Assembly (NCBI RefSeq): GCF_022770205.1
Contig: NZ_JALEIK010000038.1
Location: forward strand, 101,816 to 165,815
Direction of reading: 5' to 3'
DNA length: 64,000 nt
From: Helicobacter sp.
GTDB lineage: Bacteria; Campylobacterota; Campylobacteria; Campylobacterales; Helicobacteraceae
Of the stretch, positions 1 through 64,000 are shown piece after piece (positions within the stretch are counted from its first letter, which is position 1; each line of letters opens with the position of its first letter). The notes beneath the pieces are model-generated. The model was not told the DNA's origin. It was given only the letters and a program-made list of their open reading frames with translations, and ran no database searches. The position numbers and the translations under genes were made by a program.

Positions 1-74
1 TTTGCTGACTAAAAAACTCTTTGAAAATAGCAATGCCTATGAGATTTTAGAGAGCGAGAAATCCCAAAGCGTTT

Positions 75-575
75 ATGAATACGCCTTGCAAAATGCATAA
101 AGTTTTGATTGTGCCAAATGTTTCTAGGGAGCCTGTTTTAGTGGGTGTTTATGATGCAAATTTTAAGCTGTATAAAGATTTTGTTTTAACCGCCCCTTTA
201 AGTGATGCTCTAGTGCCTAAGTTTATGGAGTTAGAAAAACAAGGTATAGAGTTTGATGCGTTATATTTTGTAAGGGGACCTGGGAGTTTTATGGCATTAA
301 AATTACTCTATCTTTTTGCTAAAACCTTAGAGATTGCAAAAGGGGTGAAGCTCTTTGCCACACACGCATTTTATTTTAATGCAAATTCTCCGATTAAGGC
401 TTATGGGAATTGTTATTTTGTGCGTGAAAATACAGAAAATAATGCAGAGGATGGAATCTGTGTGAAAAATTTTGCTACGATTCCACATATTGCACCCTTT
501 TCTTTGCCAAAGGTTTTAGACATAACTATTTTTGATACAAATCTAAAACCGCTTTATCTATTGCCTCCGGTTTAG
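75..575 (+). CDS. TsaB-like (glycoprotease M22 family) tRNA threonylcarbamoylation protein
   Basis: GPGSFM motif typical of TsaB/YeaZ; short epsilonproteobacterial form. Confidence 0.65.
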   Translation: MNTPCKMHKVLIVPNVSREPVLVGVYDANFKLYKDFVLTAPLSDALVPKFMELEKQGIEFDALYFVRGPGSFMALKLLYLFAKTLEIAKGVKLFATHAFYFNANSPIKAYGNCYFVRENTENNAEDGICVKNFATIPHIAPFSLPKVLDITIFDTNLKPLYLLPPV

Positions 576-597
576 GATGTGATGAAAAGGTTCAAGT

Positions 598-2328
598 GTG
601 CAGTATTTGATTGATTTTCTACAAGCAAGCAGTATTAATAAGGCAAAAATTTATCCTTTTTTGAAATGCAGTAAAGAAGAAGCACTCATTTTACGCTATT
701 TATGCACAGAGTTTTTAAAAGGTGATCACGAGGTTGTTTGTTTAGATGTTATCAATGCGCTTTTTATGCCAAAAGATGAAATAGAAGTTTTGCAATATCT
801 ACCTTATTTTAAAAATTTATTAGATACAGGTTGGATTGCGCAACACATTTTTTTAAAAACACTCAACCAAGAAGAGTTGCTCTTAGAACTCTTAAATATG
901 ACAATCTCTTTAAGTGCAAGCTTTTTAAAGTTAGTTGAGGAAGGTGGAATCCATTTAAAGCTTCCAAAAATTATTCCCTATAATGATCATTTAGAGTATT
1001 TAAAGGATCAATTTGCTTGTATTGAGCTATTACATAGCTTAAGTCCGCATAAAAAAGACAGCTACGCTTCACCCCTTTTAAAGAAGGGGATGCAAAAATA
1101 CAAACTCTTACAAGATAGGATTCAAGAGCGTTTGGAGCTAACGCGTGAGAAATTAAGTTTAGAGAGTTTGTTTAAGGAATTTAATCTAAATGCGCAAGAG
1201 AAAATCATTTTTTTAGCACTTGTTAGAGAGGAGTATTTGGGTAAGGAGAGTGAAGGCAGGGAGCTTGGTGCGCTTATAAATTTAGTTAGCACAAATGATT
1301 ATGAGAGAATGAAAAATCGCGCGCTTTTAGATGATAGAAGCCACTTAGTAGAAAAGGGGCTTGTGGATTATGATGAAATTTTAAATCCCTTTGGTGGTGT
1401 AAGTCGCACATTTTTTATTCCCGATAGTGTTTTAAAGAAAATCACACATCCGCAAACACAAGGTAAAAAAGAGCGCATTAGCTTAGAAGCACTTGTGCAA
1501 GAGCAAGAGATTTTTGAGTTTTTGCGCCCAAAAGTAACGCTTAATGATGTGGTGTTAAATCCTAGCACAAAGGCAACGCTTGAAGTGTTGCTTAAGCAGA
1601 TGGATTCTAAAGTTTTACAACGCCTAAAAGATTGGGGGATTAAGGATAAAAGGCGTGGGATTGATGCAAAAATCATTTTCTATGGAGCGGCAGGCACGGG
1701 TAAAACAATGACTGCCCTTGCGCTTGCAAAATCGCTTAAAAAGCCTGTGTTAAGCTTTGATTGCTCTAAGATTTTATCAATGTATGTGGGTGAGAGTGAA
1801 AAAAATGTGCGTAAGATTTTTGAATCCTATAAAGAGCTTTGCGCAACTTCTAAACAAAGCCCGATTTTGCTACTAGATGAAGCGGATCAATTCTTAAGCA
1901 CACGCACGACAAGTGGGAGTGGAGCGGATAAAATGCACAATCAAATGCAAAACATTTTCCTAGAACAAATTGAAAAATTTGATGGAATCTTAATTGCCAC
2001 AACAAATTTACTTGAAACGCTTGATACGGCGTTTTCTAGGCGATTTAATTATAAGATTGAATTTAAGCGTCCAAATTTTGATGAGAGAATGCGCCTGTGG
2101 GAGAAGTTACTCCCTAAAAATGCCCCTTTTGCCAAGGATTTTAATCTTAGAAAACTTGCAGAGTTTAATCTAAGTGGTGGGCAAATCGCACTTGTTGTTA
2201 AAAATACTGCTTATAGGATTGCTAGTTTTAAAAATCCTGAGTTTAGCACACAAGATTTTTTAGAGGAAATCAAGCGTGAATTAAAGTCTAATTTTGATAG
2301 TGCGCGTGAAATGGGATTCCATATTTAG
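598..2328 (+). CDS. AAA+ family ATPase
   Basis: Walker A GAAGTGKT, Walker B ILLLDEAD, SRH-like ATTN...LDTAFSRRF. Confidence 0.9.
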   Translation: MQYLIDFLQASSINKAKIYPFLKCSKEEALILRYLCTEFLKGDHEVVCLDVINALFMPKDEIEVLQYLPYFKNLLDTGWIAQHIFLKTLNQEELLLELLNMTISLSASFLKLVEEGGIHLKLPKIIPYNDHLEYLKDQFACIELLHSLSPHKKDSYASPLLKKGMQKYKLLQDRIQERLELTREKLSLESLFKEFNLNAQEKIIFLALVREEYLGKESEGRELGALINLVSTNDYERMKNRALLDDRSHLVEKGLVDYDEILNPFGGVSRTFFIPDSVLKKITHPQTQGKKERISLEALVQEQEIFEFLRPKVTLNDVVLNPSTKATLEVLLKQMDSKVLQRLKDWGIKDKRRGIDAKIIFYGAAGTGKTMTALALAKSLKKPVLSFDCSKILSMYVGESEKNVRKIFESYKELCATSKQSPILLLDEADQFLSTRTTSGSGADKMHNQMQNIFLEQIEKFDGILIATTNLLETLDTAFSRRFNYKIEFKRPNFDERMRLWEKLLPKNAPFAKDFNLRKLAEFNLSGGQIALVVKNTAYRIASFKNPEFSTQDFLEEIKRELKSNFDSAREMGFHI

Positions 2329-2348
2329 ATGCGTTTTAAGGAGAGAAA

Positions 2349-3722
2349 ATGGCTAGAGTAATAGCAAAACAAAATAAAGTTGGAATCGTAATTCCTGTGT
2401 ATAACACGCCTTTAGAGTATTTTAGGGAATGTCTTGAAGGGGCGTTAAATCAAGATTATAGAGATTTAGAGATTTTAATTGTTCACGATGGGGATTATAC
2501 GCCTTGTGTGGAAGTTTCACTAGAATATGCTAGTAGAGATCCACGCATTACTGTGATTGTAAAGCCTATTAATGAAGGTGTGTCTATTGCTAGAAATATA
2601 GGGATTGATTATTTTAGCGGGGCGTTAGAATACAGAGAAAATAAGGAAATGCAAGTGGAGTTTGGGGGGGGGGCGTTTATTGCCTTTAGTGTGAAAAACG
2701 CAAATCCTTATGCTATTGGAGTCATTTATAAGAGCAAAGCAGCATTGATTAAAGCAAAAAAGCTCACTCCTTTAAAAATTGATTACATTTATTTTTTAGA
2801 TTCTGATGATGTGTGCCATAAGGATTTAGTCAGTAGCTGTTTAAAGCACGCTAAGGGGGCAAGCCTTGTGTGGTTTAGTTTTGATAAAATCACTGAGAGT
2901 GGGGCGGAGCATTTAGGGGAGCATATTAATGATTTGGATATTTTAAGCACCTCTAGAATGATTACCCCGCAAGATTGGCTCTCTCACGGGAAGGAAGTGG
3001 GCTATGGTAGTGCAATTTTTGTGTGGCAAGTGTTTATTGATTTTAAGTTTTTAAAGGAATCTAAATTGCGCTTTTTAAACCAAGTGATGCGAGAGGATAA
3101 TCTTTTTGGAGTTTGCTTATTGTTAGAGTGCAAGAAAATGTATGCCCTTTCAGAAAAGCTTATTGATTATCGTGTGCGCACAAATGGTGAAACAAATTTT
3201 GCAATTGATACAGATAAGGTGTTTTTGCCCGGATTTTTGCGCCCGCTTTTTGAAGCCTTTGGTGGAGATTTGCTTTTAACAAAGCATTTTTATGTGGCAC
3301 TTAGTTGGTTTATCCAAAAGCTTTATTTCTTAGACTTTATCCAAAAACACACCGATAAGCAAAATCTTAATGTGATTGCTGGGGGTATGCTCAATAGATT
3401 CCAAAATGAGAGTATGAAATTTATCCATTTACGATTCCAACTTGACACGGATTATTATTTTAATATTTGTTTTAATATTTTTTTAAGCTATATCGCAGCG
3501 TTGCCAAACTATGATCCCTATTATCGCCCTTTTGATAAGCTAGCAGAATACATTATGCCAAATACAAACTCACAACAAGAAACAATCCGTCTTATGAAAG
3601 AAGTGTTAATGTGTGAGAATACAATTATTGTGGATAAAAATAAAATGATTGAAGATCTTACAGAGCGTGTTAGGGAGTTGGAATCTCAAAACACAGAATT
3701 AAAAGCGAAGCTAAAAAAGTAA
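2349..3722 (+). CDS. Glycosyltransferase family 2 with internal poly-G tract and C-terminal coiled coil
   Basis: IVIPVYN, NEGVSIARNIG, FLDSDD (DxD), EDNLF motifs; G10 at 2664-2673, in frame. Confidence 0.9.
   Translation: MARVIAKQNKVGIVIPVYNTPLEYFRECLEGALNQDYRDLEILIVHDGDYTPCVEVSLEYASRDPRITVIVKPINEGVSIARNIGIDYFSGALEYRENKEMQVEFGGGAFIAFSVKNANPYAIGVIYKSKAALIKAKKLTPLKIDYIYFLDSDDVCHKDLVSSCLKHAKGASLVWFSFDKITESGAEHLGEHINDLDILSTSRMITPQDWLSHGKEVGYGSAIFVWQVFIDFKFLKESKLRFLNQVMREDNLFGVCLLLECKKMYALSEKLIDYRVRTNGETNFAIDTDKVFLPGFLRPLFEAFGGDLLLTKHFYVALSWFIQKLYFLDFIQKHTDKQNLNVIAGGMLNRFQNESMKFIHLRFQLDTDYYFNICFNIFLSYIAALPNYDPYYRPFDKLAEYIMPNTNSQQETIRLMKEVLMCENTIIVDKNKMIEDLTERVRELESQNTELKAKLKK
2664..2673 (+). repeat. 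Poly-G10 contingency tract in GT2 (ON state)
   Basis: tttGGGGGGGGGGcg read directly. Confidence 0.9.
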
Positions 3723-3736
3723 AATAAAGGAGAAAA

Positions 3737-4684
3737 ATGGCACAGATCGGACATAATTTTGGACTTGTAGCAAATTGGATAATACAAAGTGATTTTGTTA
3801 GAGAAATGTTAGAGGATTCTAAATATTTAGAAAAGCTTGTGATTCTAACACAGGGTTTAGACAAAGAGAGTATTACGACAATTTATAGGGTGCTATCGCG
3901 CTTAAAACAAGCAGTGTGTAATGGGCAAAATATCACGCAACTTAATGCTGAGGAAATTACTATGTTAAATCGCATTCACACCGAGTTTTATCCCAATATT
4001 TTTGAAATTGCACCTAATGCATTGTATTATTATGATGGGTATTATCTTCCTATCCCCGCATTTCACGAATCTGTATTTTGGTATCGTTTAGGTTTAAGTG
4101 AGCGGGGGGGGGGGGCAATTTTTGATTTAAAAGCTTTGCAAGATAAAGACATCATTGATGTTGGGGCATACATTGGTGATAGTGCGCTTATTTTGCAAGA
4201 ATATACGAGGAAAAAAGTGTATGCCTTTGAGGCGGTAAAGTCAAATTATCAAACAATGCTACAAACAATAAAGTTGAATGCTTGCAAACGCATTGTTCCG
4301 ATTAATAAAGGCTTAGGTGCTAAAAATAGTGTGGAGAAAATCTCCACACAAGGTGCTGGCTCTAGCATTGTGCTACCTAATAATAATCTTTTTGAGGAAG
4401 TGGAGATTATTCCGCTAGATTCCTATGTGAAAGAAAAAAAGTTAAAAATTGGGTTTATCAAAGTGGATATTGAAGGCTTTGAGCAGGAGTTTTTAAAAGG
4501 CGCAAAAGAAACCATTATGAAGCAAAAACCCGCAATGTTAATTAGTCTATACCATAAATACAGCGATTTTTTTGATATAAAACCTATGATTGACTCGTGG
4601 AATCTAGGCTATAAATTTAAGGTGGTAAAACCGATTGATCATAATGTAAGCGGTGAGACGGCATTGTATTGTGAAGTGCGTTAA
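3737..4684 (+). CDS. FkbM family SAM-dependent methyltransferase with poly-G tract
   Basis: IIDVGAYIGDS, YAFE, FIKVDIEGFE, KPAMLISLYH motifs; G12 at 4104-4115, in frame. Confidence 0.9.
   Translation: MAQIGHNFGLVANWIIQSDFVREMLEDSKYLEKLVILTQGLDKESITTIYRVLSRLKQAVCNGQNITQLNAEEITMLNRIHTEFYPNIFEIAPNALYYYDGYYLPIPAFHESVFWYRLGLSERGGGAIFDLKALQDKDIIDVGAYIGDSALILQEYTRKKVYAFEAVKSNYQTMLQTIKLNACKRIVPINKGLGAKNSVEKISTQGAGSSIVLPNNNLFEEVEIIPLDSYVKEKKLKIGFIKVDIEGFEQEFLKGAKETIMKQKPAMLISLYHKYSDFFDIKPMIDSWNLGYKFKVVKPIDHNVSGETALYCEVR
4104..4115 (+). repeat. Poly-G12 contingency tract in FkbM gene (ON state)
   Basis: agcGGGGGGGGGGGGcaa read directly. Confidence 0.9.
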
Positions 4685-4768
4685 AATAGCTAAAAATTTT
4701 GTCAATTTTTATAGGATTTACCATAAAATGCGGTAGAATCTTAATTTATTTTTAAAATAGGCGGTGCG

Positions 4769-6093
4769 ATGACAAGATTTTCTAAAGTGGGATTTATATT
4801 ATCTATTGCTGGAAGTGCGATAGGACTTGGTGGAATTTGGGGATTTCCCTATTTAGTTGGACAAAATGGTGGCTTTGCCTTTGTGCTTGTGTTTGTGCTA
4901 GCATTCTTAGTCTTTGGTGTGAGTGTGTTCATTGTAGAAATGCTTTTTGGTAGAGCAAGCGGGCAAAATACATTAAGCACTTTTGAGTCCTTTGCGCCAA
5001 AGCGATTGGGATTCCTAAAATACGGCGGATTTATGATGATTTCTGGCGTGTTGATTTTTGCGTTCTATGCAGTGGTTTTAGGCTGGCTTGTGCATTATAT
5101 GTTTTTAAGTCTTTTTGGAATGCCAACAACGCTAGAAGACGCAAAAAGCCTGTGGGGCAACTTCGCATCAAGTCAAATTCTGTGGCAGATGTTGTGGCAT
5201 TTTGTCATTGTAGTGTGCTTTGTGCATACATTCTAAATCGTGGTGTAAAAGCTGGAATTGAGAAGTTAAATTTAATTTTGATGCCCTTGCTATTGCTGAT
5301 TTTTCTAGGGCTTTTAGTGTATTCTGTGATGCAAGAAGCATTTTGGGATTCCTTTAAATTTTTATTCCAACCTGATTTTAGTAAAATCACTTCTGATGTG
5401 ATTATAAAAGCAATTGGGCAAGCATTTTTTATGCTTTCTTTAGGTTGTGGAGTGATTTTAACTTATTCTAATTCTATGCCAAAACAAGGCAACTTTGTGG
5501 GTTTTGCAGTCATTGTTGCATTGCTTAACTTTTTTTGTTTGATTGCTGGGCTTGTGGTTTTTACCTTTATTTTTGGTTATGGAGCAGAGCCAACAGAAGG
5601 TCCAGGGCTTGTGTTTGTGTCCTTGCCGCTAGTTTTTGCAAATCTAGGTGTTAGCGGACAAGTGATTGCCTTTTTGTTTTTTGTGGCATTGATTTTTGCT
5701 GGGATTACTTCAGCAGTTTCTATGCTAGAGCCTTTAAATAGTTGTTTGATAGAACGCTTTAAGTTAAAAAGGCGTAATGCAAATCTTATTAGCGTGTTTT
5801 GTGCGTATTTTTTAGGTGTGATTGTGCTACTTAGCAATACAGCGATATTTTCAGCGGATTTAACCTTTTTTGGCAGGAATCTTTTTGACTGGTTTGTGTA
5901 TATCACAAGTTCTTTTATGCTTCCACTTGCTGGTGTGTTTATGTGCATTTATATGGGTTGGATTTTACCAAAAGAGCGTGTGTATGCGATGAGTGAAAGG
6001 CATTTAAAAGGAATCTATTTTGAAGTTTGGTATTTTGTGATTCGCTTTGTTGCGCCTATTGGAATCTTGGTGGCAATGGTTAGCTTGATTTAG
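4769..6093 (+). pseudogene. Sodium-dependent SNF/NSS family transporter split by a 1-nt frameshift near 5210-5218
   Basis: N-half GSAIGLGGIWGFPY and C-half GVKAGIEK...GQAFFMLSLG...EGPGLVF lie in different frames; one base restores continuity. Confidence 0.75.
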
Positions 6094-6100
6094 TCTTACT

Positions 6101-6535
6101 ATGGATTTTTTGGGCACTTTAGGATTATTGGGATTATTTTTAGTTTGTTTTTTGGCAAGCAGTCTTTATCCGCTAGGTTCTGAAGTTTTTGTGCTTGGGT
6201 TTTTGGCTTTAGATTATGCTTGGGTTTTGGTGTGGATTGTCGCAACGCTTGGAAATACATTGGGGGCATTAACCACTTATGGGATTGGATATTTAGGTGA
6301 TTCCTATTGTTTAAGGCATTTTAAGCAGATGCACGCAAAAGTGTATCGCTATAAGAGCGGAATCCAAAACTATGGATTCCTTTATGCGTTTTTCACTTTT
6401 TTGCCGATTTTGGGAGATATATTTGCCCTAGCTTTAGGGGTGTATCGCTATTCTTTTGTGAAAGCCTTTGTTTTTATCGCCCTAGGGAAGGGCGTGCGGT
6501 ATTTAGTGTTAATTGCGTTTTTTAGCTACCGATGA
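6101..6535 (+). CDS. YqaA/DedA family membrane protein
   Basis: FLASSLYPLGSE, GNTLG, LPILGD, GKGVRY motifs. Confidence 0.85.
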   Translation: MDFLGTLGLLGLFLVCFLASSLYPLGSEVFVLGFLALDYAWVLVWIVATLGNTLGALTTYGIGYLGDSYCLRHFKQMHAKVYRYKSGIQNYGFLYAFFTFLPILGDIFALALGVYRYSFVKAFVFIALGKGVRYLVLIAFFSYR

Positions 6536-8318
6536 TTCCACCATCTTTTTTTGTGATTTGCACAATTGTGCTTCTAGGTGTGGAGTTTCCACCATTTGGA
6601 TAGTGACTTGGTGCTAGTCTTTCGCCGGGATGCTGAATACCAACAAACATTGTTTTATAGTCTGGTGAAAAGGCAAGTCCTGTAACTTCTGAAGCAATAG
6701 GACCAGTTAAGAAGCGTTTGATTTCTCCTGTAACTGGGTTTGCACAAAGCATTTGATTATTTCCCATCCCTTCATAATCCCCTTTGTTAGAATAACTGCC
6801 ATCTGTTTGAATCCAAAGGCGTCCAAACTTATCAAATTTCAATCCATCAGGAGAGTTAAACATATTGTCTTTTGTAATGTTGCTTGTGCCTTTGCGTAAG
6901 TCATTAGGGTATTGCGCAGGGTTTCCAGCAAGCAAGAAAATGTCCCACTTAAAATCTGCATTGGAATGATTGTTCTTGCTAGGATTCCAACGGATAATAT
7001 GCCCATACACATTTTTTTCTCTAGGGTTTGCAACACTTGATTCTTCGCGCTTTTTGTTGTTTGTTAGCGTTGCATAAATAAACTCTCCCTTAGGGTCAGC
7101 AGCAATCCACTCTGGGCGATCCATTGGTGTTGCACCAACAATGCTACCTGCAAGTCTTGCATTAATTAAGATGTCTGCTTGAGAGTGGAATCCATTTTTA
7201 GAATCTAATCCATTTTTGCCATAGCTTAATTCAATCCATTTCCCACTACCGCTTAAATCATTGCCTTGAAGTTTTGCAACATAAAGCGTTCCTTCTTCTA
7301 AAAGATTCCTATTGTTTCTAGGATTATTTTTATCAAATTTTCCTTTTGAAACAAATTTATATAAAAACTCATTTGCTTCATCATCGCCCATATAGGCAAC
7401 AACATTGCCTTCTTTGCTAATCACAATCTCTACATTTTCGTGCTTGAAGCGTCCAAGTGCTGTGCGTTTAATTGGTGTGGAGTTTGCATCGTAAGGATCA
7501 ATTTCAACAACCCAGCCAAAGCGGTTTGGTTCATTAGGATTTTTAGCAATATCAAATCTAGGATCTAGTTCCCAGCCATAATTGCTTTTTGTGCTTAGTC
7601 CGTAGCGTTTTTCGCTTGGATTAAAGTTATAGTTAGGGTTGCTACTGCCAAAATAGCTATCAAAATTTTCTTCACAGGTGAGATAAGTTCCCCAAGGAGT
7701 TTGTCCATTTGCGCAGTTATTGATTGTGCCAAGTGCAAGTTCACCTTTTTTGTCTGCTTGTGTTTGCATACTTTTGTGCCCTTTTGCAGGACCGCTAATT
7801 TGCATAGGAGTGTGTGCTGTGATTCTGCGGTTGTAGGGAGAATCTAAAACAACTTTAAAGCCATCTCCATCCCTTTTGATTTCAAAAACACTTACGCCCA
7901 TAGCGTTTTGCTCATAAGCAACTTTTTGAGAGTCTATATTTTTGCCATTATCATTAAAGATTAACTCTGGATTAATGTATTCGTTATTAACCGCTAAAAT
8001 TGCACGATTTTCGTCAATAGGAAATAAAGACATTCCATCAGTGTTATCTCCAAAAACCTTTGCAGCATTTAAAACAGAGTTTTGGTTAATGGTTTTGCTC
8101 TCATCAAAAGGCGTTGCATTGCTAAAAAGCGGATCTCCAAAGCTAATAAGAGGTTTCACTTCATAGCCTTCTGGAACGATAACTGAATCTTCAGTGCTGA
8201 TTGGAATTGCCTTAAAGCCTAGCAAATTTTGCTCTTTTGCATTCAAAGGGGATAGCCCAAAAAAGCCAACATAAGAGAGTGCAAGAGAACTTGCCTTTAA
8301 AAAACTGCGTCTTTGCAT
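6522..8318 (-). CDS. phoX: PhoX family alkaline phosphatase, Tat-exported
   Basis: Twin-arginine signal MQRRSFLK; NCANG.TPWGTYLTCEEN, GRFKHE, MDRPE, SPDGL, IQHPG. Confidence 0.92.
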   Translation of the reverse strand: MQRRSFLKASSLALSYVGFFGLSPLNAKEQNLLGFKAIPISTEDSVIVPEGYEVKPLISFGDPLFSNATPFDESKTINQNSVLNAAKVFGDNTDGMSLFPIDENRAILAVNNEYINPELIFNDNGKNIDSQKVAYEQNAMGVSVFEIKRDGDGFKVVLDSPYNRRITAHTPMQISGPAKGHKSMQTQADKKGELALGTINNCANGQTPWGTYLTCEENFDSYFGSSNPNYNFNPSEKRYGLSTKSNYGWELDPRFDIAKNPNEPNRFGWVVEIDPYDANSTPIKRTALGRFKHENVEIVISKEGNVVAYMGDDEANEFLYKFVSKGKFDKNNPRNNRNLLEEGTLYVAKLQGNDLSGSGKWIELSYGKNGLDSKNGFHSQADILINARLAGSIVGATPMDRPEWIAADPKGEFIYATLTNNKKREESSVANPREKNVYGHIIRWNPSKNNHSNADFKWDIFLLAGNPAQYPNDLRKGTSNITKDNMFNSPDGLKFDKFGRLWIQTDGSYSNKGDYEGMGNNQMLCANPVTGEIKRFLTGPIASEVTGLAFSPDYKTMFVGIQHPGERLAPSHYPNGGNSTPRSTIVQITKKDGGIIGS

Positions 8319-8555
8319 ACGGAATCCTTTTTAGTGATTTTTATTAAGGTGTAGAAATTTTAAAATAGCAATGTAAAAAGAGGGAATAAAATGTGTAAAA
8401 TTTTTGTAAAGTTTAGTTGGAATTAGCATTGTTGGATTCCGTATTTTAAGAGAGTTTGCGAAGTTTTAAAAGGTTATGGCTAATTTTGTGTTTGCTTTAT
8501 AACACTTGGAATCGGAAATGAAAGGTTAATTTACGCACCATAAAGGGCGCATAAA

Positions 8556-8876
8556 TTACGCTTCTAGTGCTGCTTTGATAGCGTTTTCAATCAGTGGTTT
8601 AGAGTTTGGTTCAACTAAGCGTTCGCCTACTTCTGTGCCATTTTTGTAAAAAATTAGCGTTGGGATTCTGCGCACATTTAATTCCTCTTTGAGTGCCTCT
8701 TCTTCATCTGCCATTACGGCAAAGAATTTGACCTTTCCTTCATATTCTTGCATAAGCATTCCAATAATTGGCTCAATCTTACGACAATCAGGGCACCAAG
8801 GCGCACCCACTGCTACCATACACACGCTTTCTTTGACTGCATTTTGGTAAGAATCTTTTGTTAATTTTTCTAACAT
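8556..8876 (-). CDS. Thioredoxin family protein (WCPDC)
   Basis: APWCPDC active site, RRIPTL cis-Pro motif; start taken at second Met (MLEKL). Confidence 0.85.
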   Translation of the reverse strand: MLEKLTKDSYQNAVKESVCMVAVGAPWCPDCRKIEPIIGMLMQEYEGKVKFFAVMADEEEALKEELNVRRIPTLIFYKNGTEVGERLVEPNSKPLIENAIKAALEA

Positions 8877-8965
8877 AATCATTCCTTGATTTTAAATTTT
8901 ACATTTACATTGTGTAATAAGTTTGCTTAAAAGATAGCAAGGTGTTTTAAGATTTTGTGATAGCG

Positions 8966-9679
8966 TTATGCGATATTTGTAAAAACGGCTTGCACATCAT
9001 CATCCTCTTCAATTCTATCTAGCAATTTTTCAATGTCTATAAGCTGCTCTTCGCTAAACTCCACAGGATTTGTTGCGATTCTTTCTAAAGCTGCTTTTTT
9101 AACTTCTGCTTGTGTTGCTTCTAGTGCATTTGCTAGAGTGCCAAAACTTGTGTAATCTCCATAAATATGGATAATATCCTCCTCTACCTCCATAGAATCC
9201 AACCCTGCATCAATGAGATTTAGTTCTAGTTCTTCTAAATCTGTAATCCCTTCTTTGCTAATTTCAAAATGCGCCTTGCGTGCAAACATAAATTCTAAAG
9301 AATTATTTGTTAGCATTTGCCCACCAAGTTTATTGGCATAACTCTTTAGATTTGCCACTGTTCTTGTGGTGTTATCTGTGGCGCATTCTACAAAAAATAG
9401 TGCGCCGTGTGGAGCTTTAATCTCATAATTGACTTCTGTAATTTGGATTCCATCTTTTCCTAATGCACGCTTTATCGCCGCTTCAATATTATCCTTTGGC
9501 ATATTCTGTGCTTTTGCGGCAAGGATTGCGGTTCTAAGTTTAGAATTCATCTCAGGGTTCCCACTGCCTCCTTCTTTAACTGCAATGCTAATTGCCTTGC
9601 CCAATTTTGGAAAAAGTTTAGACATCTTATCCCATCGTTTCTCTTTGCTTGCCCTGCGGTATTCAAACGCTCGTCCCAT
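8966..9679 (-). CDS. yebC: YebC/PmpR family DNA-binding regulator
   Basis: [36 protein letters not shown]. Confidence 0.93.
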
Positions 9680-9766
9680 AAATAGCCTTTAGTGTGGATT
9701 AAAGGTAAAATTGTAGTCTTTTAAAGTTTAAAAATCCTAAACATCTGCTAAATTTCATAAAATCCC

Positions 9767-9796
9767 TTGACAATACAATGGGCATTGTTATATAAT
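9767..9796 (+). promoter_or_regulatory. Sigma70/80 promoter of tRNA-Asn
   Basis: TTGACA (9767-9772), 18 nt spacer, TATAAT (9791-9796). Confidence 0.8.
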
Positions 9797-9827
9797 CACA
9801 GCTCATTTTTTAACGAGCTTTCATTGT

Positions 9828-9902
9828 TCCGGATTAGCTCAGCGGTAGAGTAGGCGGCTGTTAACCGCTTGGTCGTAGGTTCGAATCCTACATCCGGAGC
9901 CA
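9828..9902 (+). tRNA. tRNA-Asn (GTT)
   Basis: TCCGGAT..AGCTCAG D-arm, anticodon loop CTGTTAA, GGTTCGAATCC T-arm, encoded CCA. Confidence 0.97.
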
Positions 9903-10009
9903 CATAATCCTATCAAATAAATCTTCTGCTTCTAATACATTTTCCTTTAGAGATAAAAAGCAACTGAAAGAGTTTTATTATATTTTCTTTATCCCCCTTC
10001 CCCCTTCTG

Positions 10010-10555
10010 TTAATGAGAAGAGGAGCTATATAGAGATCCGCTGTATTTAAAATCATAAGAAACACTAAAATTATCGCACCAAGCATTAACTCCTGTTTGA
10101 TGGTCTGTATGCCTTCTTAAGCCTTGTTGTTCTGGCGATTGAATGTGAAAAGTTAATTTGTAATTTCCCGGATTAAACTTCTTGCTTCTATCCTTCTCCA
10201 TTGGGATATTAAGTCCATAATGCGGACCATCTTTTGCAACCATAGGCACTAGAGTTCCTTTTTTAGACGCTCCATTGTCTAAATTTTTTAATTCATAATT
10301 AATTCCTAAATAAGGAATCCAATCTCCCTCTTCAAAGCCATTGACATTTTCTTTTAATGCGTGGATATCTGCTTCAATGTGAATGTCCGCATCCTTTGCT
10401 TGCAAATCTTTTTTTGGGGACATATCCATAGGTTTTAAATACACAGCAGCTAGTTCCATTCCGCATTGCTCAACTTTTCCAATTTCAATTTCTTCTACTT
10501 CGCTAGAAATTGCTAAACTAGCAATTATGCTGAATCCTAAAAATATTTTTTTCAT
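10010..10555 (-). CDS. p19: Periplasmic iron-binding protein, P19/Tp34 family
   Basis: Signal peptide; AVYL..MDM, HIEADIH, WIPYL, PMVAKDGPHYG, RHTD motifs. Confidence 0.88.
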   Translation of the reverse strand: MKKIFLGFSIIASLAISSEVEEIEIGKVEQCGMELAAVYLKPMDMSPKKDLQAKDADIHIEADIHALKENVNGFEEGDWIPYLGINYELKNLDNGASKKGTLVPMVAKDGPHYGLNIPMEKDRSKKFNPGNYKLTFHIQSPEQQGLRRHTDHQTGVNAWCDNFSVSYDFKYSGSLYSSSSH

Positions 10556-10585
10556 TATCCAATCCTTGAAATTAAATATTAAAGT

Positions 10586-10604
10586 AATAATTAATTTTAT
10601 TATT
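10586..10604 (-). promoter_or_regulatory. Fur box-like operator upstream of p19
   Basis: AATAATAAAATTAATTATT matches 13/19 of GATAATGATAATCATTATC; region is very AT-rich. Confidence 0.55.
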
Positions 10605-10793
10605 AAAATTAATTTACTATTGTATATTAAACAATCTATGTTTTAACTTAAGGCTTGCAATTTTTAGTTAAAGACTGAAGTGATTAAATAATATCTTGCA
10701 AGAGTATTAAGAGCCATTGTTGGAATCTTTGCTGGGTTTAATATTTATTTTGTTAGAATATCGCCTTGTTTTGTAAAAATTTTAGGAGTTAGA

Positions 10794-12545
10794 ATGATGA
10801 GAAGCCATTATTGCGCAGATTTAAGCGAGCAAAATATTGGGGAAGTGGTAAGTTTGTGTGGTTGGTGCAATACTTATCGCGATCACGGGGGGGTTGTGTT
10901 TATTGATTTGCGTGATAGAAGTGGTTTAATTCAGCTTGTTTTTGATCCAAGAGATTATGAAGGAGCGCATAAAATTGCAAGCGAAGTGCGTGACGAATAT
11001 GTCTTAATCGCTAAAGGAAAGGTGCGCAAAAGAGGTGAGGGGCTAGAGAATCCAAAGCTAAAAACAGGCAAAATTGAAGTGCTTGTGGAGTCTTTAGTGG
11101 TGGAAAATAAGAGTTTAACACCACCTATTGCTGTGGGTGATGAGAGTGTGGGTGAAGATGTGCGTTTAAAATACCGCTATTTAGATTTAAGAAATCCTAG
11201 ATTGCAAGAGATTTTTATCACGCGCTCTAAAGTGGCGCAAGTAGTGCGCAATACATTGAGTCATTTAGGATTTTTAGAAGTGGAAACTCCAATTTTAACA
11301 AAAGCCACACCAGAGGGGGCAAGGGATTATCTAGTGCCTAGCCGTGTGCATCACGGGGAATTTTATGCGTTACCACAAAGCCCGCAACTTTTTAAGCAAC
11401 TTTTAATGGTTAGTGGATTTGAGAGATATTTTCAAATCGCAAAATGCTTTAGAGATGAGGATTTACGCTTAGATAGACAGCCAGAATTTACACAAATTGA
11501 CTTAGAGATGAGTTTTTGTAATGCGGATGATGTAATGGGTGTGGCAGAAGAGGTGTTAAAATCTATTTTTAATGCGTGTGGAATTGCGATTGTTACGCCT
11601 TTTAAGCGTTATTCTTATAAGGAAGTGATGGAATCTTATGGGAGTGATAAGCCAGATTTACGCTTTGATTTGCCCCTTGTTGAGGTGGGGGATTTGTTTG
11701 TGGATTCTAGTAATGCAATCTTTTCTTCTATTGCAAAAGATTCTAAAAAGAATCGCTTTAAGGCACTTTGTGTTAAAGGTGGCGATAAATTCTTTAGCCG
11801 TAAAACTTTAGCTGAAGCAGAGGAGTTTGTGCGAAAATTTGGCGCAAAAGGCTTGGCTTATCTTCAAATTAAAGAGGAAAGCGCAAAGGGTCCGCTTGTG
11901 AAATTTATAAGTGAGGCAAATTTAAAAATTTTGCTTGAGCGTGTGGGGGCAAGTGTTGGGGATATTATTTTCTTTGGAGCGGGTGAGAAAAAGATTGTGT
12001 GGGACTATATGGGGCGTTTGCGTCAAAAAATCGCACAGGATATGGATTTGATTGACAAAAATGCATATAAATTCCTATGGGTTGTGGATTTTCCGATGTT
12101 TGAGCGCAATGAAGATGGAATCTCAGCGCTCCATCACCCTTTTACAATGCCTAGTAATTTAGATGCAGAGGATTTAGAGGAGATTAATTCTGTGGCGTAT
12201 GATGTGGTGCTAAATGGCTTTGAAATTGGCGGAGGAAGCATTAGAATCCATAAGCAAGAAATACAAGCGCGCGTGTTTGATTTGCTTGGAATTTCAAAAG
12301 AAGAAGCGCAGGATAAATTTAGCTTTCTTTTAGAGGCTTTGCAATTTGGTGCGCCACCCCACGGAGGTTTAGCTTTTGGACTAGATAGAATTATAATGCT
12401 TTTATGCAAGGCGCATTCAATCCGTGATGTGATTGCATTTCCTAAGACACAAAAAGCTACTTGCCCTTTAACAGATGCGCCAAGTGTTGCAAATGAAGAG
12501 CAGTTGAGAGAGTTGCATATTAGAGTGAGAGAAACTAAAAAGTAA
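10794..12545 (+). CDS. aspS: Aspartyl-tRNA synthetase
   Basis: [47 protein letters not shown]. Confidence 0.98.
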
Positions 12546-12555
12546 GGAGAAAAAG

Positions 12556-13128
12556 GTGAAGAAGTTATTTCTAGTGATTGGTGCGCCCGGAAGTGGGAAA
12601 ACAACAGATGCAGAGATTATTAGTAAAAACAATAGCGATTCTATGGTGCATTACTCCACAGGTGAGCTTTTGCGTGCGGAAGTTGCAAGTGGGAGCGAGT
12701 TAGGAAAGCGCATTGATAGTTTCACAAGTAGAGGGAATCTTGTGCCTTTAGAGATTGTGGTTAAAACAATTGTTGATGCGATTTCAAATGCACCAAAAAA
12801 TGTGGTGTTAATTGATGGTTATCCGCGCAGTGTGGAGCAAATGACAGAACTTGATAAGATTCTACAAGATAAAAATGATATTACGCTTGCAAGTGTGATT
12901 GAAGTAGAGGTTAGTGAGCAAACAGCTTGTGATAGGGTGTTAGGACGCGCAAGGGGGGCTGATGATAATGTGGAAGTGTTTAATAATCGTATGCGTGTGT
13001 TTCAAGAACCATTAAAGGATATTCAAGAATTTTATAGTAAAAAAGGAATCTTGCATAAAATCAATGGTGAGCGCACAATTGAAGAAATTACAAGTGAAAT
13101 GGAAGTATTTATTAAAAGCAAAATTTAA
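12556..13128 (+). CDS. adk: Adenylate kinase
   Basis: [30 protein letters not shown]. Confidence 0.96.
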
Positions 13129-13139
13129 AGGAGTAAAGA

Positions 13140-13658
13140 ATGGATTTAAGCAAAATTAAAGTAGGAAGTAACCCAGATAAGTTAAATGTTGTGATTGAGA
13201 TTCCCTATGGTTCAAATATCAAATATGAAATTGATAAGGATAGTGGCGCAGTTGTCGTGGATAGAGTGATGTATAGTGCAATGTTTTATCCTGCAAATTA
13301 TGGTTTTGTGCCAAATACGCTAAGTGATGATGGAGATCCTGCTGATGTGCTTGTGATTAATGAATATCCTTTGCAGGCTGGAAGTATGATTAAGGCGCGT
13401 TTAATTGGTGTTTTGATTATGGAAGATGAGAGTGGATTAGATGAAAAACTCCTTGCTGTGCCTATCTCTAAGATTGATCCAAGATATGATGGAATCCAAA
13501 GCCTAGAGGATTTGCCACAAATTACTTTAGAGAGAATTAAAAACTTCTTTGAAACTTATAAAATGCTAGAGCCAAATAAGTGGGTGAAAGTCAAAGAATA
13601 CAAGGATTTAAACACGGCAAAAGAGATTTTGGAGAGGGCAATTAAGAATTATAAGTGA
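13140..13658 (+). CDS. ppa: Inorganic pyrophosphatase
   Basis: IKYE, DRV, YPANYGF, DGDPADV, MEDESGLDEK. Confidence 0.97.
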   Translation: MDLSKIKVGSNPDKLNVVIEIPYGSNIKYEIDKDSGAVVVDRVMYSAMFYPANYGFVPNTLSDDGDPADVLVINEYPLQAGSMIKARLIGVLIMEDESGLDEKLLAVPISKIDPRYDGIQSLEDLPQITLERIKNFFETYKMLEPNKWVKVKEYKDLNTAKEILERAIKNYK

Positions 13659-13706
13659 TTGCAAAATGGTTGATGGAATCTTTTTTGAGTTTATTAGGAT
13701 AATTAA

Positions 13707-14465
13707 ATGGAAGAATCTCTGCTTGGGTTTTTTGAGAATGCGCCGTATCTAATAAGCTTATTTGCTGGGATTTTGACTTTTCTTAGTCCCTGCGTGCTTC
13801 CGCTTATTCCTGCTTATCTTTCTTATGTGTCTGAAATTTCCTTAGATGAATTTAAAAATACAGGGGGGTTGGATTTAAAACAGCGTTTTAGAATTCTAAG
13901 AAGTGCGCTGTTATTCACGCTTGGTTTAGGGCTTGTGTTTGTTGTTTTTGGCGCAGTAGCGGCTAGAATTTTAAATGTTGGAATCCTATTAAGTCCGCTT
14001 CTGCGTTATGCAGCTGGTGGAATCCTAGTAGTTTTTGGGTTGCATATGCTAGGGATTTTTAGGATTCCATTTTTAAACTACCAAAGGACATTGCAAAAAA
14101 TACTTCCTGCAAGCGGTAACTTTGGAATCTTAAAAGAATATTTAATGCCTTTTTTGCTAGGTATTAGTTTCTCTCTTGGCTGGACGCCTTGTGTGGGTCC
14201 AATTTTAGCTAGCATTATTGCTCTTGCAAGTCTTGATGAGCAAAGCGGAATCACATTGCTTATAATTTACACGCTAGGATTAACATTGCCCTTTTTGCTT
14301 TGTGCATTGCTAATTGGCTATGCCTTTAATGCGTTAGAAGGGATTAAGCGGTATTTTAGGGTGATTAAATGGTGTGCTGGATTGTTGTTAATTTGTATTG
14401 GAATCTTAGTAGCAAGTGGTGGAATGGCAATTTTGTCTGCTTATTTAGTGCGTGCTTTTGCGTAA
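13707..14465 (+). CDS. ccdA: Cytochrome c biogenesis protein CcdA (DsbD transmembrane domain)
   Basis: FLSPCVLPLIP and WTPCVGPIL Cys motifs. Confidence 0.9.
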   Translation: MEESLLGFFENAPYLISLFAGILTFLSPCVLPLIPAYLSYVSEISLDEFKNTGGLDLKQRFRILRSALLFTLGLGLVFVVFGAVAARILNVGILLSPLLRYAAGGILVVFGLHMLGIFRIPFLNYQRTLQKILPASGNFGILKEYLMPFLLGISFSLGWTPCVGPILASIIALASLDEQSGITLLIIYTLGLTLPFLLCALLIGYAFNALEGIKRYFRVIKWCAGLLLICIGILVASGGMAILSAYLVRAFA

Positions 14466-14935
14466 TGAAAATTTGGCTTAAAAATTTTAGAGATTTAGAT
14501 GCAAAGGAAGTTGTGCTTGTGTTAGAATGGCGTAATCATAAGAATGTTGCGCCTTTTATGAGACATAAAGTGGTAACTTTGCAAGAGCATTTGTGCTTTT
14601 TGGAAAGTTTAAAAAAGGATTCCACAAAAGAATATTTTTTGGTGTTTAAAGATGCAATTCCCATTGGAGTGATTGATTTTGTAGAAATTTCATTACAATC
14701 GTGTGCATTTGGTCTTTATCAGAATCCTAGTTTAAGTGGGTTTGGTAGCATTTTAATGCAAGAAGTGCTAGAGTATGCGTTTAAAATTTTAAAGGTAAAA
14801 GAGTTAAAGGCTTGTGTTTTTAAAAATAATACTAAAGCATTAGAATTGTATTTGAAATTTGGTTTTACAATCACAAAGGAGAATGCCACAATGTATAATG
14901 TAAGCTTATGTGCGGGGGGGGGGCTTAAATTCTAA
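14465..14935 (+). CDS. PseH-like GNAT N-acetyltransferase ending in a poly-G tract
   Basis: True start ATG 14465 overlaps the ccdA stop (TAATG); LKNF..L....LEWRNH, IGVIDF, FGLY, N.KAL.LY.KFGF; G10 at 14914-14923. Confidence 0.85.
   Translation: MKIWLKNFRDLDAKEVVLVLEWRNHKNVAPFMRHKVVTLQEHLCFLESLKKDSTKEYFLVFKDAIPIGVIDFVEISLQSCAFGLYQNPSLSGFGSILMQEVLEYAFKILKVKELKACVFKNNTKALELYLKFGFTITKENATMYNVSLCAGGGLKF
14914..14923 (+). repeat. Poly-G10 tract at 3' end of first PseH-like gene
   Basis: tgcGGGGGGGGGGctt read directly. Confidence 0.9.
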
Positions 14936-14965
14936 CCCTTATTGCGTTAATTTGGGAGTGGCAGC

Positions 14966-15613
14966 GTGAGAGTTGCCATTTTAACTTCTCAATCTCAATG
15001 GTTTGTGCCTTATGCTAAGGATTTACAAGCAAAGATTCCTGATGCAAAATTGTATTTTGATGCTAAAGAAATGCTAGAATCCTTTGATGTTGTTTTTATT
15101 TTGTCTTATCACAAAATTTTAGAAAAGCATTTTTTAAAGAGACATAAACATAATATTGTTATCCACGCTTCTGCATTGCCTAAGGGAAAAGGTTGGTCGC
15201 CCTTATTTTGGCAGGTGCTAGAAGGTAAAAAAGAGATTATTTTTAGTCTTTTTCAAGCAAGTGGTGGTGTAGATTCTGGAGAAATTTATCTGCAAAAGAC
15301 ATTGCATTTAAGCGGGGTGGAACTCTATGAAGAATTAAGAGAGAAGCAGGCTGCAATGTGTAGGGAGATGGCTTTGGAATTTTTAGAAATGTATCCAAAC
15401 ATTAAAGGTGTAATGCAAGAAGGGGAGAGTAGTTTTTATGCTAAGAGAAGCAAAGAGGATTCCAAGCTTGATATTACAAAAAGTATAGAATCGCAATTTA
15501 ATCTTTTAAGAATCGTAAGCAATGAGGAGTTTCCTGCATTTTTCTATAAAGATGGAAAGAAATTCATTCTTAAAATTTATAAAGAGGATTCCGCTAACCA
15601 GGGGGGGGGATAA
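14966..15613 (+). CDS. Formyltransferase (Fmt-like, probable sugar N-formyltransferase) ending in poly-G
   Basis: HASALPKGKGWSP and VDSGEI motifs; GTG start with GGGAG SD; G9 at 15601-15609. Confidence 0.85.
   Translation: MRVAILTSQSQWFVPYAKDLQAKIPDAKLYFDAKEMLESFDVVFILSYHKILEKHFLKRHKHNIVIHASALPKGKGWSPLFWQVLEGKKEIIFSLFQASGGVDSGEIYLQKTLHLSGVELYEELREKQAAMCREMALEFLEMYPNIKGVMQEGESSFYAKRSKEDSKLDITKSIESQFNLLRIVSNEEFPAFFYKDGKKFILKIYKEDSANQGGG
15601..15609 (+). repeat. Poly-G9 tract linking the formyltransferase to the downstream GNAT domain
   Basis: ccaGGGGGGGGGataa read directly. Confidence 0.9.
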
Positions 15614-16080
15614 TTATTAGCTTAGAAAATTATGTGGATTTAGATTTAAGGACACAAAGAGAGATTTTAAGCCTTCGTAATGATGCGAGGATAAAGTCAA
15701 ATTTCTACACGCAACATACTATCACTTTACAAGAGCATTATGCCTTTATAGAATCTTTAAAGCATAATGCAGATAAGCAGTATTTTAGCATTTGCTTTTG
15801 TAAGAGAGTGCTAGGAAGCATTAATTTTTATAAAAAGGGAGAGAATGCGGAGTTTGGATTTTTTGGTAATCCTAATTTAGGCGTTAGCGGAATTGGGCGC
15901 GTGCTAGAGCAGATTAGTGTACTTTATGCCTTTAGGATTCTAAAGGTAAAGCGGTTGTGCTTAGAGGTTTTTAAGAGCAATAAGGAAGTGATTAATCTCC
16001 ACAAGAAATTTGATTTTGTGTCTTGTGGAGAAAAAATTGTTAGGGGTAAGGAGGTTTTAGTTATGTGTAAAGAGGAATAG
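15601..16080 (+). CDS. Second PseH-like GNAT domain, probably the phase-variable C-terminal domain of the formyltransferase
   Basis: Frame open from 15601 (GGGIIISLENYVDLD...) with TAA at 15595 upstream; GTG 15634 has no SD; FGFFGNP, GIGRVLE, VI.LHKKFDF. Confidence 0.75.
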   Translation, partial: GGGIIISLENYVDLDLRTQREILSLRNDARIKSNFYTQHTITLQEHYAFIESLKHNADKQYFSICFCKRVLGSINFYKKGENAEFGFFGNPNLGVSGIGRVLEQISVLYAFRILKVKRLCLEVFKSNKEVINLHKKFDFVSCGEKIVRGKEVLVMCKEE

Positions 16081-16090
16081 AATAAATCCA

Positions 16091-16624
16091 TCAATATTTT
16101 TCACATTGTTTAAACATTTCTTCAAAGGTGTTGTGTGATTGTGTAATGAGCTTAACATCATCTAAAATTAACAATGTTTCATAATTGGTTTCAAAGGCGC
16201 TTTTAGACCAATTTGCTGAGCCTAGTATAAGATGCTTGTTGTCACTAATTGCCATTTTAATGTGCATTAAGCCATTGTATTTTCCATTTTGTGAACGCTC
16301 TCCTTCTAAAAGACAAGTTTCTATATTTTTGAGCTTTGCAAGATAGCCGATTGTGGATTTATTAGGATCTTGATTGCTTTTTTTATCATAAACAATGCGC
16401 ACCTTTACACCCTTTTTTGCAGCATCTCTAATTGCCTTGCTAATTTCACGATTTGTGAAGCTGTATATTGCAATATCTAGTGTGTTTTGTGTGTTTTTGA
16501 TGGTTTGTAACAGTGCATCTAACGCCCTTTTTTGTTCTTTTGGCATAAAATACAAATCGCTCGCAAGGAGATGATTTAAACACAATATGTTAAAGCAAAA
16601 CAGAATGAAAACTTTTTTAAACAT
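16091..16624 (-). CDS. Secreted phospholipase D-family endonuclease (NucT/Nuc-like)
   Basis: Signal peptide; single HxKx4D (HIKMAISD) plus GSANWS and NYE. Confidence 0.85.
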   Translation of the reverse strand: MFKKVFILFCFNILCLNHLLASDLYFMPKEQKRALDALLQTIKNTQNTLDIAIYSFTNREISKAIRDAAKKGVKVRIVYDKKSNQDPNKSTIGYLAKLKNIETCLLEGERSQNGKYNGLMHIKMAISDNKHLILGSANWSKSAFETNYETLLILDDVKLITQSHNTFEEMFKQCEKY

Positions 16625-16704
16625 TATAATCCTTCCAAAAATTAAGATATAAATCGCTAAAATTGTAGCAATTCTTTGATTAAGCTAAGAGAAATGGAGC
16701 ATTT

Positions 16705-18198
16705 ATGAAGTTATATCTTGTTAGCAAAAATCCAATTATCAATAAACTTGTAGTCTTAAGCACTTCTAAGCTTGGTGTGGAAATGGTAGAATCTCAAGAG
16801 GTGGATATTAATATGAGTGCAGAGCTTGTATTAATGGATGATGAATGTTTTGAAGCAGAGAGTTTTACAGCATATAAGGCACAAAATACAGCAGCAAAAA
16901 CAATTTTATTCTACTCTAAGGCGACTGAACGCATTGAGGGTTTTGACACTTATATCCAAAAACCATTTTTGCCTACAGATTTAGTTAAAACTTTAAGTGA
17001 GATTTCAGGTATTAGCATAGAGGATAATACCAAAAAGAGTGTGGAGAGTGATATTTTAGAGCTTGATAGTAGTGAGGATGCAGATGTGTTGCATTTTGAT
17101 GAAGAGTTGGATTTTTCTAATTTAGATGATTTGGATTTGGAGGGTGATAAAGCGTTAAATTTAGAGAGTGATGAGGAGCTTTTAGATGGGATTGATATAA
17201 ATGTGGAATCTAAGGAAGAAATGGAAGCTCAAGATGCAAAAGAGTCTTTAGGGGAAGAAATAGAGGGTGATTTGCAAGTATTAGACAAAGAGGATGTGGA
17301 TGCTATTAAGGATTTGTTAGAAGATTCTGAGGATTCTAAAGAGGTTAGAGATGACGCTTTGCCTGAGCTTGATAAAGAAATTGGTGAAATTGCAGAAGAA
17401 ACGGAGGCTATGGATTTGTCTGGTATGGCAGATGATGCGGAAGAAGAGTTAGAAGTTATAGAACAGGATGATTCTAATGTTGCAGAATCAAAGAGTGCAG
17501 AAGTTTCAAAAAATGTTGAGATGGATTTAAATGCTTTTGATGAAGAAGCCCAGAGTCAAGAAGCAGCAGAACAAGAAGCAATGGAATCTGAAAATGCAGA
17601 TTTGGAGTCTTTGGAGGATTTAGACTTAGAAAATAAAGAATCCCTAGAAAATACAGAATTGGCAGAGAGTGTAGAAGTTATACAAACAGAAGATTTAGAG
17701 GATTTAAACAGAGAGCTAAGTGTGGAAGATTCTCTTAATAATCCCAACGCAGAGGAGATAATAAACAAGCAAGATGCTGTTGTGGAGGATGATTTAGCAG
17801 GGTTGAGTTTAGAAGGTGTTAATTTAGATGTAACGGATGAAGATGTAAGTGTGGAATCTAATACGGAAGCAACAGATGAGATTCCATTAGATAAGACGGA
17901 TTCTGCAATGGATTTGATAAGTGGCGATGATACATTTGATGCACTAAGCCTTGAAGATATGGGAGAGGCTCTAGGAGAAGCAATTCAAAAAGACCCAATC
18001 CCAGTTCCAATTCCAATTCTCACAAAAGATACTCTAAAAGATAAAGAAGCGCAATTCCCAAGTAGCATTCAGGCAAATTCATTGGAATCCTTAATTAGCA
18101 CGCTCCAAACACTCCAAACACAGGCTTTAAAAGATCTTTTAAGTGGTGCTACGATTAATATTAGTATCCAATTTCCTAAAAAAGATGAAAAAGAATGA
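16705..18198 (+). CDS. Highly acidic protein with N-terminal receiver-like domain
   Basis: Long Asp/Glu-rich low-complexity region; YIQKPFLPTDL; directly upstream of gmk. Confidence 0.75.
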   Translation: MKLYLVSKNPIINKLVVLSTSKLGVEMVESQEVDINMSAELVLMDDECFEAESFTAYKAQNTAAKTILFYSKATERIEGFDTYIQKPFLPTDLVKTLSEISGISIEDNTKKSVESDILELDSSEDADVLHFDEELDFSNLDDLDLEGDKALNLESDEELLDGIDINVESKEEMEAQDAKESLGEEIEGDLQVLDKEDVDAIKDLLEDSEDSKEVRDDALPELDKEIGEIAEETEAMDLSGMADDAEEELEVIEQDDSNVAESKSAEVSKNVEMDLNAFDEEAQSQEAAEQEAMESENADLESLEDLDLENKESLENTELAESVEVIQTEDLEDLNRELSVEDSLNNPNAEEIINKQDAVVEDDLAGLSLEGVNLDVTDEDVSVESNTEATDEIPLDKTDSAMDLISGDDTFDALSLEDMGEALGEAIQKDPIPVPIPILTKDTLKDKEAQFPSSIQANSLESLISTLQTLQTQALKDLLSGATINISIQFPKKDEKE

Positions 18199-18809
18199 AG
18201 TTAAAAGGGGCGATTCTTATTTTATCTGGTCCTAGTGGAGCTGGTAAAAGCTCATTGTGTAAAAGGTTAGCGCAAGAGTTTCCTAACCATTATTTTTCCA
18301 TCTCTTCTACTACGCGTGCAAAGCGTGATGACGAAGTGCAGGGCGTGCATTATAATTTTATCTCCAAAGATGCTTTTGAAGAAAGCATTGCTAAGAATGA
18401 GTTTTTAGAATGGGCTAGGGTGCATAACCATTACTATGGCACTTCTAGGGAGCAAGTTTTAAAAGCATTAGAGGAAGATAAGCTTGTGATTTTTGATATT
18501 GATGTGCAAGGACAAAGGAATCTTAAAAAAGTCTTTCCCTTTCACACTACAAGTGTTTTTGTAACAACCCCTAATAAAAGTGTTTTAAAGGAGCGTTTAG
18601 GGGCGCGCGGGAGTGATATTGATAGTGTTATCCAAATGCGTTTAGGGAATGCGTTAGATGAAGTGAAAAGCCTGCCAAATTATGATTATTTAATCGTTAA
18701 TGCAAATTTAGAGGAAGCCACAAGCAAGTTAATATGTATCGCAAAAAGTGCATTTTGTAAAACTTCTCTTTATGCGTTGGAATCCTTTTTGCAAAATTGG
18801 GAAAAATAA
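18195..18809 (+). CDS. gmk: Guanylate kinase
   Basis: SGPSGAGKS, SSTTR, FLEWARVH..YYGT, DIDVQG. Confidence 0.97.
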   Translation: MKLKGAILILSGPSGAGKSSLCKRLAQEFPNHYFSISSTTRAKRDDEVQGVHYNFISKDAFEESIAKNEFLEWARVHNHYYGTSREQVLKALEEDKLVIFDIDVQGQRNLKKVFPFHTTSVFVTTPNKSVLKERLGARGSDIDSVIQMRLGNALDEVKSLPNYDYLIVNANLEEATSKLICIAKSAFCKTSLYALESFLQNWEK

Positions 18810-18871
18810 ATTTTCTACAAGATTAAGGCATAAAACGCTAGAATTGCGAAATTTTAACCCAAAGAGATTCT

Positions 18872-21800
18872 ATGCCAAAACGCACTGACATTCACACTAT
18901 TTTACTCATTGGCTCTGGTCCTATTGTGATTGGACAGGCTTGTGAGTTTGATTACTCTGGCACACAGGCGGCAAAAACACTAAAAGAGCTAGGTTATAGA
19001 GTTGTGCTTATTAATTCAAATCCTGCTACGATTATGACAGATCCTGAATTTGCTGATAGAACTTATATTGAACCTATCACAAAAGAAGTGGTTGCTGATA
19101 TTATTAAAAAAGAAAAAGTGGATGCGATTTTACCAACAATGGGCGGACAGACTGCGCTTAATATCGCAAGGGATATGTTTGAACAAGGAATGCTACAAGG
19201 TGTTAAATTTCTAGGTGCAAAGCCTGAAGCAATTAAGAAAGGAGAGGATAGACAAGCTTTTAAAGAAGCAATGTTAAAAATTGGAATGGATTTACCAAAA
19301 TCCCACTATGCTTATACGCTTGAAGATGCGCTTGAGGCGGCAAAAGAGATTGGATTTCCTCTAATTATCCGCGCAAGCTATACGCTAGCTGGGGGTGGAA
19401 GTGGAGTTGCGTATAATATTGATGAGTTTAAGGCATTAGCGCAAAATGGCTTGGAAGTTAGCCCAATTAATGAGATTTTAATTGAGGAATCTTTGCTAGG
19501 CTGGAAAGAATACGAAATGGAGGTTATCCGCGATAGTGTAGATAATTGTATCATTGTGTGTAGTATTGAAAATCTTGATCCTATGGGTGTGCATACGGGG
19601 GATTCCATTACCATTGCGCCTGCTTTAACGCTCACAGATAAGGAATATCAGAGAATGCGTAATGCTTCTTTTGCTATTCTTAGGGAAATTGGTGTGGATA
19701 CAGGTGGTTCTAATGTGCAATTTGCGATTAACCCTAGCACAGGGAGAATGACTGTAATTGAGATGAATCCGCGCGTTTCACGAAGCTCTGCTCTTGCTTC
19801 TAAGGCAACAGGCTATCCCATTGCAAAAGTTGCTACGCTTTTAGCTGTGGGTTATACCTTAGATGAGATTAAAAACGATATTACAGGCACCCCTGCTAGT
19901 TTTGAGCCAAGCATTGATTATATTGTTACAAAGATTCCGCGCTTTACTTTTGAAAAATTTCCACAAGCAGATTCTACGCTCACAACTTCTATGAAATCTA
20001 TTGGAGAAGTTATGGCAATTGGCGCAACTTTTAAAGAGTCTTTGCAAAAGGCATTAAATAGCCTTGAAGCTGAGATTTTTGGCTTTAATCCTTTAAGCAC
20101 AGATTTAGGCTACATCCAACACGAAGTGCGCCGTCCAAATGCGCAAAGATTGCTTTATGTTGCTGATGCTTTGCGCTTGGGAGCGAGTGTAGATGAGGTG
20201 CAAAAGTGGTGCAAGATAGATGCTTATTTTTTAGGACAGATTGCAGAGATTATTGCTTTAGAGAAAGAAATCTCTTTTGAGAAACTTAATGATTCTGCAT
20301 TTTTGCGCCTTGTAAAATCTTATGGTTTTAGCGACAGAATGCTTGCTTTTTTGATTAATAAAAGTGAATCCTTAGAATTGCGTGAGGAGGACATTTATGC
20401 ATTGCGGCAAAAGTTAGGGGTGCAGTTTGTTTATAATGAAGTGGATACTTGCGCAGCGGAGTTTGCGACACAAACAGCATATTTGTATTCTACCATTCCA
20501 TTAAATGCACAAGCAGTAGAATCTAAGGAATCCTGTGAAAAGAAAGTTTTAATTCTAGGTGGGGGACCAAATCGCATTGGGCAGGGGATTGAATTTGATT
20601 ATTGTTGCGTGCATTCAAGCTTTGCTTTGCGTGATATGGGATACACAAGCATTATGTATAATTGTAACCCAGAAACCATTAGCACAGATTATGATACAAG
20701 CGATGTGCTTTATTTTGAACCCATAACCTTTGAATGTGTGCGTAGTGTGATTGAGAGAGAAAAGCCGGAGGGAATCATTGTGCATTTTGGAGGGCAGACG
20801 CCTTTAAAACTTGCTAAAAAGCTTACAACCATTGGTGCAAAAATCATTGGCACAAGCGCAAAAACCATTGATATTGCAGAGGATAGAGAAAAATTTGCAA
20901 AATTTGTAGAAGAAAATGGGCTTTTGCAACCAAAAAATGGCACTGCTTACACTAAGGAGGAGGCAATTTCTATCGCACAAAACATTACCTTTCCCGTGCT
21001 TGTGCGCCCTAGCTATGTGCTTGGTGGGCGTGCTATGCGCATTGTGTATAGCGTTTTAGAACTCCAAGAGTATATGAGTGAGGCAGTGAGTGTGAGTGAG
21101 GATTCTCCTGTGCTCATTGATAAATTTTTAAGCAATGCGATTGAATTGGATGTGGATAGTATTTGTGATGGCAGAGAGGTGTATATTGCAGGAATTATGC
21201 AACACATTGAGGAGGCTGGAATCCATAGTGGGGATTCTGCTTGCTCCTTGCCTACAATTAGCATTGCAAAAGAAAAGCTTAAAGAGATAGAAGAGACCAC
21301 AGCTAAAATTGCTAGAAATCTAGGCGTTATAGGGCTTATGAATGTGCAGTATGCGATTTTTGAAGACACGCTGTATTTGATTGAAGTCAATCCGCGTGCA
21401 AGTCGCACCGTGCCATTTGTAAGTAAGACTACTGGGATTCCGCTTGCAAAGGTTGCCACAAGCGTAATGGTGCATCAAAATCTAAAAGCTGCCCTAGAGC
21501 GTTATGATATTTTTAAAAGGGTGGAATTTAAAAATGGGCTTTATAAGCCAAAAGCATACAAACATATTGCTGTTAAGGAATCTGTATTTCCCTTTAATAA
21601 ACTAAGTGGTGCGGTGATGACTTTAGGTCCTGAAATGCGTTCAACTGGTGAAGTTATGGGGATTAGCGAGAATTTTGGATTAAGTTTTGCTAAAAGCCAA
21701 ATGGCGTGCAAAAATGCTCTACCAACAAGTGGCAAAATCTTCATTTCCTTGCGTGCGCTTGATAAACCAAATGCCCTTCCTTTAGCAAAAGAATTGCAAA

Positions 21801-22126
21801 ATTTAGGTTTTAGTCTTTGCGCTACAAAAGGCACAGCAGAGATTTTAAACCAAAATGGAATCGCTTGTGAAGAGGAGCTAAAAATTAGTGATGGGCGTCC
21901 TAATATTGGCGATAAGCTAGCAAATGGAGAGATTGCTCTAGCGATTAATACAAGCGATGCGGCATCAAGCAAAGATGACACAGATAAAATTCGCACGCAA
22001 GTGTTGCGCAATAATGTGCCTTACTTTACAACCATTGAAGCAGCGCGTGTAGCTGTTAGCGCAATTTGTGAGATAAAAAGTAAGAATCCTAATACAGCAA
22101 AAGCCCTTCAGGATTATTTAGCATAA
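18872..22126 (+). CDS. carB: Carbamoyl-phosphate synthase large subunit
   Basis: [24 protein letters not shown], duplicated ATP-grasp domains, C-terminal MGS domain. Confidence 0.99.
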
Positions 22127-22596
22127 TGGAAGCGTCAATTTTTCTTGCACAAAGCGACACAACAGCAGGCTTTTTATGCCAAGATTCCACGCAATTAAAT
22201 CACATTAAAGGGCGTGATGCTAGACAAAGCGTGCTTTTAACACTCAATACTTTAAGCAAATTAAAAAATCTCGTGCGCATCCCAAATGTGCATAAAAACA
22301 GAGTCCGCAAAAGCACAAAAAGTACTTTTATTTATAAAGGGAGAAATGCTCTCCGTTACAAATCTTTAGCAATTCGTCTTGTGCCAAAGGAGGAAGCTAA
22401 AATGGGACATAGCGATTTGCTAGAGTTTTTTCCTTTTTTGTATTCAAGTTCAGCCAATGCGCATAAAAAAGAGTTTGATTTAAATTTTGCCTTACAAAAG
22501 GCAGATATTTTGGTATTAGATGAGAGATTTTTGAGTGCGCAAAAGCCTTCAAAAATGTATAAAATTGCAAACATAAGAATAAAAAAGATAAGGTAG
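22126..22596 (+). CDS. Sua5/YrdC-like protein (short epsilonproteobacterial form)
   Basis: AQSDTTAGFL and SSSANAH motifs; start overlaps carB stop. Confidence 0.7.
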   Translation: MEASIFLAQSDTTAGFLCQDSTQLNHIKGRDARQSVLLTLNTLSKLKNLVRIPNVHKNRVRKSTKSTFIYKGRNALRYKSLAIRLVPKEEAKMGHSDLLEFFPFLYSSSANAHKKEFDLNFALQKADILVLDERFLSAQKPSKMYKIANIRIKKIR

Positions 22597-23064
22597 ATGA
22601 TGAAAGTAACAGAGATTTTGCAGTCCTTTTTATTGGGTTTGGTGTTAGTGTTTTTGTTGTTTTGCGTATTTTGGGCGGCAATTTATGCGAGTTATATGCA
22701 ATATTATGGGATTGCAGAATTTTTTAATCCCTTTTTTAGAAATGTTTTTAATCCCATAGCATTTTTTATTCTTACGGCGATTTTTGGATTGGGATTAATG
22801 CTTCCCTTTGTGGATAAGCTTTTTAAGATTCTGTTTTTTATACTTTTAGCGTGTGCCTTATTGCTTTTTATGCCCTCTTTAGGAAAGGTAGCAGGAAGTA
22901 TTTTTCTAGCTAAAGACCAGATTATCACGCTACAAGGTGAGCAAAAGAGAATCCAAAGTTTATACGAAACTAATTATTATATTGTGTATTTAAGCGCAGA
23001 TTCTGATGATTTTGAAACACGCAAACGCAATCTTGTGTATTATGAAAAGCCTATTGCAAAATGA
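22597..23064 (+). CDS. Hypothetical integral membrane protein
   Basis: Several hydrophobic segments; directly follows previous gene. Confidence 0.6.
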
Positions 23065-23938
23065 AGGGTGTGTCTTGATACACACAGAAATTTAGCCAGT
23101 TAGCAAATAGCACGCTAGCACTTGAACGCCACGAGAAAATTGGCTCTGATTGCGTGTTGTAATAATTTTTAGGCTTTGCAATTTCTAAGCCCTTTTCTAA
23201 ATCCCGCTTATATTCTAAATCTAGTGTGTCTTTAGAGTATTCTGGATGCCCTAAGATAAAGAAATCTTTTTCATCTTTTAATGCACTAACTCCGCTTTCT
23301 TTGCCTTCAAGCAAAATTTTTAAATGTGGATTTGCGCGCACTTGTGTTTCATCAATACCAGAATGCCTAGAGTGTGGAATCCTAACAAGCTCATCAAGCC
23401 CATTTAAAATCAAATCCTGCTCCACCCAAAAATGTTCAAAAATCCCAGAGAGTTTAGCGTTTAAAGCAATTTTTTGAATCTTATGGAAGTGATATAGCCC
23501 AGCCATTGCTCCCCAACACAAATAAAGCGTGCTTGTGCAATGCGTTTTTAAAAATTCCATAATCTCTATTAATTCTCTCCAATATTTTACTTCTTCAAAT
23601 TCTAAATGTTCAATAGGTGCTCCTGTAACAATTGCGCCATCAAATTTTCTGTCTTTAATGGCATCAAAGCTAACATAAAATCTATCCAAATGTGATTTTG
23701 GAGTGTTTTTGCCTGCATAGCTAGCAGTTGTTAGTAGAGTGATATTTACTTGCAAAGGAGAGTTTGCAAGTAAAGATAGAATCTGATTTTCTGTCTGGAT
23801 TTTTGTTGGCATTAGATTAAAAATCAGCACTTCTAATGTGCGAATATCCTGCGTTTTTGCACGCTTAGAACCCATAATAAAAGCGTGTTGTTTTAAAAGG
23901 CTAAAAGCTGGAATTTCTTCTGGAATAACAAGTGGCAT
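23051..23938 (-). CDS. metA: Homoserine O-acyltransferase, MetA family (acetyl-type)
   Basis: [34 protein letters not shown]. Confidence 0.95.
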
Positions 23939-23947
23939 TGCAAATCC

Positions 23948-25237
23948 TTATTTTTCTAATGCTTGCTTTAAATCTGCAATTAAGTCTTTTGGGGATTCTA
24001 ACCCTATGCTTAAGCGCACGGTAGAAGGTGTGATTCCAGCAGATTCTAATTCTTCTTGACTGAGTTGAGAATGTGTAGTGGATGCTGGATGGATTACAAG
24101 AGATTTAGAATCGCCAATATTTGCAACAATTTTAAAGATTTCTAACGCATTGCAAACCTTTTTTGCTTCTTCATAGCTTTCTACTTCAAAGCTTAAAAGT
24201 CCGCTAGAGTTGGAATCTTTAAAGTATTTTTTAAGCAGAGTATGATAAGGATTTCCCTCTAACGCAGGATAGAAAACTTCTTTAACTTTAGGATGGGATT
24301 GTAAGAATTTAGCAACCTCTAAAGCATTTTGACTATGCTTTGTAATGCGCAATTCTAATGTTTCTAATCCTTGAAGGATAATCCACGCATTTTGCGGGGA
24401 AAGCGATGCTCCAATATTTCTTAGCCATTCTGTAAGCAAGCGCACACCAAAAATGGGCAAGGATTCCGCTAAGCTTGCATAGACTAATCCGTGATAGCTT
24501 GCATCAGGAGTGTTAAAGGCTGGATAGCGCGGGTTATTGACGATTAAGTCATTTAGTCCGTTGCGTTCAATCACAACGCCACCTAGTGCGCTACCTTGTC
24601 CGTTAGCATATTTACTAAGGCTATACACAACAATATCCACTCCGTAGTCAAAAGGTTTATGTAAAAATGCTGTTGCCACTGTGTTGTCACAAATTGTTGC
24701 GATATTATGTTTTTGAGCAATTTTTGTGATTTTTTCTACATCAGCAATAGAAATTTGCGGGTTAGACAAACTTTCAAAAAGAATCGCTTTTGTCTTAGAA
24801 GTGATTGCTTTTTCTAAAGATTCTTCTATGTTATCAATATCAAAGACACTAGAGCTTATGCCAAAGCGTTTGAGTGTATGCACAATGAGTGTTTGTGTCC
24901 CACCATAGATTTTATTAGAATACACGATATGATCGCCATTTTCTGCAAGATTGACAAGTGCATAAAAGATTGCTGCTGTTCCGCTTGCTGTTGGCACGCC
25001 AAAAGCCCCTCCCTCTACTGCTGCTAGTCTATCGCCTAATACCTTATAAGTAGGATTTGTCAGTCGTGTGTAGATGTTTCCAAGTTCTTGGAGGGCAAAT
25101 CTAGCTGCTGCTTGCTCTAAATTCTCAAAGCTATATGCCGTGTTTTGATAGATAGGCACGCTTAGTGTGCGTTGCGTATCATAGTCGTATCCTGCGTGTA
25201 AAGCTAAAGTTGCTTCCGTATAATTTTGTGTTGCCAT
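23948..25237 (-). CDS. metY: O-acetylhomoserine sulfhydrylase
   Basis: TLALHAG, YTRLTNPT, SLSKY (PLP Lys), IANIGDSKSL.IHPASTTH, VRLSIGLE. Confidence 0.92.
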   Translation of the reverse strand: MATQNYTEATLALHAGYDYDTQRTLSVPIYQNTAYSFENLEQAAARFALQELGNIYTRLTNPTYKVLGDRLAAVEGGAFGVPTASGTAAIFYALVNLAENGDHIVYSNKIYGGTQTLIVHTLKRFGISSSVFDIDNIEESLEKAITSKTKAILFESLSNPQISIADVEKITKIAQKHNIATICDNTVATAFLHKPFDYGVDIVVYSLSKYANGQGSALGGVVIERNGLNDLIVNNPRYPAFNTPDASYHGLVYASLAESLPIFGVRLLTEWLRNIGASLSPQNAWIILQGLETLELRITKHSQNALEVAKFLQSHPKVKEVFYPALEGNPYHTLLKKYFKDSNSSGLLSFEVESYEEAKKVCNALEIFKIVANIGDSKSLVIHPASTTHSQLSQEELESAGITPSTVRLSIGLESPKDLIADLKQALEK

Positions 25238-25364
25238 TTTTATCCTTTATAGTGAAATTTGAAAGTATTATAGCATTAAATTTAAAAAATACAATATGTA
25301 TTTATAAAATTTTATCAAAACTTTCAAAATCTTGTAAATTTTGCACAATTTCTACAACCCACTC

Positions 25365-25391
25365 TAATCTTTTTAGATGCTTATCCGATAT
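25365..25391 (+). promoter_or_regulatory. Sigma28 (FliA) promoter of flagellin
   Basis: TAAT-N15-TCCGATAT versus consensus TAAA-N15-GCCGATAA. Confidence 0.7.
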
Positions 25392-25459
25392 AGTTTTCGT
25401 AGTTAAACTTCACAAGATACATTTAAATCTTTAAGTTTATTTACTAGAGATAAATGCAC

Positions 25460-25475
25460 AGCACAAGGAAGTGCT
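25460..25475 (+). promoter_or_regulatory. CsrA-type hairpin in flagellin 5' UTR
   Basis: AGCAC-AAGGAA-GTGCT perfect stem with GGA in loop; second GGA in the SD. Confidence 0.65.
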
Positions 25476-25497
25476 AGCAAAAATAAAAGGAGTTAAA

Positions 25498-27012
25498 ATG
25501 GCATTTCAAGTCAATACCAACATTAATGCGTTAAATGCACACGCACAAAGCACTTTTACGCAGACAAGTCTTTCAAGTTCTTTGCAAAAGTTAAGTTCAG
25601 GTTTGAGAATCAACTCTGCTAAAGATGATGCTTCAGGGATGGCAATCGCTGATAGTTTGCGCTCTCAAGCAAATGCGTTAGGACAGGCGATTAGAAATAC
25701 AAACGATGGTATGGGGATTATCCAAATTGCAGATAAAGCGATGGATGAGCAAGTTAAAATCCTAGACACGATTAAGACTAAAGCCACACAAGCTGCGCAA
25801 GATGGGCAAACAACACAAACAAGAGCAGCAATCCAAGCAGACATTAATCGTCTCATCCAATCTTTGGATAACATTGCTGGAACAACAACTTATAATGGTT
25901 TAAATCTACTTGCGGGTGGTTTTACAAATAAAGAATTCCAAGTCGGTGCTTATTCTAACCAAACCATTCGTGCAAGCATTGGCGCAACAAGCTCTGATAA
26001 AATCGGGCATGTAAGAAGTGAATCCACAAGATTTACAGCAATGGGAGAAATTGCCTTAGGTTTTGTGCAAGCAAGAGGCGGCGACACTGTTAAATTGGAA
26101 TCTGTTGTGATTTCTACTTCAGCAGGAACAGGACTTGGTGTCTTAGCAGAGGTGATTAATAAAAACTCTGACAATCTAGGTGGAATCCGTGCGCAAGCAA
26201 CCGTTAATAGAATGGGAGAGCAAGCTATTGGAAAAGGTGACATTACTAGTTTAACCATTAATGGTGTTAAAATTGGTGATATTGCAGATGTTAAGACAAA
26301 CGATTCTGATGGACGCTTGGTGCAAGCCATCAACTCTAAAAAAGAAGAAACAGGAGTGCAAGCTTCTATCACTGAAGATGGTAGATTAATGCTAACTTCC
26401 ACAGATGGTAGAGCAATCCGAGTAGAAGGTGGCGGTATGTCTGCTGGTGGTGCTGGTATCACAACAGGAATTGGTGCTAGCACATTTGTTGGAACATTAA
26501 CATTAACAAGACTAGGCTCTAATGACATCAAGGTTTCAGCAAGTGGTGCAAATGCAGATATTGCAGCCTTTTCATCATCTGCTCAAGTAACAACAACATT
26601 AAGGGGAGTTACAGGAGGATTTGACAAAGATGTAAGATCAGCTGTTGGTGCAAATGCGGCACACTCAGCGCAAGCACTAGGTGGCGCAGCACTTTCTGGT
26701 GTGAGTTTAGGAGTTGGTGTAACAACACTTAAGGGTGCGATGCTAGTAATGGATATTGCAGAATCAGCGTTGAAGCAACTTGATCAAATCCGCTCTGACT
26801 TAGGTTCTGTGCAACAACAAATGCAATCCACAGTCAATAATATCACAATCACACAAGTGAATGTGAAGTCAGCGGAATCTGGTATTAGAGAAGTGGATTT
26901 TGCAAGTGAATCTGCAAACTATACAAATACAAACATTCTAGCGCAAGCAGGAAGCTATGCGTTAAGCCAAGCAAACGCTGCACAACAAAACATCTTAAGA
27001 CTATTGCAATAG
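25498..27012 (+). CDS. flaA: Flagellin (major, sigma28-driven)
   Basis: [38 protein letters not shown]; start set at ATG 25498 after AAGGAG. Confidence 0.93.
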
Positions 27013-27023
27013 TCTTATTCCAC

Positions 27024-27050
27024 AGAATCCCTTTTGGGATTCTTTCTTTT
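27024..27050 (+). terminator. Intrinsic terminator after flagellin
   Basis: AGAATCCC-TTTT-GGGATTCT then TTCTTTT. Confidence 0.85.
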
Positions 27051-27130
27051 GTAATATTCTTCTCAAAGCTTCTTATTTGGTTTTATAAGGGATTTCTAAA
27101 AGTGATTTGTAGTGGTTTGGAAGTCTTTAA

Positions 27131-27501
27131 TGGTGGAGCTGTGGGGAATCAAACCCCAGTCCAAAATCTAAATCAACAATAACCGATTTACATGCTTATT
27201 TGGGTTTAAAAATCTTTCTTTATCTAAAAAACTCCCAAAAATTTTTAAACAAAGGCAGTCAAAATCTTAACCTTATGTTTGACAGCACAAGGCGCATCTA
27301 GCTTGAATGATGTCCTTAGAAAATCGCTAGAATCCTAACTAAGAACAGCTCCAAAAGTTAGTTAAACCTACGCAACTTTAGCGTAAGCTGGAGCGTAATT
27401 TGCATTGTTTGCGTTTATATTTAAGAGCTAGTTTTGCGACTTAGCACAAGTCGGCATGCAGTTAGAGCCATCTAAATCCTGTCGAAATTCTAATCAGCCC
27501 C
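27131..27501 (-). ncRNA. ssrA: tmRNA; tag peptide (A)ANNANYAPAYAKVA
   Basis: 5' GGGGCTGATTAGAATTTCGACAGG; 3' CAGCTCCACCA; tag ORF 27412-27368. Confidence 0.96.
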
Positions 27502-27576
27502 AAAAAGTAAAGTTTAAATTATACTATAAAATCTGAAAATGTAGTAAAATGCGCTTAAAAATCTTTGAGGATAAAA

Positions 27577-28380
27577 ATGAGTGCGCAAACACAAAGTAAA
27601 ATCACAACCACGCAAATTTTAAAGAAAAAAAACAAAGAAAAAATCACAATGCTAACTGCCTATGATGCGCTTTTTGCAAAAATTTTTGATGGGGAAGTGG
27701 ATATGCTTTTAGTTGGCGATAGCCTAAATATGAGCTTTTTTGGGGAGAATGATACGCTAAGTGCAACGCTAGAGCAGATGATTTATCACACAAAGGCAGT
27801 TTGCAATGGAGCAAAAACAAGCCTTGTGGTGTGTGATATGCCTTTTGGTAGCACTATTAGCGCACAAGTTGCCCTAGAGTCTGCATTGCGCATTTTTAAA
27901 GAAAGCAAAGCACAGGCGGTTAAAATTGAAGGTGGAGTGGAGGTTAAAGATATAATTAAGCTTTTAGTGCAAAATGGAATCGCAGTTGTAGGACACATTG
28001 GCTTAAAGCCACAATTAGTGCGTTTAGAAGGTGGTTATAAGGTTAAGGGTAAGCAAAAGAGAGAGTTGGAATCGCTTTTACAAGATGCAAAGGCATTAGA
28101 GAATGCAGGAGCGTTTTGCTTTGTGCTAGAAGGGGTGTGTGCGGAGGTTGCAAAGCAAATTACACAGAGTGTTCAAATCCCTGTTATTGGAATTGGAAGT
28201 GGTGCAAGTGTTGATGGGCAGGTGCTTGTGTGGAGTGATGCGTTTGGGTTTTTTGAAGAGTTTAAGCCTAAGTTTGTGCGTCAATATTTGCAAGGTGCAA
28301 AGATAGTAAGAGAGGCAATGCAAGCCTATATTAAAGATGTGAAAAATGGGGATTTTCCAAGTGCTAGTGAGAGTTATTAA
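27577..28380 (+). CDS. panB: 3-methyl-2-oxobutanoate hydroxymethyltransferase
   Basis: MLTAYD, LVGDSL, DMPF, KIEGG, GHIGLKPQ, IGIGSG..VDGQVLV. Confidence 0.97.
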   Translation: MSAQTQSKITTTQILKKKNKEKITMLTAYDALFAKIFDGEVDMLLVGDSLNMSFFGENDTLSATLEQMIYHTKAVCNGAKTSLVVCDMPFGSTISAQVALESALRIFKESKAQAVKIEGGVEVKDIIKLLVQNGIAVVGHIGLKPQLVRLEGGYKVKGKQKRELESLLQDAKALENAGAFCFVLEGVCAEVAKQITQSVQIPVIGIGSGASVDGQVLVWSDAFGFFEEFKPKFVRQYLQGAKIVREAMQAYIKDVKNGDFPSASESY

Positions 28381-28389
28381 AGGAAAATT

Positions 28390-29385
28390 ATGGAGCGCAT
28401 TGTAGAGATTGAAAAAATGTCGCTTGATGGGGAAGAGGAAGTTAAACTTCGCCCATCGTGTTGGGATGATTATATTGGGCAGGAGAAGTTAAAAAAGAAT
28501 TTGCAGGTTTTTATTGCAGCAGCAAAAAAGCGCAAAGATGCGCTAGATCATTTACTGCTTTTTGGACCGCCGGGGCTTGGCAAGACAACTTTAGCACATA
28601 TTATTAGTGCAGAAATGCAAACTTCTATTAAGGTAACTGCTGCGCCAATGATTGAAAAAGCAGGAGATTTAGCGGCGATTTTAACAAATTTAAATGAAGG
28701 CGAGATTTTATTTATTGATGAAATCCATCGCTTAAGCCCAGCAATTGAAGAGATTTTATATCCTGCAATGGAGGATTTTAGATTGGATATTATTATTGGA
28801 AGTGGTCCTGCGGCACAGAGTGTAAAGATTGATTTGCCCCGCTTTACGCTAATTGGCGCAACAACAAGGGCGGGAATGATTAGCAATCCTTTGCGCGATC
28901 GCTTTGGAATGCAGTTTAGAATGCAGTTTTATGAGAAGGAAGAACTTGCAAGGATTGTAATGCTAGCTTCCATTAAGCTACAAAAGGAGTGCAAAAAGGA
29001 AGGGGCGTTAGAGATTGCTAAACGCTCGCGTGGCACGCCAAGAATTGCATTGCGCTTGCTTAAGCGTGTTAGGGATTTTGCAGAAGTGGCAGAAGAAGCA
29101 ATGATTACAAAAGAGCGCACGCAATATGCACTCAATGAACTAGGGGTGAATGAACACGGCTTTGATGAGTTAGATTTGCGCTTTTTAAAGATTATTTGTG
29201 AGAGCAGGGGGCGTCCGATTGGACTTAGCACGCTTGCAGCGGCGATGAGTGAAGATGAAGGCACGATTGAATATGTGATTGAGCCTTATTTGCTAGTGAA
29301 TGGGTTTTTAGAGCGCACAGCAAGGGGTAGGATTGCTACGCAAAAAACTTATGAACTCTTTTCTTTTAGGAATGCTTTGTTTTAG
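28390..29385 (+). CDS. ruvB: Holliday junction helicase
   Basis: [36 protein letters not shown]. Confidence 0.98.
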
Positions 29386-29395
29386 ATTTTCATTG

Positions 29396-29411
29396 TGGAA
29401 TACCTTTTGCT
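29396..29411 (+). promoter_or_regulatory. Sigma54 promoter of the flagellar rod operon
   Basis: TGGAATACCTTTTGCT: GG (29397-8)-N10-GC (29409-10). Confidence 0.8.
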
Positions 29412-29444
29412 TTAAGCCTTGTAATTTTGTCAAAAAGGCTTAGA

Positions 29445-30278
29445 ATGCAAGGTGGATATTATAGTTCCGTAGGTGGTATGGTAACACAAATTAACCGCTT
29501 AGATGTGATAGCAAATAATATTGCAAATGCTAACACAACAGGTTTTAAGCGTGATGATGTTGTCATTGGAGATTTTTTGCGCTTGTATGAGCAACACAAA
29601 GAGTTTTTGCCCTTAAAAGAGCAAACAAAAGATGCGGCAAAGTTTTATAATCGCTCCCTTAATCGTGTGCCACAAATTGTGGAGGAATTTACGGATAATA
29701 AAGTGGGCGGAATGATGATTACGGGTAATACATTTGACTTTGCTTTGAGTAGAGAAAATATGTATTTTATGGTAGAAACTCCTGATGGCATCCGCTACAC
29801 ACGCGATGGTTCTTTTGTGCTAAATGAGCAAGGTAGACTTGTCACAAAAGAAGGCTTCCCCGTGCTTCCACGCGAATATTTAGATGCTCCACAATACATT
29901 GAATTTATTGATGGATTCCAAGTAGAAGTGGATAGCAATGGCAACATTTACACAAGGGATTTAAATAACGAAGGCATTAGTGAGATGGCATTAATTGCAA
30001 ATGTTGGTGTGGTGTCCTTTGAAAATCCAAAATATCTTAAAAAAATCGGTGATAATCTCTACTCTTATCCCAAAGAACGCAATAATGAGCGTGAAGCATT
30101 AGCACAAAGCGGAGCAGTTAGGCAAGGCTTTTTAGAAAAAAGTAATATTAATGTTGTCCAAGAAATGACAGGACTCATTGAAACAAATCGCTTGGTTGAA
30201 GCGTATTCTAAGGTGTTAAAAACACATATGGATGAGCTAAACACAGAGGCAATCACAAAACTAGCGGCAAAAGCATAA
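29445..30278 (+). CDS. flgF: Flagellar basal-body rod protein (FlgF/FlgG2 type)
   Basis: IANNIANANTTGFK, YTRDGSF, LEKSNINVVQEM. Confidence 0.8.
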   Translation: MQGGYYSSVGGMVTQINRLDVIANNIANANTTGFKRDDVVIGDFLRLYEQHKEFLPLKEQTKDAAKFYNRSLNRVPQIVEEFTDNKVGGMMITGNTFDFALSRENMYFMVETPDGIRYTRDGSFVLNEQGRLVTKEGFPVLPREYLDAPQYIEFIDGFQVEVDSNGNIYTRDLNNEGISEMALIANVGVVSFENPKYLKKIGDNLYSYPKERNNEREALAQSGAVRQGFLEKSNINVVQEMTGLIETNRLVEAYSKVLKTHMDELNTEAITKLAAKA

Positions 30279-30288
30279 AGGATTTAAA

Positions 30289-31077
30289 ATGATGCGCGCA
30301 TTATACACAGCAACAACAGGAATGTTAGGACAGCAATTACAAATTGATGTCACTTCAAATAATATCTCAAATGTGAATACCTTTGGTTACAGAAAAGAAA
30401 GGGCGGAGTTTGCAGATTTGTTCCATCAAGTGCTACAATATGCAGGTTCTAGCACGAGTGAGACGACACTAAGCCCCACAGGCATTGAAATAGGACTTGG
30501 CGTGCGTCCAACGGCGGTGCAAAAGATTTTCTCACAAGGTAATTTTAAGGAAACAGAACAGAATCTTGATGTGGCAATCACAGGGAATGGGTTTTTTCAA
30601 ATTGAATTGCCTGATGGGACGATTGCTTACACGCGCGATGGTTCCTTTAAGCGCGATGATGAAGGGAATGTAGTCAATTCTCAAGGTTATCTGCTTGTGC
30701 CAAATATCACAATCCCAGATGATGCCACGCAGATTAATATCGGCACAGATGGCACGGTTACCGTGGTGCAGGGGAATGAAACAGAAGTGAATCAAATTGG
30801 GCAAATTGAAACAGCTAATTTTATTAATCCAGCAGGATTACACGCTTTAGGGGATAATCTCTATCTTAACACGAATGCTTCAGGAGATCCAATTGTAGGC
30901 ACTCCGGGGCTAAATGGCTTTGGGCAGCTTAGGCAGGGCTTTGTGGAGACAAGCAATGTGAAGCTTGTTGAAGAGATGACTGATTTGATTGTGGGGCAAA
31001 GGGCGTATGAGGCAAATTCTAAATCCATCCAAACCGCTGATGCGATGCTACAAACCGTCAATCAACTCAAGCGTTAA
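30289..31077 (+). CDS. flgG: Flagellar distal rod protein
   Basis: MMRALYTATTGM, SNNISNVNTFGY, VETSNVKLVEEM, RAYEANSK. Confidence 0.96.
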   Translation: MMRALYTATTGMLGQQLQIDVTSNNISNVNTFGYRKERAEFADLFHQVLQYAGSSTSETTLSPTGIEIGLGVRPTAVQKIFSQGNFKETEQNLDVAITGNGFFQIELPDGTIAYTRDGSFKRDDEGNVVNSQGYLLVPNITIPDDATQINIGTDGTVTVVQGNETEVNQIGQIETANFINPAGLHALGDNLYLNTNASGDPIVGTPGLNGFGQLRQGFVETSNVKLVEEMTDLIVGQRAYEANSKSIQTADAMLQTVNQLKR

Positions 31078-31108
31078 AACTAATTAATGCTTGATGATGG
31101 AAATTGAA

Positions 31109-31132
31109 ACTAGAATCCTAAGAGATTCTAGT
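31109..31132. terminator. Hairpin between convergent flgG and clpB
   Basis: ACTAGAATC-CTAAGA-GATTCTAGT, perfect 9-bp stem overlapping the clpB stop. Confidence 0.6.
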
Positions 31133-33691
31133 GTGTATGCTGTTATTTTCTGCATAGAAGCTAACCTTGCTTCCTTCTTTGATTTTATCTTGTAGAATTA
31201 AATCTGCTAGGCGGTCTTCTATCTCTTCATACAAGGAGCGTTTAAGCGGTCTTGCTCCAAAAATTGGATCAAAGCCAACTTTTGCGATAAACTCTTTTGC
31301 GCTATTTTCTAGTGTAATTTCAATATTGCGCTCTGTTAGTTTCTTTTGGATTCCTTTAAAGAGAATATCTACAATGCGCGCAATTTGTTCTAAGCCTAAA
31401 GGATTAAAAATAATAATATCATCTAAGCGGTTTAAAAACTCTGGTTTAAAATAACTTTTTAAGGCATCTTTTACAGCCTTTTGGCGTGCATTTAAATCGC
31501 TAATTTCCATAATCGCATTGCTTGCAATATTGCTTGTTAAAATAATAATAGTGTTTTTAAAGTCAATGGTTACACCTTTATTGTCGGTTAATCGCCCATC
31601 ATCAAGCACTTGTAAGAGCATATTAAACACATCTGGATGCGCCTTTTCAATCTCATCAAAGAGCACCACGCTATAAGGTTTTCTACGCACTGCTTCTGTG
31701 AGTTGCCCACCCTCTTCATAGCCTACATATCCAGGAGGTGCGCCAACAAGTCTGCTTGCGGCGTGTTTTTCCATATATTCGCTCATATCAATGCGGATAA
31801 GATTCTTCTCACTATCAAATAAGAATCTAGCTAGGGTTTTTGCTGATTCTGTTTTCCCAACGCCTGTGGGACCTAAGAATAAAAAGCTTCCAATGGGGCG
31901 ATTTAGCTCACTTAAGCCTGCTTTATTGCGCTTTATGGCTCTTGCAATGGCGTGTAAGGCGTTATCCTGCCCTACAACATCTTTTTTAAGCTCCCATTCA
32001 ATGCCTAAAATCCTATCTTTTTCCTCTTGAAGCATTTTTTTAATAGGGATTTGTGTCCAACGACTAATCACTGCGGCAATGGATTCTGGTAGCACAGCAT
32101 TTCTTAAAAGCGTGCCATTTTCTTGCATACTCTCCCATTTTTGATTTTGCGATTCTAACTCTTTTTCTAACTCTGGAATCTTTCCATAATCAATTTCAGC
32201 AGCTTTGCTAAACTCTCCGTTGCGTTTTGCTAGCGTGCTTTGTGTGCGTAAAGAGTCAATCTCTACCTTAATGCTAGCAATTTTATTAAACACTTGCTTT
32301 TCTGTTTCAAATTGCGCTTCTAATGTTTTTTTGGTTTCTTCCTTGTTGCTAAGTTCCTTTTCAATCTCTTGAATGCGTGCTTGGTTTTTCTCGCTTTTTT
32401 CCATTAAAAGTGCTTCTTTTTCAACTTGTAAGGCTTCCATTTCTCTTTTAACTTTGGCAAGCTCACTTGGTTCAGATTCTATTTGCATTTTAAGCTCTGC
32501 TGCTGCTTCATCAATTAAATCAATGGCTTTATCAGGCAAAAATCTATCGCTAATGTAGCGGTTTGATAGCTTTGCAGCGGCGACTAATGCGCTATCTGTT
32601 ATGGTTACATTATGGTGGGCTTCTAATTTCTCTTTGATTCCACGCAAGATTTGCAAGGCTTCATTGATATTAGGCTCATTTAGCATTACAGGTTGGAATC
32701 GTCTTTGTAAGGCGGCGTCTTTTTCAAAATATTTGCGGTATTCTTTGAGTGTTGTTGCACCTATGGTATGGAGTTCTCCCCTTGCAAGAGCGGGTTTTAG
32801 GATATTTGCGGCGTCCATTCCGCCTTCACTTGCGCCTGCACCTACGATTGTGTGAATTTCATCAATAAATAAAATAATATTACCACTTTTTTTGACTTCA
32901 TCAATCACTTTTTTCAAGCGGTCTTCAAACTCTCCGCGATATTTCGCCCCTGCAACTAATGCACTCATATCAAGGGCAATCACGCGTTTATTTTGTAAAG
33001 AAAGTGGCACTTCTTTTTTAATAATTCTCTGTGCTAGCCCTTCTACAACAGCGGTTTTTCCAACGCCGGGTTCTCCTAAAAGAATGGGATTATTCTTTGT
33101 CTTTCTGATTAAAATTTGCATCATATGCGTGATTTCTTCATCTCTACCAATGACTGGGTCAAGCTTGCCTTCAATGGCTTTTTTGGTTAAGTCAATGCCA
33201 AATTTTTCTAGCGATTCTAAGTTTTCATCAGCACTTTGTGAGTCAATCCTAGCCCCTGCACGCATTGCTTCAAAAGTCTTTTTAAGTTCATGAATATCTA
33301 AGAATTTAGAAAAAAGATTCCTAATGGTTGGCTCTTGTAAATTTGCTAGGATAAAGGTATCAAGAGCGATATAGGAATCGCCATTTTTTGTGGCTAGTCC
33401 ATCAGCTTGGTTTAGAGCATCGCTTAGATTGCGTGAGATTTTAAGATTTTCCTTCGTTACATTATTGTTTTGTGGAAGTGTGCTAGCAATGCTTTTTGCT
33501 TCAAGTTCAAGGGCGGTTTTGTCAAGGTTTAGGCGGTTTAGGGCTTGGTTTAAAAGTGAGCTAGTGTTTGCTAGCATTGCCCAAAAGAGATGGATGGGTT
33601 CAATTTCTTGGTTTTTATTGTGTAAGGCAAGAGATGTGCCTTGTTCTAAGGTTTCTTGCAATGTGTTGGTGAGTTTTTCTAAAAGATTCAT
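31118..33691 (-). CDS. clpB: ATP-dependent chaperone ClpB
   Basis: GEPGVGKT and GPTGVGKT Walker A motifs, coiled-coil M domain, [14 protein letters not shown] 33691 after AGGAG. Confidence 0.97.
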
Positions 33692-33722
33692 AAACACTCC
33701 TTTTTAAAAATGATTTGTTTGC

Positions 33723-33752
33723 ATTATATAACTTTAGTGTAATATTGTCAAG
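33723..33752 (-). promoter_or_regulatory. clpB sigma70 promoter overlapped by HAIR-like (HspR) operator
   Basis: TTGACA (33751-33746)-17 nt-TATAAT (33728-33723); CTTTAGT-N7-TGTCAAG versus CTTGAGT-N7-ACTCAAG. Confidence 0.7.
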
Positions 33753-33948
33753 TTTTATAATAATAAAATACTAAGATTTTCTAAATGCTATAAACTAAGA
33801 TTTAATGGATGGAATATATTGCTTAAGATGGGTAGTTTTGAAAATGCTTTGTAAAAATTTAGAAATTTATGGAATTTTTAGCTTTATTTAGTGTATGTCT
33901 TTTGGTATAATTTTTAGGATATTAAATTTACAAAGGGTGGAGGTTTGT

Positions 33949-34770
33949 ATGAAAGATAGAATTGTAGTTGCAACGGATTTTTCAAAGAATAGTTTAGTTA
34001 GCATAACAAAGGCAATGGATTTAGCAAAAAAACAAAAATGCTCGCTTGATGTTGTGCATATCGTGGAATATTCCATTTTTCACGATACTAAAAAGGATAA
34101 GAAGGCAGGTAAAGAGGCGTTGGCAAAATTTCTTGCAGAGCATTTTCCAAAGTTAGAAGTGGAGGTTTCGCAATTTTGTTATGTAGGGACAATTTACAAA
34201 GAAATCCATAAACACTCAAGGGATAGAGAGTGCCGTTTGCTAGTCATTGGTGCAACAGGGGAGACACAGCATTTAACAGATGTTCTTTTGGGTTCTGTGG
34301 CAAAGCGCATTGTGCGTAAAGCAGAGATTCCGGTGCTTGTAACAAAAAATGAGTCTTTGTCGGATTATGCAAATATTTTTTCTCCAACAGACTTTTCAGA
34401 AGATTCTTTGAAAACTGCTGAAGCAACACGTAAGCTTTTTCCTAATGCACATTTGATTTTTTATCATATGATTGCTCGTCCTTTTGAGTTGCGTTTGGGG
34501 CATTATGGTGCTGATGATGCGCAGATTTCAAGCTTTAATAAAGAATCGGAAGCTAAGGCAAAAGAAATTTCAAAAAAATTCTTAAAAAACTTTTCTGGAA
34601 AAAATGAAGTGGTGTTAGATAGTGGAATCTTATCTTACACTAGGCTATTAAGTGTTGCAGAATCCAAAAATGCTTCGTTAATCGCACTTCCAACAAGTGG
34701 AAAAATTAGCTTTTTTGCTTTAGATGTGTTACAAAATTCTCATGTAGATGTGTTTATTTGTAAATTTTAA
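33949..34770 (+). CDS. Universal stress protein (tandem USP domains)
   Basis: IVVATDFS, LLVIGATG, LLGSVAKRIVR...PVLV, second TDFS. Confidence 0.9.
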   Translation: MKDRIVVATDFSKNSLVSITKAMDLAKKQKCSLDVVHIVEYSIFHDTKKDKKAGKEALAKFLAEHFPKLEVEVSQFCYVGTIYKEIHKHSRDRECRLLVIGATGETQHLTDVLLGSVAKRIVRKAEIPVLVTKNESLSDYANIFSPTDFSEDSLKTAEATRKLFPNAHLIFYHMIARPFELRLGHYGADDAQISSFNKESEAKAKEISKKFLKNFSGKNEVVLDSGILSYTRLLSVAESKNASLIALPTSGKISFFALDVLQNSHVDVFICKF

Positions 34771-34808
34771 CGCTATAAGAATTGCTCTAAGCGATTCTTT
34801 TTCTTAAA

Positions 34809-36086
34809 GTGCAGCTTGTTCCTTTGTTTTTTAGTTTTAAAGAGCGGGTTGTTTTACTTGTATGTCTAATGCTTCTGTGTTGTTTTACGCTAGGTTTTAA
34901 ATCTTATCAATTCCATACGCTCAAATCACAACAAACACCACAAATCAAAGCGGAAGTTTTATTGCAATACACAAAAACCAAAAATAATAAAACTTATTTT
35001 GTGTTAAAGCTAAAAAGTGATTTTGGAATCTTTTACACCACAACTTATGAGGATTTACGCACGATTAAGCATAGGCAGGTTTTATTGCGCATAGTGCTTA
35101 AAAATGTGGGATTTTTAGAATTTTTAAAAGGGTTTTATGCGCCAAGTTTTAACATTGTTTTATTGCAAGATTCCACTTTTAAAACAGCCTTGCGTCAAAA
35201 TATTTTATCGCAACATAGCACACAAGTTATGGGGGAGTATTATTTAGCGCTTTTTTTAGCAGATAGTTTGCCAAAGCAATGGAGGGATTTAGCGCAGAGT
35301 TATGGCATTGCGCATCTTTTTGCCATTTCTGGATTCCATATTGGAATTTTAAGTGCAGCAGGATTTTTTATTTTAGGGCTTTTGTATAAGCCTTTGCAAG
35401 CAAGGTTTTTTCCTTTTAGGAATTACTTTTTTGATGTGGGTTTTATTGTGGTTGTTTTGCAGTTAGCCTATTATTCCATCCTTACGCAATCGCCTTCGTA
35501 TTTGCGTGCAATGACAATGAGTGCGGTGGCGTTTTTTATGCTGTGGAAGGGGATTAACATTTGGCGCATTGAGATGCTGTTTTGGTGTGTTGCAATTTTG
35601 CTTGCACTTTTTCCGCAGCTGCTTTTTTCTGTTGGTTTTTATTTCTCCTGCCTTGGGGTTTTATACATTGCTCTTTTCTTTAAATATTTTAAGTCTCCAA
35701 AAGGTGCGCTAAAGAAACTATTATACGGAATTGCTTTGAATGCTTCTACCTTTTTTCAAATGAGCATTATTGTGCATTATTTCTTTCCGCCCTTTTCTCC
35801 TTTAGTGCTTCTTTCGCTTCTATTTACGCCATTATTTATGCTGTATTATCCCTTCGTTTTGTTGGCGCATTTACTAGGATTTGGTGGAGTCTTAGATGCA
35901 CCTTTGGTGTGGTGGCTAGAGATTCCAACACGCACAATTGTGTTAAATCCCGGAATTTATGCGTTTTTACTCTGCAATGCTTTAAGCCTTGTGGCAGTTA
36001 AATATAAAAGCGCATTTTTGGCACTTTTAGCATTGAATATTATGTGTTTTTGCTACGGAGTGTATTTGTATTTTTATGCTTTTTAG
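34809..36086 (+). CDS. comEC: ComEC/Rec2 family DNA uptake channel
   Basis: GIAHLFAISGFHI, PSYLRA, GFYFS motifs. Confidence 0.9.
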   Translation: MQLVPLFFSFKERVVLLVCLMLLCCFTLGFKSYQFHTLKSQQTPQIKAEVLLQYTKTKNNKTYFVLKLKSDFGIFYTTTYEDLRTIKHRQVLLRIVLKNVGFLEFLKGFYAPSFNIVLLQDSTFKTALRQNILSQHSTQVMGEYYLALFLADSLPKQWRDLAQSYGIAHLFAISGFHIGILSAAGFFILGLLYKPLQARFFPFRNYFFDVGFIVVVLQLAYYSILTQSPSYLRAMTMSAVAFFMLWKGINIWRIEMLFWCVAILLALFPQLLFSVGFYFSCLGVLYIALFFKYFKSPKGALKKLLYGIALNASTFFQMSIIVHYFFPPFSPLVLLSLLFTPLFMLYYPFVLLAHLLGFGGVLDAPLVWWLEIPTRTIVLNPGIYAFLLCNALSLVAVKYKSAFLALLALNIMCFCYGVYLYFYAF

Positions 36087-36109
36087 GCTAGAATTTACCA
36101 TTTTTAGTT

Positions 36110-36670
36110 TTGAATAAGGGTTGTTGCGTGGATGGTATTATTTCTAAGGTGAGTAAGGGAATCTTTGCGATTCTACCTTTTTTGTTATTGTTTTGGATTT
36201 TTTCTTTTGTGTATGAATTTTGTGCAAAAATCTTTTATTCTGTTTTTGGAATCACAAATGCAAATTTATTTGTTACACTTTTGATTTTTGTTTTGAGTGT
36301 GGTTTTGCTCTATTACATTGGGCATTTAGTGGATAAAAATAAAGAGTTTTTGCTCATTAGAGTCACAGAGATTATCATTGGTAGGATTCCGCTTGTTAAA
36401 AGTATTTATTCTGGGATTAAAGAGGTGCTAAACATTTTCTCTGGCAAAAATAAAGAGGGATATTTAGGTGTGGCATATGTCAATGTCGGAAATATGGAGT
36501 TGCTTGGTTTTATCACTAAAGAAGAGGAGGAAGTATTTTGGGTCTTTGTGCCAACAACGCCAAATCCTACTTCAGGCTTTGTGCTAAGGATTCCAAAAGA
36601 TAAGGTTAGGATGTCAGATTTATCCGTGAGTGAAGGTTTTAAGAGAATCATTTCTTTGGGCGTGAAATAA
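36110..36670 (+). CDS. DUF502 family membrane protein
   Basis: RIPLVKSIY, VFVPTTPNPTSGF. Confidence 0.88.
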   Translation: MNKGCCVDGIISKVSKGIFAILPFLLLFWIFSFVYEFCAKIFYSVFGITNANLFVTLLIFVLSVVLLYYIGHLVDKNKEFLLIRVTEIIIGRIPLVKSIYSGIKEVLNIFSGKNKEGYLGVAYVNVGNMELLGFITKEEEEVFWVFVPTTPNPTSGFVLRIPKDKVRMSDLSVSEGFKRIISLGVK

Positions 36671-36678
36671 GGAAGTTT

Positions 36679-37536
36679 ATGCAATTTTTGCAAAAGGTTA
36701 AAGATTTTAGAGAGCTTGTGATGTTTGAGCATAGTGTTTTTTCTCTGCCTTTTATTTTTATCGCAATGGTAACTGCTGCGCAAGGGTGGTTTGGGTTTAA
36801 ACTGCTGATTTTTGGAGTGATTGCAAGTGTGAGTGCTAGGAATTTCGCAATGGCATTTAATCGCTTTGCAGATAGGAGGTTTGATGCCACAAATCCCCGC
36901 ACACAAAATCGTCCAAGTGTAGATGGTAGAATCTCTAAAAAAGCAATGCTAATATTTATTTTTGTAAATGCGCTGATTTTTGTGGCAATGGGGTATGTGA
37001 TGAATCCTTTGTGTTTTTATCTTTCTTTTCCGATTCTAATTATTTTAGCAGGCTATTCTTTGGTGAAGCGTTTTTCTAGTGCGGCTCATTTAGTGCTTGG
37101 GCTATCTTTAGGGCTTGCACCTATTGCTGGAGTGGCGGCAGTTAGCGGAGAGATTCCGCTTTGGAGTGTGTATTTATGTATTGGGGTGCTATTTTGGGTG
37201 GCAGGATTTGATTTGCTCTATGCTTTACAGGATATACAGCACGATAAGAAAGAAGGGTTATATTCTGTGCCAAGTGTCTTTGGTGTGCAAAAAACACTTT
37301 GGATTTCACGCATTTTTCATTGTTTAACGCTTGCCTTTTGGGGCTTGTTTATAGTGGAAGCACATCTTGGGCTTTGGATGTGGATAGGGTTTTTTGTAGC
37401 GGTGGTGGCATTGTGTTTTGAGCAGTATTTAGTAACTAAAAATTTTGAGCATATTCCGCGCGCATTTTTTACGATAAATGGCTATTTGGGAATTGCATTT
37501 TTAGGATTTTGTATTGTGGATTTTATTAGTCAATAA
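36679..37536 (+). CDS. UbiA-family prenyltransferase (MqnP-like, futalosine menaquinone pathway)
   Basis: FEHSVFSLPF, ARNFAMAFNRFADR..DATNPRT, YS..KRF, DL.YALQD..HD. Confidence 0.88.
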   Translation: MQFLQKVKDFRELVMFEHSVFSLPFIFIAMVTAAQGWFGFKLLIFGVIASVSARNFAMAFNRFADRRFDATNPRTQNRPSVDGRISKKAMLIFIFVNALIFVAMGYVMNPLCFYLSFPILIILAGYSLVKRFSSAAHLVLGLSLGLAPIAGVAAVSGEIPLWSVYLCIGVLFWVAGFDLLYALQDIQHDKKEGLYSVPSVFGVQKTLWISRIFHCLTLAFWGLFIVEAHLGLWMWIGFFVAVVALCFEQYLVTKNFEHIPRAFFTINGYLGIAFLGFCIVDFISQ

Positions 37537-37547
37537 AGGGAGAGTAG

Positions 37548-38090
37548 ATGGAAAATTTTGCAAAAAGTCGTTTGATTGAAACTTTATTAAACATTGAATA
37601 TGCAGTGGCACATAATAATGCAGAAACCTTTGCAGAGGAGTTTAATAAACTCACGCAAAGCGATGAAGATCCTATTGGTGAGTGGTTGCGCTTAACCCGT
37701 GCTAAAAAAGGAAATTTAGAAGCAGATAATGTGGTGATTTTAGAATTGCTTGTGGAGGTTTATAGAAAGATAGAGTCTCTTGAGGCACGCATTAGCGGAG
37801 AGACAAAAAATTATGTCGCATTAGAGAATAAAGGAAGTGTTAGCACAATTGGGCATAGTTGCTTTGCACTTAAGGATTCTAAACTTTTAGAAAACACCCT
37901 TTATTATGGTAGAATAGAACTTCCTACTTTTCCTACGCGCATTGTTCCTGTGTATTTTGTGTATCGTTCAGGGCTTGCGTGGATTGAACGCATTCATGGG
38001 CGCGATGAAGTAGAATGGGATGGTTATGTTGCAAGCAAGGAGCGCGCATTGATCCGCTCCATTAAGAATAAAAAGGTAGAGAATGGGTAA
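37548..38090 (+). CDS. Conserved hypothetical protein
   Basis: SD GGGAG; operonic position after ubiA-like gene. Confidence 0.65.
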   Translation: MENFAKSRLIETLLNIEYAVAHNNAETFAEEFNKLTQSDEDPIGEWLRLTRAKKGNLEADNVVILELLVEVYRKIESLEARISGETKNYVALENKGSVSTIGHSCFALKDSKLLENTLYYGRIELPTFPTRIVPVYFVYRSGLAWIERIHGRDEVEWDGYVASKERALIRSIKNKKVENG

Positions 38091-38643
38091 TGCTGTTGAT
38101 ATAATGCTTTGGGGTGGGATTGGACTTGCAATTGTTTTTATTCTCCTTATTGTATATTTATATCTAAAAGAAGGGGAAGGCAATAAGCGTGCAAGGCGTT
38201 ATGAAAAATCCATTGAAGAGCTAAACAAAGAAGTCTATCGTTTGACTAAACGCATAAAGGAGCAAGAAAGTGAGCTAGAGCGTTTTAAAGTCAATATTAA
38301 AGCACAGATTTATCAAGACACGCGCTTAGAGATGAAAAACTTGCTTGATGCAAATTTAAGTGCGCAAGTTGCGCCATTACGCAATGATATGGAATCACTA
38401 AAAGCAGAGTGGCAAGGCGCAAAGTGTGCTTTAGAGAGTGTAGAGCATTTAGAAAATAAAATGTTTGCACTTGAAGATAGAATTAAAGAATTTGTTTATA
38501 CACCAACAAGCCCTACAAACATTGATGAAGGACGCATTATTGCTATGTTTAAAGAGGGTTGGAGTGTGGATTCTATTGCAAAAGAGTTGCGTATTGGTAA
38601 GGGTGAAGTGGAATTTACTCTTAAGTTTGCGAATTTAAGTTAA
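38083..38643 (+). CDS. Membrane-anchored coiled-coil protein with C-terminal HTH (DUF2802-like)
   Basis: N-terminal TM, coiled coil, SVDSIAKELRIGKGEVE. Confidence 0.7.
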   Translation: MGNAVDIMLWGGIGLAIVFILLIVYLYLKEGEGNKRARRYEKSIEELNKEVYRLTKRIKEQESELERFKVNIKAQIYQDTRLEMKNLLDANLSAQVAPLRNDMESLKAEWQGAKCALESVEHLENKMFALEDRIKEFVYTPTSPTNIDEGRIIAMFKEGWSVDSIAKELRIGKGEVEFTLKFANLS

Positions 38644-38652
38644 GGAGCGGTA

Positions 38653-39576
38653 ATGGAATTTCGCGTCCCTGCAACAAGTGCTAATTTGGGTCCGGGCTTT
38701 GATAGCTTAGGGCTTGCATTGGGATTGTATAATCGCTTTAGTTTAAAACCATCTAAAATCCCTTCCATCCAAATCCGTGGTGAAGGTGCTAAGAATCCAA
38801 AATTGCGTGTGGATAATGTGTTTGTTAGAATCTTTAATGAACAATTAAAGAAACTCATAGGCTCTACGCTCCCATTTAAATTTATTTTTGATAATGCGAT
38901 TCCAATTTCTAGGGGGCTTGGAAGTAGTTCTGCAGTGATTATCGGAGCAATTGCAGCAGCATTTAAAGTTGCACAAATGCCTTTTGATAGACAAAAGATT
39001 GTGAATCTTGCATTGCGTTATGAAGCCCATCCAGATAACATTACGCCTGCGTGTATGGGTGGGTTTAATGTTTGTGTGTTGGCAAACAGAGATAGGGAAG
39101 TGCGCTTTATTAATCAGCCCTTTCCTGAGAGTGTGGCTGCTGTAATTGTGATCCCCAATCAATCTACTTCTACGCATCTTTCGCGCCAGAGTCTTCCTAA
39201 GCGTTATTTTCAAAAAGATGTTATTTTTAATCTCTCACACGCAAGTTTGCTTTCTAGCGCATTTATCACGGGGCGTTTTGATTTATTGCGTGAAGCAAGC
39301 CAAGATAGAATGCATCAATTTTATAGAATGAAACAGATTCCATTACTCTTTGAAGTGCAACGCACTGCTTTGCAAAATGGTGCATTAATGAGCACACTTT
39401 CAGGGAGTGGTTCAAGCTTTTTTAATCTGTGCTATAAAGACGATGTAAAGCATCTTTGTGGCACGCTTAGTCAAAAGTTTTCAAAATTAAGGGTATTAAG
39501 TTTAGGTTTTGATAATGAGGGAGTATGGTTTGAAGACGAAAATCTAAGACATTTTGATGATGAATTTAAGCTCTAG
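38653..39576 (+). CDS. thrB: Homoserine kinase
   Basis: VPATSANLGPGFD, PISRGLGSS, HPDN, LSGSG. Confidence 0.97.
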   Translation: MEFRVPATSANLGPGFDSLGLALGLYNRFSLKPSKIPSIQIRGEGAKNPKLRVDNVFVRIFNEQLKKLIGSTLPFKFIFDNAIPISRGLGSSSAVIIGAIAAAFKVAQMPFDRQKIVNLALRYEAHPDNITPACMGGFNVCVLANRDREVRFINQPFPESVAAVIVIPNQSTSTHLSRQSLPKRYFQKDVIFNLSHASLLSSAFITGRFDLLREASQDRMHQFYRMKQIPLLFEVQRTALQNGALMSTLSGSGSSFFNLCYKDDVKHLCGTLSQKFSKLRVLSLGFDNEGVWFEDENLRHFDDEFKL

Positions 39577-39595
39577 TTTGCTATAATGAGGGTTT

Positions 39596-39841
39596 ATGTC
39601 TAGTTCGGTTAGAATGTGCATTGTATGCAGGGGGAGATTTCCACAAAAATCTTTGTTGCGCTTGCAATATCAAAATTCTAAATTACAGGCATTTAAAGGC
39701 TTTGGTAGAAGTTTTTATGTTTGTCAAAACTGCCAAAATACTCCAAAATTAGACGATTGCATCATAAAAGTTTGTAGATTGGATAAGAAACACAAAGAAA
39801 CCATTAAATCCGCATTAAAGGAGATTTTTTTATATGGATAA
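39596..39841 (+). CDS. DUF448/YlxR family protein
   Basis: RMCIVCR, GRSFYVC; precedes infB. Confidence 0.85.
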   Translation: MSSSVRMCIVCRGRFPQKSLLRLQYQNSKLQAFKGFGRSFYVCQNCQNTPKLDDCIIKVCRLDKKHKETIKSALKEIFLYG

Positions 39842-42563
39842 AATCCGTATTAGTCAAATTGCTAAAGAATTGAGTAAAACAAGTAAAGAAGTTTTGCAAA
39901 AAGCAGAGGAGCTAGGTTTTGAGGTGAAAACTGCTTCTAGCACTGTTACTGCCACAGAAGCCGATGTGCTTTATAACTACATTTTATCTGGTGTAAATCC
40001 CAATGCTAGCAAAGAAGGTAGCCAAAAAGCAAAAACAACAAAATCCAATGCTACCGAATCCCAAACTAAAGAGTCTAAAAAAGGCACAAAAGAAAGCGTA
40101 AAATCTAGCGCAAAAACAACAAAATCTAATGCAAGAAGTGAATCAGAAGCTAGCACACAGGATAAGAAAGATTCCAAAAAGCAAAAAACTGCCAAATCTA
40201 TAAAGGATTCCACACAAGAAAGCAAGGAAAAGTTAAATACCAAAAAAGAAAGTGCTTTAAAAGTTGAGCAGGAGCCTTTAGGGGAAATGCACCAAAACAG
40301 CACAGAAGCTTTTAAGGCGGAGGGAAATGGTCCGCAGGATAATGTGTCTATTAAGCGCACAGGCTTAAGGATTGTCAAAAAGCGTGATTTTAAGGACAAT
40401 GCAAAAGAGGAAAACATACAAGAGCCCAAAAAAGAGGAGCGCAAGGAGTCTCCACGCACATTGCAAGATTTGCTAGGAAATTTAGAAGAAACTCACACAC
40501 AACACAAAAACAAGAAAAAAGAAAAATCCAACTTGCATAGTAGCAAAAATCTAGGGCAACAGAAAATAGATTTAATGGATAATAGAGAGTTTCAAAGTAT
40601 GCACGATGATGAGGAAGAGGGAATTATTTTATTTGATTTAAGTGTGCAAGATGAACGGGATATGGATGAGGAGGAGAATGAGCGTAAGGCAACAGCGGAG
40701 CGCATTAAGGTGCAACGCCATAATCCTTTTATGGAGCAAGGAAGTACAAGGCGTTCTAGCCGTAAAAAAGCCCCAAAAGTGCAAAAGGTGCAAGAGATTG
40801 TAAGTGGTGTGGTTAAGATTCCAGAAGAGATTAGAGCTTATGAGTTTGCTGAGAAGGTTGGCAGAAGTATAGGTGAAGTGATTAAAGTGCTTTTCAGTCT
40901 TGGAATGATGATTACTAAAAACGATTTTTTAGAAAAAGATGCCATTGAGATTTTAGCAGAGGAATTTGGTGTGCAAGTGGAGTTGTTAAATACCGCTGAT
41001 GAACTAGATTATACACAGCTGCATAATGAGAATGATAAAGAAGAGCATTTAATTGTGCGTGCGCCTGTTGTTACGATTATGGGGCATGTAGATCACGGCA
41101 AGACTTCTTTATTGGATTATATTAGAAACACAAAAATTGCTTCAGGAGAGGCTGGGGGAATTACACAGCACATTGGTGCTTACACGATTAGCAAAAATGG
41201 CAGGGAAATTACTTTTATTGACACGCCCGGACACGAAGCCTTCAGTGAAATGCGTGCTAGGGGGGCATCTGTTACAGATGTAGCAATCATCGTTATTGCC
41301 GCAGATGATGGTGTGAAGCCCCAAACTATTGAAGCATTAAACCACGCAAAAGCAGCAAATGCGCCTATTATCATTGCGGTTAATAAAATTGATAAACCCG
41401 ATGCAAATCCTGATAAGTTAAAAGCAGAAGCAGCAGAGCTAGGTTTTACACCGCTTGAATGGGGCGGGGAATATGAGTTTGTGCATATTTCTGCCAAGAC
41501 AGGAGAGGGGATTGATGATTTGTTAGAAACAATCCTTTTGCAAGCGGAGATTTTAGATTTAAAGGCAAATCCAAACCGCCCAGCACGCGCTGTTGTTATT
41601 GAAAGCAGTTTGGAGAAGGGTAAAGGTCCTGTTGCAACACTTATTGTGCAAAATGGAACGCTAAAGGTTGGTGATAGCATTATTGCTGACACAGCATTTG
41701 GGCGCGTAAGGGCAATTAGCGATGATTTAGGAAAATCCATTGTTAGCATTGCGCCATCTGGAGTTGGTGTGATTACAGGATTGAGTGAAGTGCCACCGGC
41801 GGGTTCTGTGCTTTTAGTAGTAGAAAATGATATGATTGCTAGGGATTATGCGCAAAAGCGCGCAGCACACTTGCGTCAAAAAGAGCTTTCACATTCTACA
41901 AAAGTTTCTTTTGATGAACTAAGCTCTATGGTTGCTCTAGGGCAATTAAAAAGCTTGCCTGTGATTATAAAAGCTGATACACAAGGAAGTTTAGAGGCAA
42001 TTCGTGGGAGTTTAGACAAATTCCAAAATGAAGAGGTGAAAGTTAATATCATCCACAAAGGTGTAGGTGGCATTACAGAGAGTGATGTAACGCTTGCTGG
42101 AGCTAGCGCAAATTGTGTCATTTTAGGCTTTAATGTGCGCCCAACAGGAGGCGTGAAAAATAAAGCAAAGGAGCTTGGAATTGAAATTAAGACTTATTCC
42201 ATCATTTATGCTTTATTAGACGACATTAAAGCTTTGTTAGGAGGGCTTTTGTCTCCTGTTACAGAGGAGGAAAACACAGGGCAAGCTGAGGTTAGAGAAA
42301 TATTTAGCATTGCAAAAGTTGGAACGATTGCTGGTTGTTTTGTAACAGAAGGCACAATTCAGCGTGGAATCAAAGTGCGCTTAATCCGCAATGGCGTGGT
42401 GATTCATACAGGAAATATCGCTTCGCTAAAGCGCTTTAAAGACGATGCAAGAGAAGTTGCTAAGGGCTTTGAGTGTGGGATTATGTTAGAGGATTATAAT
42501 GATATTCAAATTAGCGATGTGTTTGAAACTTACAAAGAAGTGGAAAAGCAAAGGACGCTTTAA
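39834..42563 (+). CDS. infB: Translation initiation factor IF-2
   Basis: GHVDHGKTS, DTPGHEAF, NKID, SLKRFKDD. Confidence 0.99.
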   Translation: MDKIRISQIAKELSKTSKEVLQKAEELGFEVKTASSTVTATEADVLYNYILSGVNPNASKEGSQKAKTTKSNATESQTKESKKGTKESVKSSAKTTKSNARSESEASTQDKKDSKKQKTAKSIKDSTQESKEKLNTKKESALKVEQEPLGEMHQNSTEAFKAEGNGPQDNVSIKRTGLRIVKKRDFKDNAKEENIQEPKKEERKESPRTLQDLLGNLEETHTQHKNKKKEKSNLHSSKNLGQQKIDLMDNREFQSMHDDEEEGIILFDLSVQDERDMDEEENERKATAERIKVQRHNPFMEQGSTRRSSRKKAPKVQKVQEIVSGVVKIPEEIRAYEFAEKVGRSIGEVIKVLFSLGMMITKNDFLEKDAIEILAEEFGVQVELLNTADELDYTQLHNENDKEEHLIVRAPVVTIMGHVDHGKTSLLDYIRNTKIASGEAGGITQHIGAYTISKNGREITFIDTPGHEAFSEMRARGASVTDVAIIVIAADDGVKPQTIEALNHAKAANAPIIIAVNKIDKPDANPDKLKAEAAELGFTPLEWGGEYEFVHISAKTGEGIDDLLETILLQAEILDLKANPNRPARAVVIESSLEKGKGPVATLIVQNGTLKVGDSIIADTAFGRVRAISDDLGKSIVSIAPSGVGVITGLSEVPPAGSVLLVVENDMIARDYAQKRAAHLRQKELSHSTKVSFDELSSMVALGQLKSLPVIIKADTQGSLEAIRGSLDKFQNEEVKVNIIHKGVGGITESDVTLAGASANCVILGFNVRPTGGVKNKAKELGIEIKTYSIIYALLDDIKALLGGLLSPVTEEENTGQAEVREIFSIAKVGTIAGCFVTEGTIQRGIKVRLIRNGVVIHTGNIASLKRFKDDAREVAKGFECGIMLEDYNDIQISDVFETYKEVEKQRTL

Positions 42564-42931
42564 TGCAAAATATTAAGCTAGCGCGTATGCAATCGCTTTT
42601 AAAAGAGATTTTACCAAGTGCGCTAGCGCATTTAAAGGATACTCGCCTAAATGCGCTTAATGTTGTAGATGTGCGCTGTTCGCGTGGTAAATACTTTGCA
42701 GAGGTGTTTTTGAATGCGCCTTTTGCAAATGAGAGGGAAAAAACTGAGATTTTAAAGCAGCTTAAAAAAGCACATGGTTTAATCAAGGAGTTTTGTTTGG
42801 AGGAGACAGGTTGGTTTCGTTGTCCGAATTTTAAATTTTTCTTTGATGGAAGCTTGGAGAAAGAAAATCGCTTAGATAGAATTTTTGAAGCTTTACAAAA
42901 AGAGCGGGAAAATAAACCAAAGGAATCTTAA
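42563..42931 (+). CDS. rbfA: Ribosome-binding factor A
   Basis: Follows infB; LKDTRL, P.F.FFFD.SLE. Confidence 0.9.
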   Translation: MQNIKLARMQSLLKEILPSALAHLKDTRLNALNVVDVRCSRGKYFAEVFLNAPFANEREKTEILKQLKKAHGLIKEFCLEETGWFRCPNFKFFFDGSLEKENRLDRIFEALQKERENKPKES

Positions 42932-43383
42932 TGACACTTTCTCCAAATTTAGAAGAAAAAATTAAAGTTTTAGTGGAAAGCTTAGGCTTTGAACTCTATG
43001 ATATTTTAACCCTTAAAGAAAATGAAAACCAAATTTTGCGCATTTGCATCACAAAAAATATGGAATCCAAAAGTATAAAACTCGATGATTGCCAAGAAGT
43101 AAGCCTTGCACTCTCGCCCTTGCTTGATGTGGAAATGCCAGATTTTGAGAAGTATTATTTAGAAGTGAGTTCTCCGGGCATTGAGCGTGTTTTAAAAACC
43201 TTAGAGCATTATAAGGGCGCAATTGACGCGCTTGTAAAAGTTAAAACATTCCAAGAAATTGAAGGCAAAAAGGAATTTAAGGGCAGATTAGTAAGCGTAG
43301 ATGAAAGCGTGCTTGTGTTAGAAAGTGGGGCAAAGATTCCATTAAATGCGATAAAAAAGGCACAAACTTACTTTGAGTGGTGA
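42931..43383 (+). CDS. rimP: Ribosome maturation factor
   Basis: LDDCQEVS, YYLEVSSPGIERVL. Confidence 0.93.
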   Translation: MTLSPNLEEKIKVLVESLGFELYDILTLKENENQILRICITKNMESKSIKLDDCQEVSLALSPLLDVEMPDFEKYYLEVSSPGIERVLKTLEHYKGAIDALVKVKTFQEIEGKKEFKGRLVSVDESVLVLESGAKIPLNAIKKAQTYFEW

Positions 43384-44468
43384 TGATGCTAACACACGCT
43401 TTTTATTTGGATTTATGCTTGCAATGTGCTTGGAAGGAGCAATTAAAAACGCTTCCAAACCCAGCTGTTGCGGCTCTTGTGCTAGATAAAAATGGGATGA
43501 TTTTAAGCTTAGAATCGCATAAAGAATGTGGCAAACCCCACGCTGAAGTGCTAGCCTTGCAAAAAGCCTATGCAGCCCTAAGTGGCAATAATGCGATTCT
43601 ATCCTTGAAAGATTCTGAAGCAATCCATTCCTATCTTTTAAAAAATGCGATTCCAACTTTTAAAGACATAACACTTTATGTTACCCTAGAGCCTTGCAGT
43701 AGTAATAAGAAGGGAAAAACTCCATCGTGTGCAGCATTGTTAAAAGCCTTAAAGCCAAAATGTGTGGTCATAGGAGCGCAAGATTGTAATGAGAGTGCAA
43801 AAGGCGGTGCACAGGAACTTTTGGATTCTGGAATTATCGTGCTAAAGGCTTGGGAAGTGGAATCCTTACAGGAATGCCACCAAAAGGCAAAGGCTCTTTT
43901 GCTGCCCTTTAGAGCCTTGCAAACACAGGGTAAATTTATGCTTTTTAAATATGCAAGCAGGCTTGATGGTAGCATTGATGGGGGGCAGATTAGCACAAAG
44001 GGAGCGCAAAGTTTGATGCACGACTATCGCACAAAGGCAGATGTGTTGCTGATTTCTGGGGAGAGTGTGCGTGCGGATAATCCGCGCCTTGATACGCGCT
44101 TTGCCACTTTAGCGCAAAGGAATCCTAATGTTGCCATTCTAACGCACCAAAAAGATTTTCCAAAAACTGCGCCTTTATTTACGATTCCAAATCGCAAAGT
44201 AGAGATTTTGCATTCCCTAGAGCAGGTGGAATCCTTGCGTGGTTTTATTTTTTGTGAAGGGGGAGCTAGGTTTTTTAACGCTCTACAAAATTTTATAGAT
44301 TTAGTGCTTGTGATTTTAAATCCAAGTTTGAAAAAGGATTCCAATCTTAGAATGTCATTAGATGCAAGCTTTCACTTGCTCCATAGCGCACAAATTGCTG
44401 AAGATATTTTTCTATGGCTCGCAAAAAATAAATTTATTTTTTGGGATATAACGAAGCGTGCCAAATAG
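43377..44468 (+). CDS. ribD: Riboflavin biosynthesis deaminase/reductase
   Basis: PNPAVAA, HAE, VTLEPC...GKTPSC, DNPRL, EGG; exact start uncertain. Confidence 0.93.
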   Translation: MVMMLTHAFYLDLCLQCAWKEQLKTLPNPAVAALVLDKNGMILSLESHKECGKPHAEVLALQKAYAALSGNNAILSLKDSEAIHSYLLKNAIPTFKDITLYVTLEPCSSNKKGKTPSCAALLKALKPKCVVIGAQDCNESAKGGAQELLDSGIIVLKAWEVESLQECHQKAKALLLPFRALQTQGKFMLFKYASRLDGSIDGGQISTKGAQSLMHDYRTKADVLLISGESVRADNPRLDTRFATLAQRNPNVAILTHQKDFPKTAPLFTIPNRKVEILHSLEQVESLRGFIFCEGGARFFNALQNFIDLVLVILNPSLKKDSNLRMSLDASFHLLHSAQIAEDIFLWLAKNKFIFWDITKRAK

Positions 44469-44643
44469 AGAATCCTACAAGTGCAACGCCCGCTGTTATA
44501 TGGATTGTCTTTGCGGTTTTATTCTTTAAAAATAATGCACTTCCAGCTGTTAGTAATAAGCTTACGCTCATACCTATTTTTGCAATCTCGCGCTTTGTTT
44601 CAACAGAGGCTTTATTGGATTGAATTTCTAACTCTTTTTCCAT
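44434..44643 (-). CDS. Small two-TM protein with His pair, last gene of fez-like operon
   Basis: SD AGGAG; two hydrophobic helices; HITAGVALVGFSIWH. Confidence 0.7.
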   Translation of the reverse strand: MEKELEIQSNKASVETKREIAKIGMSVSLLLTAGSALFLKNKTAKTIHITAGVALVGFSIWHASLYPKK

Positions 44644-44658
44644 ATTTTCTCCTATTTT

Positions 44659-44763
44659 TTATTTTCTTTTAGAATATTTTTTGTATTTTAAAAATGCTTG
44701 TCTTGCCATTTGCGCTGCTAAAAATCCACTTCCAGCAGTTGCTAAAATTAGTAAGAATGGCAT
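44659..44763 (-). CDS. 34-aa membrane peptide MPFLLILATAGSGFLAAQMARQAFLKYKKYSKRK, not in ORF track
   Basis: Translated by hand; SD AAGGAG overlaps the ATPase stop (TAAGGAG); fills the gap between two operon genes. Confidence 0.7.
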   Translation of the reverse strand: MPFLLILATAGSGFLAAQMARQAFLKYKKYSKRK

Positions 44764-44776
44764 AAAACTTTACTCC

Positions 44777-46876
44777 TTATCTTATACGGATTCTTTGGAG
44801 TGCATTTAAAAGCAGTCCAATAGTTGTGCCATTGTGCATAAATGCTGTTTGGATGGGGCTTAATTTTCCAAGTGTTGCCAAAATTAAAATCATAGAATTC
44901 ACACCCACTGTAATTTTAAACCCTCTTTGTACCTTTTTAAGACACGCAAGCGCAAGCTCTCTAGCTTCTGCTACCGCTTCAATATCATCACGCAATAGCA
45001 CCACATCTGCACTTGCCTTTGCGATGTCTGCACCCTTGTGCATACCAATGCCAATGTCTGCACGGATTAACGCTGGAGCATCGTTGATGCCATCGCCTAC
45101 AAAAGCTACTTTTTTTCCCTCTTGCATAATTTGTTCTAAAATCTCTGCCTTTTGTGTGGGTAATAATTCTGCATAATAACGATTAATTCCCAACTCTTTA
45201 GCGATTTTATCTGCTTTTTGTTGTGTGTCGCCTGTTAGCATAATGATTTCCTTAATGCCACTTTTGCGCAAGCGTTCTAATGCTGTTTTTGCATTTTCTC
45301 TTAGAGAATCTTTGAGTAAAATCATACCTAAAAGCTCTTTATCATAGCCGATAAAAAGGGGCATTTCACCACTTTCTAAAATTGTTTCAATTGCTTGGTT
45401 TTGTGCCTTAAAGCTAATCCCTTCATCATCTTCTAAAAAATGTCTTGAGCCAATTATTACACTTTTGCCATTAATCTCACTTTTTACTCCGTGCGCAACA
45501 ATAAAAGTTACTTCATCGTGATGAAAATGTTTAAAATCTTTGTCTTTTGCGGCTTTTACAACTGCTTGTGCAACAGGATGAAAATAATGCTCTTCAATGC
45601 TAGCAGCAAGATTTAATACTGCATCTTTATCCCAGTCGTTGTGGAATGAATACACATCAAGCACTTTTAAATCTCCTTGTGTGAGTGTGCCTGTTTTATC
45701 AAAAATAAACACTTCACTAAGTTGTAAAGATTCTAAACTTTTTGCACCCTTGATAATGATTCCTTCTTTTCCCGCACTTGAGATTGCAGATTTAAAGGTT
45801 ACAGGCGTAGTAAGCTTTAAAGCGCAAGAATAGTCCGCCTGCAACACGCCAGCACTGCGCATTAAATCGCGTGTTAAAACATAAGAGAGTGCGGCAAGTC
45901 CCAAAGTAATAGGCACTAAGGAATCTGCCATTTTAGACGCATTGAGCTCTTGAGAGGATTTTTGCACTAAAGTCTCTTCAATGTAGCTTTTAATTCGCGC
46001 TGTTGCTGTTTCTTCTCCTACCGATTCTGCCCATACTTTGATTTTTCCTTCTTGCACAATTGTGCCAGAAAGCACCCTATCGCTATGCTTCTTTTGCACA
46101 GGAGTTGCTTCTCCTGTCATAGAGATTTGATTTACAAGTGCTTCTCCCTCAATAATATGTCCATCAACTAAAATCGTATCGCCTGCACCAATGACAACAA
46201 TATCGCTAACTTTCAACTCTTCACTTGGAATCTGTTTTAAAACACTTTTGCCTTCTTCTATGTATTCAACCCAAGCTAAACCGCTCTTTTGCTTTGCTAA
46301 CTCTTTAATTAAATCATCGCTTTTATACATTGTCATTTCTTCAATGTATTCGCCAAGTGCTAGCATAAAATTTGTAGAGTTTGCTGTTTTAAAGTCTTTT
46401 AAACACAAAGAAATTGCAACTGCCATTGCTTCTAGAGAACGGGAATTGATTCCGTGCGTAAAGGTTTCTTTTAATCCGCTAAAGAGCAAAGGAGCAGATG
46501 CAACAAGAGAGAATCCAAGTTGTGCTGTGGTGTTATTTAATAAAGGAGAGAACAATAACGCACTCCCAGCGCGCGCCACTTCTGATGAGCTTGGAATCTC
46601 ATCACGCAGTGCAAGATAACTTTCATCGTGTTTGATGGAATTTGATTCTACCGCAACGCTATCAAGGGCTTTATGGACATTTTGTTTTAGGGTTTCTAAA
46701 TCTCCACAATATTGCAAAATGATATTGTTTAAAATGGCATTAACACGCACATTACTTACATTTGGTGTTTCTTCTAAAGCCACGCGAAGTTGTATGGGGT
46801 TTACCCTGAAGCTACTTTTGCAAATGTATTTAAAACGCACCCTTTTAGCTGTTGCGTGGAGTAGAATTAATCGCAT
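44777..46876 (-). CDS. fezB: P1B-type heavy-metal ATPase, P1B-6/FezB-like
   Basis: MTGE, DYSCAL (SCA instead of CPC), DKTGTLT, HYFHP, MLTGD, GDGINDAP, HNGTT; N-terminal KRVRF. P1B ATPase is certain; the fezB symbol is inferred. Confidence 0.8.
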   Translation of the reverse strand: MRLILLHATAKRVRFKYICKSSFRVNPIQLRVALEETPNVSNVRVNAILNNIILQYCGDLETLKQNVHKALDSVAVESNSIKHDESYLALRDEIPSSSEVARAGSALLFSPLLNNTTAQLGFSLVASAPLLFSGLKETFTHGINSRSLEAMAVAISLCLKDFKTANSTNFMLALGEYIEEMTMYKSDDLIKELAKQKSGLAWVEYIEEGKSVLKQIPSEELKVSDIVVIGAGDTILVDGHIIEGEALVNQISMTGEATPVQKKHSDRVLSGTIVQEGKIKVWAESVGEETATARIKSYIEETLVQKSSQELNASKMADSLVPITLGLAALSYVLTRDLMRSAGVLQADYSCALKLTTPVTFKSAISSAGKEGIIIKGAKSLESLQLSEVFIFDKTGTLTQGDLKVLDVYSFHNDWDKDAVLNLAASIEEHYFHPVAQAVVKAAKDKDFKHFHHDEVTFIVAHGVKSEINGKSVIIGSRHFLEDDEGISFKAQNQAIETILESGEMPLFIGYDKELLGMILLKDSLRENAKTALERLRKSGIKEIIMLTGDTQQKADKIAKELGINRYYAELLPTQKAEILEQIMQEGKKVAFVGDGINDAPALIRADIGIGMHKGADIAKASADVVLLRDDIEAVAEARELALACLKKVQRGFKITVGVNSMILILATLGKLSPIQTAFMHNGTTIGLLLNALQRIRIR

Positions 46877-46884
46877 TTTCTGCC

Positions 46885-47223
46885 TTAGATTTTATTGGTA
46901 TCGTTAATTTCTGCTTTTGCATCCTCATAGCGCTCTTTTAATTCTTCAATTCCACTTTCAAAGAGACTGCTAATCTTTGCAAAGCCTTTAAAGATTGCTT
47001 TTTGTGCATTTTCATTGGTTAAAATAAAAGTTGCAGCAGTCCCTATGAGTGCACCTTTTATGAAGACTTGCTTAGAATTGTTGGCATCTAGTAAGCCCCC
47101 TAAAAAGTTTTGCGTATTGTTTTGTGTGTTATTTTGAGAATTATTTTCTCCTTGATTTTGCATACTTTGTTCTCCGTTGTTTATATTCTTGATGTAGGGA
47201 TTATTTGGGTTTGGCTGTGTCAT
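46885..47223 (-). CDS. Small GxxxG membrane protein with Q/N-rich N-terminus and C-terminal coiled coil (FezA/YtxH-like)
   Basis: KGALIGTAATF; GIEELKERYEDAKAE. Confidence 0.7.
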   Translation of the reverse strand: MTQPNPNNPYIKNINNGEQSMQNQGENNSQNNTQNNTQNFLGGLLDANNSKQVFIKGALIGTAATFILTNENAQKAIFKGFAKISSLFESGIEELKERYEDAKAEINDTNKI

Positions 47224-47224
47224 A

Positions 47225-47572
47225 TTAGTCCTTTGTTAGAAATTTTGAAGCGGTGCAACAGCTTTTATTAGCGAGTGTTCGGATTCCATACACGCTTGCT
47301 GCTCCAATAGCTACAAATGTAGTGGCTTCAATGATTCCTTGTGCAGTTGATTTGGTATTGCTCCCTAAGGCATTTGCCGCTGCTATTCCACAAGCTGTAA
47401 GGATTCCGCCTTCAACACTTGCTTTTATTGTTTTAGTGATAGCCTCTTGCTTATTAATTTCATTGCGTTTATATTTTGCATACGCACAGGCTCCACTTAA
47501 CATAAATGCGATAAGCCCCCCGCTAATTGCGTGTCCTGTAACAGAACGCGGAGTTCCTGTATTTACTACCAT
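47225..47572 (-). CDS. Small Gly/Ala-rich multi-helix membrane protein
   Basis: GHAISGG, GILTACG, GAASVYG small-residue motifs. Confidence 0.7.
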   Translation of the reverse strand: MVVNTGTPRSVTGHAISGGLIAFMLSGACAYAKYKRNEINKQEAITKTIKASVEGGILTACGIAAANALGSNTKSTAQGIIEATTFVAIGAASVYGIRTLANKSCCTASKFLTKD

Positions 47573-47856
47573 TTGTTATCCTTTATTTTTGTTGTTTTGC
47601 GCGTTATTTGTGTTTTTTGTGCTTGCGGTTCTTCTGTTTTGGATTCTGTATTGAGCGCATTTGCAAGGCTTGTCTTTGCATAGTTTAATGCATTGCTAGA
47701 AATCTCTTTGCCTTTATTAATGCTATTGCTTAAACCTTTTTGAATGTTTTCAGAAAGTTCGCTATTGCTTAATTTTTGCTTGATTTGTTCTCTTTTTGTG
47801 AATAATAGTGCAACTCCTGCACCAACTGCTAATCCTGCAACAAATGGTAATGCCAT
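47566..47856 (-). CDS. Small GxxxG N-anchored protein
   Basis: MALPFVAGLAVGAGVALL followed by a charged helix. Confidence 0.7.
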   Translation of the reverse strand: MALPFVAGLAVGAGVALLFTKREQIKQKLSNSELSENIQKGLSNSINKGKEISSNALNYAKTSLANALNTESKTEEPQAQKTQITRKTTKIKDNKW

Positions 47857-47859
47857 AAT

Positions 47860-48462
47860 TTACTCCTTATTCTTTTGATTTAAAAGTTCATTAAAAATAA
47901 TGACGCCAAAAGCACCTGCAATGACGCCACCCATTAATGAATAGTTTAATTTACCTAAAAAGCCTTCTAGCTGTTCTTGTGTAAGATTTCCCTCCTTTAG
48001 CCTTGTAACCATCTCGCCTGTTTCATTTAAAAGTTCTTTGCCATTATTGAGTATGTCCATCATATTCATCGCATTGTCTTGCGCATATTGAGAAAGTGCA
48101 TTTTGTAATGCTGGGATATGATTGTTAAAGCTTGCAGCTTGCAAACGATAAAATACATCTAAAACATCTAAATCTTGTTCATTGGTAATTAAATTATTAT
48201 ACAGCGCAATGTTTGCATTCTCATACATAAGCGCAGTTTGTAGTGCTTCTACTTTATTGTTTGGAGGCATAATTGCATTAAAGTAGGGATTGTTAGGAAT
48301 GGGGGTATTTAACTTTTGAAGTTGATAGGTCAATGCGCTGATGTGTGCAGCCTCTGCATTCTGAAGATTTACAAAAATCTCACCTAATGGGCTTGCTGAC
48401 ATATAAAAACTATACGACTTATATTCATCGTCTAATGCTAATAATAAATTCTCTGCACTCAT
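47860..48462 (-). CDS. Ferritin-like (DUF2202-type) protein with C-terminal GxxxG TM anchor
   Basis: DDEYK..SFY, AEAAH, YENAN, SFNNH; LMGGVIAGAFG; true start ATG 48462 overlaps upstream TGA. Confidence 0.8.
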   Translation of the reverse strand: MSAENLLLALDDEYKSYSFYMSASPLGEIFVNLQNAEAAHISALTYQLQKLNTPIPNNPYFNAIMPPNNKVEALQTALMYENANIALYNNLITNEQDLDVLDVFYRLQAASFNNHIPALQNALSQYAQDNAMNMMDILNNGKELLNETGEMVTRLKEGNLTQEQLEGFLGKLNYSLMGGVIAGAFGVIIFNELLNQKNKE

Positions 48463-48824
48463 ACAACCTCCCTTAAATTTTGATTGATAATCCTTGCGAT
48501 TTCTTCTAATGATTCTCCATTTATGCAATCTTCCCAAAGTTTGGGGCTTAACAAGTTGGAATCGTAATGGATTGTAAGAGAGCCAACTAAAGGATTGAAT
48601 TTAATAGAAAGAATCAAAGGAATCTTTTTTAATATTTCTAAAAGTGCCTTTGGATTAATCTTATTTTCCTGTGCAGCAGTTTTTAACTTTAAACTTGCTC
48701 TAAGACGGATTCTACCTTTTGTGTGATGCACAATTGAAAAATAATCTTTTAAAAACTGCAAATCATCAGATTTTATTTCCAAGTCTCTTAAGGTATCAAG
48801 CAATTTTGCTTTGTCGTCTCCCAT
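48459..48824 (-). CDS. HMA2-like domain protein (FezC-like), first gene of operon
   Basis: HHTKGRIRLR and IKFNPLVGSLTIHYD; start set at ATG 48824. Confidence 0.75.
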   Translation of the reverse strand: MGDDKAKLLDTLRDLEIKSDDLQFLKDYFSIVHHTKGRIRLRASLKLKTAAQENKINPKALLEILKKIPLILSIKFNPLVGSLTIHYDSNLLSPKLWEDCINGESLEEIARIINQNLREVV

Positions 48825-48992
48825 AAAAATCCACTTAAAATAAATTTGTCGCAAATTTTAGAATAAAGGTTATAAAATTTTTCTTAATAAAAAAATAATG
48901 GGATTTAATAAAAATAAAAACACCTTTATATTCAATGGATTCTAAGGGTATAAAATTCTCTAAAAATTAAAAAATAAGAATCAAAAATAAAG

Positions 48993-49835
48993 TTAATCTT
49001 GTGTGCTAAAATTAAAAATCTTAGATTCTTCCATTTTGGATTTTGTATTTTCTTCTAAAGCAAGCTCTGCTTTTTGACTATCAATATTGACTAGCCAATA
49101 AAATGTATTTGCGCCTTCAATGGAGGGTTTAACTCTGGCAATTTGATACCCTTGCTGCTCTTCTACAGATTCCACGATACCTACAAGCACGCCGGGATAA
49201 AAAATCTCATCAAAACCGCTTGTTTGAACTTGTTCTCCTACTTCAATTTTAGGATATAAGGGGATATAATCTACTACAAAGCCTTTGTTTAAGTCGTGCT
49301 TTGCAACTCCAGGGGCTTTCTTGTCCCCTATTGTTACACTATAACTGCATTTTTCGTTACCATTTAAATAGCCTAGCAAGCGACCATTTTGCATTGTGGC
49401 AATTCCTGCTGCTTTATTTTGGATAATCAATCCAAAAATTGTATTTTCTTTTTGTTGCAATGCATCTTTTTGTTCAAGCCAAACTTTTGTGTAATTATTT
49501 ATTTCCACATAGGAAATCATTCTAGTGAGTATAATTTGCATCGCACTTGGTTTGGATTCCAATGCTTGCAAAAGTGTGTCGTGTTCAATTTTTAGCGCAT
49601 CGTAAGAATATTGAAGTTTTTCCTTGTCTGCAAGGGCATTTGTCAAGTTTTTAATCTGTTGCACTTGATTAAAATAGCGTGTGATAATATTTGAAAAATT
49701 ATTGTTTAAATTTAGAATTCCAATTTTTACTGCATCACTTAAATATAAGACTTTTGAATGAAACTCTTTAGATATTTGTATGGAAATAAAAAAAGCAACT
49801 GCTAAGAACAATATCCAAAGAAAAAGTTTTTTCAA
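48993..49835 (-). CDS. mreC: Rod shape-determining protein MreC
   Basis: N-terminal TM, coiled coil, TSGFDEIFYPGVLVG; downstream of mreB. Confidence 0.9.
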   Translation of the reverse strand: MKKLFLWILFLAVAFFISIQISKEFHSKVLYLSDAVKIGILNLNNNFSNIITRYFNQVQQIKNLTNALADKEKLQYSYDALKIEHDTLLQALESKPSAMQIILTRMISYVEINNYTKVWLEQKDALQQKENTIFGLIIQNKAAGIATMQNGRLLGYLNGNEKCSYSVTIGDKKAPGVAKHDLNKGFVVDYIPLYPKIEVGEQVQTSGFDEIFYPGVLVGIVESVEEQQGYQIARVKPSIEGANTFYWLVNIDSQKAELALEENTKSKMEESKIFNFSTQD

Positions 49836-49844
49836 TGTTTGCCA

Positions 49845-50879
49845 TCACTCGTATGTAAGTTGCTGTAAGACATCAATTTCTTCTAGGGCTTTGCCTGTTC
49901 CTTTTGCCACACATAACAATGGATCATCACCTACATACACAGGAAGTTTAACAATGTCTGAAAGATACTTATCAAGTCCGCGAATTAAAGCACCACCACC
50001 TGTTAGTGCGATTCCATTCTCTACAATATCTCCTGCTAAATCTGGTGGCATTTGTTCTAGCACATCTTTGAGCGCATTTGAAATCTCTTTAAGAGTTTCT
50101 TTCATTGCTTCTCTTACATCTTCACTTGTTAGTTCAATAGAGTTTAGCAGACCGCTGACTTGATCGCGCCCTTTAACTTGCATTGAAAGTGGCTCATCAA
50201 GGCTAACTGCTGAACCAATTTGAATCTTAATTTCCTCCCCCGTGCGCTCACCAATTAATAAGCTATATTTTCTGCGCACATAATCCACAACCGCCATATC
50301 TAGTTTATCTCCAGCAGTGCGCAGAGATTTTGAAATCACAAGTCCCCCAAGAGAAATCACACCAATTTCTGTCGTCCCTCCGCCAATGTCTACTACTAAA
50401 CTTCCTTTGGGTTCTTTTACGGGGAGTCCTGCCCCAATTGCTGCTGCCATTGGCTCTTCAATTAAAAAGACTTCTCTAGCTCCTGCGCTAATTGCAGATT
50501 CTCTAACAGCCTTACGCTCCACTCCTGTTAGTCCATAAGGCACGCATACGATAATCCTAGGACGTATTAGTGCTTTTCTGCGATGTGCTTTTTCAATAAA
50601 ATGGCGAATCATTTTTTCTGTCATATCAAAATCTGCAATCACCCCATCTTTCATAGGGCGCACAGCTGTAATGCTTCCGGGTGTTTTGCCTACCATTTCT
50701 TTGGCTTCTTGTCCAACAGCTAAAATTTTGTTTTTTCCGTAACGATCATTTTGCACAGCCACAACAGAAGGTTCATTAATGATTACCCCCTGTCCTTTGA
50801 CTAGGACAATCGTATTTGCTGTCCCAAGATCAATGGAGATATCGTGTGAAAACCAACCAATTATTTTATCTATTAACAT
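49845..50879 (-). CDS. mreB: Actin-like rod shape protein
   Basis: IDLGTANT, RPMKDGVIADF, VDIGGGTTE, LTGGGAL; start set at ATG 50879. Confidence 0.98.
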   Translation of the reverse strand: MLIDKIIGWFSHDISIDLGTANTIVLVKGQGVIINEPSVVAVQNDRYGKNKILAVGQEAKEMVGKTPGSITAVRPMKDGVIADFDMTEKMIRHFIEKAHRRKALIRPRIIVCVPYGLTGVERKAVRESAISAGAREVFLIEEPMAAAIGAGLPVKEPKGSLVVDIGGGTTEIGVISLGGLVISKSLRTAGDKLDMAVVDYVRRKYSLLIGERTGEEIKIQIGSAVSLDEPLSMQVKGRDQVSGLLNSIELTSEDVREAMKETLKEISNALKDVLEQMPPDLAGDIVENGIALTGGGALIRGLDKYLSDIVKLPVYVGDDPLLCVAKGTGKALEEIDVLQQLTYE

Positions 50880-50901
50880 TTTCTCTCTCTTTTGTGTAGA
50901 T

Positions 50902-52146
50902 TTAAGCACTTTTTTTGCTTGTTTTTTTCTGCTTTACTAGCATTGGTTTTGCTTCTTTTAATACAGCTTCTTTTGTGATAATCACTTCATAGTCTTTAAG
51001 TTCTGGTAAATCATACATCACATCTAGCATAATGTCTTCTAAAATTGCACGCAAACCTCTAGCCCCAGTCTTCCTAGAAATTGCAAGTTCTGCTATTTCT
51101 TCTAATGCTTCTTCTTTAAAAGTGAGTTGCGCACCATCAAGTGCAAAAAGTTTTTTATATTGCTTTGTGAGTGCATTTTTTGGTTTTTGTAGAATTTCTA
51201 CCATTGCTTCTTTTGTGATTTCTTCAAGTGTTGCAAACATATGCAAACGCCCGATGAGTTCAGGGATTAAGCCATAATTTACTAAATCATCAGGTTCAAC
51301 AAGCTCTAATGCATATTCCGATTCCATCTTTTTGCCTTGTTTATTTTGGAATCCTAGCGTATTTCCTCCAAGCCTACGCGCAATAATATCCTTTAGCCCA
51401 TCAAATGCACCTCCACAAATAAATAAAATGTCTTTTGTGTTAATCTGAATGAAATCTTGATTAGGATGTTTTCTGCCGCCCTTTGGTGGGACATTTACCA
51501 CACTTCCTTCAATGATTTTTAAAAGTGCTTGTTGCACGCCTTCCCCTGAAACATCGCGTGTAATAGAGCGATTTTCTGAAAGTCTTGAAATTTTATCAAT
51601 TTCATCAATGAAAACGATTCCTTTTTGTGCTTTTTCCACATCTCCATTTGCTTCTTGTAAAAGCCTTGTTAAAATGTTTTCCACATCTTCACCCACATAC
51701 CCTGCCTCTGTTAGACTTGTTGCATCGCAAATGGCAATGGGAATGTTTAAAAATTTCGCCAAAGTTTGTGCCATTAGCGTTTTTCCACTTCCTGTTGGAC
51801 CAATTAGTAGAATGTTAGACTTTGTGATTTCTGTGTCATCTTCTTGTGTTGCAGTCCCTTGTAGCACGCGTTTGTAATGATTATACACTGCAACACTGAA
51901 AACCTTTTTTGCCTTTTCTTGTCCAATGACATACGCATCAAGTGTTGTTTTTAATTCCTTTGGAGGGACAATTTTGAAATCACTTATCTCTTTTTCTGTT
52001 TCTTCGTCTTTGTGGTGTTCTATTCCAAATAACAAGTTATAAGATGCAATAATGCAGTTTTTACAAATACAAGCACCATTACCGGAAATTAAGGGATTTT
52101 TAATAGATTCCTTACTTTTACAAAAATCACAAATTCTATCACTCAT
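50902..52146 (-). CDS. clpX: ATP-dependent Clp protease ATP-binding subunit
   Basis: C.FC...C..C Zn finger, [26 protein letters not shown]. Confidence 0.98.
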
Positions 52147-52945
52147 AATTCTTCCTTACAAATGGGATTCCACGCGTGGAATCTATTATAAATTGACACA
52201 TTTTTATAACATTTCCATCTTGTAGATTTTCCTCTAAAATTTCTTTGGCAATCTCTTTAATGGGTGCGTTGCCTAAAAATAGGCGTTTGTAAGCATTGTG
52301 AATTTTATCCACTTGGTGGTGTTCAAAGCTTTTGCGCAATCTATGCAAGTTTAGCCCGCGAATTACTGCACGATTCCCCTCTGCCATACAAAAGGGTGGA
52401 ATGTCTTGTGAAAGTGCGCTTGCCCCTGCAATCATTGCATAATCCCCAACTTTCACAAACTGATGAATAGGTGTTAAGCCCCCAATATTAATGTAGTTTC
52501 CAAGCACAATATGTCCGCCTAGCGTTGCTCCATTTGCTAAAATGCAAGAATCCCCAACAATGCAATCGTGCGCAATATGCACATACGCCATTAGTAAATT
52601 TTTGCTTCCAATAATGGTTTTCCCGCCTCCACCTTCTGTGCCGGGATTTATCATCGTAAATTCTCTAATTTTATTATAATCCCCAAAAATTAGTGCATTT
52701 GGTTCACCATTATACTTTAAATCCTGTGGTTGCGTTCCAAGTACCGCATTTGGAAAAATTTCATTTCCTTTACCTAGAGTTGTGTTGCCAAGAATTGTTA
52801 CGCAATGATAAAGCTTGCAGCCATCACCAATTTTTACATCTTTTCCAATCACACTATAATGTCCAATTTCTACATTTTCTCCAATGATTGCCCCCTCTTC
52901 AATGATGGCTGTTTTGGCAATTTTTGCTGACTTTGCGACGCTCAC
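52139..52945 (-). CDS. lpxA: UDP-N-acetylglucosamine O-acyltransferase
   Basis: Hexapeptide repeats, [20 protein letters not shown]. Confidence 0.97.
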
Positions 52946-53412
52946 TTTTGTGCCTTTTTTTCTGCATTATCCACAACCATTGCCTTAAGCTCCGCTTCTG
53001 CAACAAGCTTATTATCCACATATGCATAGCCTTGAAGCACCCAAATCCCCCCTTTTTGCTTCAAAACCTCTAGCTTATACACAAGCTTATCACCGGGAAT
53101 TACAGGATTTCTAAATTTTGCTTTATCAATGCTCATAAAATACACAATCTTATCGCCATTATTGTATGCTTCCTCTCCAAACATACTCACAAATGCCAAA
53201 ACACCGCCTGTTTGTGCCATTCCTTCAATAATATATACACCCGGATAAATTGGTTGAATGGGAAAATGCCCATTGAATACATCTTCATTGATTGTTATGT
53301 TTTTATACCCTTCAATGTTTGTATTTGGTGTAATTGTTGTAACCCTATCTACTAATAATAACGGATAGCGGTGCGGTAAAATTTCACGAATCTTTTGCAC
53401 ATCAAAAATCAT
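52942..53412 (-). CDS. fabZ: 3-hydroxyacyl-ACP dehydratase
   Basis: [23 protein letters not shown]. Confidence 0.97.
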
Positions 53413-53422
53413 TTTACTCCTT

Positions 53423-54802
53423 TTATAGTCCCATTTTTCCCGGATTTAAAATATTGTTTGGATCAAAGGCTTGTTTAATGGAACGGAATAATTGCATCTC
53501 TTCTTGTGAAAATGCTAGATGCATAAAAGGTGCTTTAGATAATCCGATTCCGTGTTCTCCACTAAGCGTTCCACCAAGTTCTACCGTGATTTCAAAAATC
53601 TCTTCAATTGCCTTATGTCCTTTTTCTAATTCCTGTGGATTTGTGCCATCTACCATCACATTTGTATGCACATTTCCATCACCAGTATGCCCAAAACACG
53701 GAATCACAACGCCATACTTTTTAGATACTGCAGCTATTCTTTCTAAAAGCTCTGGAAGTTTTGCGCGCGGCACAGTGATGTCTTCATTTATTTTTTTACT
53801 TCCATAAATAGTGATGCTAGGACTTGCATTTTTGCGCGCAAACCATAAATCTGCTGCTTCTTGCTCGTTGTTTGCTTTAATAAAATCTATTGCACCATTT
53901 TCGCGGAATTTTTCCTCCACCTTACTTAATTGATAGGCAATCTCTTCTTGCAAGTTGCCATCAACTTCGGTGATTAAAATTGCTCCTGCGTCCTTTGGCA
54001 AGCCTTTATTGAATTTCTCTTCTACTGCTCTAATGCTAAGATTGTCTAAAAATTCCATTGCAACAGGAGTAACTCCGCTTGCCATTGTTTTATACACTGC
54101 ATTCATTGCTGATTGTATGCTAGGAAATATACCCATTGCGCTTTGTCTGTGCTTTGGTTTGCTAAGAAGTTTGAGTGTGATCTCTGTGATCACTCCAAGA
54201 GTGCCTTCGCTTGCAATAAGGATTCCAGCAATATTATATCCCGCCACATCTTTAATTGTCTTTTTGCCTGCACGGATTACATCTCCATTTGGGAGAACAG
54301 CCCGTAGAGCCATCACATAATCTTTTGTGATTCCGTATTTTGCAGCACGCATTCCTCCAGCATTCTCACTGACATTTCCGCCAAGTGTAGAGTAATGCTC
54401 ACTTGCAGGATCTGGCGGGTAAAACAATCCTACAGCTTCCACTGCCTTTTGAAGTTGCATATTTACAACTCCGGGTTGGACGCGTGCTACCATATTTTCC
54501 ATATCAATTTCTAAGATTTGATTCATATGCTTTTCTAGTGCTAGCACAACACCACCATTAACAGCTAGTGAGCCTCCTGTAAAGCCACTTCCTGCACCGC
54601 GTGGAATGATTGGGATTAAATGTGTGTTGCAATATTTTAAAATAGCACTCACTTCTTCTTCGTTATGCGGAAATACTACACATTCTGGATATTTACGCTC
54701 TTTTGTAGCATCGTAGCAATATGCACTTAAATGCGCTTTATCGCTAAAACATTCATTCTTGCCAACAATAGCTTCAAGATCCTTGATGTTTTGATGAGTC
54801 AT
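53423..54802 (-). CDS. glcD: FAD-linked oxidase, GlcD family
   Basis: [38 protein letters not shown]. Confidence 0.85.
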
Positions 54803-55653
54803 CTTGCGCCTTTAGAAAATATTTTAATTTGATTTGTGAAATACTTTGTAACACGCCCAAAAAATGTTGCATCTTCATCACTAATGTCGCCTTTTAAAAG
54901 TGCATCAAAATACAAATAATAATCGCGCGTTGTTACATTATTGATTAAGTAGGTAAACCAGTTTTGGTTGTCAATTCCAATGCGCGAGAAAAAAGGTAGC
55001 ATTCTTTCATCAACTGGTGCGCGCCCTGTAATGTAGTCTTTTTTTATGGCTATAAAAGTTTGGCAATCTAATGCTTGCCCTTCATTAAGATTGACTAAAT
55101 ACACAATTCCAGCAGCATATTGCGTGCAAACTTTACGAAAATCTCCCTTTACGGGTGAAGTGTGTCCAACATCCATTAAATATGCTGCTAGCAAATCTGG
55201 GTGTAACCAAGTAACATCGGGATATGCTGCCTGAATTTTTTCATAGATTTCTTGAGAAGGAGCTACCAAAAATGCGCGATCATTAAAAGAGCGAAAAATC
55301 ACTTCATCACCCTTCTTGGGAAAAAGGATTGGTGCTGGAAAAGCCCCTTGTTCTAAGCCTTCAAATGGTTCAAAGGCTATTTTTGCGCGTGCATCTTTAA
55401 TTTCTACAACTGCAGCCCTAGCGACAATTGTTGAATGTTCTTTTGTAAACCAACGCACAATCTCACCACTCTCGCCAACTTTCAAATCAAACGCTGGAAC
55501 ATAGGCGTAATGTTTGGGATCTTTATCTAATTCCACAATGGGAACAATTAATTTATTGCCAAAAGGAGAAGCATAGGACAAAATGCTAAAAAGCGCAATC
55601 AATAAAGAATATTTTAAGAAGTCTTGAAAGGAATTTAAAAATTTCATAAGCAA
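54799..55653 (-). CDS. Exported protein, plasminogen-binding N-terminal domain-like
   Basis: Signal peptide; HSTIVARA, P.P.KGDEVIF, HPDL.AAYL, LDC.TF motifs recalled from this epsilonproteobacterial family. Confidence 0.6.
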   Translation of the reverse strand: MLMKFLNSFQDFLKYSLLIALFSILSYASPFGNKLIVPIVELDKDPKHYAYVPAFDLKVGESGEIVRWFTKEHSTIVARAAVVEIKDARAKIAFEPFEGLEQGAFPAPILFPKKGDEVIFRSFNDRAFLVAPSQEIYEKIQAAYPDVTWLHPDLLAAYLMDVGHTSPVKGDFRKVCTQYAAGIVYLVNLNEGQALDCQTFIAIKKDYITGRAPVDERMLPFFSRIGIDNQNWFTYLINNVTTRDYYLYFDALLKGDISDEDATFFGRVTKYFTNQIKIFSKGAR

Positions 55654-55843
55654 ACCCTTTTAAAAGCCAATAATTGCTGCAATTAAATGTTTAAAAAACT
55701 AGAAACAAACATTGGGATTTTAATTTATATTTGCTTAAAGCGTGGCAATGTTTTGTGTATTTTCTTGCATTATTGGGTTTAAATTGTGGAATCTTTTTTG
55801 CTTAAAGTGTGGATTATTTATGATTTTGAAAGGATTAATTTGA

Positions 55844-56413
55844 ATGCTTGTTAATAGAAGTTTAAACGCACCGGGCTTAAATGAAATTTTCAACGATGCA
55901 CAAAAGGTGCAATCCCATAAAAATATGCAACACATTGATGCAATTAATCCACAAAATCAGGAGCAGGATTCTGCATTTAAAGAGCGTGTAACTTATGGGC
56001 TTGTAAGCCTTGAAATAATGAGTGATGAGCAATATAAAGCATTTGAGCGTGTTACTGCTAATATGTCGCCTAATGAGAAAATTGCTGTAGCACAGATTCT
56101 AACGCGCGCTGGAAATCTAAGTGCTAGCGTTGAGCATATAAGGGAACAAGAAAGAGCAGTTGCTGACCAAAATGTAAAAAGCGCACAAGGCTTTTTGGGC
56201 ATTACACAGGATGGTTGGAAAGAAGTGGCAAAGGAATTTCAAGAAAATCTTAATCACTTAGAGGGAATCTACACAAAAAGTTATAATAAAAACATTACAA
56301 GCAATTATAATGACATTTTGCGTAAGAATGATGAAGCCAAGACACAACGCATTTTAAGAGAGTTTAGCCACGCAATTTATAGCGGTAGTGTGCGCATAGA
56401 CACAATGGGTTAG
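55844..56413 (+). CDS. Hypothetical protein
   Basis: SD AAAGGA, 189-aa open frame. Confidence 0.6.
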   Translation: MLVNRSLNAPGLNEIFNDAQKVQSHKNMQHIDAINPQNQEQDSAFKERVTYGLVSLEIMSDEQYKAFERVTANMSPNEKIAVAQILTRAGNLSASVEHIREQERAVADQNVKSAQGFLGITQDGWKEVAKEFQENLNHLEGIYTKSYNKNITSNYNDILRKNDEAKTQRILREFSHAIYSGSVRIDTMG

Positions 56414-56465
56414 TCTTTATCATTTTTTAAAGAAAAGAATATTACAATCCGCATTCCACTTTTTT

Positions 56466-56543
56466 GCCAAGGTAGCTCAGCTGGTTTAGAGCGCTGGTCT
56501 CATAAGCCGGAGGTCGGGGGTTCGAGTCCCCCCTTTGGTACCA
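56466..56543 (+). tRNA. tRNA-Met/Ile2 (CAT anticodon, non-initiator)
   Basis: GCCAAGG/CTTTGGT acceptor, loop CTCATAA, GGGGG-TTCGAGT-CCCCC, CCA. Confidence 0.92.
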
Positions 56544-56562
56544 CTTTAAATTTTCTATTAAT

Positions 56563-56639
56563 GCGCTCATAGCTCAGCTGGATAGAGCAACGGCCTTCTA
56601 AGCCGTAGGTCAGAGGTTCGAATCCTCTTGGGCGTACCA
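56563..56639 (+). tRNA. tRNA-Arg (TCT)
   Basis: GCGCTCA acceptor, loop CTTCTAA, GGTTCGAATCC, CCA. Confidence 0.96.
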
Positions 56640-56802
56640 CTTTAGCCAATGCTCCCATTTTAGATTCTATTAGCTGCTAAATAAGCTTTTTAAGCATTGA
56701 TTCCCTTTTGCACATAAGAAAAGGCGATTTTGACAAAAATAATTTAAATTTTAAAAAGTAAGAAATTTGTAAGCTAAAGTGCAAGGAAAATATAGGGTTT
56801 GC

Positions 56803-56909
56803 AAAGCCTTTTAGGATTTTAAATTTTCCAAACAAGAGAAGGAGAACCTGAAAATTGCAAGCATTTTTCTTCCTTATTGCTTGTAAGATTTAAAATCCTA
56901 AAAGGCTTT
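56803..56909. repeat. 107-bp element bounded by perfect 22-bp inverted repeats
   Basis: AAAGCCTTTTAGGATTTTAAAT (56803-56824) and its reverse complement (56888-56909). Confidence 0.85.
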
Positions 56910-57056
56910 TTAAGAGTTTGTAAGTTCCCTTAAATAGAATCTAAAAAGTTGGAATTAGAATTTAAAACACTAAAAGACTTGTTTTGATATAAAAACCAAC
57001 AATGCGATTCCAACCTTATGAAGCTTCAGTTATTTAAGAAGTTTTAAAGAGTTCGC

Positions 57057-57073
57057 AAAACCGCCAAAAGCGG
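57057..57073 (-). terminator. Probable intrinsic terminator of actP
   Basis: Minus strand CCGC-TTTTG-GCGG followed by TTTT. Confidence 0.5.
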
Positions 57074-57082
57074 AATCGCAAA

Positions 57083-58744
57083 TCAATGTGCTACCGCTTC
57101 GCTAATCCCAACTCCGCTTTGTGCGCGAAAGTCTTGTGCGTCAAACCCTGCTCTATCTACTTTTGCACGCTTGCTATTGTCTAGTTTTGAGATGAAGTAA
57201 ATAAGCATAAAAGTTAATGGCATAGAGAAAAGTGCTGGGTGGTCATAAGGAAAAATTGCTTCTGCAAATCCAAAGCTTTTTACCCAAATGCTAGGGCTTA
57301 AAAGCACCATAGTAACTACTACTACAAGCCCGATTAATCCGCCCCAAAATACCCCTTTTGTTGTCAGTCCCTTCCAATAAATGCTTAAAAGTAAAATCGG
57401 AAAATTTACACTAGCAGCAATTGCAAAGGCAAGCCCAACGGTAAATGCAACATTTTGATTTTCAAACACAATTCCTAAAATAATCGCAAAAATTCCGATT
57501 CCAATTGTGGCAATTCTTGTTACTTGCATTTCAAGTTTTGAATCGCATTGTCCATTTTTGCAAACATTAACAAATAAATCGTGAGAAATTGCTCCAGCTC
57601 CAGAAATTGCTAGTCCAGCAACGACTGCCAAAATCGTAGCAAACGCAACTGCAGAGATAAATCCCAAGAAGAAATCCCCACCAATAGCCTGTGCAAGAGT
57701 GATTGCTACCATATTTGAGATTCCATTAAAGCTACCATCAGCATTTGTAAATTCTGGATTTCCAAGCAATAGTGCTATTGCTCCAAATCCAATAATAAAA
57801 GTTAAGATATAAAAATATCCGATTAATCCTGTTGCATAAAACACAGATTTTCTAGCTTCTTTTGCATCTTTTACGGTAAAAAAGCGCATTAAAATGTGTG
57901 GCAACCCTGCTGTTCCAAACATTAGCGCAAGCCCTAAAGAGAGTGCAGAAATCGTATTGGGTAAGAATCCACCCGGAAGCATTATTGCCTCTCCTTTTGG
58001 ATGATTTTGCACCGCTTGTGTAAAATAATAAGTCAAATCAAATTTTGTTATGTATAAAATCATTAATGCCATAAAAGTTGCTCCGCCAAGCAATAAAATT
58101 GCTTTTATGATTTGCACCCAAGTTGTTGCGTGCATTCCTCCAAAGACAACATAGCAAATTATTAAGATTCCTACAAGCACGACAGCCATAGTGTAAGGAA
58201 GTCCAAATAAAAGTTGAATGAGCTGTCCAGCACCCACCATTTGAGCAATGAGATAAAACACAATCACGCTAAGTGCAGAAACTGCCGAAATCACGCGAAT
58301 AGGCTTTGCATTTAAGCGATATGCCGTAATATCTGCAAAGGTAAATTTGCCAAGGTTTCTAAATTTTTCTGCGATTAAAAATAAGATAATAGGCCAGCCC
58401 GCAAGGAATCCAATAGAATAAATCAATCCATCAAAGCCATTTGTGAAAACAAGTGCTGTAATCCCAAGAAAACTAGCAGCACTCATAAAATCTCCAGCAA
58501 TTGCCGTCCCATTTTGCAAACCTGTGATATTTCCGCCTGCTGTGTAAAATCCACTTGCGCTTTGGCTTTTTTTGTTTGAATAATAAGTGATTAACAATGT
58601 AGCGCATACAAAAATTAGAAACATTGTTACCGCAATAGGATTAAACGCCTTTTGTGTGACATTTTCTACATCAAAACTTGCTGCATTGGCAAAGCTAATA
58701 TTAACAAGCAATGCGCTAAAGATTAGTTTAATATTTTTTGCCAT
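57083..58744 (-). CDS. actP: Cation/acetate symporter (SSS family)
   Basis: [44 protein letters not shown]. Confidence 0.93.
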
Positions 58745-59075
58745 TTTTCAAATCCTCCAATGCTCCACTTTGCTCTAGGCTTTGTAAAATCTCCTCTTGC
58801 TTCTTATCAAAATATTGATTTGCAAAAAATGTATAAAGCCCTGTAACTACGATACATAAGATAATTAGAAAGATTCCAACAATAATACCAAGTGTAATAA
58901 AGCTAGGACCTAAATGGTATCCTAAAACATCTGGAAAAAGCCCAATGCTAACCACAAAGGCATAGTAACACACTAAAACAATAGCAGATAACCATAATGC
59001 TATTTTGTTTCTAAAAGAAACAAACTTTTTAAATGCTTGGATGGATTGCTGATAATCTAAATTTTCATTCATCAA
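58728..59075 (-). CDS. DUF485 (YjcH-like) membrane protein
   Basis: Two TM helices, Y...AN..FD; directly upstream of actP. Confidence 0.88.
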
Positions 59076-59255
59076 TACTCCTTATAAATTAAAATGAATT
59101 TTTGTAATGCTACAAAAAATTTTACAAACAAATGTAGTGAAACATTAAAATTTTAATAAAATAGATTCCATATCTTGTATATAAGTAACATAGAAGGATA
59201 ATTATTACTTTTTGAAACAAATTTTAATGTATTCTAGTGCATTTTGGCTTCAAAA

Positions 59256-59780
59256 TCAATGTTTCAAAAAATGCGTTTTAGAGAGTGTTTGAATGTGTTT
59301 GAAAATTTTGTTAAAATCTACGCCATATGCACGCGTATCGCCGATGGTTGTAAAAAAGTTTGTATCGCCAATGTAGCGAGGGACAAGATGTAAATGTAGA
59401 TGTTCTGGGATTCCAGCACCGCCGGCTCTTGCAATATTCATTCCTAGATTAATACCACTTGCGCCAAATTCCTTTAAGAGTGCCACCCCTTTTTGTGCAA
59501 ATGTCTGTAAATGTAGCCAAGTGTCTAAATCAAGCAATTCTGGGGAGTGCGTGTGTGTATGGGGAAGGATTAAAAAATGTCCGGGAGTGTAGGGAAATTT
59601 ATTCATCACACAAAAAATCTTAGAATCTCTGTAAAACACGCAATTCGCTTCATCGCTTAAAGAAAGGTCTTGCTTAGTGTTTGTGTGTAAATTTAACCCC
59701 TCAGAAATAGCACAAAACACACATAAATCTTGTTTTGAGCCAAAGTATTCACTCCGCCAAGGCGCATATAAATAGTCCAT
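59256..59780 (-). CDS. HIT family nucleotide hydrolase
   Basis: LYAPWR, NKFPYTPGH, HLHLHLVPR. Confidence 0.93.
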   Translation of the reverse strand: MDYLYAPWRSEYFGSKQDLCVFCAISEGLNLHTNTKQDLSLSDEANCVFYRDSKIFCVMNKFPYTPGHFLILPHTHTHSPELLDLDTWLHLQTFAQKGVALLKEFGASGINLGMNIARAGGAGIPEHLHLHLVPRYIGDTNFFTTIGDTRAYGVDFNKIFKHIQTLSKTHFLKH

Positions 59781-59790
59781 ATTTTACCTT

Positions 59791-61248
59791 CTAAATGTAG
59801 CTTGGTGCATCGTTTGCAAATAGAATCAAATCGCCACTATTTGTTGTGGATTTTAGTATATGTTCAATATTTGTCTTATCTTTTAGTAAAATTTTTTGCG
59901 CATTGTGAATATTTATGCGCAGGATGTTCGCGTTAAGTTCACCTGTTATGATAGCGAGATTAAAGACTTTGTCAATCGCTCTTGCAAGCTTTATATTTGC
60001 TTCTTTAGAGCTTTCTATGAGTCCGGGAGTTACGATGATTTTCTTGCCATTATGCAAAGAGGCAAGGCGGATAGCTTCTAGCATTCCATCTAAGTTACCA
60101 TTGTAGCTATCATCTAGGATAATTTTGCCATTAACAATAATTTTGCTTAGGCGGTGGTTTATGGGTTCTAGTTTTTGAGCCTGTTTAATTAATCGTGCGT
60201 TACTGATTCCAAGATCACTTCCAACAGCAATAGCAGCACTTATATTAATCACATTAAAAGCTCCTAAAATGCGTGTTTGGAAATTTAGCTTTTCACCTTT
60301 GATTGTAAGAGAGAAGTTTGTTCCTTTAAGTGTGGCTTCTATATCGCTTGGATTTTGTGGGAAGTTGATGATTTTTGCTAAAGGGGGAGGGTTTGTTGGT
60401 TGGATATTGTCTTTGTAAATATAAGCAGTCTTTAGGCGTTTGCTTTCTAAAATCTCATATTTCGTGCGGTAAATGTTTTCAATATTTTTAAAATATTCAA
60501 TGTGTGCCTCGCCAATTTTACCAATAATAACAATTTGTGGAGCAATCAATTCCACAATCTCTTTAATATCACCACTCCCCCTAGCTCCAGCTTCTACAAT
60601 GTAAATGTCTGTCAAAGGGGAGAGATTTTGGTTAATGTCTGCAATGATTCCTGTTAAGGTATTGACACTGCGCGGAGTTGCATAGACTTTGAAGCCTTCT
60701 TGTAAGATTTGGTTTAGGTAGTTTTTAAGACTTGTTTTGCCATAGCTACCTGTAACTGCGATAATTATGAGATTTGGAATGTTTTGTAATTTGTCTTTAG
60801 CGAGTTTTTTGTAGCGATTTAATAGAATTTTTTCTGTCAGAGAGGAGATGAAAATTGAGATAAATAATGGTAGGACATAAATGCACTGAATGATTGGTGA
60901 ATGCCCATCTATGCCTAGAAGTAAAAGTTCATTAAAAATAATATAGAATCCAAAAAAGCGTAGCACTCTACCTGTTAGAATTAATTTTTTACTGAGATTA
61001 AAAATCCAAATTCCAAGCATTAAGAGATAAAGATATAGTCCTACATAAAAATAAATATTATCAGGGATAAAAATGAAATATAAAATTGGCAAGGTAAAAT
61101 AAAAGAGATGCCAGCGTTGTTTATGGTGTTTGAAAAGAACGCGCGTGATTTTATAGTGATACCATTGGAGATTTACCATAGCATAATACCCAAGAGCTAC
61201 AAGAAAAATCCAACGCGTTGCCATTATAAAAATATCAATGTCTTGCAA
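59791..61248 (-). CDS. murF: Mur ligase, MurF type (epsilonproteobacterial form with N-terminal TM region)
   Basis: TGSYGKTS, TPRSVNT, IVEAGA, DDSYNGN, NDAPSY; TTG start. Confidence 0.85.
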   Translation of the reverse strand: MQDIDIFIMATRWIFLVALGYYAMVNLQWYHYKITRVLFKHHKQRWHLFYFTLPILYFIFIPDNIYFYVGLYLYLLMLGIWIFNLSKKLILTGRVLRFFGFYIIFNELLLLGIDGHSPIIQCIYVLPLFISIFISSLTEKILLNRYKKLAKDKLQNIPNLIIIAVTGSYGKTSLKNYLNQILQEGFKVYATPRSVNTLTGIIADINQNLSPLTDIYIVEAGARGSGDIKEIVELIAPQIVIIGKIGEAHIEYFKNIENIYRTKYEILESKRLKTAYIYKDNIQPTNPPPLAKIINFPQNPSDIEATLKGTNFSLTIKGEKLNFQTRILGAFNVINISAAIAVGSDLGISNARLIKQAQKLEPINHRLSKIIVNGKIILDDSYNGNLDGMLEAIRLASLHNGKKIIVTPGLIESSKEANIKLARAIDKVFNLAIITGELNANILRINIHNAQKILLKDKTNIEHILKSTTNSGDLILFANDAPSYI

Positions 61249-61373
61249 AATAGGAATCCTTAAAGAGAAAAATCGCAGAATTTTAACAAAAAATTTATTA
61301 AGTTTTTATTGTTTATAAATGTAACATATTAGATTTATAGAAAGGATTCTAATTACTAGTGGGGGCGATAGCT

Positions 61374-61487
61374 ATGGGAGATGCGCGCAAATGCTTGGCG
61401 AATGGAGGAAAGTGTAAATGCAATAAGTTAAAAGGTGGGTTTGAAGCCATAGAGCAATTTTTAGCAATGGTAAAGACACTAGGCTGA
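61374..61487 (+). CDS. Putative 37-aa Cys-containing small ORF
   Basis: MGDARKCLANGGKCKCNKLKGGFEAIEQFLAMVKTLG; in-frame GTG at 61359; no homology evidence. Confidence 0.3.
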   Translation: MGDARKCLANGGKCKCNKLKGGFEAIEQFLAMVKTLG

Positions 61488-61502
61488 AAAATTTAGCCTA
61501 GT
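61478..61502. terminator. Hairpin at the 3' end of ndh
   Basis: ACTAGGCT-GAAAAATTT-AGCCTAGT. Confidence 0.55.
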
Positions 61503-62593
61503 AATGCCTTAAAACCTTTTAGTTGTAAGATCCATTTAAACTCCACTAACATTTTGATGTAAGCAGCTATTCTGCCTTTAATCTGTGTTTTTCCTATTAA
61601 TCCTATGGCATAGTTATTTCCTAGAGAACATATTGTTGCCCTTGGAAGATAATTAAAGGGAGCAGGGGAGCTAGTATTAAAGTTTTTTGCTAAATAAATG
61701 CCTTGCTGGTTTGCTAGTTGTGCAGTTGGAGGAAAAAACCTTCCTGTGTTTGGATCTTTTAATGCAGCACAATCTCCTAACACAAAAATATTAGCCCTTT
61801 CTTGTTCTATTGGTTTTAAGAAGGCATCCACTTCAATTTTACTTCTTTGGGATTTTAAAAAGCTTGAGTTTTCTATGACTTCATTTCCTTTAACGCCGGC
61901 AGTCCATAAGATTAAATCTGCTGTAATTTTTTCTTGCTGTCCATCTTTTTCTATAATCAAAGTTTTATCTTGGCATTCTAAGATTTTAGAACCAAGATAG
62001 AATGTAACACCTAGCTTTTCTAGGTATGTTTTGGCGTGTAAGGCTAATTCTTTGTCAAACATAGGCAATATCATAGGCATAGCTTCTATACATTTAAGTT
62101 TGATGTTTTTGGCATCTTGTGCTAAATTCCCTAAAAGTTCAATCCCGCTAAATCCGCCACCACATACAACAACTTCGCAACTTTTATGGTTTGTTTTTTC
62201 TGCAATCATCTTATGGATTTCTAGGCAGTTTTTAAAATTTTTCATACTATGAGCATATTCCTTTACACCCGGTATTCCAAAATCATCACTAGTGAATCCT
62301 AATCCCACAATAAGGATATCATAGGAATAGATTCCATTTTTTCCTAAGACTTGTTTTTCTTGAATTTCAACAATGCTATCTTGCACAAAATGCACTGCTT
62401 TTGGCAAAATATCCTGATACTCTATTGTAATGTTTTGTGCCTTGCTAACAACCTCGTGGAGTAAAACGCTGGTATAATGGCTTGTTTCTTCAGAGATTAA
62501 AGTAAAGTTAAACTCTTTAAAATTTTCTTCTTTTAAATTTTTAATAAAGGATAAATTTGCATATCCTCCTCCTAGCAATACAACATTTTTCAT
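61493..62593 (-). CDS. ndh: Type II NADH:quinone oxidoreductase (NDH-2) family flavoprotein
   Basis: LLGGGYA, CGGGFSGIEL, WTAGV, GDCA, PTAQLANQQG (AQxAxQ). Confidence 0.8.
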   Translation of the reverse strand: MKNVVLLGGGYANLSFIKNLKEENFKEFNFTLISEETSHYTSVLLHEVVSKAQNITIEYQDILPKAVHFVQDSIVEIQEKQVLGKNGIYSYDILIVGLGFTSDDFGIPGVKEYAHSMKNFKNCLEIHKMIAEKTNHKSCEVVVCGGGFSGIELLGNLAQDAKNIKLKCIEAMPMILPMFDKELALHAKTYLEKLGVTFYLGSKILECQDKTLIIEKDGQQEKITADLILWTAGVKGNEVIENSSFLKSQRSKIEVDAFLKPIEQERANIFVLGDCAALKDPNTGRFFPPTAQLANQQGIYLAKNFNTSSPAPFNYLPRATICSLGNNYAIGLIGKTQIKGRIAAYIKMLVEFKWILQLKGFKALLG

Positions 62594-62659
62594 TTTTTCT
62601 CCTTTATGTGATCTGGCAAAAATAAATTATTTTTTATAATTTAAATGCTTAAAAAATTT

Positions 62660-63403
62660 TTATTTGCCTTGATACTTTTGGTAGATTTTTTCAATCTCCT
62701 TTGCCTGTTTTAAAAAAAAGAAATGGTCGCCATCTAGTGGAAAAAATTTGGAATCCAAAATGAGTGCGTGGATGCGCTCTCCTGAACTTAGTGGTGTGGC
62801 AAGGTCCTCTCTGCCCCAAAAGATAAAGCAAGGGTTTTGAAAGTTTTTAAAAATGTTTGAAAAGTCTTCATCTACGACATTTTTAAAGGTTTGATACATT
62901 GTTTCATCCATATTTTGCACATCTTTTGAACGCAAAAGGTTTTTAAGGTTTTTGCTTAAGGGTGGTGCGATTTGATTGAGTAATTTTGTAAAAGCAATTT
63001 TTGCGCGCACTTTAAAGCTTTTTTGTGTGGGGATTCCAGCACTGCTTAGTAAAATTAATATTTTGGGATTTAATAGTGTGGCAACCTTTCCTCCAAAACT
63101 ATGTCCTATAATGCTAATTTTTGTGGAATCTAAATGCAAGGATTCTAACATTAATCGCAAAATTTCTGCATAATCGTAAGTCTTTAGCGCAAAAGGCGGA
63201 GTTTTTGAGTTTCCAAAGCCCGGCAAATCAATGTAGTAATGTGTAAAATCTTTAAAAGTGCCTTTAAAGGCTTGCTGCATTAAATGCTTGCTAGCCCCCC
63301 AGCCGTGTAAAATCACAAGCGGTTTTTTGCCTGCTTGTGCATTATTAATGGTGTAAGATAGGTTAAATTCTGCATTGTTATAGGTTAGAATCTTTTGCGC
63401 CAC
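62660..63403 (-). CDS. Alpha/beta hydrolase
   Basis: LHGWG, DLPGFG, GHSFGG nucleophile elbow, WGREDLATP, DHFFF. Confidence 0.92.
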   Translation of the reverse strand: MAQKILTYNNAEFNLSYTINNAQAGKKPLVILHGWGASKHLMQQAFKGTFKDFTHYYIDLPGFGNSKTPPFALKTYDYAEILRLMLESLHLDSTKISIIGHSFGGKVATLLNPKILILLSSAGIPTQKSFKVRAKIAFTKLLNQIAPPLSKNLKNLLRSKDVQNMDETMYQTFKNVVDEDFSNIFKNFQNPCFIFWGREDLATPLSSGERIHALILDSKFFPLDGDHFFFLKQAKEIEKIYQKYQGK

Positions 63404-64000
63404 TATTTGCCTTTTGCAAATTGGATTGTGTGCAATAGTGCATAATCTGCTTTAATGGAATTGGGCTTTGGTAAGGCGTGTAAGAGTGATTCTAGCGCAT
63501 TTCTAAAATCCTTAAAAAGATAGTTTGCAAGACTTCCTGGCACGGGATTGATTTCATTAAGATAGCATTCTCCCTCTTTTACAAAAAAATCACAGCGGAT
63601 AAGTGCGCCTTCAAAAGCGTTAGTGTAAAGCTTTGTGAAACTCTCTTGCAAAGCTTGTTTTAGGGTGTCGCTAATCTCTGCTTCTTTAGCGTTGCTTGTG
63701 CGCGAAAAGTCTAAATATTTTTTCTCAAAATCTAACATTTTATTTTTCTCTGGCTCTTCAATGAAGGAGAATTGGATTCCCTCTTTGCCCTTAAATCCTG
63801 CAAGATTATATTCTTTAATCCCTGCAATAAAAGGTTCAATGATAATCTTTTCATCGTATTCAAATGCGCAATCTAAAGCATATTGTAAATCTGCTTGCGA
63901 CTCTACAATATTAATACCAAGTGAGCTTCCAAGGCGTGCAGGTTTAATGATGACAGGAAAGTTTAAATCATTAGGTGGAGTGTCATTGTAATAAAGCACG
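63403..64000 (-). CDS. ddl: D-alanine--D-alanine ligase, C-terminal part (runs off window)
   Basis: PVIIKPARLGSSLG, IIEPFI, RCDFF, LNEINPVPGSL. Confidence 0.93.
   Translation of the reverse strand, partial: VLYYNDTPPNDLNFPVIIKPARLGSSLGINIVESQADLQYALDCAFEYDEKIIIEPFIAGIKEYNLAGFKGKEGIQFSFIEEPEKNKMLDFEKKYLDFSRTSNAKEAEISDTLKQALQESFTKLYTNAFEGALIRCDFFVKEGECYLNEINPVPGSLANYLFKDFRNALESLLHALPKPNSIKADYALLHTIQFAKGK

Follow-up and report, generated by a model that had tools for sequence, protein, structure and literature searches.

We consider it likely that eight tightly coupled genes in a Helicobacter genome form an intact and expressed fez (ferrosome) operon of the Campylobacterota type. Among the iron stores known from bacteria, only ferrosomes are bounded by lipid, and they help Clostridioides difficile to resist the withholding of iron by its host; their ferrous phosphate content and their repression by Fur are known from work on that species. 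Every sequence-level feature by which the ferrosome authors recognise a fez cluster was found at the locus, and five of the genes that neighbour the ATPase are orthologous to tabulated Fez genes, in keeping with the fez-like operon proposed in an earlier note on this DNA. The additions made here are the MamC-family identity of the fourth gene and a conserved seventh gene of 34 codons.

Organization of the locus

The operon lies in a 64,000-nucleotide stretch of DNA, which is called the window below. Its source is a pig-gut Helicobacter. The features are as follows, in the order of transcription.

48855..48900, minus strand: promoter-proximal block CATTATTTTTTTATTAAGAAAAATTTTATAACCTTTATTCTAAAAT, candidate promoter and operator
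48459-48824, minus strand: g1, 121 aa, likely ATG at 48824
47860-48462, minus strand: g2, 200 aa, likely ATG preceded by a strong AAGGGAGG Shine-Dalgarno and overlapping the g1 stop as ATGA
47566-47856, minus strand: g3, 96 aa
47225-47572, minus strand: g4, 115 aa
46885-47223, minus strand: g5, 112 aa
44777-46876, minus strand: g6, 699 aa
44659-44763, minus strand: g7, 34 aa
44434-44643, minus strand: g8, 69 aa
44419..44446, no strand: AT-rich palindrome (inverted repeat I7) where g8 and ribD converge
43377-44468, plus strand: ribD ORF, with 35 nt of overlap with the g8 3' end

The list of ORFs and the junctions between them, which from g1 to g8 measure -4, +3, -7, +1, +8, +13 and +15 nt, agree with the earlier description of eight co-oriented genes at 44434-48824, overlapping or with gaps of at most 15 nt; all eight are on the minus strand. 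The block upstream of g1 ends in a -10-like TAAAAT (48855-48860), about 30 nt 5' of the g1 ATG, and is nearly invariant when four close relatives are aligned with it, whereas the remainder of the 168-nt intergenic region drifts; a promoter role for the block would fit this pattern. No convincing match to the Fur box consensus was found 5' of g1 in the window (the best has 4 mismatches in 15), which counts against the ferrosome reading, as does the failure of the window's proteins to reach threshold in their Pfam matches to DUF4405 and DUF2202. No fur gene adjoins the operon; in more distant relatives, a Fur-family gene lies directly upstream of the same core module. At the other end, the arms of the palindrome are 14 nt long, 93% complementary and without spacer, and the element may act as a bidirectional terminator.

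The ATPase and its metal site

The ferrosome authors define FezB, a P1B-6 ATPase, by D[Y/F]SCA in TM4, HNxxT in the last TM helix and an N-terminal RxR or RxRxR motif. The g6 protein carries DYSCALK in TM4 (residues 348-354), about 45 residues ahead of DKTGT, and HNGTT in its last TM helix (residues 681-685), the latter being the same in the FezB proteins of Shewanella putrefaciens, Rhodopseudomonas palustris and Wolinella. Its N-terminus (LLHATAKRVRFKY, residues 5-17) holds an arginine-rich RxR motif (KRVRF) rather than a CxxC metal-binding domain, and a precomputed HMA_2 match falls in the same region of some close homologues. The catalytic motifs TGE, DKTGT, MLTGD and GDGIND are all intact, and together with the two metal-site motifs they bear out the P1B ATPase with an SCA site that had been read from the sequence. 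A reduced topology of six TM helices is a further mark of FezB; hydropathy places two to three segments ahead of the A domain and four behind it in g6, which fits six TM helices without fixing their count. With H. rodentium BS85_01621, a member of the FezB clade in Grant & Komeili 2020 (bioRxiv 10.1101/2020.01.10.902569), the protein has 83% identity, and identity at the ATPase reaches 92-94% in the closest genomes. At loci L026 and L027, g6 is 53-55% identical to the FezB-type proteins and only 30% to the second ATPase found there; the second ATPase that co-resides in relatives carries SCPC. The identities to BS85_01621 and at L026 and L027, with a near-equal distance from all solved P1B types, are strong though indirect evidence for a place of g6 in the FezB clade.

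A conventional system of metal efflux or detoxification would account for the locus differently: the ATPase would sit in the cytoplasmic membrane and rid the cell of excess Fe(II), Zn, Cd or Co by export into the periplasm, with the small proteins as chaperones or stabilisers, and no organelle would form. The source annotation leans this way, naming the ATPase 'P-type Zn(2+) transporter' and 'heavy metal translocating ATPase', much as the earlier note had predicted in expecting automated annotation to give a cation ATPase plus hypotheticals. The only NCBIfam cutoffs that g6 passes are those of the generic heavy-metal family TIGR01525 and of the broad cadmium-family subfamily TIGR01512 (349.6 against 313.5 bits), and no demonstration of granules in Campylobacterota was found in the searchable literature. 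Canonical P1B exporters (CopA, ZntA/CadA and the CoaT/PfeT type) have the P-type ATPase core and the catalytic motifs in common with g6, but they carry CPC, CPx or SPC in TM4 where g6 has SCA with a distal HNxxT, and the classical CxxC HMA domain is replaced in g6 by the arginine-rich, HMA_2-like N-terminus. The scores of g6 are far below the equivalog cutoffs for CopA (286 against 1316 bits) and ZntA (238-275 against 1005-1240), and below that for the copper subfamily (326 against 397); a CopA- or ZntA-type exporter was rejected on these scores and on the TM4 site. Against solved structures of CopA, CoaT and ZntA, g6 is about equidistant, with PDB match scores of 186-249 bits. Efflux also leaves aside the dedicated small membrane proteins, six or seven in number and with a ferritin-like and a MamC-family protein among them, that are conserved with the ATPase, and homologous fez operons in other species are both necessary and sufficient for granule formation. 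We regard an exporter without an organelle as unlikely, and the ferrosome reading is followed below.

Accessory proteins

Many fez clusters, though not all, carry accessory proteins of three kinds, namely an arginine-rich HMA protein, a DUF4405 protein and a ferritin-like protein of the DUF2202 type, and this set is present here. The g1 protein, which is soluble and has no TM segment, matches Pfam HMA_2 at 41.3 bits (cutoff 30; E 1.9e-10), and its arginine-rich motif HHTKGRIRLR is identical to that of H. rodentium BS85DRAFT_01616. Fez group 3-1, of the FezD type and described as 'chaperone-like', lists this gene together with RPA2337 and Sputcn32_3197, and g1 corresponds to that group.

By its profile match (MJ0754/DUF2202, E 6.8e-6) and its AF2 model, g2 is a DUF2202-type ferritin-like four-helix bundle with a C-terminal anchor and belongs to Fez group 5, which includes its orthologue BS85DRAFT_01617 and Wolinella WS1575. 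In the model of the bundle, residues 1-130 have pLDDT above 90, Foldseek returns MJ0754 as top match (E 8e-4) followed by bacterioferritins, and 20 homologues conserve E13, E37, H40, E81 and H115 as putative carboxylate and histidine metal ligands; the single-sequence Pfam DUF2202 score is below threshold. The anchor, a C-terminal hydrophobic helix, bears the GxxxG motif GVIAG.

Of the two TM helices of g8, the second carries both His48 and His62, which are conserved and lie within the conserved motif HIxxGxALxGFSxWHxSLY. Its match to Pfam DUF4405 is sub-threshold (18 bits, cutoff 26.7). Fez group 3-3 includes the g8 orthologues BS85DRAFT_01622 and WS1569, and g8 corresponds to this group as a DUF4405-like protein and the membrane half of FezC. 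The HMA2-like protein, the ferritin-like protein with a TM anchor and the two-TM histidine protein that had been named from the letters alone thus all hold.

At least one small hydrophobic GxxxG protein encoded beside fezB is a further mark of a fez cluster. Here, the motif occurs in g5 (GALIG), in g3 (GLAVG) and at the C-terminus of g2 (GVIAG), and these strings agree with Fez groups 2-1, 2-6 and 5, respectively. The g3 protein begins with a TM helix that contains the motif (PFVAGLAVGAGVAL), followed by a polar, lysine-rich tail; its motif agrees with BS85DRAFT_01618 and WS1574, it gives weak, sub-threshold matches to YtxH and GvpT, and it corresponds to group 2-6. In g5, an Asn/Gln-rich N-terminus precedes a central TM helix with the motif (FIKGALIGTAATF) and a C-terminal amphipathic helix. 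Its motif agrees with WS1572 and BS85DRAFT_01620, which are placed in group 2-1 along with RPA2334 and Sputcn32_3194 of experimentally validated operons, and g5 likewise corresponds to this group on motif evidence. Of the three small GxxxG or Gly/Ala-rich membrane proteins claimed earlier, g3 and g5 carry a strict GxxxG, whereas g4 lacks it and belongs to the MamC family.

The 34-aa peptide of the earlier account is likewise an ORF, g7, with a single TM helix and a Lys/Arg-rich tail. An ORF of 33-45 aa and the same design lies 3' of fezB at 17 of the 20 loci, as well as in Campylobacter devanensis, and in the latter, the one record checked, it had not been called as a gene. Codon differences in g7 are mostly synonymous (synonymous to nonsynonymous 7:3, 9:4 and 12:3), a pattern by which g7, a conserved gene, is under purifying selection. 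It is absent from the Fez tables of Grant & Komeili 2020.

Distribution and comparison with known fez systems

The same order of genes was found in about 20 species of Helicobacteraceae, with ATPase identity down to 63%, as well as in C. devanensis and Wolinella; a survey across Campylobacterota was among the checks suggested in the earlier note. Because the order recurs across so many species at such ATPase identity, the arrangement of g1 to g8 is not due to chance. The comparison of neighbours with Fez proteins, also suggested there, gave 1:1 orthology of g1, g2, g3, g5 and g8 with H. rodentium genes assigned to Fez groups; the lengths and motifs of these genes (01616, 01617, 01618, 01620 and 01622) are exactly as in the Fez group tables.

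No report of, or experimental work on, a ferrosome in any member of the Campylobacterota was found in the searchable literature, which fits the statement in the earlier note that none has been characterised in Helicobacter or Campylobacter. Fez clusters have, however, been catalogued in both since 2020: the supplementary tables of that year list them in H. winghamensis, H. rodentium, H. macacae and H. pullorum, as well as in Wolinella, several Campylobacter, Arcobacter and Sulfurospirillum (bioRxiv 10.1101/2020.01.10.902569). The novelty implied for this type of cluster was therefore overstated, and its presence in a Helicobacter is no discovery in itself.

The closest described relatives are the predicted clusters of W. 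succinogenes (WS1569-WS1576) and H. rodentium (BS85DRAFT_01616-01622), which have the order seen here (groups 3-1, 5, 2-6, 4-3, 2-1, FezB, 3-3) and motif strings identical or nearly identical to those of g1 to g8. In Wolinella the architecture is identical, with a group 4-3 protein at the position of g4. The peptide of 34-40 aa, here g7, is missing from the tables of these clusters.

Six-gene fez operons have been validated experimentally in S. putrefaciens CN-32 (Sputcn32_3193-3198) and R. palustris CGA009 (RPA2333-2338). They have groups 1-1, 2-1 and 3-1 in common with the present operon, and their order is as here, with the 2-1 GxxxG protein by fezB, then group 4, a second GxxxG protein and the 3-1 HMA protein. 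They differ in subgroups (4-2 and 2-5, where 4-3 and 2-6 are found here) and in FezC (group 3-2), an HMA domain fused to two TM helices, of which only the membrane half is encoded here, as the separate DUF4405-like gene. They lack a ferritin-like gene, and a small peptide is not reported from them; both are present here. Their hosts are free-living proteobacteria in which the operons are induced anaerobically and ferrosomes are made only under anaerobic conditions; Helicobacter are microaerophiles, which counts against the ferrosome reading.

Desulfovibrio magneticus (fezABC) and C. difficile (fezA and fezB) have the same core of a P1B-6 FezB and a GxxxG membrane protein in clusters of far fewer genes, without a ferritin-like or DUF4405 partner. 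The FezB motifs of D. magneticus are slightly different (DFSCAIK and HNLAT), and the fez genes of C. difficile are repressed by Fur and contribute to gut colonisation.

A MamC-family protein

The g4 orthologue in H. rodentium (01619) was left without a Fez group in the tables of Grant & Komeili 2020; through Wolinella WS1573, g4 maps by position to group 4-3. All the fez clusters of Campylobacterota that were examined have it in their core.

The protein is rich in Gly and Ala, and its AF2 model (pLDDT 85) shows three helices. A precomputed Pfam label, PF26373:MamC, is attached to g4 itself and to all but one of 80 relatives. The NCBIfam MamC model (NF038051) is matched by g4 alone at E 0.009 and, collinearly, by 22 of 35 members of its family (best E 1.4e-9), at scores of 16-38 bits, far under the equivalog cutoff of 100 bits. 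The MamC models are matched collinearly and almost end to end by g4 and its family, and on these matches g4 is a member of the MamC family by homology, which does not imply equivalence to MamC.

Both are small helical membrane proteins, MamC from an iron-mineral organelle and g4 from a predicted one. MamC is usually described with two helices, whereas the modelled g4 has three. The host of g4 is no magnetotactic bacterium, and other mam genes are missing from the neighbourhood. That g4 is a true homologue of MamC and acts on the iron mineral at the ferrosome membrane or lumen is a tentative proposal, to which we give somewhat less than even chances. A link between ferrosomes and magnetosomes through a MamC-family protein was not found stated in the searchable literature.

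Expression

Contigs at least 99% identical to g4 occur in three pig-gut metatranscriptomes, and contigs of at least 99% identity cross the g4/g5 and g5/fezB junctions; they cover only about 10% of the operon and may include carried-over DNA. The operon is probably expressed. Direct functional evidence is absent for this strain, as it would be if the operon were an inactive evolutionary remnant in this species. All eight ORFs are nevertheless intact, each likely start is preceded by a purine-rich ribosome-binding site, the catalytic motifs are complete, selection is purifying even on the 34-aa peptide, and transcript fragments are at hand, so that a remnant is very improbable.

Proposed mechanism

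Formation of iron granules by this organism may be proposed from its genes and by analogy, the mechanism being drawn from the characterised systems of D. magneticus, S. putrefaciens, R. palustris and C. difficile. The eight genes would be co-transcribed from a promoter just 5' of g1. The GxxxG, MamC-like and peptide proteins would gather in the cytoplasmic membrane and help to shape a vesicle, into the lumen of which FezB, using ATP, would pump cytoplasmic Fe(II); there, iron and phosphate would precipitate together as a granule of amorphous ferrous phosphate. The HMA_2 protein g1, which has the RxR motif in common with g6, may dock on FezB or feed it. Because g2 has no signal peptide and is tail-anchored, its ferritin-like domain is probably on the cytoplasmic face, where it would handle iron as it enters or leaves. 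Under low-oxygen conditions, the store would buffer this gut Helicobacter against the withholding of iron by the host.

The compartment might instead be ferrosome-like and, in Campylobacterota, store Mn, Co, Ni or Zn. No biochemical demonstration of the substrate of a P1B-6 ATPase was found in the literature searched; a 2026 review poses 'ferrosome-like structures that sequester other metals' as a question, and NicO, cation-efflux (CDF) and MntP genes flank the cluster at loci L025 and L026. What makes another metal improbable is that DYSCALK and HNGTT are identical in the FezB proteins of S. putrefaciens and R. palustris, whose granules contain iron, that a ferritin-like partner is present and that a Fur-family gene adjoins related clusters. 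Iron thus remains the cargo in the preferred reading of the operon as a fez system.

Significance

One eight-gene design recurs in enterohepatic Helicobacter, in several Campylobacter and in Wolinella, which include zoonotic pathogens and genetically tractable species. This group is a ready test system for whether ferrosomes are made by microaerophiles and for the roles of the accessory proteins. In g4, a member of the MamC family, there is a hint of common ancestry with magnetosome proteins; if g4 is a true MamC homologue, ferrosomes and magnetosomes would have an ancestral organelle protein in common. If this holds, together with the conserved and uncalled 34-aa peptide, enterohepatic Helicobacter, including the zoonotic H. 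pullorum, would build ferrosomes with a partly magnetosome-like kit and would use them during colonisation of the gut.

Organization of the fez-like operon

Eight consecutive open reading frames, all on the minus strand, occupy positions 44434-48824 in the ORF listing of the window, with starts picked from the position of the ATG and the ribosome-binding site. From g1 to g8, the junctions measure -4 (an ATGA overlap), +3, -7, +1, +8, +13 and +15 nt, and minus-strand coding of the region is consistent with GC and AT skew. The eight-gene arrangement described in the earlier note is correct, including the tight spacing and the end coordinate 48824, which is the ATG of g1.

Genes of the operon, with their H. 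rodentium counterparts (BS85DRAFT numbers) and Fez groups among the entries of the published table
48459-48824, minus strand: g1, 121 aa, HMA_2 protein; 01616, 116 aa, group 3-1
47860-48462, minus strand: g2, 200 aa, ferritin-like protein; 01617, 208 aa, group 5
47566-47856, minus strand: g3, 96 aa, GxxxG-type membrane protein; 01618, 111 aa, group 2-6
47225-47572, minus strand: g4, 115 aa, MamC-family protein; 01619, 118 aa, no group among the table entries
46885-47223, minus strand: g5, 112 aa, GxxxG-type membrane protein; 01620, 103 aa, group 2-1
44777-46876, minus strand: g6, 699 aa, P1B ATPase; 01621, 701 aa, FezB (1-1)
44659-44763, minus strand: g7, 34 aa, small basic peptide; uncalled ORF, 40 aa, no group among the table entries
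44434-44643, minus strand: g8, 69 aa, two-helix membrane protein; 01622, 87 aa, group 3-3

The operon is bordered by housekeeping genes, namely mreC, mreB and clpX upstream on the same strand and infB, rbfA, rimP and ribD on the 3′ side, all four converging on the operon end, with a 35-nt overlap between the ribD ORF and g8. A near-perfect AT-rich palindrome (44419-44446) lies exactly where g8 and the convergent ribD overlap and may be a bidirectional terminator; the only other matches in a repeat search were short, AT-rich and attributable to chance. Ten further ORFs (155-189 aa) from various parts of the window included no ferritin, Fur or Dps. The window also carries a tmRNA gene (tag ANNANYAPAYAKVA) and genes for tRNA-Asn, tRNA-Met and tRNA-Arg (RNA-gene entries at 27131-27501 on the minus strand, 9828-9902 and 56466-56639), and encodes NucT-like and HP1233-family proteins, all consistent with a Helicobacter chromosome.

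A FezB-type ATPase in a tabulated cluster type

The g6 protein is a heavy-metal P1B ATPase, scoring 470 bits against TIGR01525 and below the cutoffs for the Cu-subfamily, CopA and ZntA, with the catalytic motifs TGE, DKTGT, MLTGD and GDGIND all intact. Grant & Komeili define FezB as the P1B-6 group, characterized by D[Y/F]SCA and HNxxT motifs and an R-rich N-terminus (bioRxiv 10.1101/2020.01.10.902569); in g6, TM4 contains DYSCALK, the last helix HNGTT and the N-terminus KRVRF. All of their fez-defining features are present in the window operon, the definitions used being those of the 2020 preprint and later reviews. Plain metal efflux is a less likely reading. The solved structures include none of the P1B-6 type, and CopA, CoaT and ZntA are each distant from g6; the best 120 proteins listed in a homologue search all belong to Helicobacter or Campylobacter.

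FezB homologues already appear among the preprint's table entries for H. winghamensis, H. rodentium, H. macacae, H. pullorum and Wolinella, as well as for Campylobacter hominis, C. curvus, C. gracilis, C. showae, Arcobacter and Sulfurospirillum (bioRxiv 10.1101/2020.01.10.902569). At the locus of H. rodentium ATCC 700285, the ORF lengths and motif strings are exactly those given in these entries for BS85DRAFT_01616 to 01622, and the window genes are its 1:1 orthologues at 50-83% identity. Wolinella WS1569-WS1576 has, in the tabulated entries, the same gene order, with WS1573 (group 4-3) in the g4 position. The validated operons of S. putrefaciens and R. palustris share groups 1-1, 2-1 and 3-1 with the window operon, according to the same entries; both are necessary for granules, and that of Shewanella is sufficient in E. 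coli.

Accessory proteins

The g1 product is soluble, matches HMA_2 above threshold (E 1.9e-10) and carries the motif HHTKGRIRLR. By profile and model comparisons, g2 is ferritin-like: a 20-sequence profile retrieves the DUF2202 protein MJ0754 (E 6.8e-6), and the AF2 model is a four-helix bundle (pLDDT >90 across residues 1-130) whose best structural match is again MJ0754, followed by bacterioferritins. Its conserved residues are E13, E37, H40, E81 and H115, and GVIAG lies within a hydrophobic C-terminal helix. The g3 and g5 proteins each cross the membrane once and carry a GxxxG-type motif (GLAVG and GALIG, respectively), and g8 combines two TM helices and two conserved histidines with a sub-threshold match to DUF4405.

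Matches of g3 and g5 to YtxH, GvpT and DUF6110-type families were weak, below threshold, and were set aside. The 50 N-terminal residues of g5 are low-complexity and Asn/Gln/Thr-rich, varying widely in length and sequence between species; the orthologues span 103-138 aa, with the TM helix and a C-terminal amphipathic helix conserved.

Membership of g4 in the MamC family

By its family matches, g4, a Fez group 4-3 protein, is assigned to the family of the magnetosome protein MamC. The Pfam label PF26373:MamC falls on g4 and on all but one of its 80 relatives, and 22 of 35 members of the g4 family match the NCBIfam MamC model (NF038051), collinearly over nearly the full length, with a best E of 1.4e-9. 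The family is small, an exhaustive search finding 43 representative clusters among 1.84 billion representatives. The AF2 model of g4 is a confident arrangement of three helices (pLDDT 85), and a PDB profile search with the family gave no meaningful matches. No paper linking MamC to fez clusters, and hence ferrosomes to magnetosomes, was found in the searchable literature.

MamC-family group 4-3 proteins (PF26373 labels, NF038051 matches)
47225-47572, minus strand: window, g4
6001-6351: related loci L025 and L026
6001-6390: related loci L027 and L028
4340-4699: related locus L029

A conserved small peptide after fezB

The g7 peptide consists of a TM helix and a Lys/Arg-rich basic tail, and its gene separates fezB from the DUF4405-like gene. 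Of 20 Helicobacteraceae loci, 17 have an ORF of this design, 33-45 aa long, after fezB, as does C. devanensis, where the record leaves it uncalled. Because the design recurs and synonymous codon changes exceed nonsynonymous ones, g7 is judged to be a real gene. The g7-type peptide is not among the entries of the published Fez tables.

ORFs of g7-type peptides
44659-44763, minus strand: window, g7
7109-7228: related locus L029
after fezB: related loci L001-L017 and L022 (H. rodentium)

Three Helicobacter MAG loci (L018, L019 and L020, about 8159-8380) have neither the small peptide nor the DUF4405-like gene after fezB; an unrelated conserved 70-aa ORF (MTIVNKDSQKVLVEDVK...) takes their place.

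Conservation and distant relatives

Of the 24 loci that the ATPase query retrieved in Helicobacteraceae genomes, nearly all keep the eight-gene order, and DYSCALK and HNGTT occur in each ATPase that is complete. That the operon is a dead cluster is less likely. The C. devanensis cluster has the same layout as the window. In more distant relatives (L025-L028), the core order is HMA_2, ferritin-like, GxxxG, MamC, N/Q-rich GxxxG and FezB. Immediately before this core come a Fur-family gene and a second, probably FezH-like ATPase that carries SCPC and HIGHT; g6 shares 53-55% identity with the FezB-type proteins of these loci and 30% with the second ATPase. The Fur-family gene overlaps the start of the second P-type ATPase (about 1950-4700). 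The flanks of L025 and L026 carry NicO, CDF, CsoR-like and MntP genes, and the region therefore resembles a metal-homeostasis island.

Regulation, expression and source

Within the 168 nt upstream of g1, the block 48855-48900, with TAAAAT at its end, hardly varies between close relatives; it would comprise a promoter and possibly an operator. Three Fur consensuses, namely that of H. pylori (TAATAATnATTATTA), the E. coli 19-mer and the 7-1-7 form, were used to scan the 260 nt that precede g1, both in the window and in 21 related loci. In the window, no convincing Fur box was found upstream of g1, the best match, with 4/15 mismatches, being unremarkable in DNA of about 31% GC; in some relatives, those of the H. 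ganmani group, a site beside the -10 element matches with two mismatches. Counts in a sigma-70 promoter and terminator scan equalled the shuffled expectation and were uninformative, and an Rfam search of 43000-50000 with E up to 1 gave no match.

By ATPase, the closest relatives are an uncultured Helicobacter MAG (94%) and H. turcicus and Helicobacter sp. MIT 11-5569 (both 92%). Up to 96% of sampled words of the operon region are present in pig-gut metagenomes. Three pig-gut metatranscriptomes each hold one contig matching g4 at at least 99% identity, and in one of them a contig spans the g5/fezB junction, which suggests that the genes are transcribed in vivo and that g4 to g6 share a transcript, these being assembled contigs in which DNA carry-over is possible. 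In metagenome run X1, a contig over g2 has a C>T variant at 48222 and otherwise matches the window at at least 99%, indicating the same strain or species in that gut sample.

Predicted function and significance

The ferrosome interpretation put forward in the earlier note is upheld by the full set of fez-defining features and the 1:1 orthologues in the tabulated H. rodentium cluster. By homology, granules of iron phosphate enclosed by a membrane are the most likely product of the operon: FezB would act as the pump that loads Fe(II) into a vesicle, and the small membrane proteins would give that vesicle its shape. In C. difficile, the ferrosome mineral is ferrous phosphate, and the system is repressed by Fur and helps in colonising the gut; storage of another metal is the less likely alternative to iron phosphate granules. 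No ferrosome report in Campylobacterota was found in the searchable literature. The novelty is modest, since the tables already include this cluster type for the genus and the present species is one more that carries it; what it adds to the fez catalogue is the membership of g4 in the MamC family and g7 as a conserved gene.

Follow-up and report, generated by a model that had tools for sequence, protein, structure and literature searches.

A probable ferrosome (fez) operon with a P1B-6 ATPase gene in an enterohepatic Helicobacter

Ferrosomes are bacterial organelles that were recognised only recently. The fez gene clusters are necessary for ferrosome formation in D. magneticus, S. putrefaciens, and R. 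palustris, and the S. putrefaciens cluster is sufficient for it in E. coli. Together with C. difficile, these hosts (including E. coli carrying the S. putrefaciens cluster) are the only ones in which cluster-dependent, membrane-bounded granules of iron and phosphorus have been shown. Ferrosomes of C. difficile need fezB, are repressed by Fur, hold a vivianite-like Fe(II) phosphate, and aid colonisation; loss of fezB lowers cellular iron rather than raising it, and the import of Fe(II) by FezB is still worded with 'may' in a 2026 paper on this organism. Ferrosomes have been described mainly in anaerobes. In other genomes the fez clusters are associated with iron genes (Grant & Komeili), and the same authors catalogue, on bioinformatic grounds, the cluster discussed here in H. 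winghamensis and FezB in H. rodentium and H. macacae. A 2025 review asks which other gut pathogens or commensals have ferrosomes.

The window (the whole analysed stretch of 64,000 nucleotides from contig NZ_JALEIK010000038.1 of Helicobacter sp.) contains eight tightly packed genes (44434..48824, minus strand), named g1 to g8 with fezB in the sixth position, and these are preceded by a conserved promoter of their own (Table 1). The stop codon of g1 overlaps the start of g2 as ATGA, and the gaps within the operon range from -7 to 16 nt. The host is an enterohepatic, pig-gut Helicobacter of a species other than H. winghamensis, H. rodentium, and H. macacae. With a probability of roughly three in four, the genes constitute a complete Campylobacterota-type fez operon, in which FezB would load Fe(II) into a membrane-bounded iron-phosphate store.

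Table 1. Coordinates of the operon genes and promoter elements in the window, with the Grant & Komeili group and the dN/dS of each gene
Feature	Coordinates	Strand	Description	Group	dN/dS
AT-rich promoter-proximal block	48883..48900	minus	CATTATTTTTTTATTAAG; ~35-52 nt upstream of the presumed transcription start		
Probable -10 hexamer	48855..48860	minus	TAAAAT in the context TTATTCTAAAAT; ~30 nt upstream of the g1 ATG		
g1	48459..48824	minus	121-aa soluble R-rich HMA_2-family protein, motif HHTKGRIRLRA	3-1	0.11-0.15
g2	47860..48462	minus	Membrane-anchored ferritin-like protein	5	0.14-0.16
g3	47566..47856	minus	96 aa; N-terminal TM helix with GxxxG (PFVAGLAVGAG), Lys-rich tail	2-6	~0.2
g4	47225..47572	minus	115-aa polytopic small membrane protein (hydrophobic stretches, ortholog alignment)	4-3	0.11-0.15
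g5	46885..47223	minus	112 aa; Asn/Gln-rich N-terminus, GxxxG TM helix KGALIGTAATFIL, YtxH-like	2-1	0.09-0.11
fezB	44777..46876	minus	699-aa P1B-6 ATPase, ATG start, single ORF		0.04-0.09
g7	44659..44763	minus	Unannotated 34-aa microprotein MPFLLILATAGSGFLAAQMARQAFLKYKKYSKRK; one hydrophobic helix, then a Lys/Arg tail		0.04-0.21
g8	44434..44643	minus	69 aa, two TM helices, conserved His; DUF4405-like	3-3	0.04-0.13

The product of fezB is a P1B heavy-metal ATPase by its catalytic motifs, the set of which is complete (TGE254, FDKTGT with D393, HP433, TGD548, and GDGINDAP at 594-601), and by a match to TIGR01525 above the cut-off (470.3 bits against 346.25 in the profile search); Pfam E1-E2_ATPase and Hydrolase both match as well. 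The original prediction had described intact DKTGT and GDGxNDAP motifs, the replacement of the canonical CPC by DYSCAL, HNGTT in the last TM helix, and HATAKRVRF rather than CxxC at the N-terminus, and each of these features is present. DYSCAL occupies residues 348-353 of TM4 (DYSCALK in the longer form); VACPCAF of A. fulgidus CopA aligns column for column with ADYSCAL, and therefore Y-S-C stands in place of C-P-C, with the second Cys kept. In the AF2 model (mean pLDDT 78) the TM4 helix is interrupted at 347-349, right at DYS, while the MHNGTT motif of TM6 (H681-T685) lies within the terminal helix 674-693. HATAKRVRF corresponds to residues 7-15 (H7-x4-R12-x-R14), and CxxC is absent because C19 and C57 are the sole cysteines of the first 100 residues. 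The same prediction had called the N-terminal domain R-rich, which is correct for the RxR motif (R12-V-R14) but not for the domain overall; 'R-rich' in the literature denotes a short RxR motif within an HMA_2-like β-α domain. Aligned to g1, the HMA_2 protein encoded separately in the operon, this domain of FezB has its motif at the matching place (E 1e-4), and Pfam HMA_2 gives a weak match to the domain alone (E 0.079). Between the N-domain and the A-domain the model places four helices (97-112, 116-141, 145-158, and 162-194), among which only 116-138 is clearly hydrophobic by hydropathy. A reduced, six-helix TM topology is part of the P1B-6 description; the modelled topology is compatible with six TM helices and an amphipathic helix, hydropathy and AF2 fitting either six or eight.

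Grant & Komeili characterise FezB (P1B-6) by D[Y/F]SCA, HNxxT, and an N-terminal RxR motif, and a 2026 review gives SCA as the P1B-6 motif; fezB carries all three published signatures, and the link drawn in the original prediction between SCA with HNxxT, the P1B-6 subclass, and iron genes agrees with both sources. Aligned to the P1B subclass signatures, a check proposed with that prediction, the TM segments are of the P1B-6 type. The motifs are not due to chance: 46 homologs (identity range 42-92%) show no variation at H7, R12, R14, D348, C351, A352, L353, K354, H681, N682, and T685. N660 of TM5 is likewise invariant in the FezB alignment and is separated from H681 by 20 residues; the published pattern N-X18-HNx(S/T), with 18, refers to CtpC. 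Among the 150 best family representatives (clustered at 50% identity), D[YF]SCA and HNxxT occur together in nearly all of the ~98 closest, and by a simpler pattern count both are found in 85 of the 150. CPC and GTG sister types turn up only below ~345 bits in this ranking, which is by score and not by tree. Judged by its sequence, the window FezB falls in the D[YF]SCA/HNxxT core, outside the CPC or GTG sister clades. Its closest named relatives are from H. turcicus and sp. MIT 11-5569 (92% identity) and from H. rodentium (82-83%).

A fez cluster is marked by small hydrophobic GxxxG proteins, one or more, and R-rich proteins next to fezB, and the genes around fezB in the window correspond to fez accessory groups. 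Ferritin-like proteins bind their di-iron centre through the ligand pattern E / ExxH / E / ExxH, and this full set was not found in g2: its first ExxH (E37/H40) is present but varies between orthologs, and F-N-N-H stands where the second would be. Matches of g2 to DUF2202 (E 0.0021, 18.3 bits, cut-off 22) and Ferritin_2 (E 0.0053) are both under the cut-off, and the Arcobacter ortholog is annotated as DUF2202, yet reaches 18.1 bits. Conserved in the ortholog alignment are FYRLQAxSxNxHxP and GGxxxG...NKE, and the C-terminus carries GVIAG (GxxxG). On these sequence features g2 can be termed 'ferritin-like' only, with a degenerate di-iron site, and is not a confirmed DUF2202 ferroxidase. The preceding gene, g1, matches Pfam PF19991 HMA_2 (E 1.9e-10, 41.3 bits, cut-off 30), a threshold also passed by its Arcobacter and Azospirillum orthologs; its HHTKGRIRLRA motif is kept in 13 orthologs, and its group was assigned through HWAG_01154 and R. 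palustris RPA2337, which belong to the same group.

Pfam and NCBIfam yielded no significant family for g3, g4, g5, and g7, YtxH being sub-threshold. In g3, a hydrophobic stretch (residues 1-21) includes GLAVG at residue 8; PFxxGxxxG is kept in 12 orthologs, and the counterpart HWAG_01152 carries PFIAGLAVGAGVAL. Conserved positions of g4 comprise TG..R, SG, and N..G, and its group is that of its counterpart HWAG_01151; a likeness to MamC was non-significant (E 0.009, 16 bits against a cut-off of 100). In g5, GALIG at residue 57 is followed by a highly conserved amphipathic tail (EELKERYEDAKAE), and the group is common to HWAG_01150 and R. palustris RPA2334. NCBI annotates the Arcobacter and Azospirillum orthologs of g5 as YtxH proteins, and the latter matches Pfam YtxH with E 1.9e-4 (22.2 bits, under the cut-off of 37.5). 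The start codon of g7 lies 14 nt past the fezB stop, with a Shine-Dalgarno sequence (AAGGAG) 7 nt upstream; an equivalent ORF of 33-45 aa follows fezB in 19 of the 19 loci covering this interval, the Arcobacter plasmid included, and a counterpart is absent from the H. winghamensis entries HWAG_01148-01154 retrieved from the Grant & Komeili tables. Orthologs of g8 share the pattern KREIAKIGM...H..AG.AL.GFS.WH.SLY; the gene matches DUF4405 below the cut-off (E 0.0033, 18.4 bits, cut-off 26.7; 17.1 bits for the Arcobacter ortholog), and its ortholog HWAG_01148 is placed by Grant & Komeili in group 3-3, 'R-rich motif/DUF4405'.

In a fez-type mechanism the operon would be read as one unit, g1 to g8, from its own promoter. 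The GxxxG/YtxH-like g3 and g5, together with the polytopic g4, g7, and g8, may be embedded in, and give form to, a compartment that originates from the cytoplasmic membrane. FezB would reside in the compartment membrane, where the P1B cycle (phosphorylation of D393, dephosphorylation through TGE) would move cytoplasmic Fe(II) into the lumen along a predicted path formed by S350/C351 (TM4), N660 (TM5), and H681/N682/T685 (TM6). Delivery, regulation, or targeting might be the task of the HMA_2/RxR domain in FezB and of g1, its separately encoded paralog, without a CxxC-chaperone role. Fe(II) and phosphate would then precipitate as a ferrosome granule, possibly with the assistance of the membrane-anchored g2. 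We infer Fe(II) as the FezB substrate, the organelle location, the roles of the accessory proteins, and ferrosome production by this Helicobacter; the Fe(II)-loading role is attributed to FezB because homologous clusters in other bacteria are both required for ferrosomes and enough to produce them.

Outward pumping of metal is the usual activity of P1B ATPases, and in topological terms the filling of a vesicle lumen does not differ from it; FezB could also be an exporter in the cytoplasmic membrane, for Fe(II) or some other divalent ion, that acts with small scaffold proteins in the style of CtpC-PacL1 and detoxifies the cell, no organelle being formed. M. tuberculosis CtpC ('P1B-6-like') resembles the window FezB in several ways: its N-terminus is R-rich and lacks CxxC, its last TM helix carries HNx(S/T), and small membrane proteins are co-expressed with it. 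R-rich ACPCA/HNxST sister clades rank just under the FezB core in the representative search, and the operon has no flanking iron genes. However, CtpC contains CPC in TM4 and exports zinc across the plasma membrane with PacL1 as a scaffold, whereas the window FezB contains SCA, groups with SCA/HNxxT sequences, and is accompanied by fez groups, not by PacL/DUF1490. The presence of a ferritin-like protein, the formation of intracellular granules (even in E. coli) by clusters whose FezB has identical TM motifs, and the lower cellular iron of C. difficile after fezB loss further argue against an exporter, which we consider unlikely.

Another possibility is that the compartment is built, while the metal of FezB is Mn(II), Co(II), Ni(II), or Zn(II) and the ferritin-like protein is incidental. 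Helicobacter has a heavy nickel economy, the S/C/H/N/T ligands would suit several borderline divalent ions, and the di-iron site of g2 is degenerate. P1B-6 specificity is termed 'poorly understood' in a 2026 review. Every characterised ferrosome is nevertheless made of iron-phosphate, S. putrefaciens and R. palustris, whose systems store iron, have exactly the TM motifs of the window FezB, and fez clusters accompany iron genes in other genomes, so that a non-iron metal seems less probable still than export.

Loading of Fe(II) into a compartment remains the preferred interpretation. A compartment-loading pump rather than a detoxifying exporter had been proposed in the original prediction, and this proposal, identical to the published FezB model, gains support from the fez-type operon context, namely the GxxxG, HMA_2, ferritin-like, and DUF4405-like neighbours that had not been seen when it was made. 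Several points count against the fez assignment: iron or Fur genes do not flank the operon, no exact Fur operator was found, the di-iron site of g2 is degenerate, and the Pfam matches of g2, g8, g3, and g5 are sub-threshold. Ferrosomes have moreover been described mainly in anaerobes, whereas the host, as a Helicobacter, is microaerophilic.

The promoter region is conserved together with the genes. The AT-rich block is a candidate operator or -35/UP element; it is common to the window and loci L001, L002, L012, and L022, in the last of which the upstream gene differs. The nearer relatives have either TAAAAT or TAGAAT at the -10 hexamer, whose assignment is based only on conservation, because the counts of a generic sigma-70 promoter and terminator scan equal the shuffled expectation in AT-rich DNA. 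Compared with the apo-Fur motif of H. pylori (TCATTn10TT, 7 specified positions), the block agrees at only 5-6 positions, and it gives no exact match to TAATAATnATTATTA; binding of Fur is therefore no more than a lead. The 260 nt ahead of g1 were scanned in the window and in 22 loci for two Fur boxes, the classical 19-bp one and the holo-Fur box of H. pylori. The only matches were scattered ones with 2-3 mismatches, a result to be expected of AT-rich sequence, and none recurred at the same position across loci. An Rfam scan returned nothing in or near the operon, the window holding only tmRNA and three tRNAs. Two pig-gut metatranscriptome contigs, short and of low depth and from a library that could contain DNA, are 100% identical to the operon, one junction each being covered among g4/g5 and g5/fezB, and the operon is probably transcribed. 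A search for RNA-seq of an isolate returned none.

The operon is flanked by infB-rbfA-rimP-ribD and mreCB-clpX-lpxA-fabZ, and iron-uptake or Fur genes are absent from ~10 kb around it; a search for other iron genes over ~15 kb gave none. Its gene order is kept in 24 Helicobacteraceae loci despite differing flanking genes, as well as on an Arcobacter plasmid; the Azospirillum fez cluster, also located on a plasmid, adjoins an iron ABC transporter. This changing chromosomal neighbourhood among Helicobacter species, the plasmid-borne copies, and an apparent frameshift in one MAG copy (L012) would fit a cluster that was gained by horizontal transfer and survives in this microaerophilic host as a silent or non-functional remnant. 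Yet all eight ORFs are intact and under purifying selection (dN/dS 0.04-0.25, equal to or below that of the neighbouring mreC), order and promoter are kept across species, the G+C content equals that of the flanks, and metatranscriptome contigs match the operon, which makes a remnant highly improbable.

The evidence is evenly balanced as to whether enterohepatic Helicobacter might build ferrosomes with a distinct eight-gene kit that would support gut colonisation under host iron withholding. Distinct components would be the membrane-anchored ferritin-like protein with its degenerate di-iron site and the conserved, unannotated microprotein of 33-45 aa. The idea of ferrosomes in this genus is not new, because Helicobacter is already in the published list, and with the genus catalogued the window operon leaves the knowledge of the family unchanged. 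The same kit is present across enterohepatic Helicobacter and Campylobacter and on the Arcobacter plasmid. Enterohepatic Helicobacter are gut colonisers, some of them zoonotic, and the cultured carriers H. pullorum and H. rodentium are tractable for ferrosome tests outside strict anaerobes.

Compared with solved P1B structures, FezB has the fold and catalytic core of CopA (PDB ID: 3RFU, 4BBJ, and 7R0G), ZntA (4UMV), sCoaT (7QBZ), and ATP7B. Foldseek E-values range from 1e-36 to 1e-41 (TM-scores 0.5-0.66) and those of phmmer from 1e-54 to 1e-73, with an identity of only 21-30%. The solved ATPases contain CPC or SPC and a CxxC HMA domain, whereas the window FezB contains YSC(A) and an HMA_2-type N-terminal domain. 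In this respect it resembles the fez P1B-6 ATPases of D. magneticus, S. putrefaciens, and R. palustris, which likewise combine D[Y/F]SCA, HNxxT, and H-x4-RxR and lack CxxC; DYSCALK and HNGTT are identical in the window FezB, S. putrefaciens Sputcn32_3193, and R. palustris RPA2333. Identity with alpha- and betaproteobacterial FezB is ~45%. A homology search seeded from Azospirillum returned many of the latter, none named R. palustris, and the tie to R. palustris FezB was made via published tables.

The closest described cluster is that of H. winghamensis (HWAG_01148-01154), which contains the same seven annotated genes in the same order. The window genes map one to one onto its groups (3-1, 5, 2-6, 4-3, 2-1, and 3-3), and the motifs of the two clusters are near-identical (HATPKRARFKYI, DFLKGALIGAAATF, PFIAGLAVGAGVAL, and SIVHHTKGRIRLRAS). 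H. rodentium BS85_01621, H. macacae HMPREF2086_01095, and Wolinella WS1569-1576 are also catalogued, all known from sequence alone. The gene order of the window is parallel to R. palustris RPA2333-2337 (validated operon RPA2333-2338), with GxxxG and R-rich HMA_2 proteins. Relative to the characterised fez clusters, the window adds the group 5 membrane-anchored ferritin-like gene and the 34-aa microprotein, and the FezC-type gene with R-rich motif and DUF4405 (group 3-2) is replaced by a DUF4405-only gene of group 3-3 after fezB. The FezA/FezB system of C. difficile (Pi et al. 2023; 2026 XAS preprint) is likewise gut-associated and likewise pairs a P1B-6 FezB with a small membrane partner. It is a minimal two-gene system, whereas the eight genes of the window constitute a richer parts list with a ferritin-like anchor protein, HMA_2 paralogs, and a new microprotein; Fur control, the storage of iron as Fe(II) phosphate, and a part in colonising the gut have their precedent in C. 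difficile.

The flagged gene, fezB, is one of eight genes on the same strand, with seven more lying up- and downstream of it (see the table, in transcription order). Genes g1 and g2 share an ATGA stop/start overlap, and the other gaps measure -7 to 16 nt with Shine-Dalgarno sequences present, a spacing characteristic of an operon. Housekeeping genes flank the operon: infB-rbfA-rimP-ribD lies beyond g8 and mreC-mreB-clpX-lpxA-fabZ upstream of g1, with a 170-nt AT-rich spacer separating mreC from g1. The base composition of the operon is no different from that of its surroundings. The convergent genes g8 and ribD share 35 nt at their 3' ends (44434..44468), and no terminator-like hairpin was found between these two genes. 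NCBIfam also gives the g4 product a weak match to the magnetosome protein MamC (16 bits, cut-off 100; E 0.009), which is not significant and probably reflects compositional likeness among small organelle-membrane proteins.

Genes of the fez operon, with the matching H. winghamensis genes and their Grant & Komeili groups, and other features of the window
Feature	Coordinates	Strand	Length (aa)	Description	H. winghamensis gene (group)
g1	48459..48824	-	121	HMA_2 protein, HHTKGRIRLRA; significant Pfam HMA_2 member	HWAG_01154 (3-1, R-rich)
g2	47860..48462	-	200	ferritin-like; GGVIAG C-terminal anchor, ends NKE	HWAG_01153 (5)
g3	47566..47856	-	96	PFVAGLAVGAG N-terminal transmembrane helix	HWAG_01152 (2-6, GxxxG)
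g4	47225..47572	-	115	polytopic membrane protein	HWAG_01151 (4-3)
g5	46885..47223	-	112	KGALIGTAATFIL helix and invariant tail EELKERYEDAKAE	HWAG_01150 (2-1, GxxxG)
fezB	44777..46876	-	699	P1B-6 ATPase, ATG start	HWAG_01149 (1-1, FezB)
g7	44659..44763	-	34	hydrophobic helix, then Lys/Arg tail	
g8	44434..44643	-	69	two TM helices, conserved His, DUF4405-like	HWAG_01148 (3-3)
ribD	43377..44468	+		convergent neighbor of g8	
PgbA N-terminal domain	54799..55653	-		PF15436	
tmRNA	27131..27501	-		Rfam, 144 bits	
tRNA	9828..9899	+		Rfam	
tRNA	56466..56540	+		Rfam	
tRNA	56563..56636	+		Rfam	

Elsewhere in the window, a strong match (E 2.6e-75) was found to the N-terminal domain of the plasminogen-binding protein PgbA. 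This family of Helicobacter proteins is associated with the cell surface or with host interaction, and the present member comes from an enterohepatic species. The Rfam scan of the window returned no families besides the tmRNA and three tRNAs.

The original prediction described FezB as a P1B ATPase in which the usual metal-binding motifs are replaced. The N-terminus indeed carries HATAKRVRF (residues 7-15) rather than CxxC, which is absent from the first 100 residues, their only cysteines being C19 and C57. DYSCAL, said to stand in place of CPC, occupies residues 348-353; the phmmer alignment to Archaeoglobus fulgidus CopA sets ADYSCAL over VACPCAF, so that Y-S-C replaces C-P-C, with the second cysteine retained and the proline gone. 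MHNGTT corresponds to residues 680-685, and the AlphaFold2 model places HNGTT in the final helix (674-693), as expected from its assignment to the last transmembrane segment. The catalytic motifs FDKTGT (D393) and GDGINDAP (594-601) are intact, as had been reported, and are accompanied by the other P-type motifs TGE254, HP433, and TGD548. The protein matches the Pfam E1-E2_ATPase and HAD hydrolase domains, and scores 470 bits with NCBIfam TIGR01525 (heavy-metal P1B ATPases; cut-off 346). The proposed reading of SCA with HNxxT as a P1B-6 signature agrees with the definition of FezB, the P1B-6 ATPase of ferrosomes, by Grant & Komeili: D[Y/F]SCA, HNxxT, and an N-terminal "R-rich" RxR motif that stands in for the classical metal-binding domain.

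When the window protein is aligned to 45 homologs drawn from two divergent clades (42-92% identity), residues H7, R12, R14, D348, C351, A352, L353, K354, H681, N682, and T685 are invariant. HMMER, run exhaustively against 1.84 billion representatives, yielded 13,031 proteins at E<=1e-30. Within the top 150 of these, ranks 1 to about 98 almost uniformly combine D[YF]SCA, HNxxT, and H-x4-RxR, and by simple pattern matching 76 of the 150 carry all three signatures. Below about 345 bits, the same 150 include sister groups with ACPCA/HNxST (CtpC-like) or D[YF]GTG/SNGSA, the latter possibly the "FezH" type; both retain the R-rich N-terminus (P0339-P0390). The invariance in the alignment and the outcome of the search argue that the motifs are family signatures, not chance, and since the top-ranked representatives share its three signatures and the sister types rank lower, the window FezB is assigned by sequence to the P1B-6 core. 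Its SCA, as opposed to CPC, also speaks against the main alternative, a CtpC/PacL-style efflux platform in the plasma membrane, which is further disfavoured by the fez-type partners and the ferritin-like gene in the window cluster and by the iron loss of fezB mutants elsewhere.

A His/Glu-rich stretch of the nucleotide-binding domain, EEHYFHP (residues 428-434) with H450 and H453 (window about 45518..45595, minus strand), is invariant in 46/46 aligned homologs and contains more histidines than the usual P1B "HP" motif. P0350, a sister-clade representative, is 1706 aa long and contains five matched stretches. In the closest MAG (ERR318692_bin.107, 6001..8098), the fezB match measures 2098 nt, a length not divisible by three, and in tblastn one frame aligns only the part of the protein beyond about residue 207; a frameshift or assembly error is probable. 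A contig from gut metagenome X1 joins window position 45114 to 45675, skipping 560 nt within fezB, its short side being only 29 nt. Together with loose ends near this junction (45075, 45108, and 45703), it suggests differences between strains, or a break in the assembly, within the P/N-domain region.

The AlphaFold2 model, built on the 46-sequence alignment (mean pLDDT 77.9, pTM 0.58), comprises an N-terminal beta-beta-alpha-beta-beta-alpha domain (residues 1-77) with RxR on the first hairpin, a disordered linker, and four helices ahead of the A-domain; TM4 is broken at 347-349, exactly at DYS. Model and hydropathy are compatible with either six or eight helices in the membrane domain. Foldseek retrieved only known P1B pumps (CopA, ATP7B, ZntA, and sCoaT, 21-30% identity), so no P1B-6 structure exists. 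BLASTP aligns the N-terminal domain to g1, the R-rich protein that stands by itself (E 1e-4), and the H-x3/4-RxR motifs of the two fall in register; on this similarity the domain is considered a paralog of g1. A precomputed HMA_2 match is present on several FezB homologs.

The ferritin-like protein g2 has a degenerate site. The first ExxH (E37xxH40) is found in the window protein and is not conserved among Helicobacter orthologs, and the position of the second reads FNNH. Invariant residues are E81, D102, N114, and H115, together with the C-terminal GGxxxG...NKE anchor. A ferroxidase role is doubtful because the di-iron ligand set is incomplete, which fits a ferrous mineral. Directly after fezB, the short ORF g7 is preceded by an AAGGAG Shine-Dalgarno sequence. 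Equivalents of 33-45 aa follow fezB in 19/19 loci covering the interval, including the Arcobacter plasmid CP129951, in whose record the ORF is unannotated; no counterpart occurs among the genes of the H. winghamensis cluster taken from the Grant & Komeili tables. All have a hydrophobic N-terminus, a Lys/Arg-rich tail, and a Shine-Dalgarno sequence, and dN/dS of g7 is 0.04-0.21. Very likely, g7 is a real eighth gene of this type of fez cluster.

A promoter/leader block, CATTATTTTTTTATTAAG ... TTATTCTAAAAT ... AAATTTATTT, is common to the nearer relatives, among them H. rodentium, where the upstream gene differs; the operon has a self-contained candidate promoter. Published H. pylori operators are TAATAATnATTATTA for holo-Fur and TCATTn10TT for apo-Fur. 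The block agrees with the apo-Fur pattern, which serves the ferritin gene pfr, at only 5-6 of its seven specified positions. One pig-gut metatranscriptome contains two contigs identical to the window, spanning the g5/fezB (46687..46903) and g4/g5 (47174..47440) junctions. Its only trace of flanking genes is a 41-nt fragment within mreB with four mismatches. These contigs are consistent with co-transcription in vivo, the evidence being thin because of low depth and possible DNA carry-over.

The closest named FezB proteins are those of H. turcicus and Helicobacter sp. MIT 11-5569 (92%), followed by H. rodentium, H. ganmani, H. apodemus, H. mesocricetorum, and H. pullorum; Campylobacter devanensis and C. 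lanienae reach about 70%. Pig-gut metagenomes also contain near-identical DNA. In pairwise comparisons with three relatives, dN/dS lies at 0.04-0.09 for fezB and at 0.04-0.25 for each of the other fez genes (0.13 for the neighboring mreC). This purifying selection and the conservation of the genes contradict the view of the cluster as a silent remnant. The order g1-g2-g3-g4-g5-fezB-(g7)-g8 is kept in 24 Helicobacteraceae loci, of which only the three closest genomes share the neighbor mreC, indicating that the cluster travels as a unit. An identical layout on the Arcobacter plasmid adjoins a HipA toxin and an HNH endonuclease, and an alphaproteobacterial variant on an Azospirillum plasmid (NZ_CP033321) adjoins an iron ABC transporter and a two-component system. 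Such plasmid-borne clusters point to horizontal mobility of the organelle kit.

In the best-supported reading, FezB would pump Fe(II) out of the cytoplasm into a lumen enclosed by membrane, and the iron would mineralise there with phosphate; the small GxxxG/YtxH-like proteins might shape or scaffold the membrane, and the HMA_2/RxR modules might serve delivery, regulation, or targeting. For the window itself, the analysis establishes the identity of the genes, their architecture and conservation, selection on them, and a trace of expression. Fe(II) is the presumed substrate, with a metal other than iron as an unlikely alternative. The observation behind the original prediction is correct, as is its interpretation as far as can be told from sequence. 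A 2026 paper on Clostridioides difficile still writes "may" for Fe(II) pumping by FezB, and P1B-6 is described as "poorly understood" in a review from the same year.

Ferrosomes need fez clusters in D. magneticus, S. putrefaciens, and R. palustris; in E. coli, the cluster of S. putrefaciens is sufficient. In C. difficile, FezA and FezB are required, Fur-repressed, and aid colonisation, and the stored mineral is a vivianite-like Fe(II) phosphate. The window system belongs to a known, already catalogued kind: the supplementary tables of Grant & Komeili list FezB from H. winghamensis (HWAG_01149), H. rodentium (BS85_01621), H. macacae, Wolinella succinogenes, and several species of Campylobacter, Arcobacter, and Sulfurospirillum; all of these proteins have DYSCALK/HNGTT along with motifs like HATSKRARFKYV. 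Added here are the full operon anatomy, the conserved microprotein g7, the degenerate site of g2, the self-contained candidate promoter, and the evidence of the kit's mobility among Campylobacterota. The H. winghamensis cluster matches the window layout gene for gene. Compared with the experimentally validated R. palustris operon, RPA2333 (1-1), RPA2334 (2-1), RPA2335 (4-2), RPA2336 (2-5), RPA2337 (3-1), and RPA2338 (3-2), the Helicobacter cluster is a syntenic variant that gains a ferritin-like gene and in which the R-rich+DUF4405 FezC-type gene is swapped for a DUF4405-only gene after fezB.
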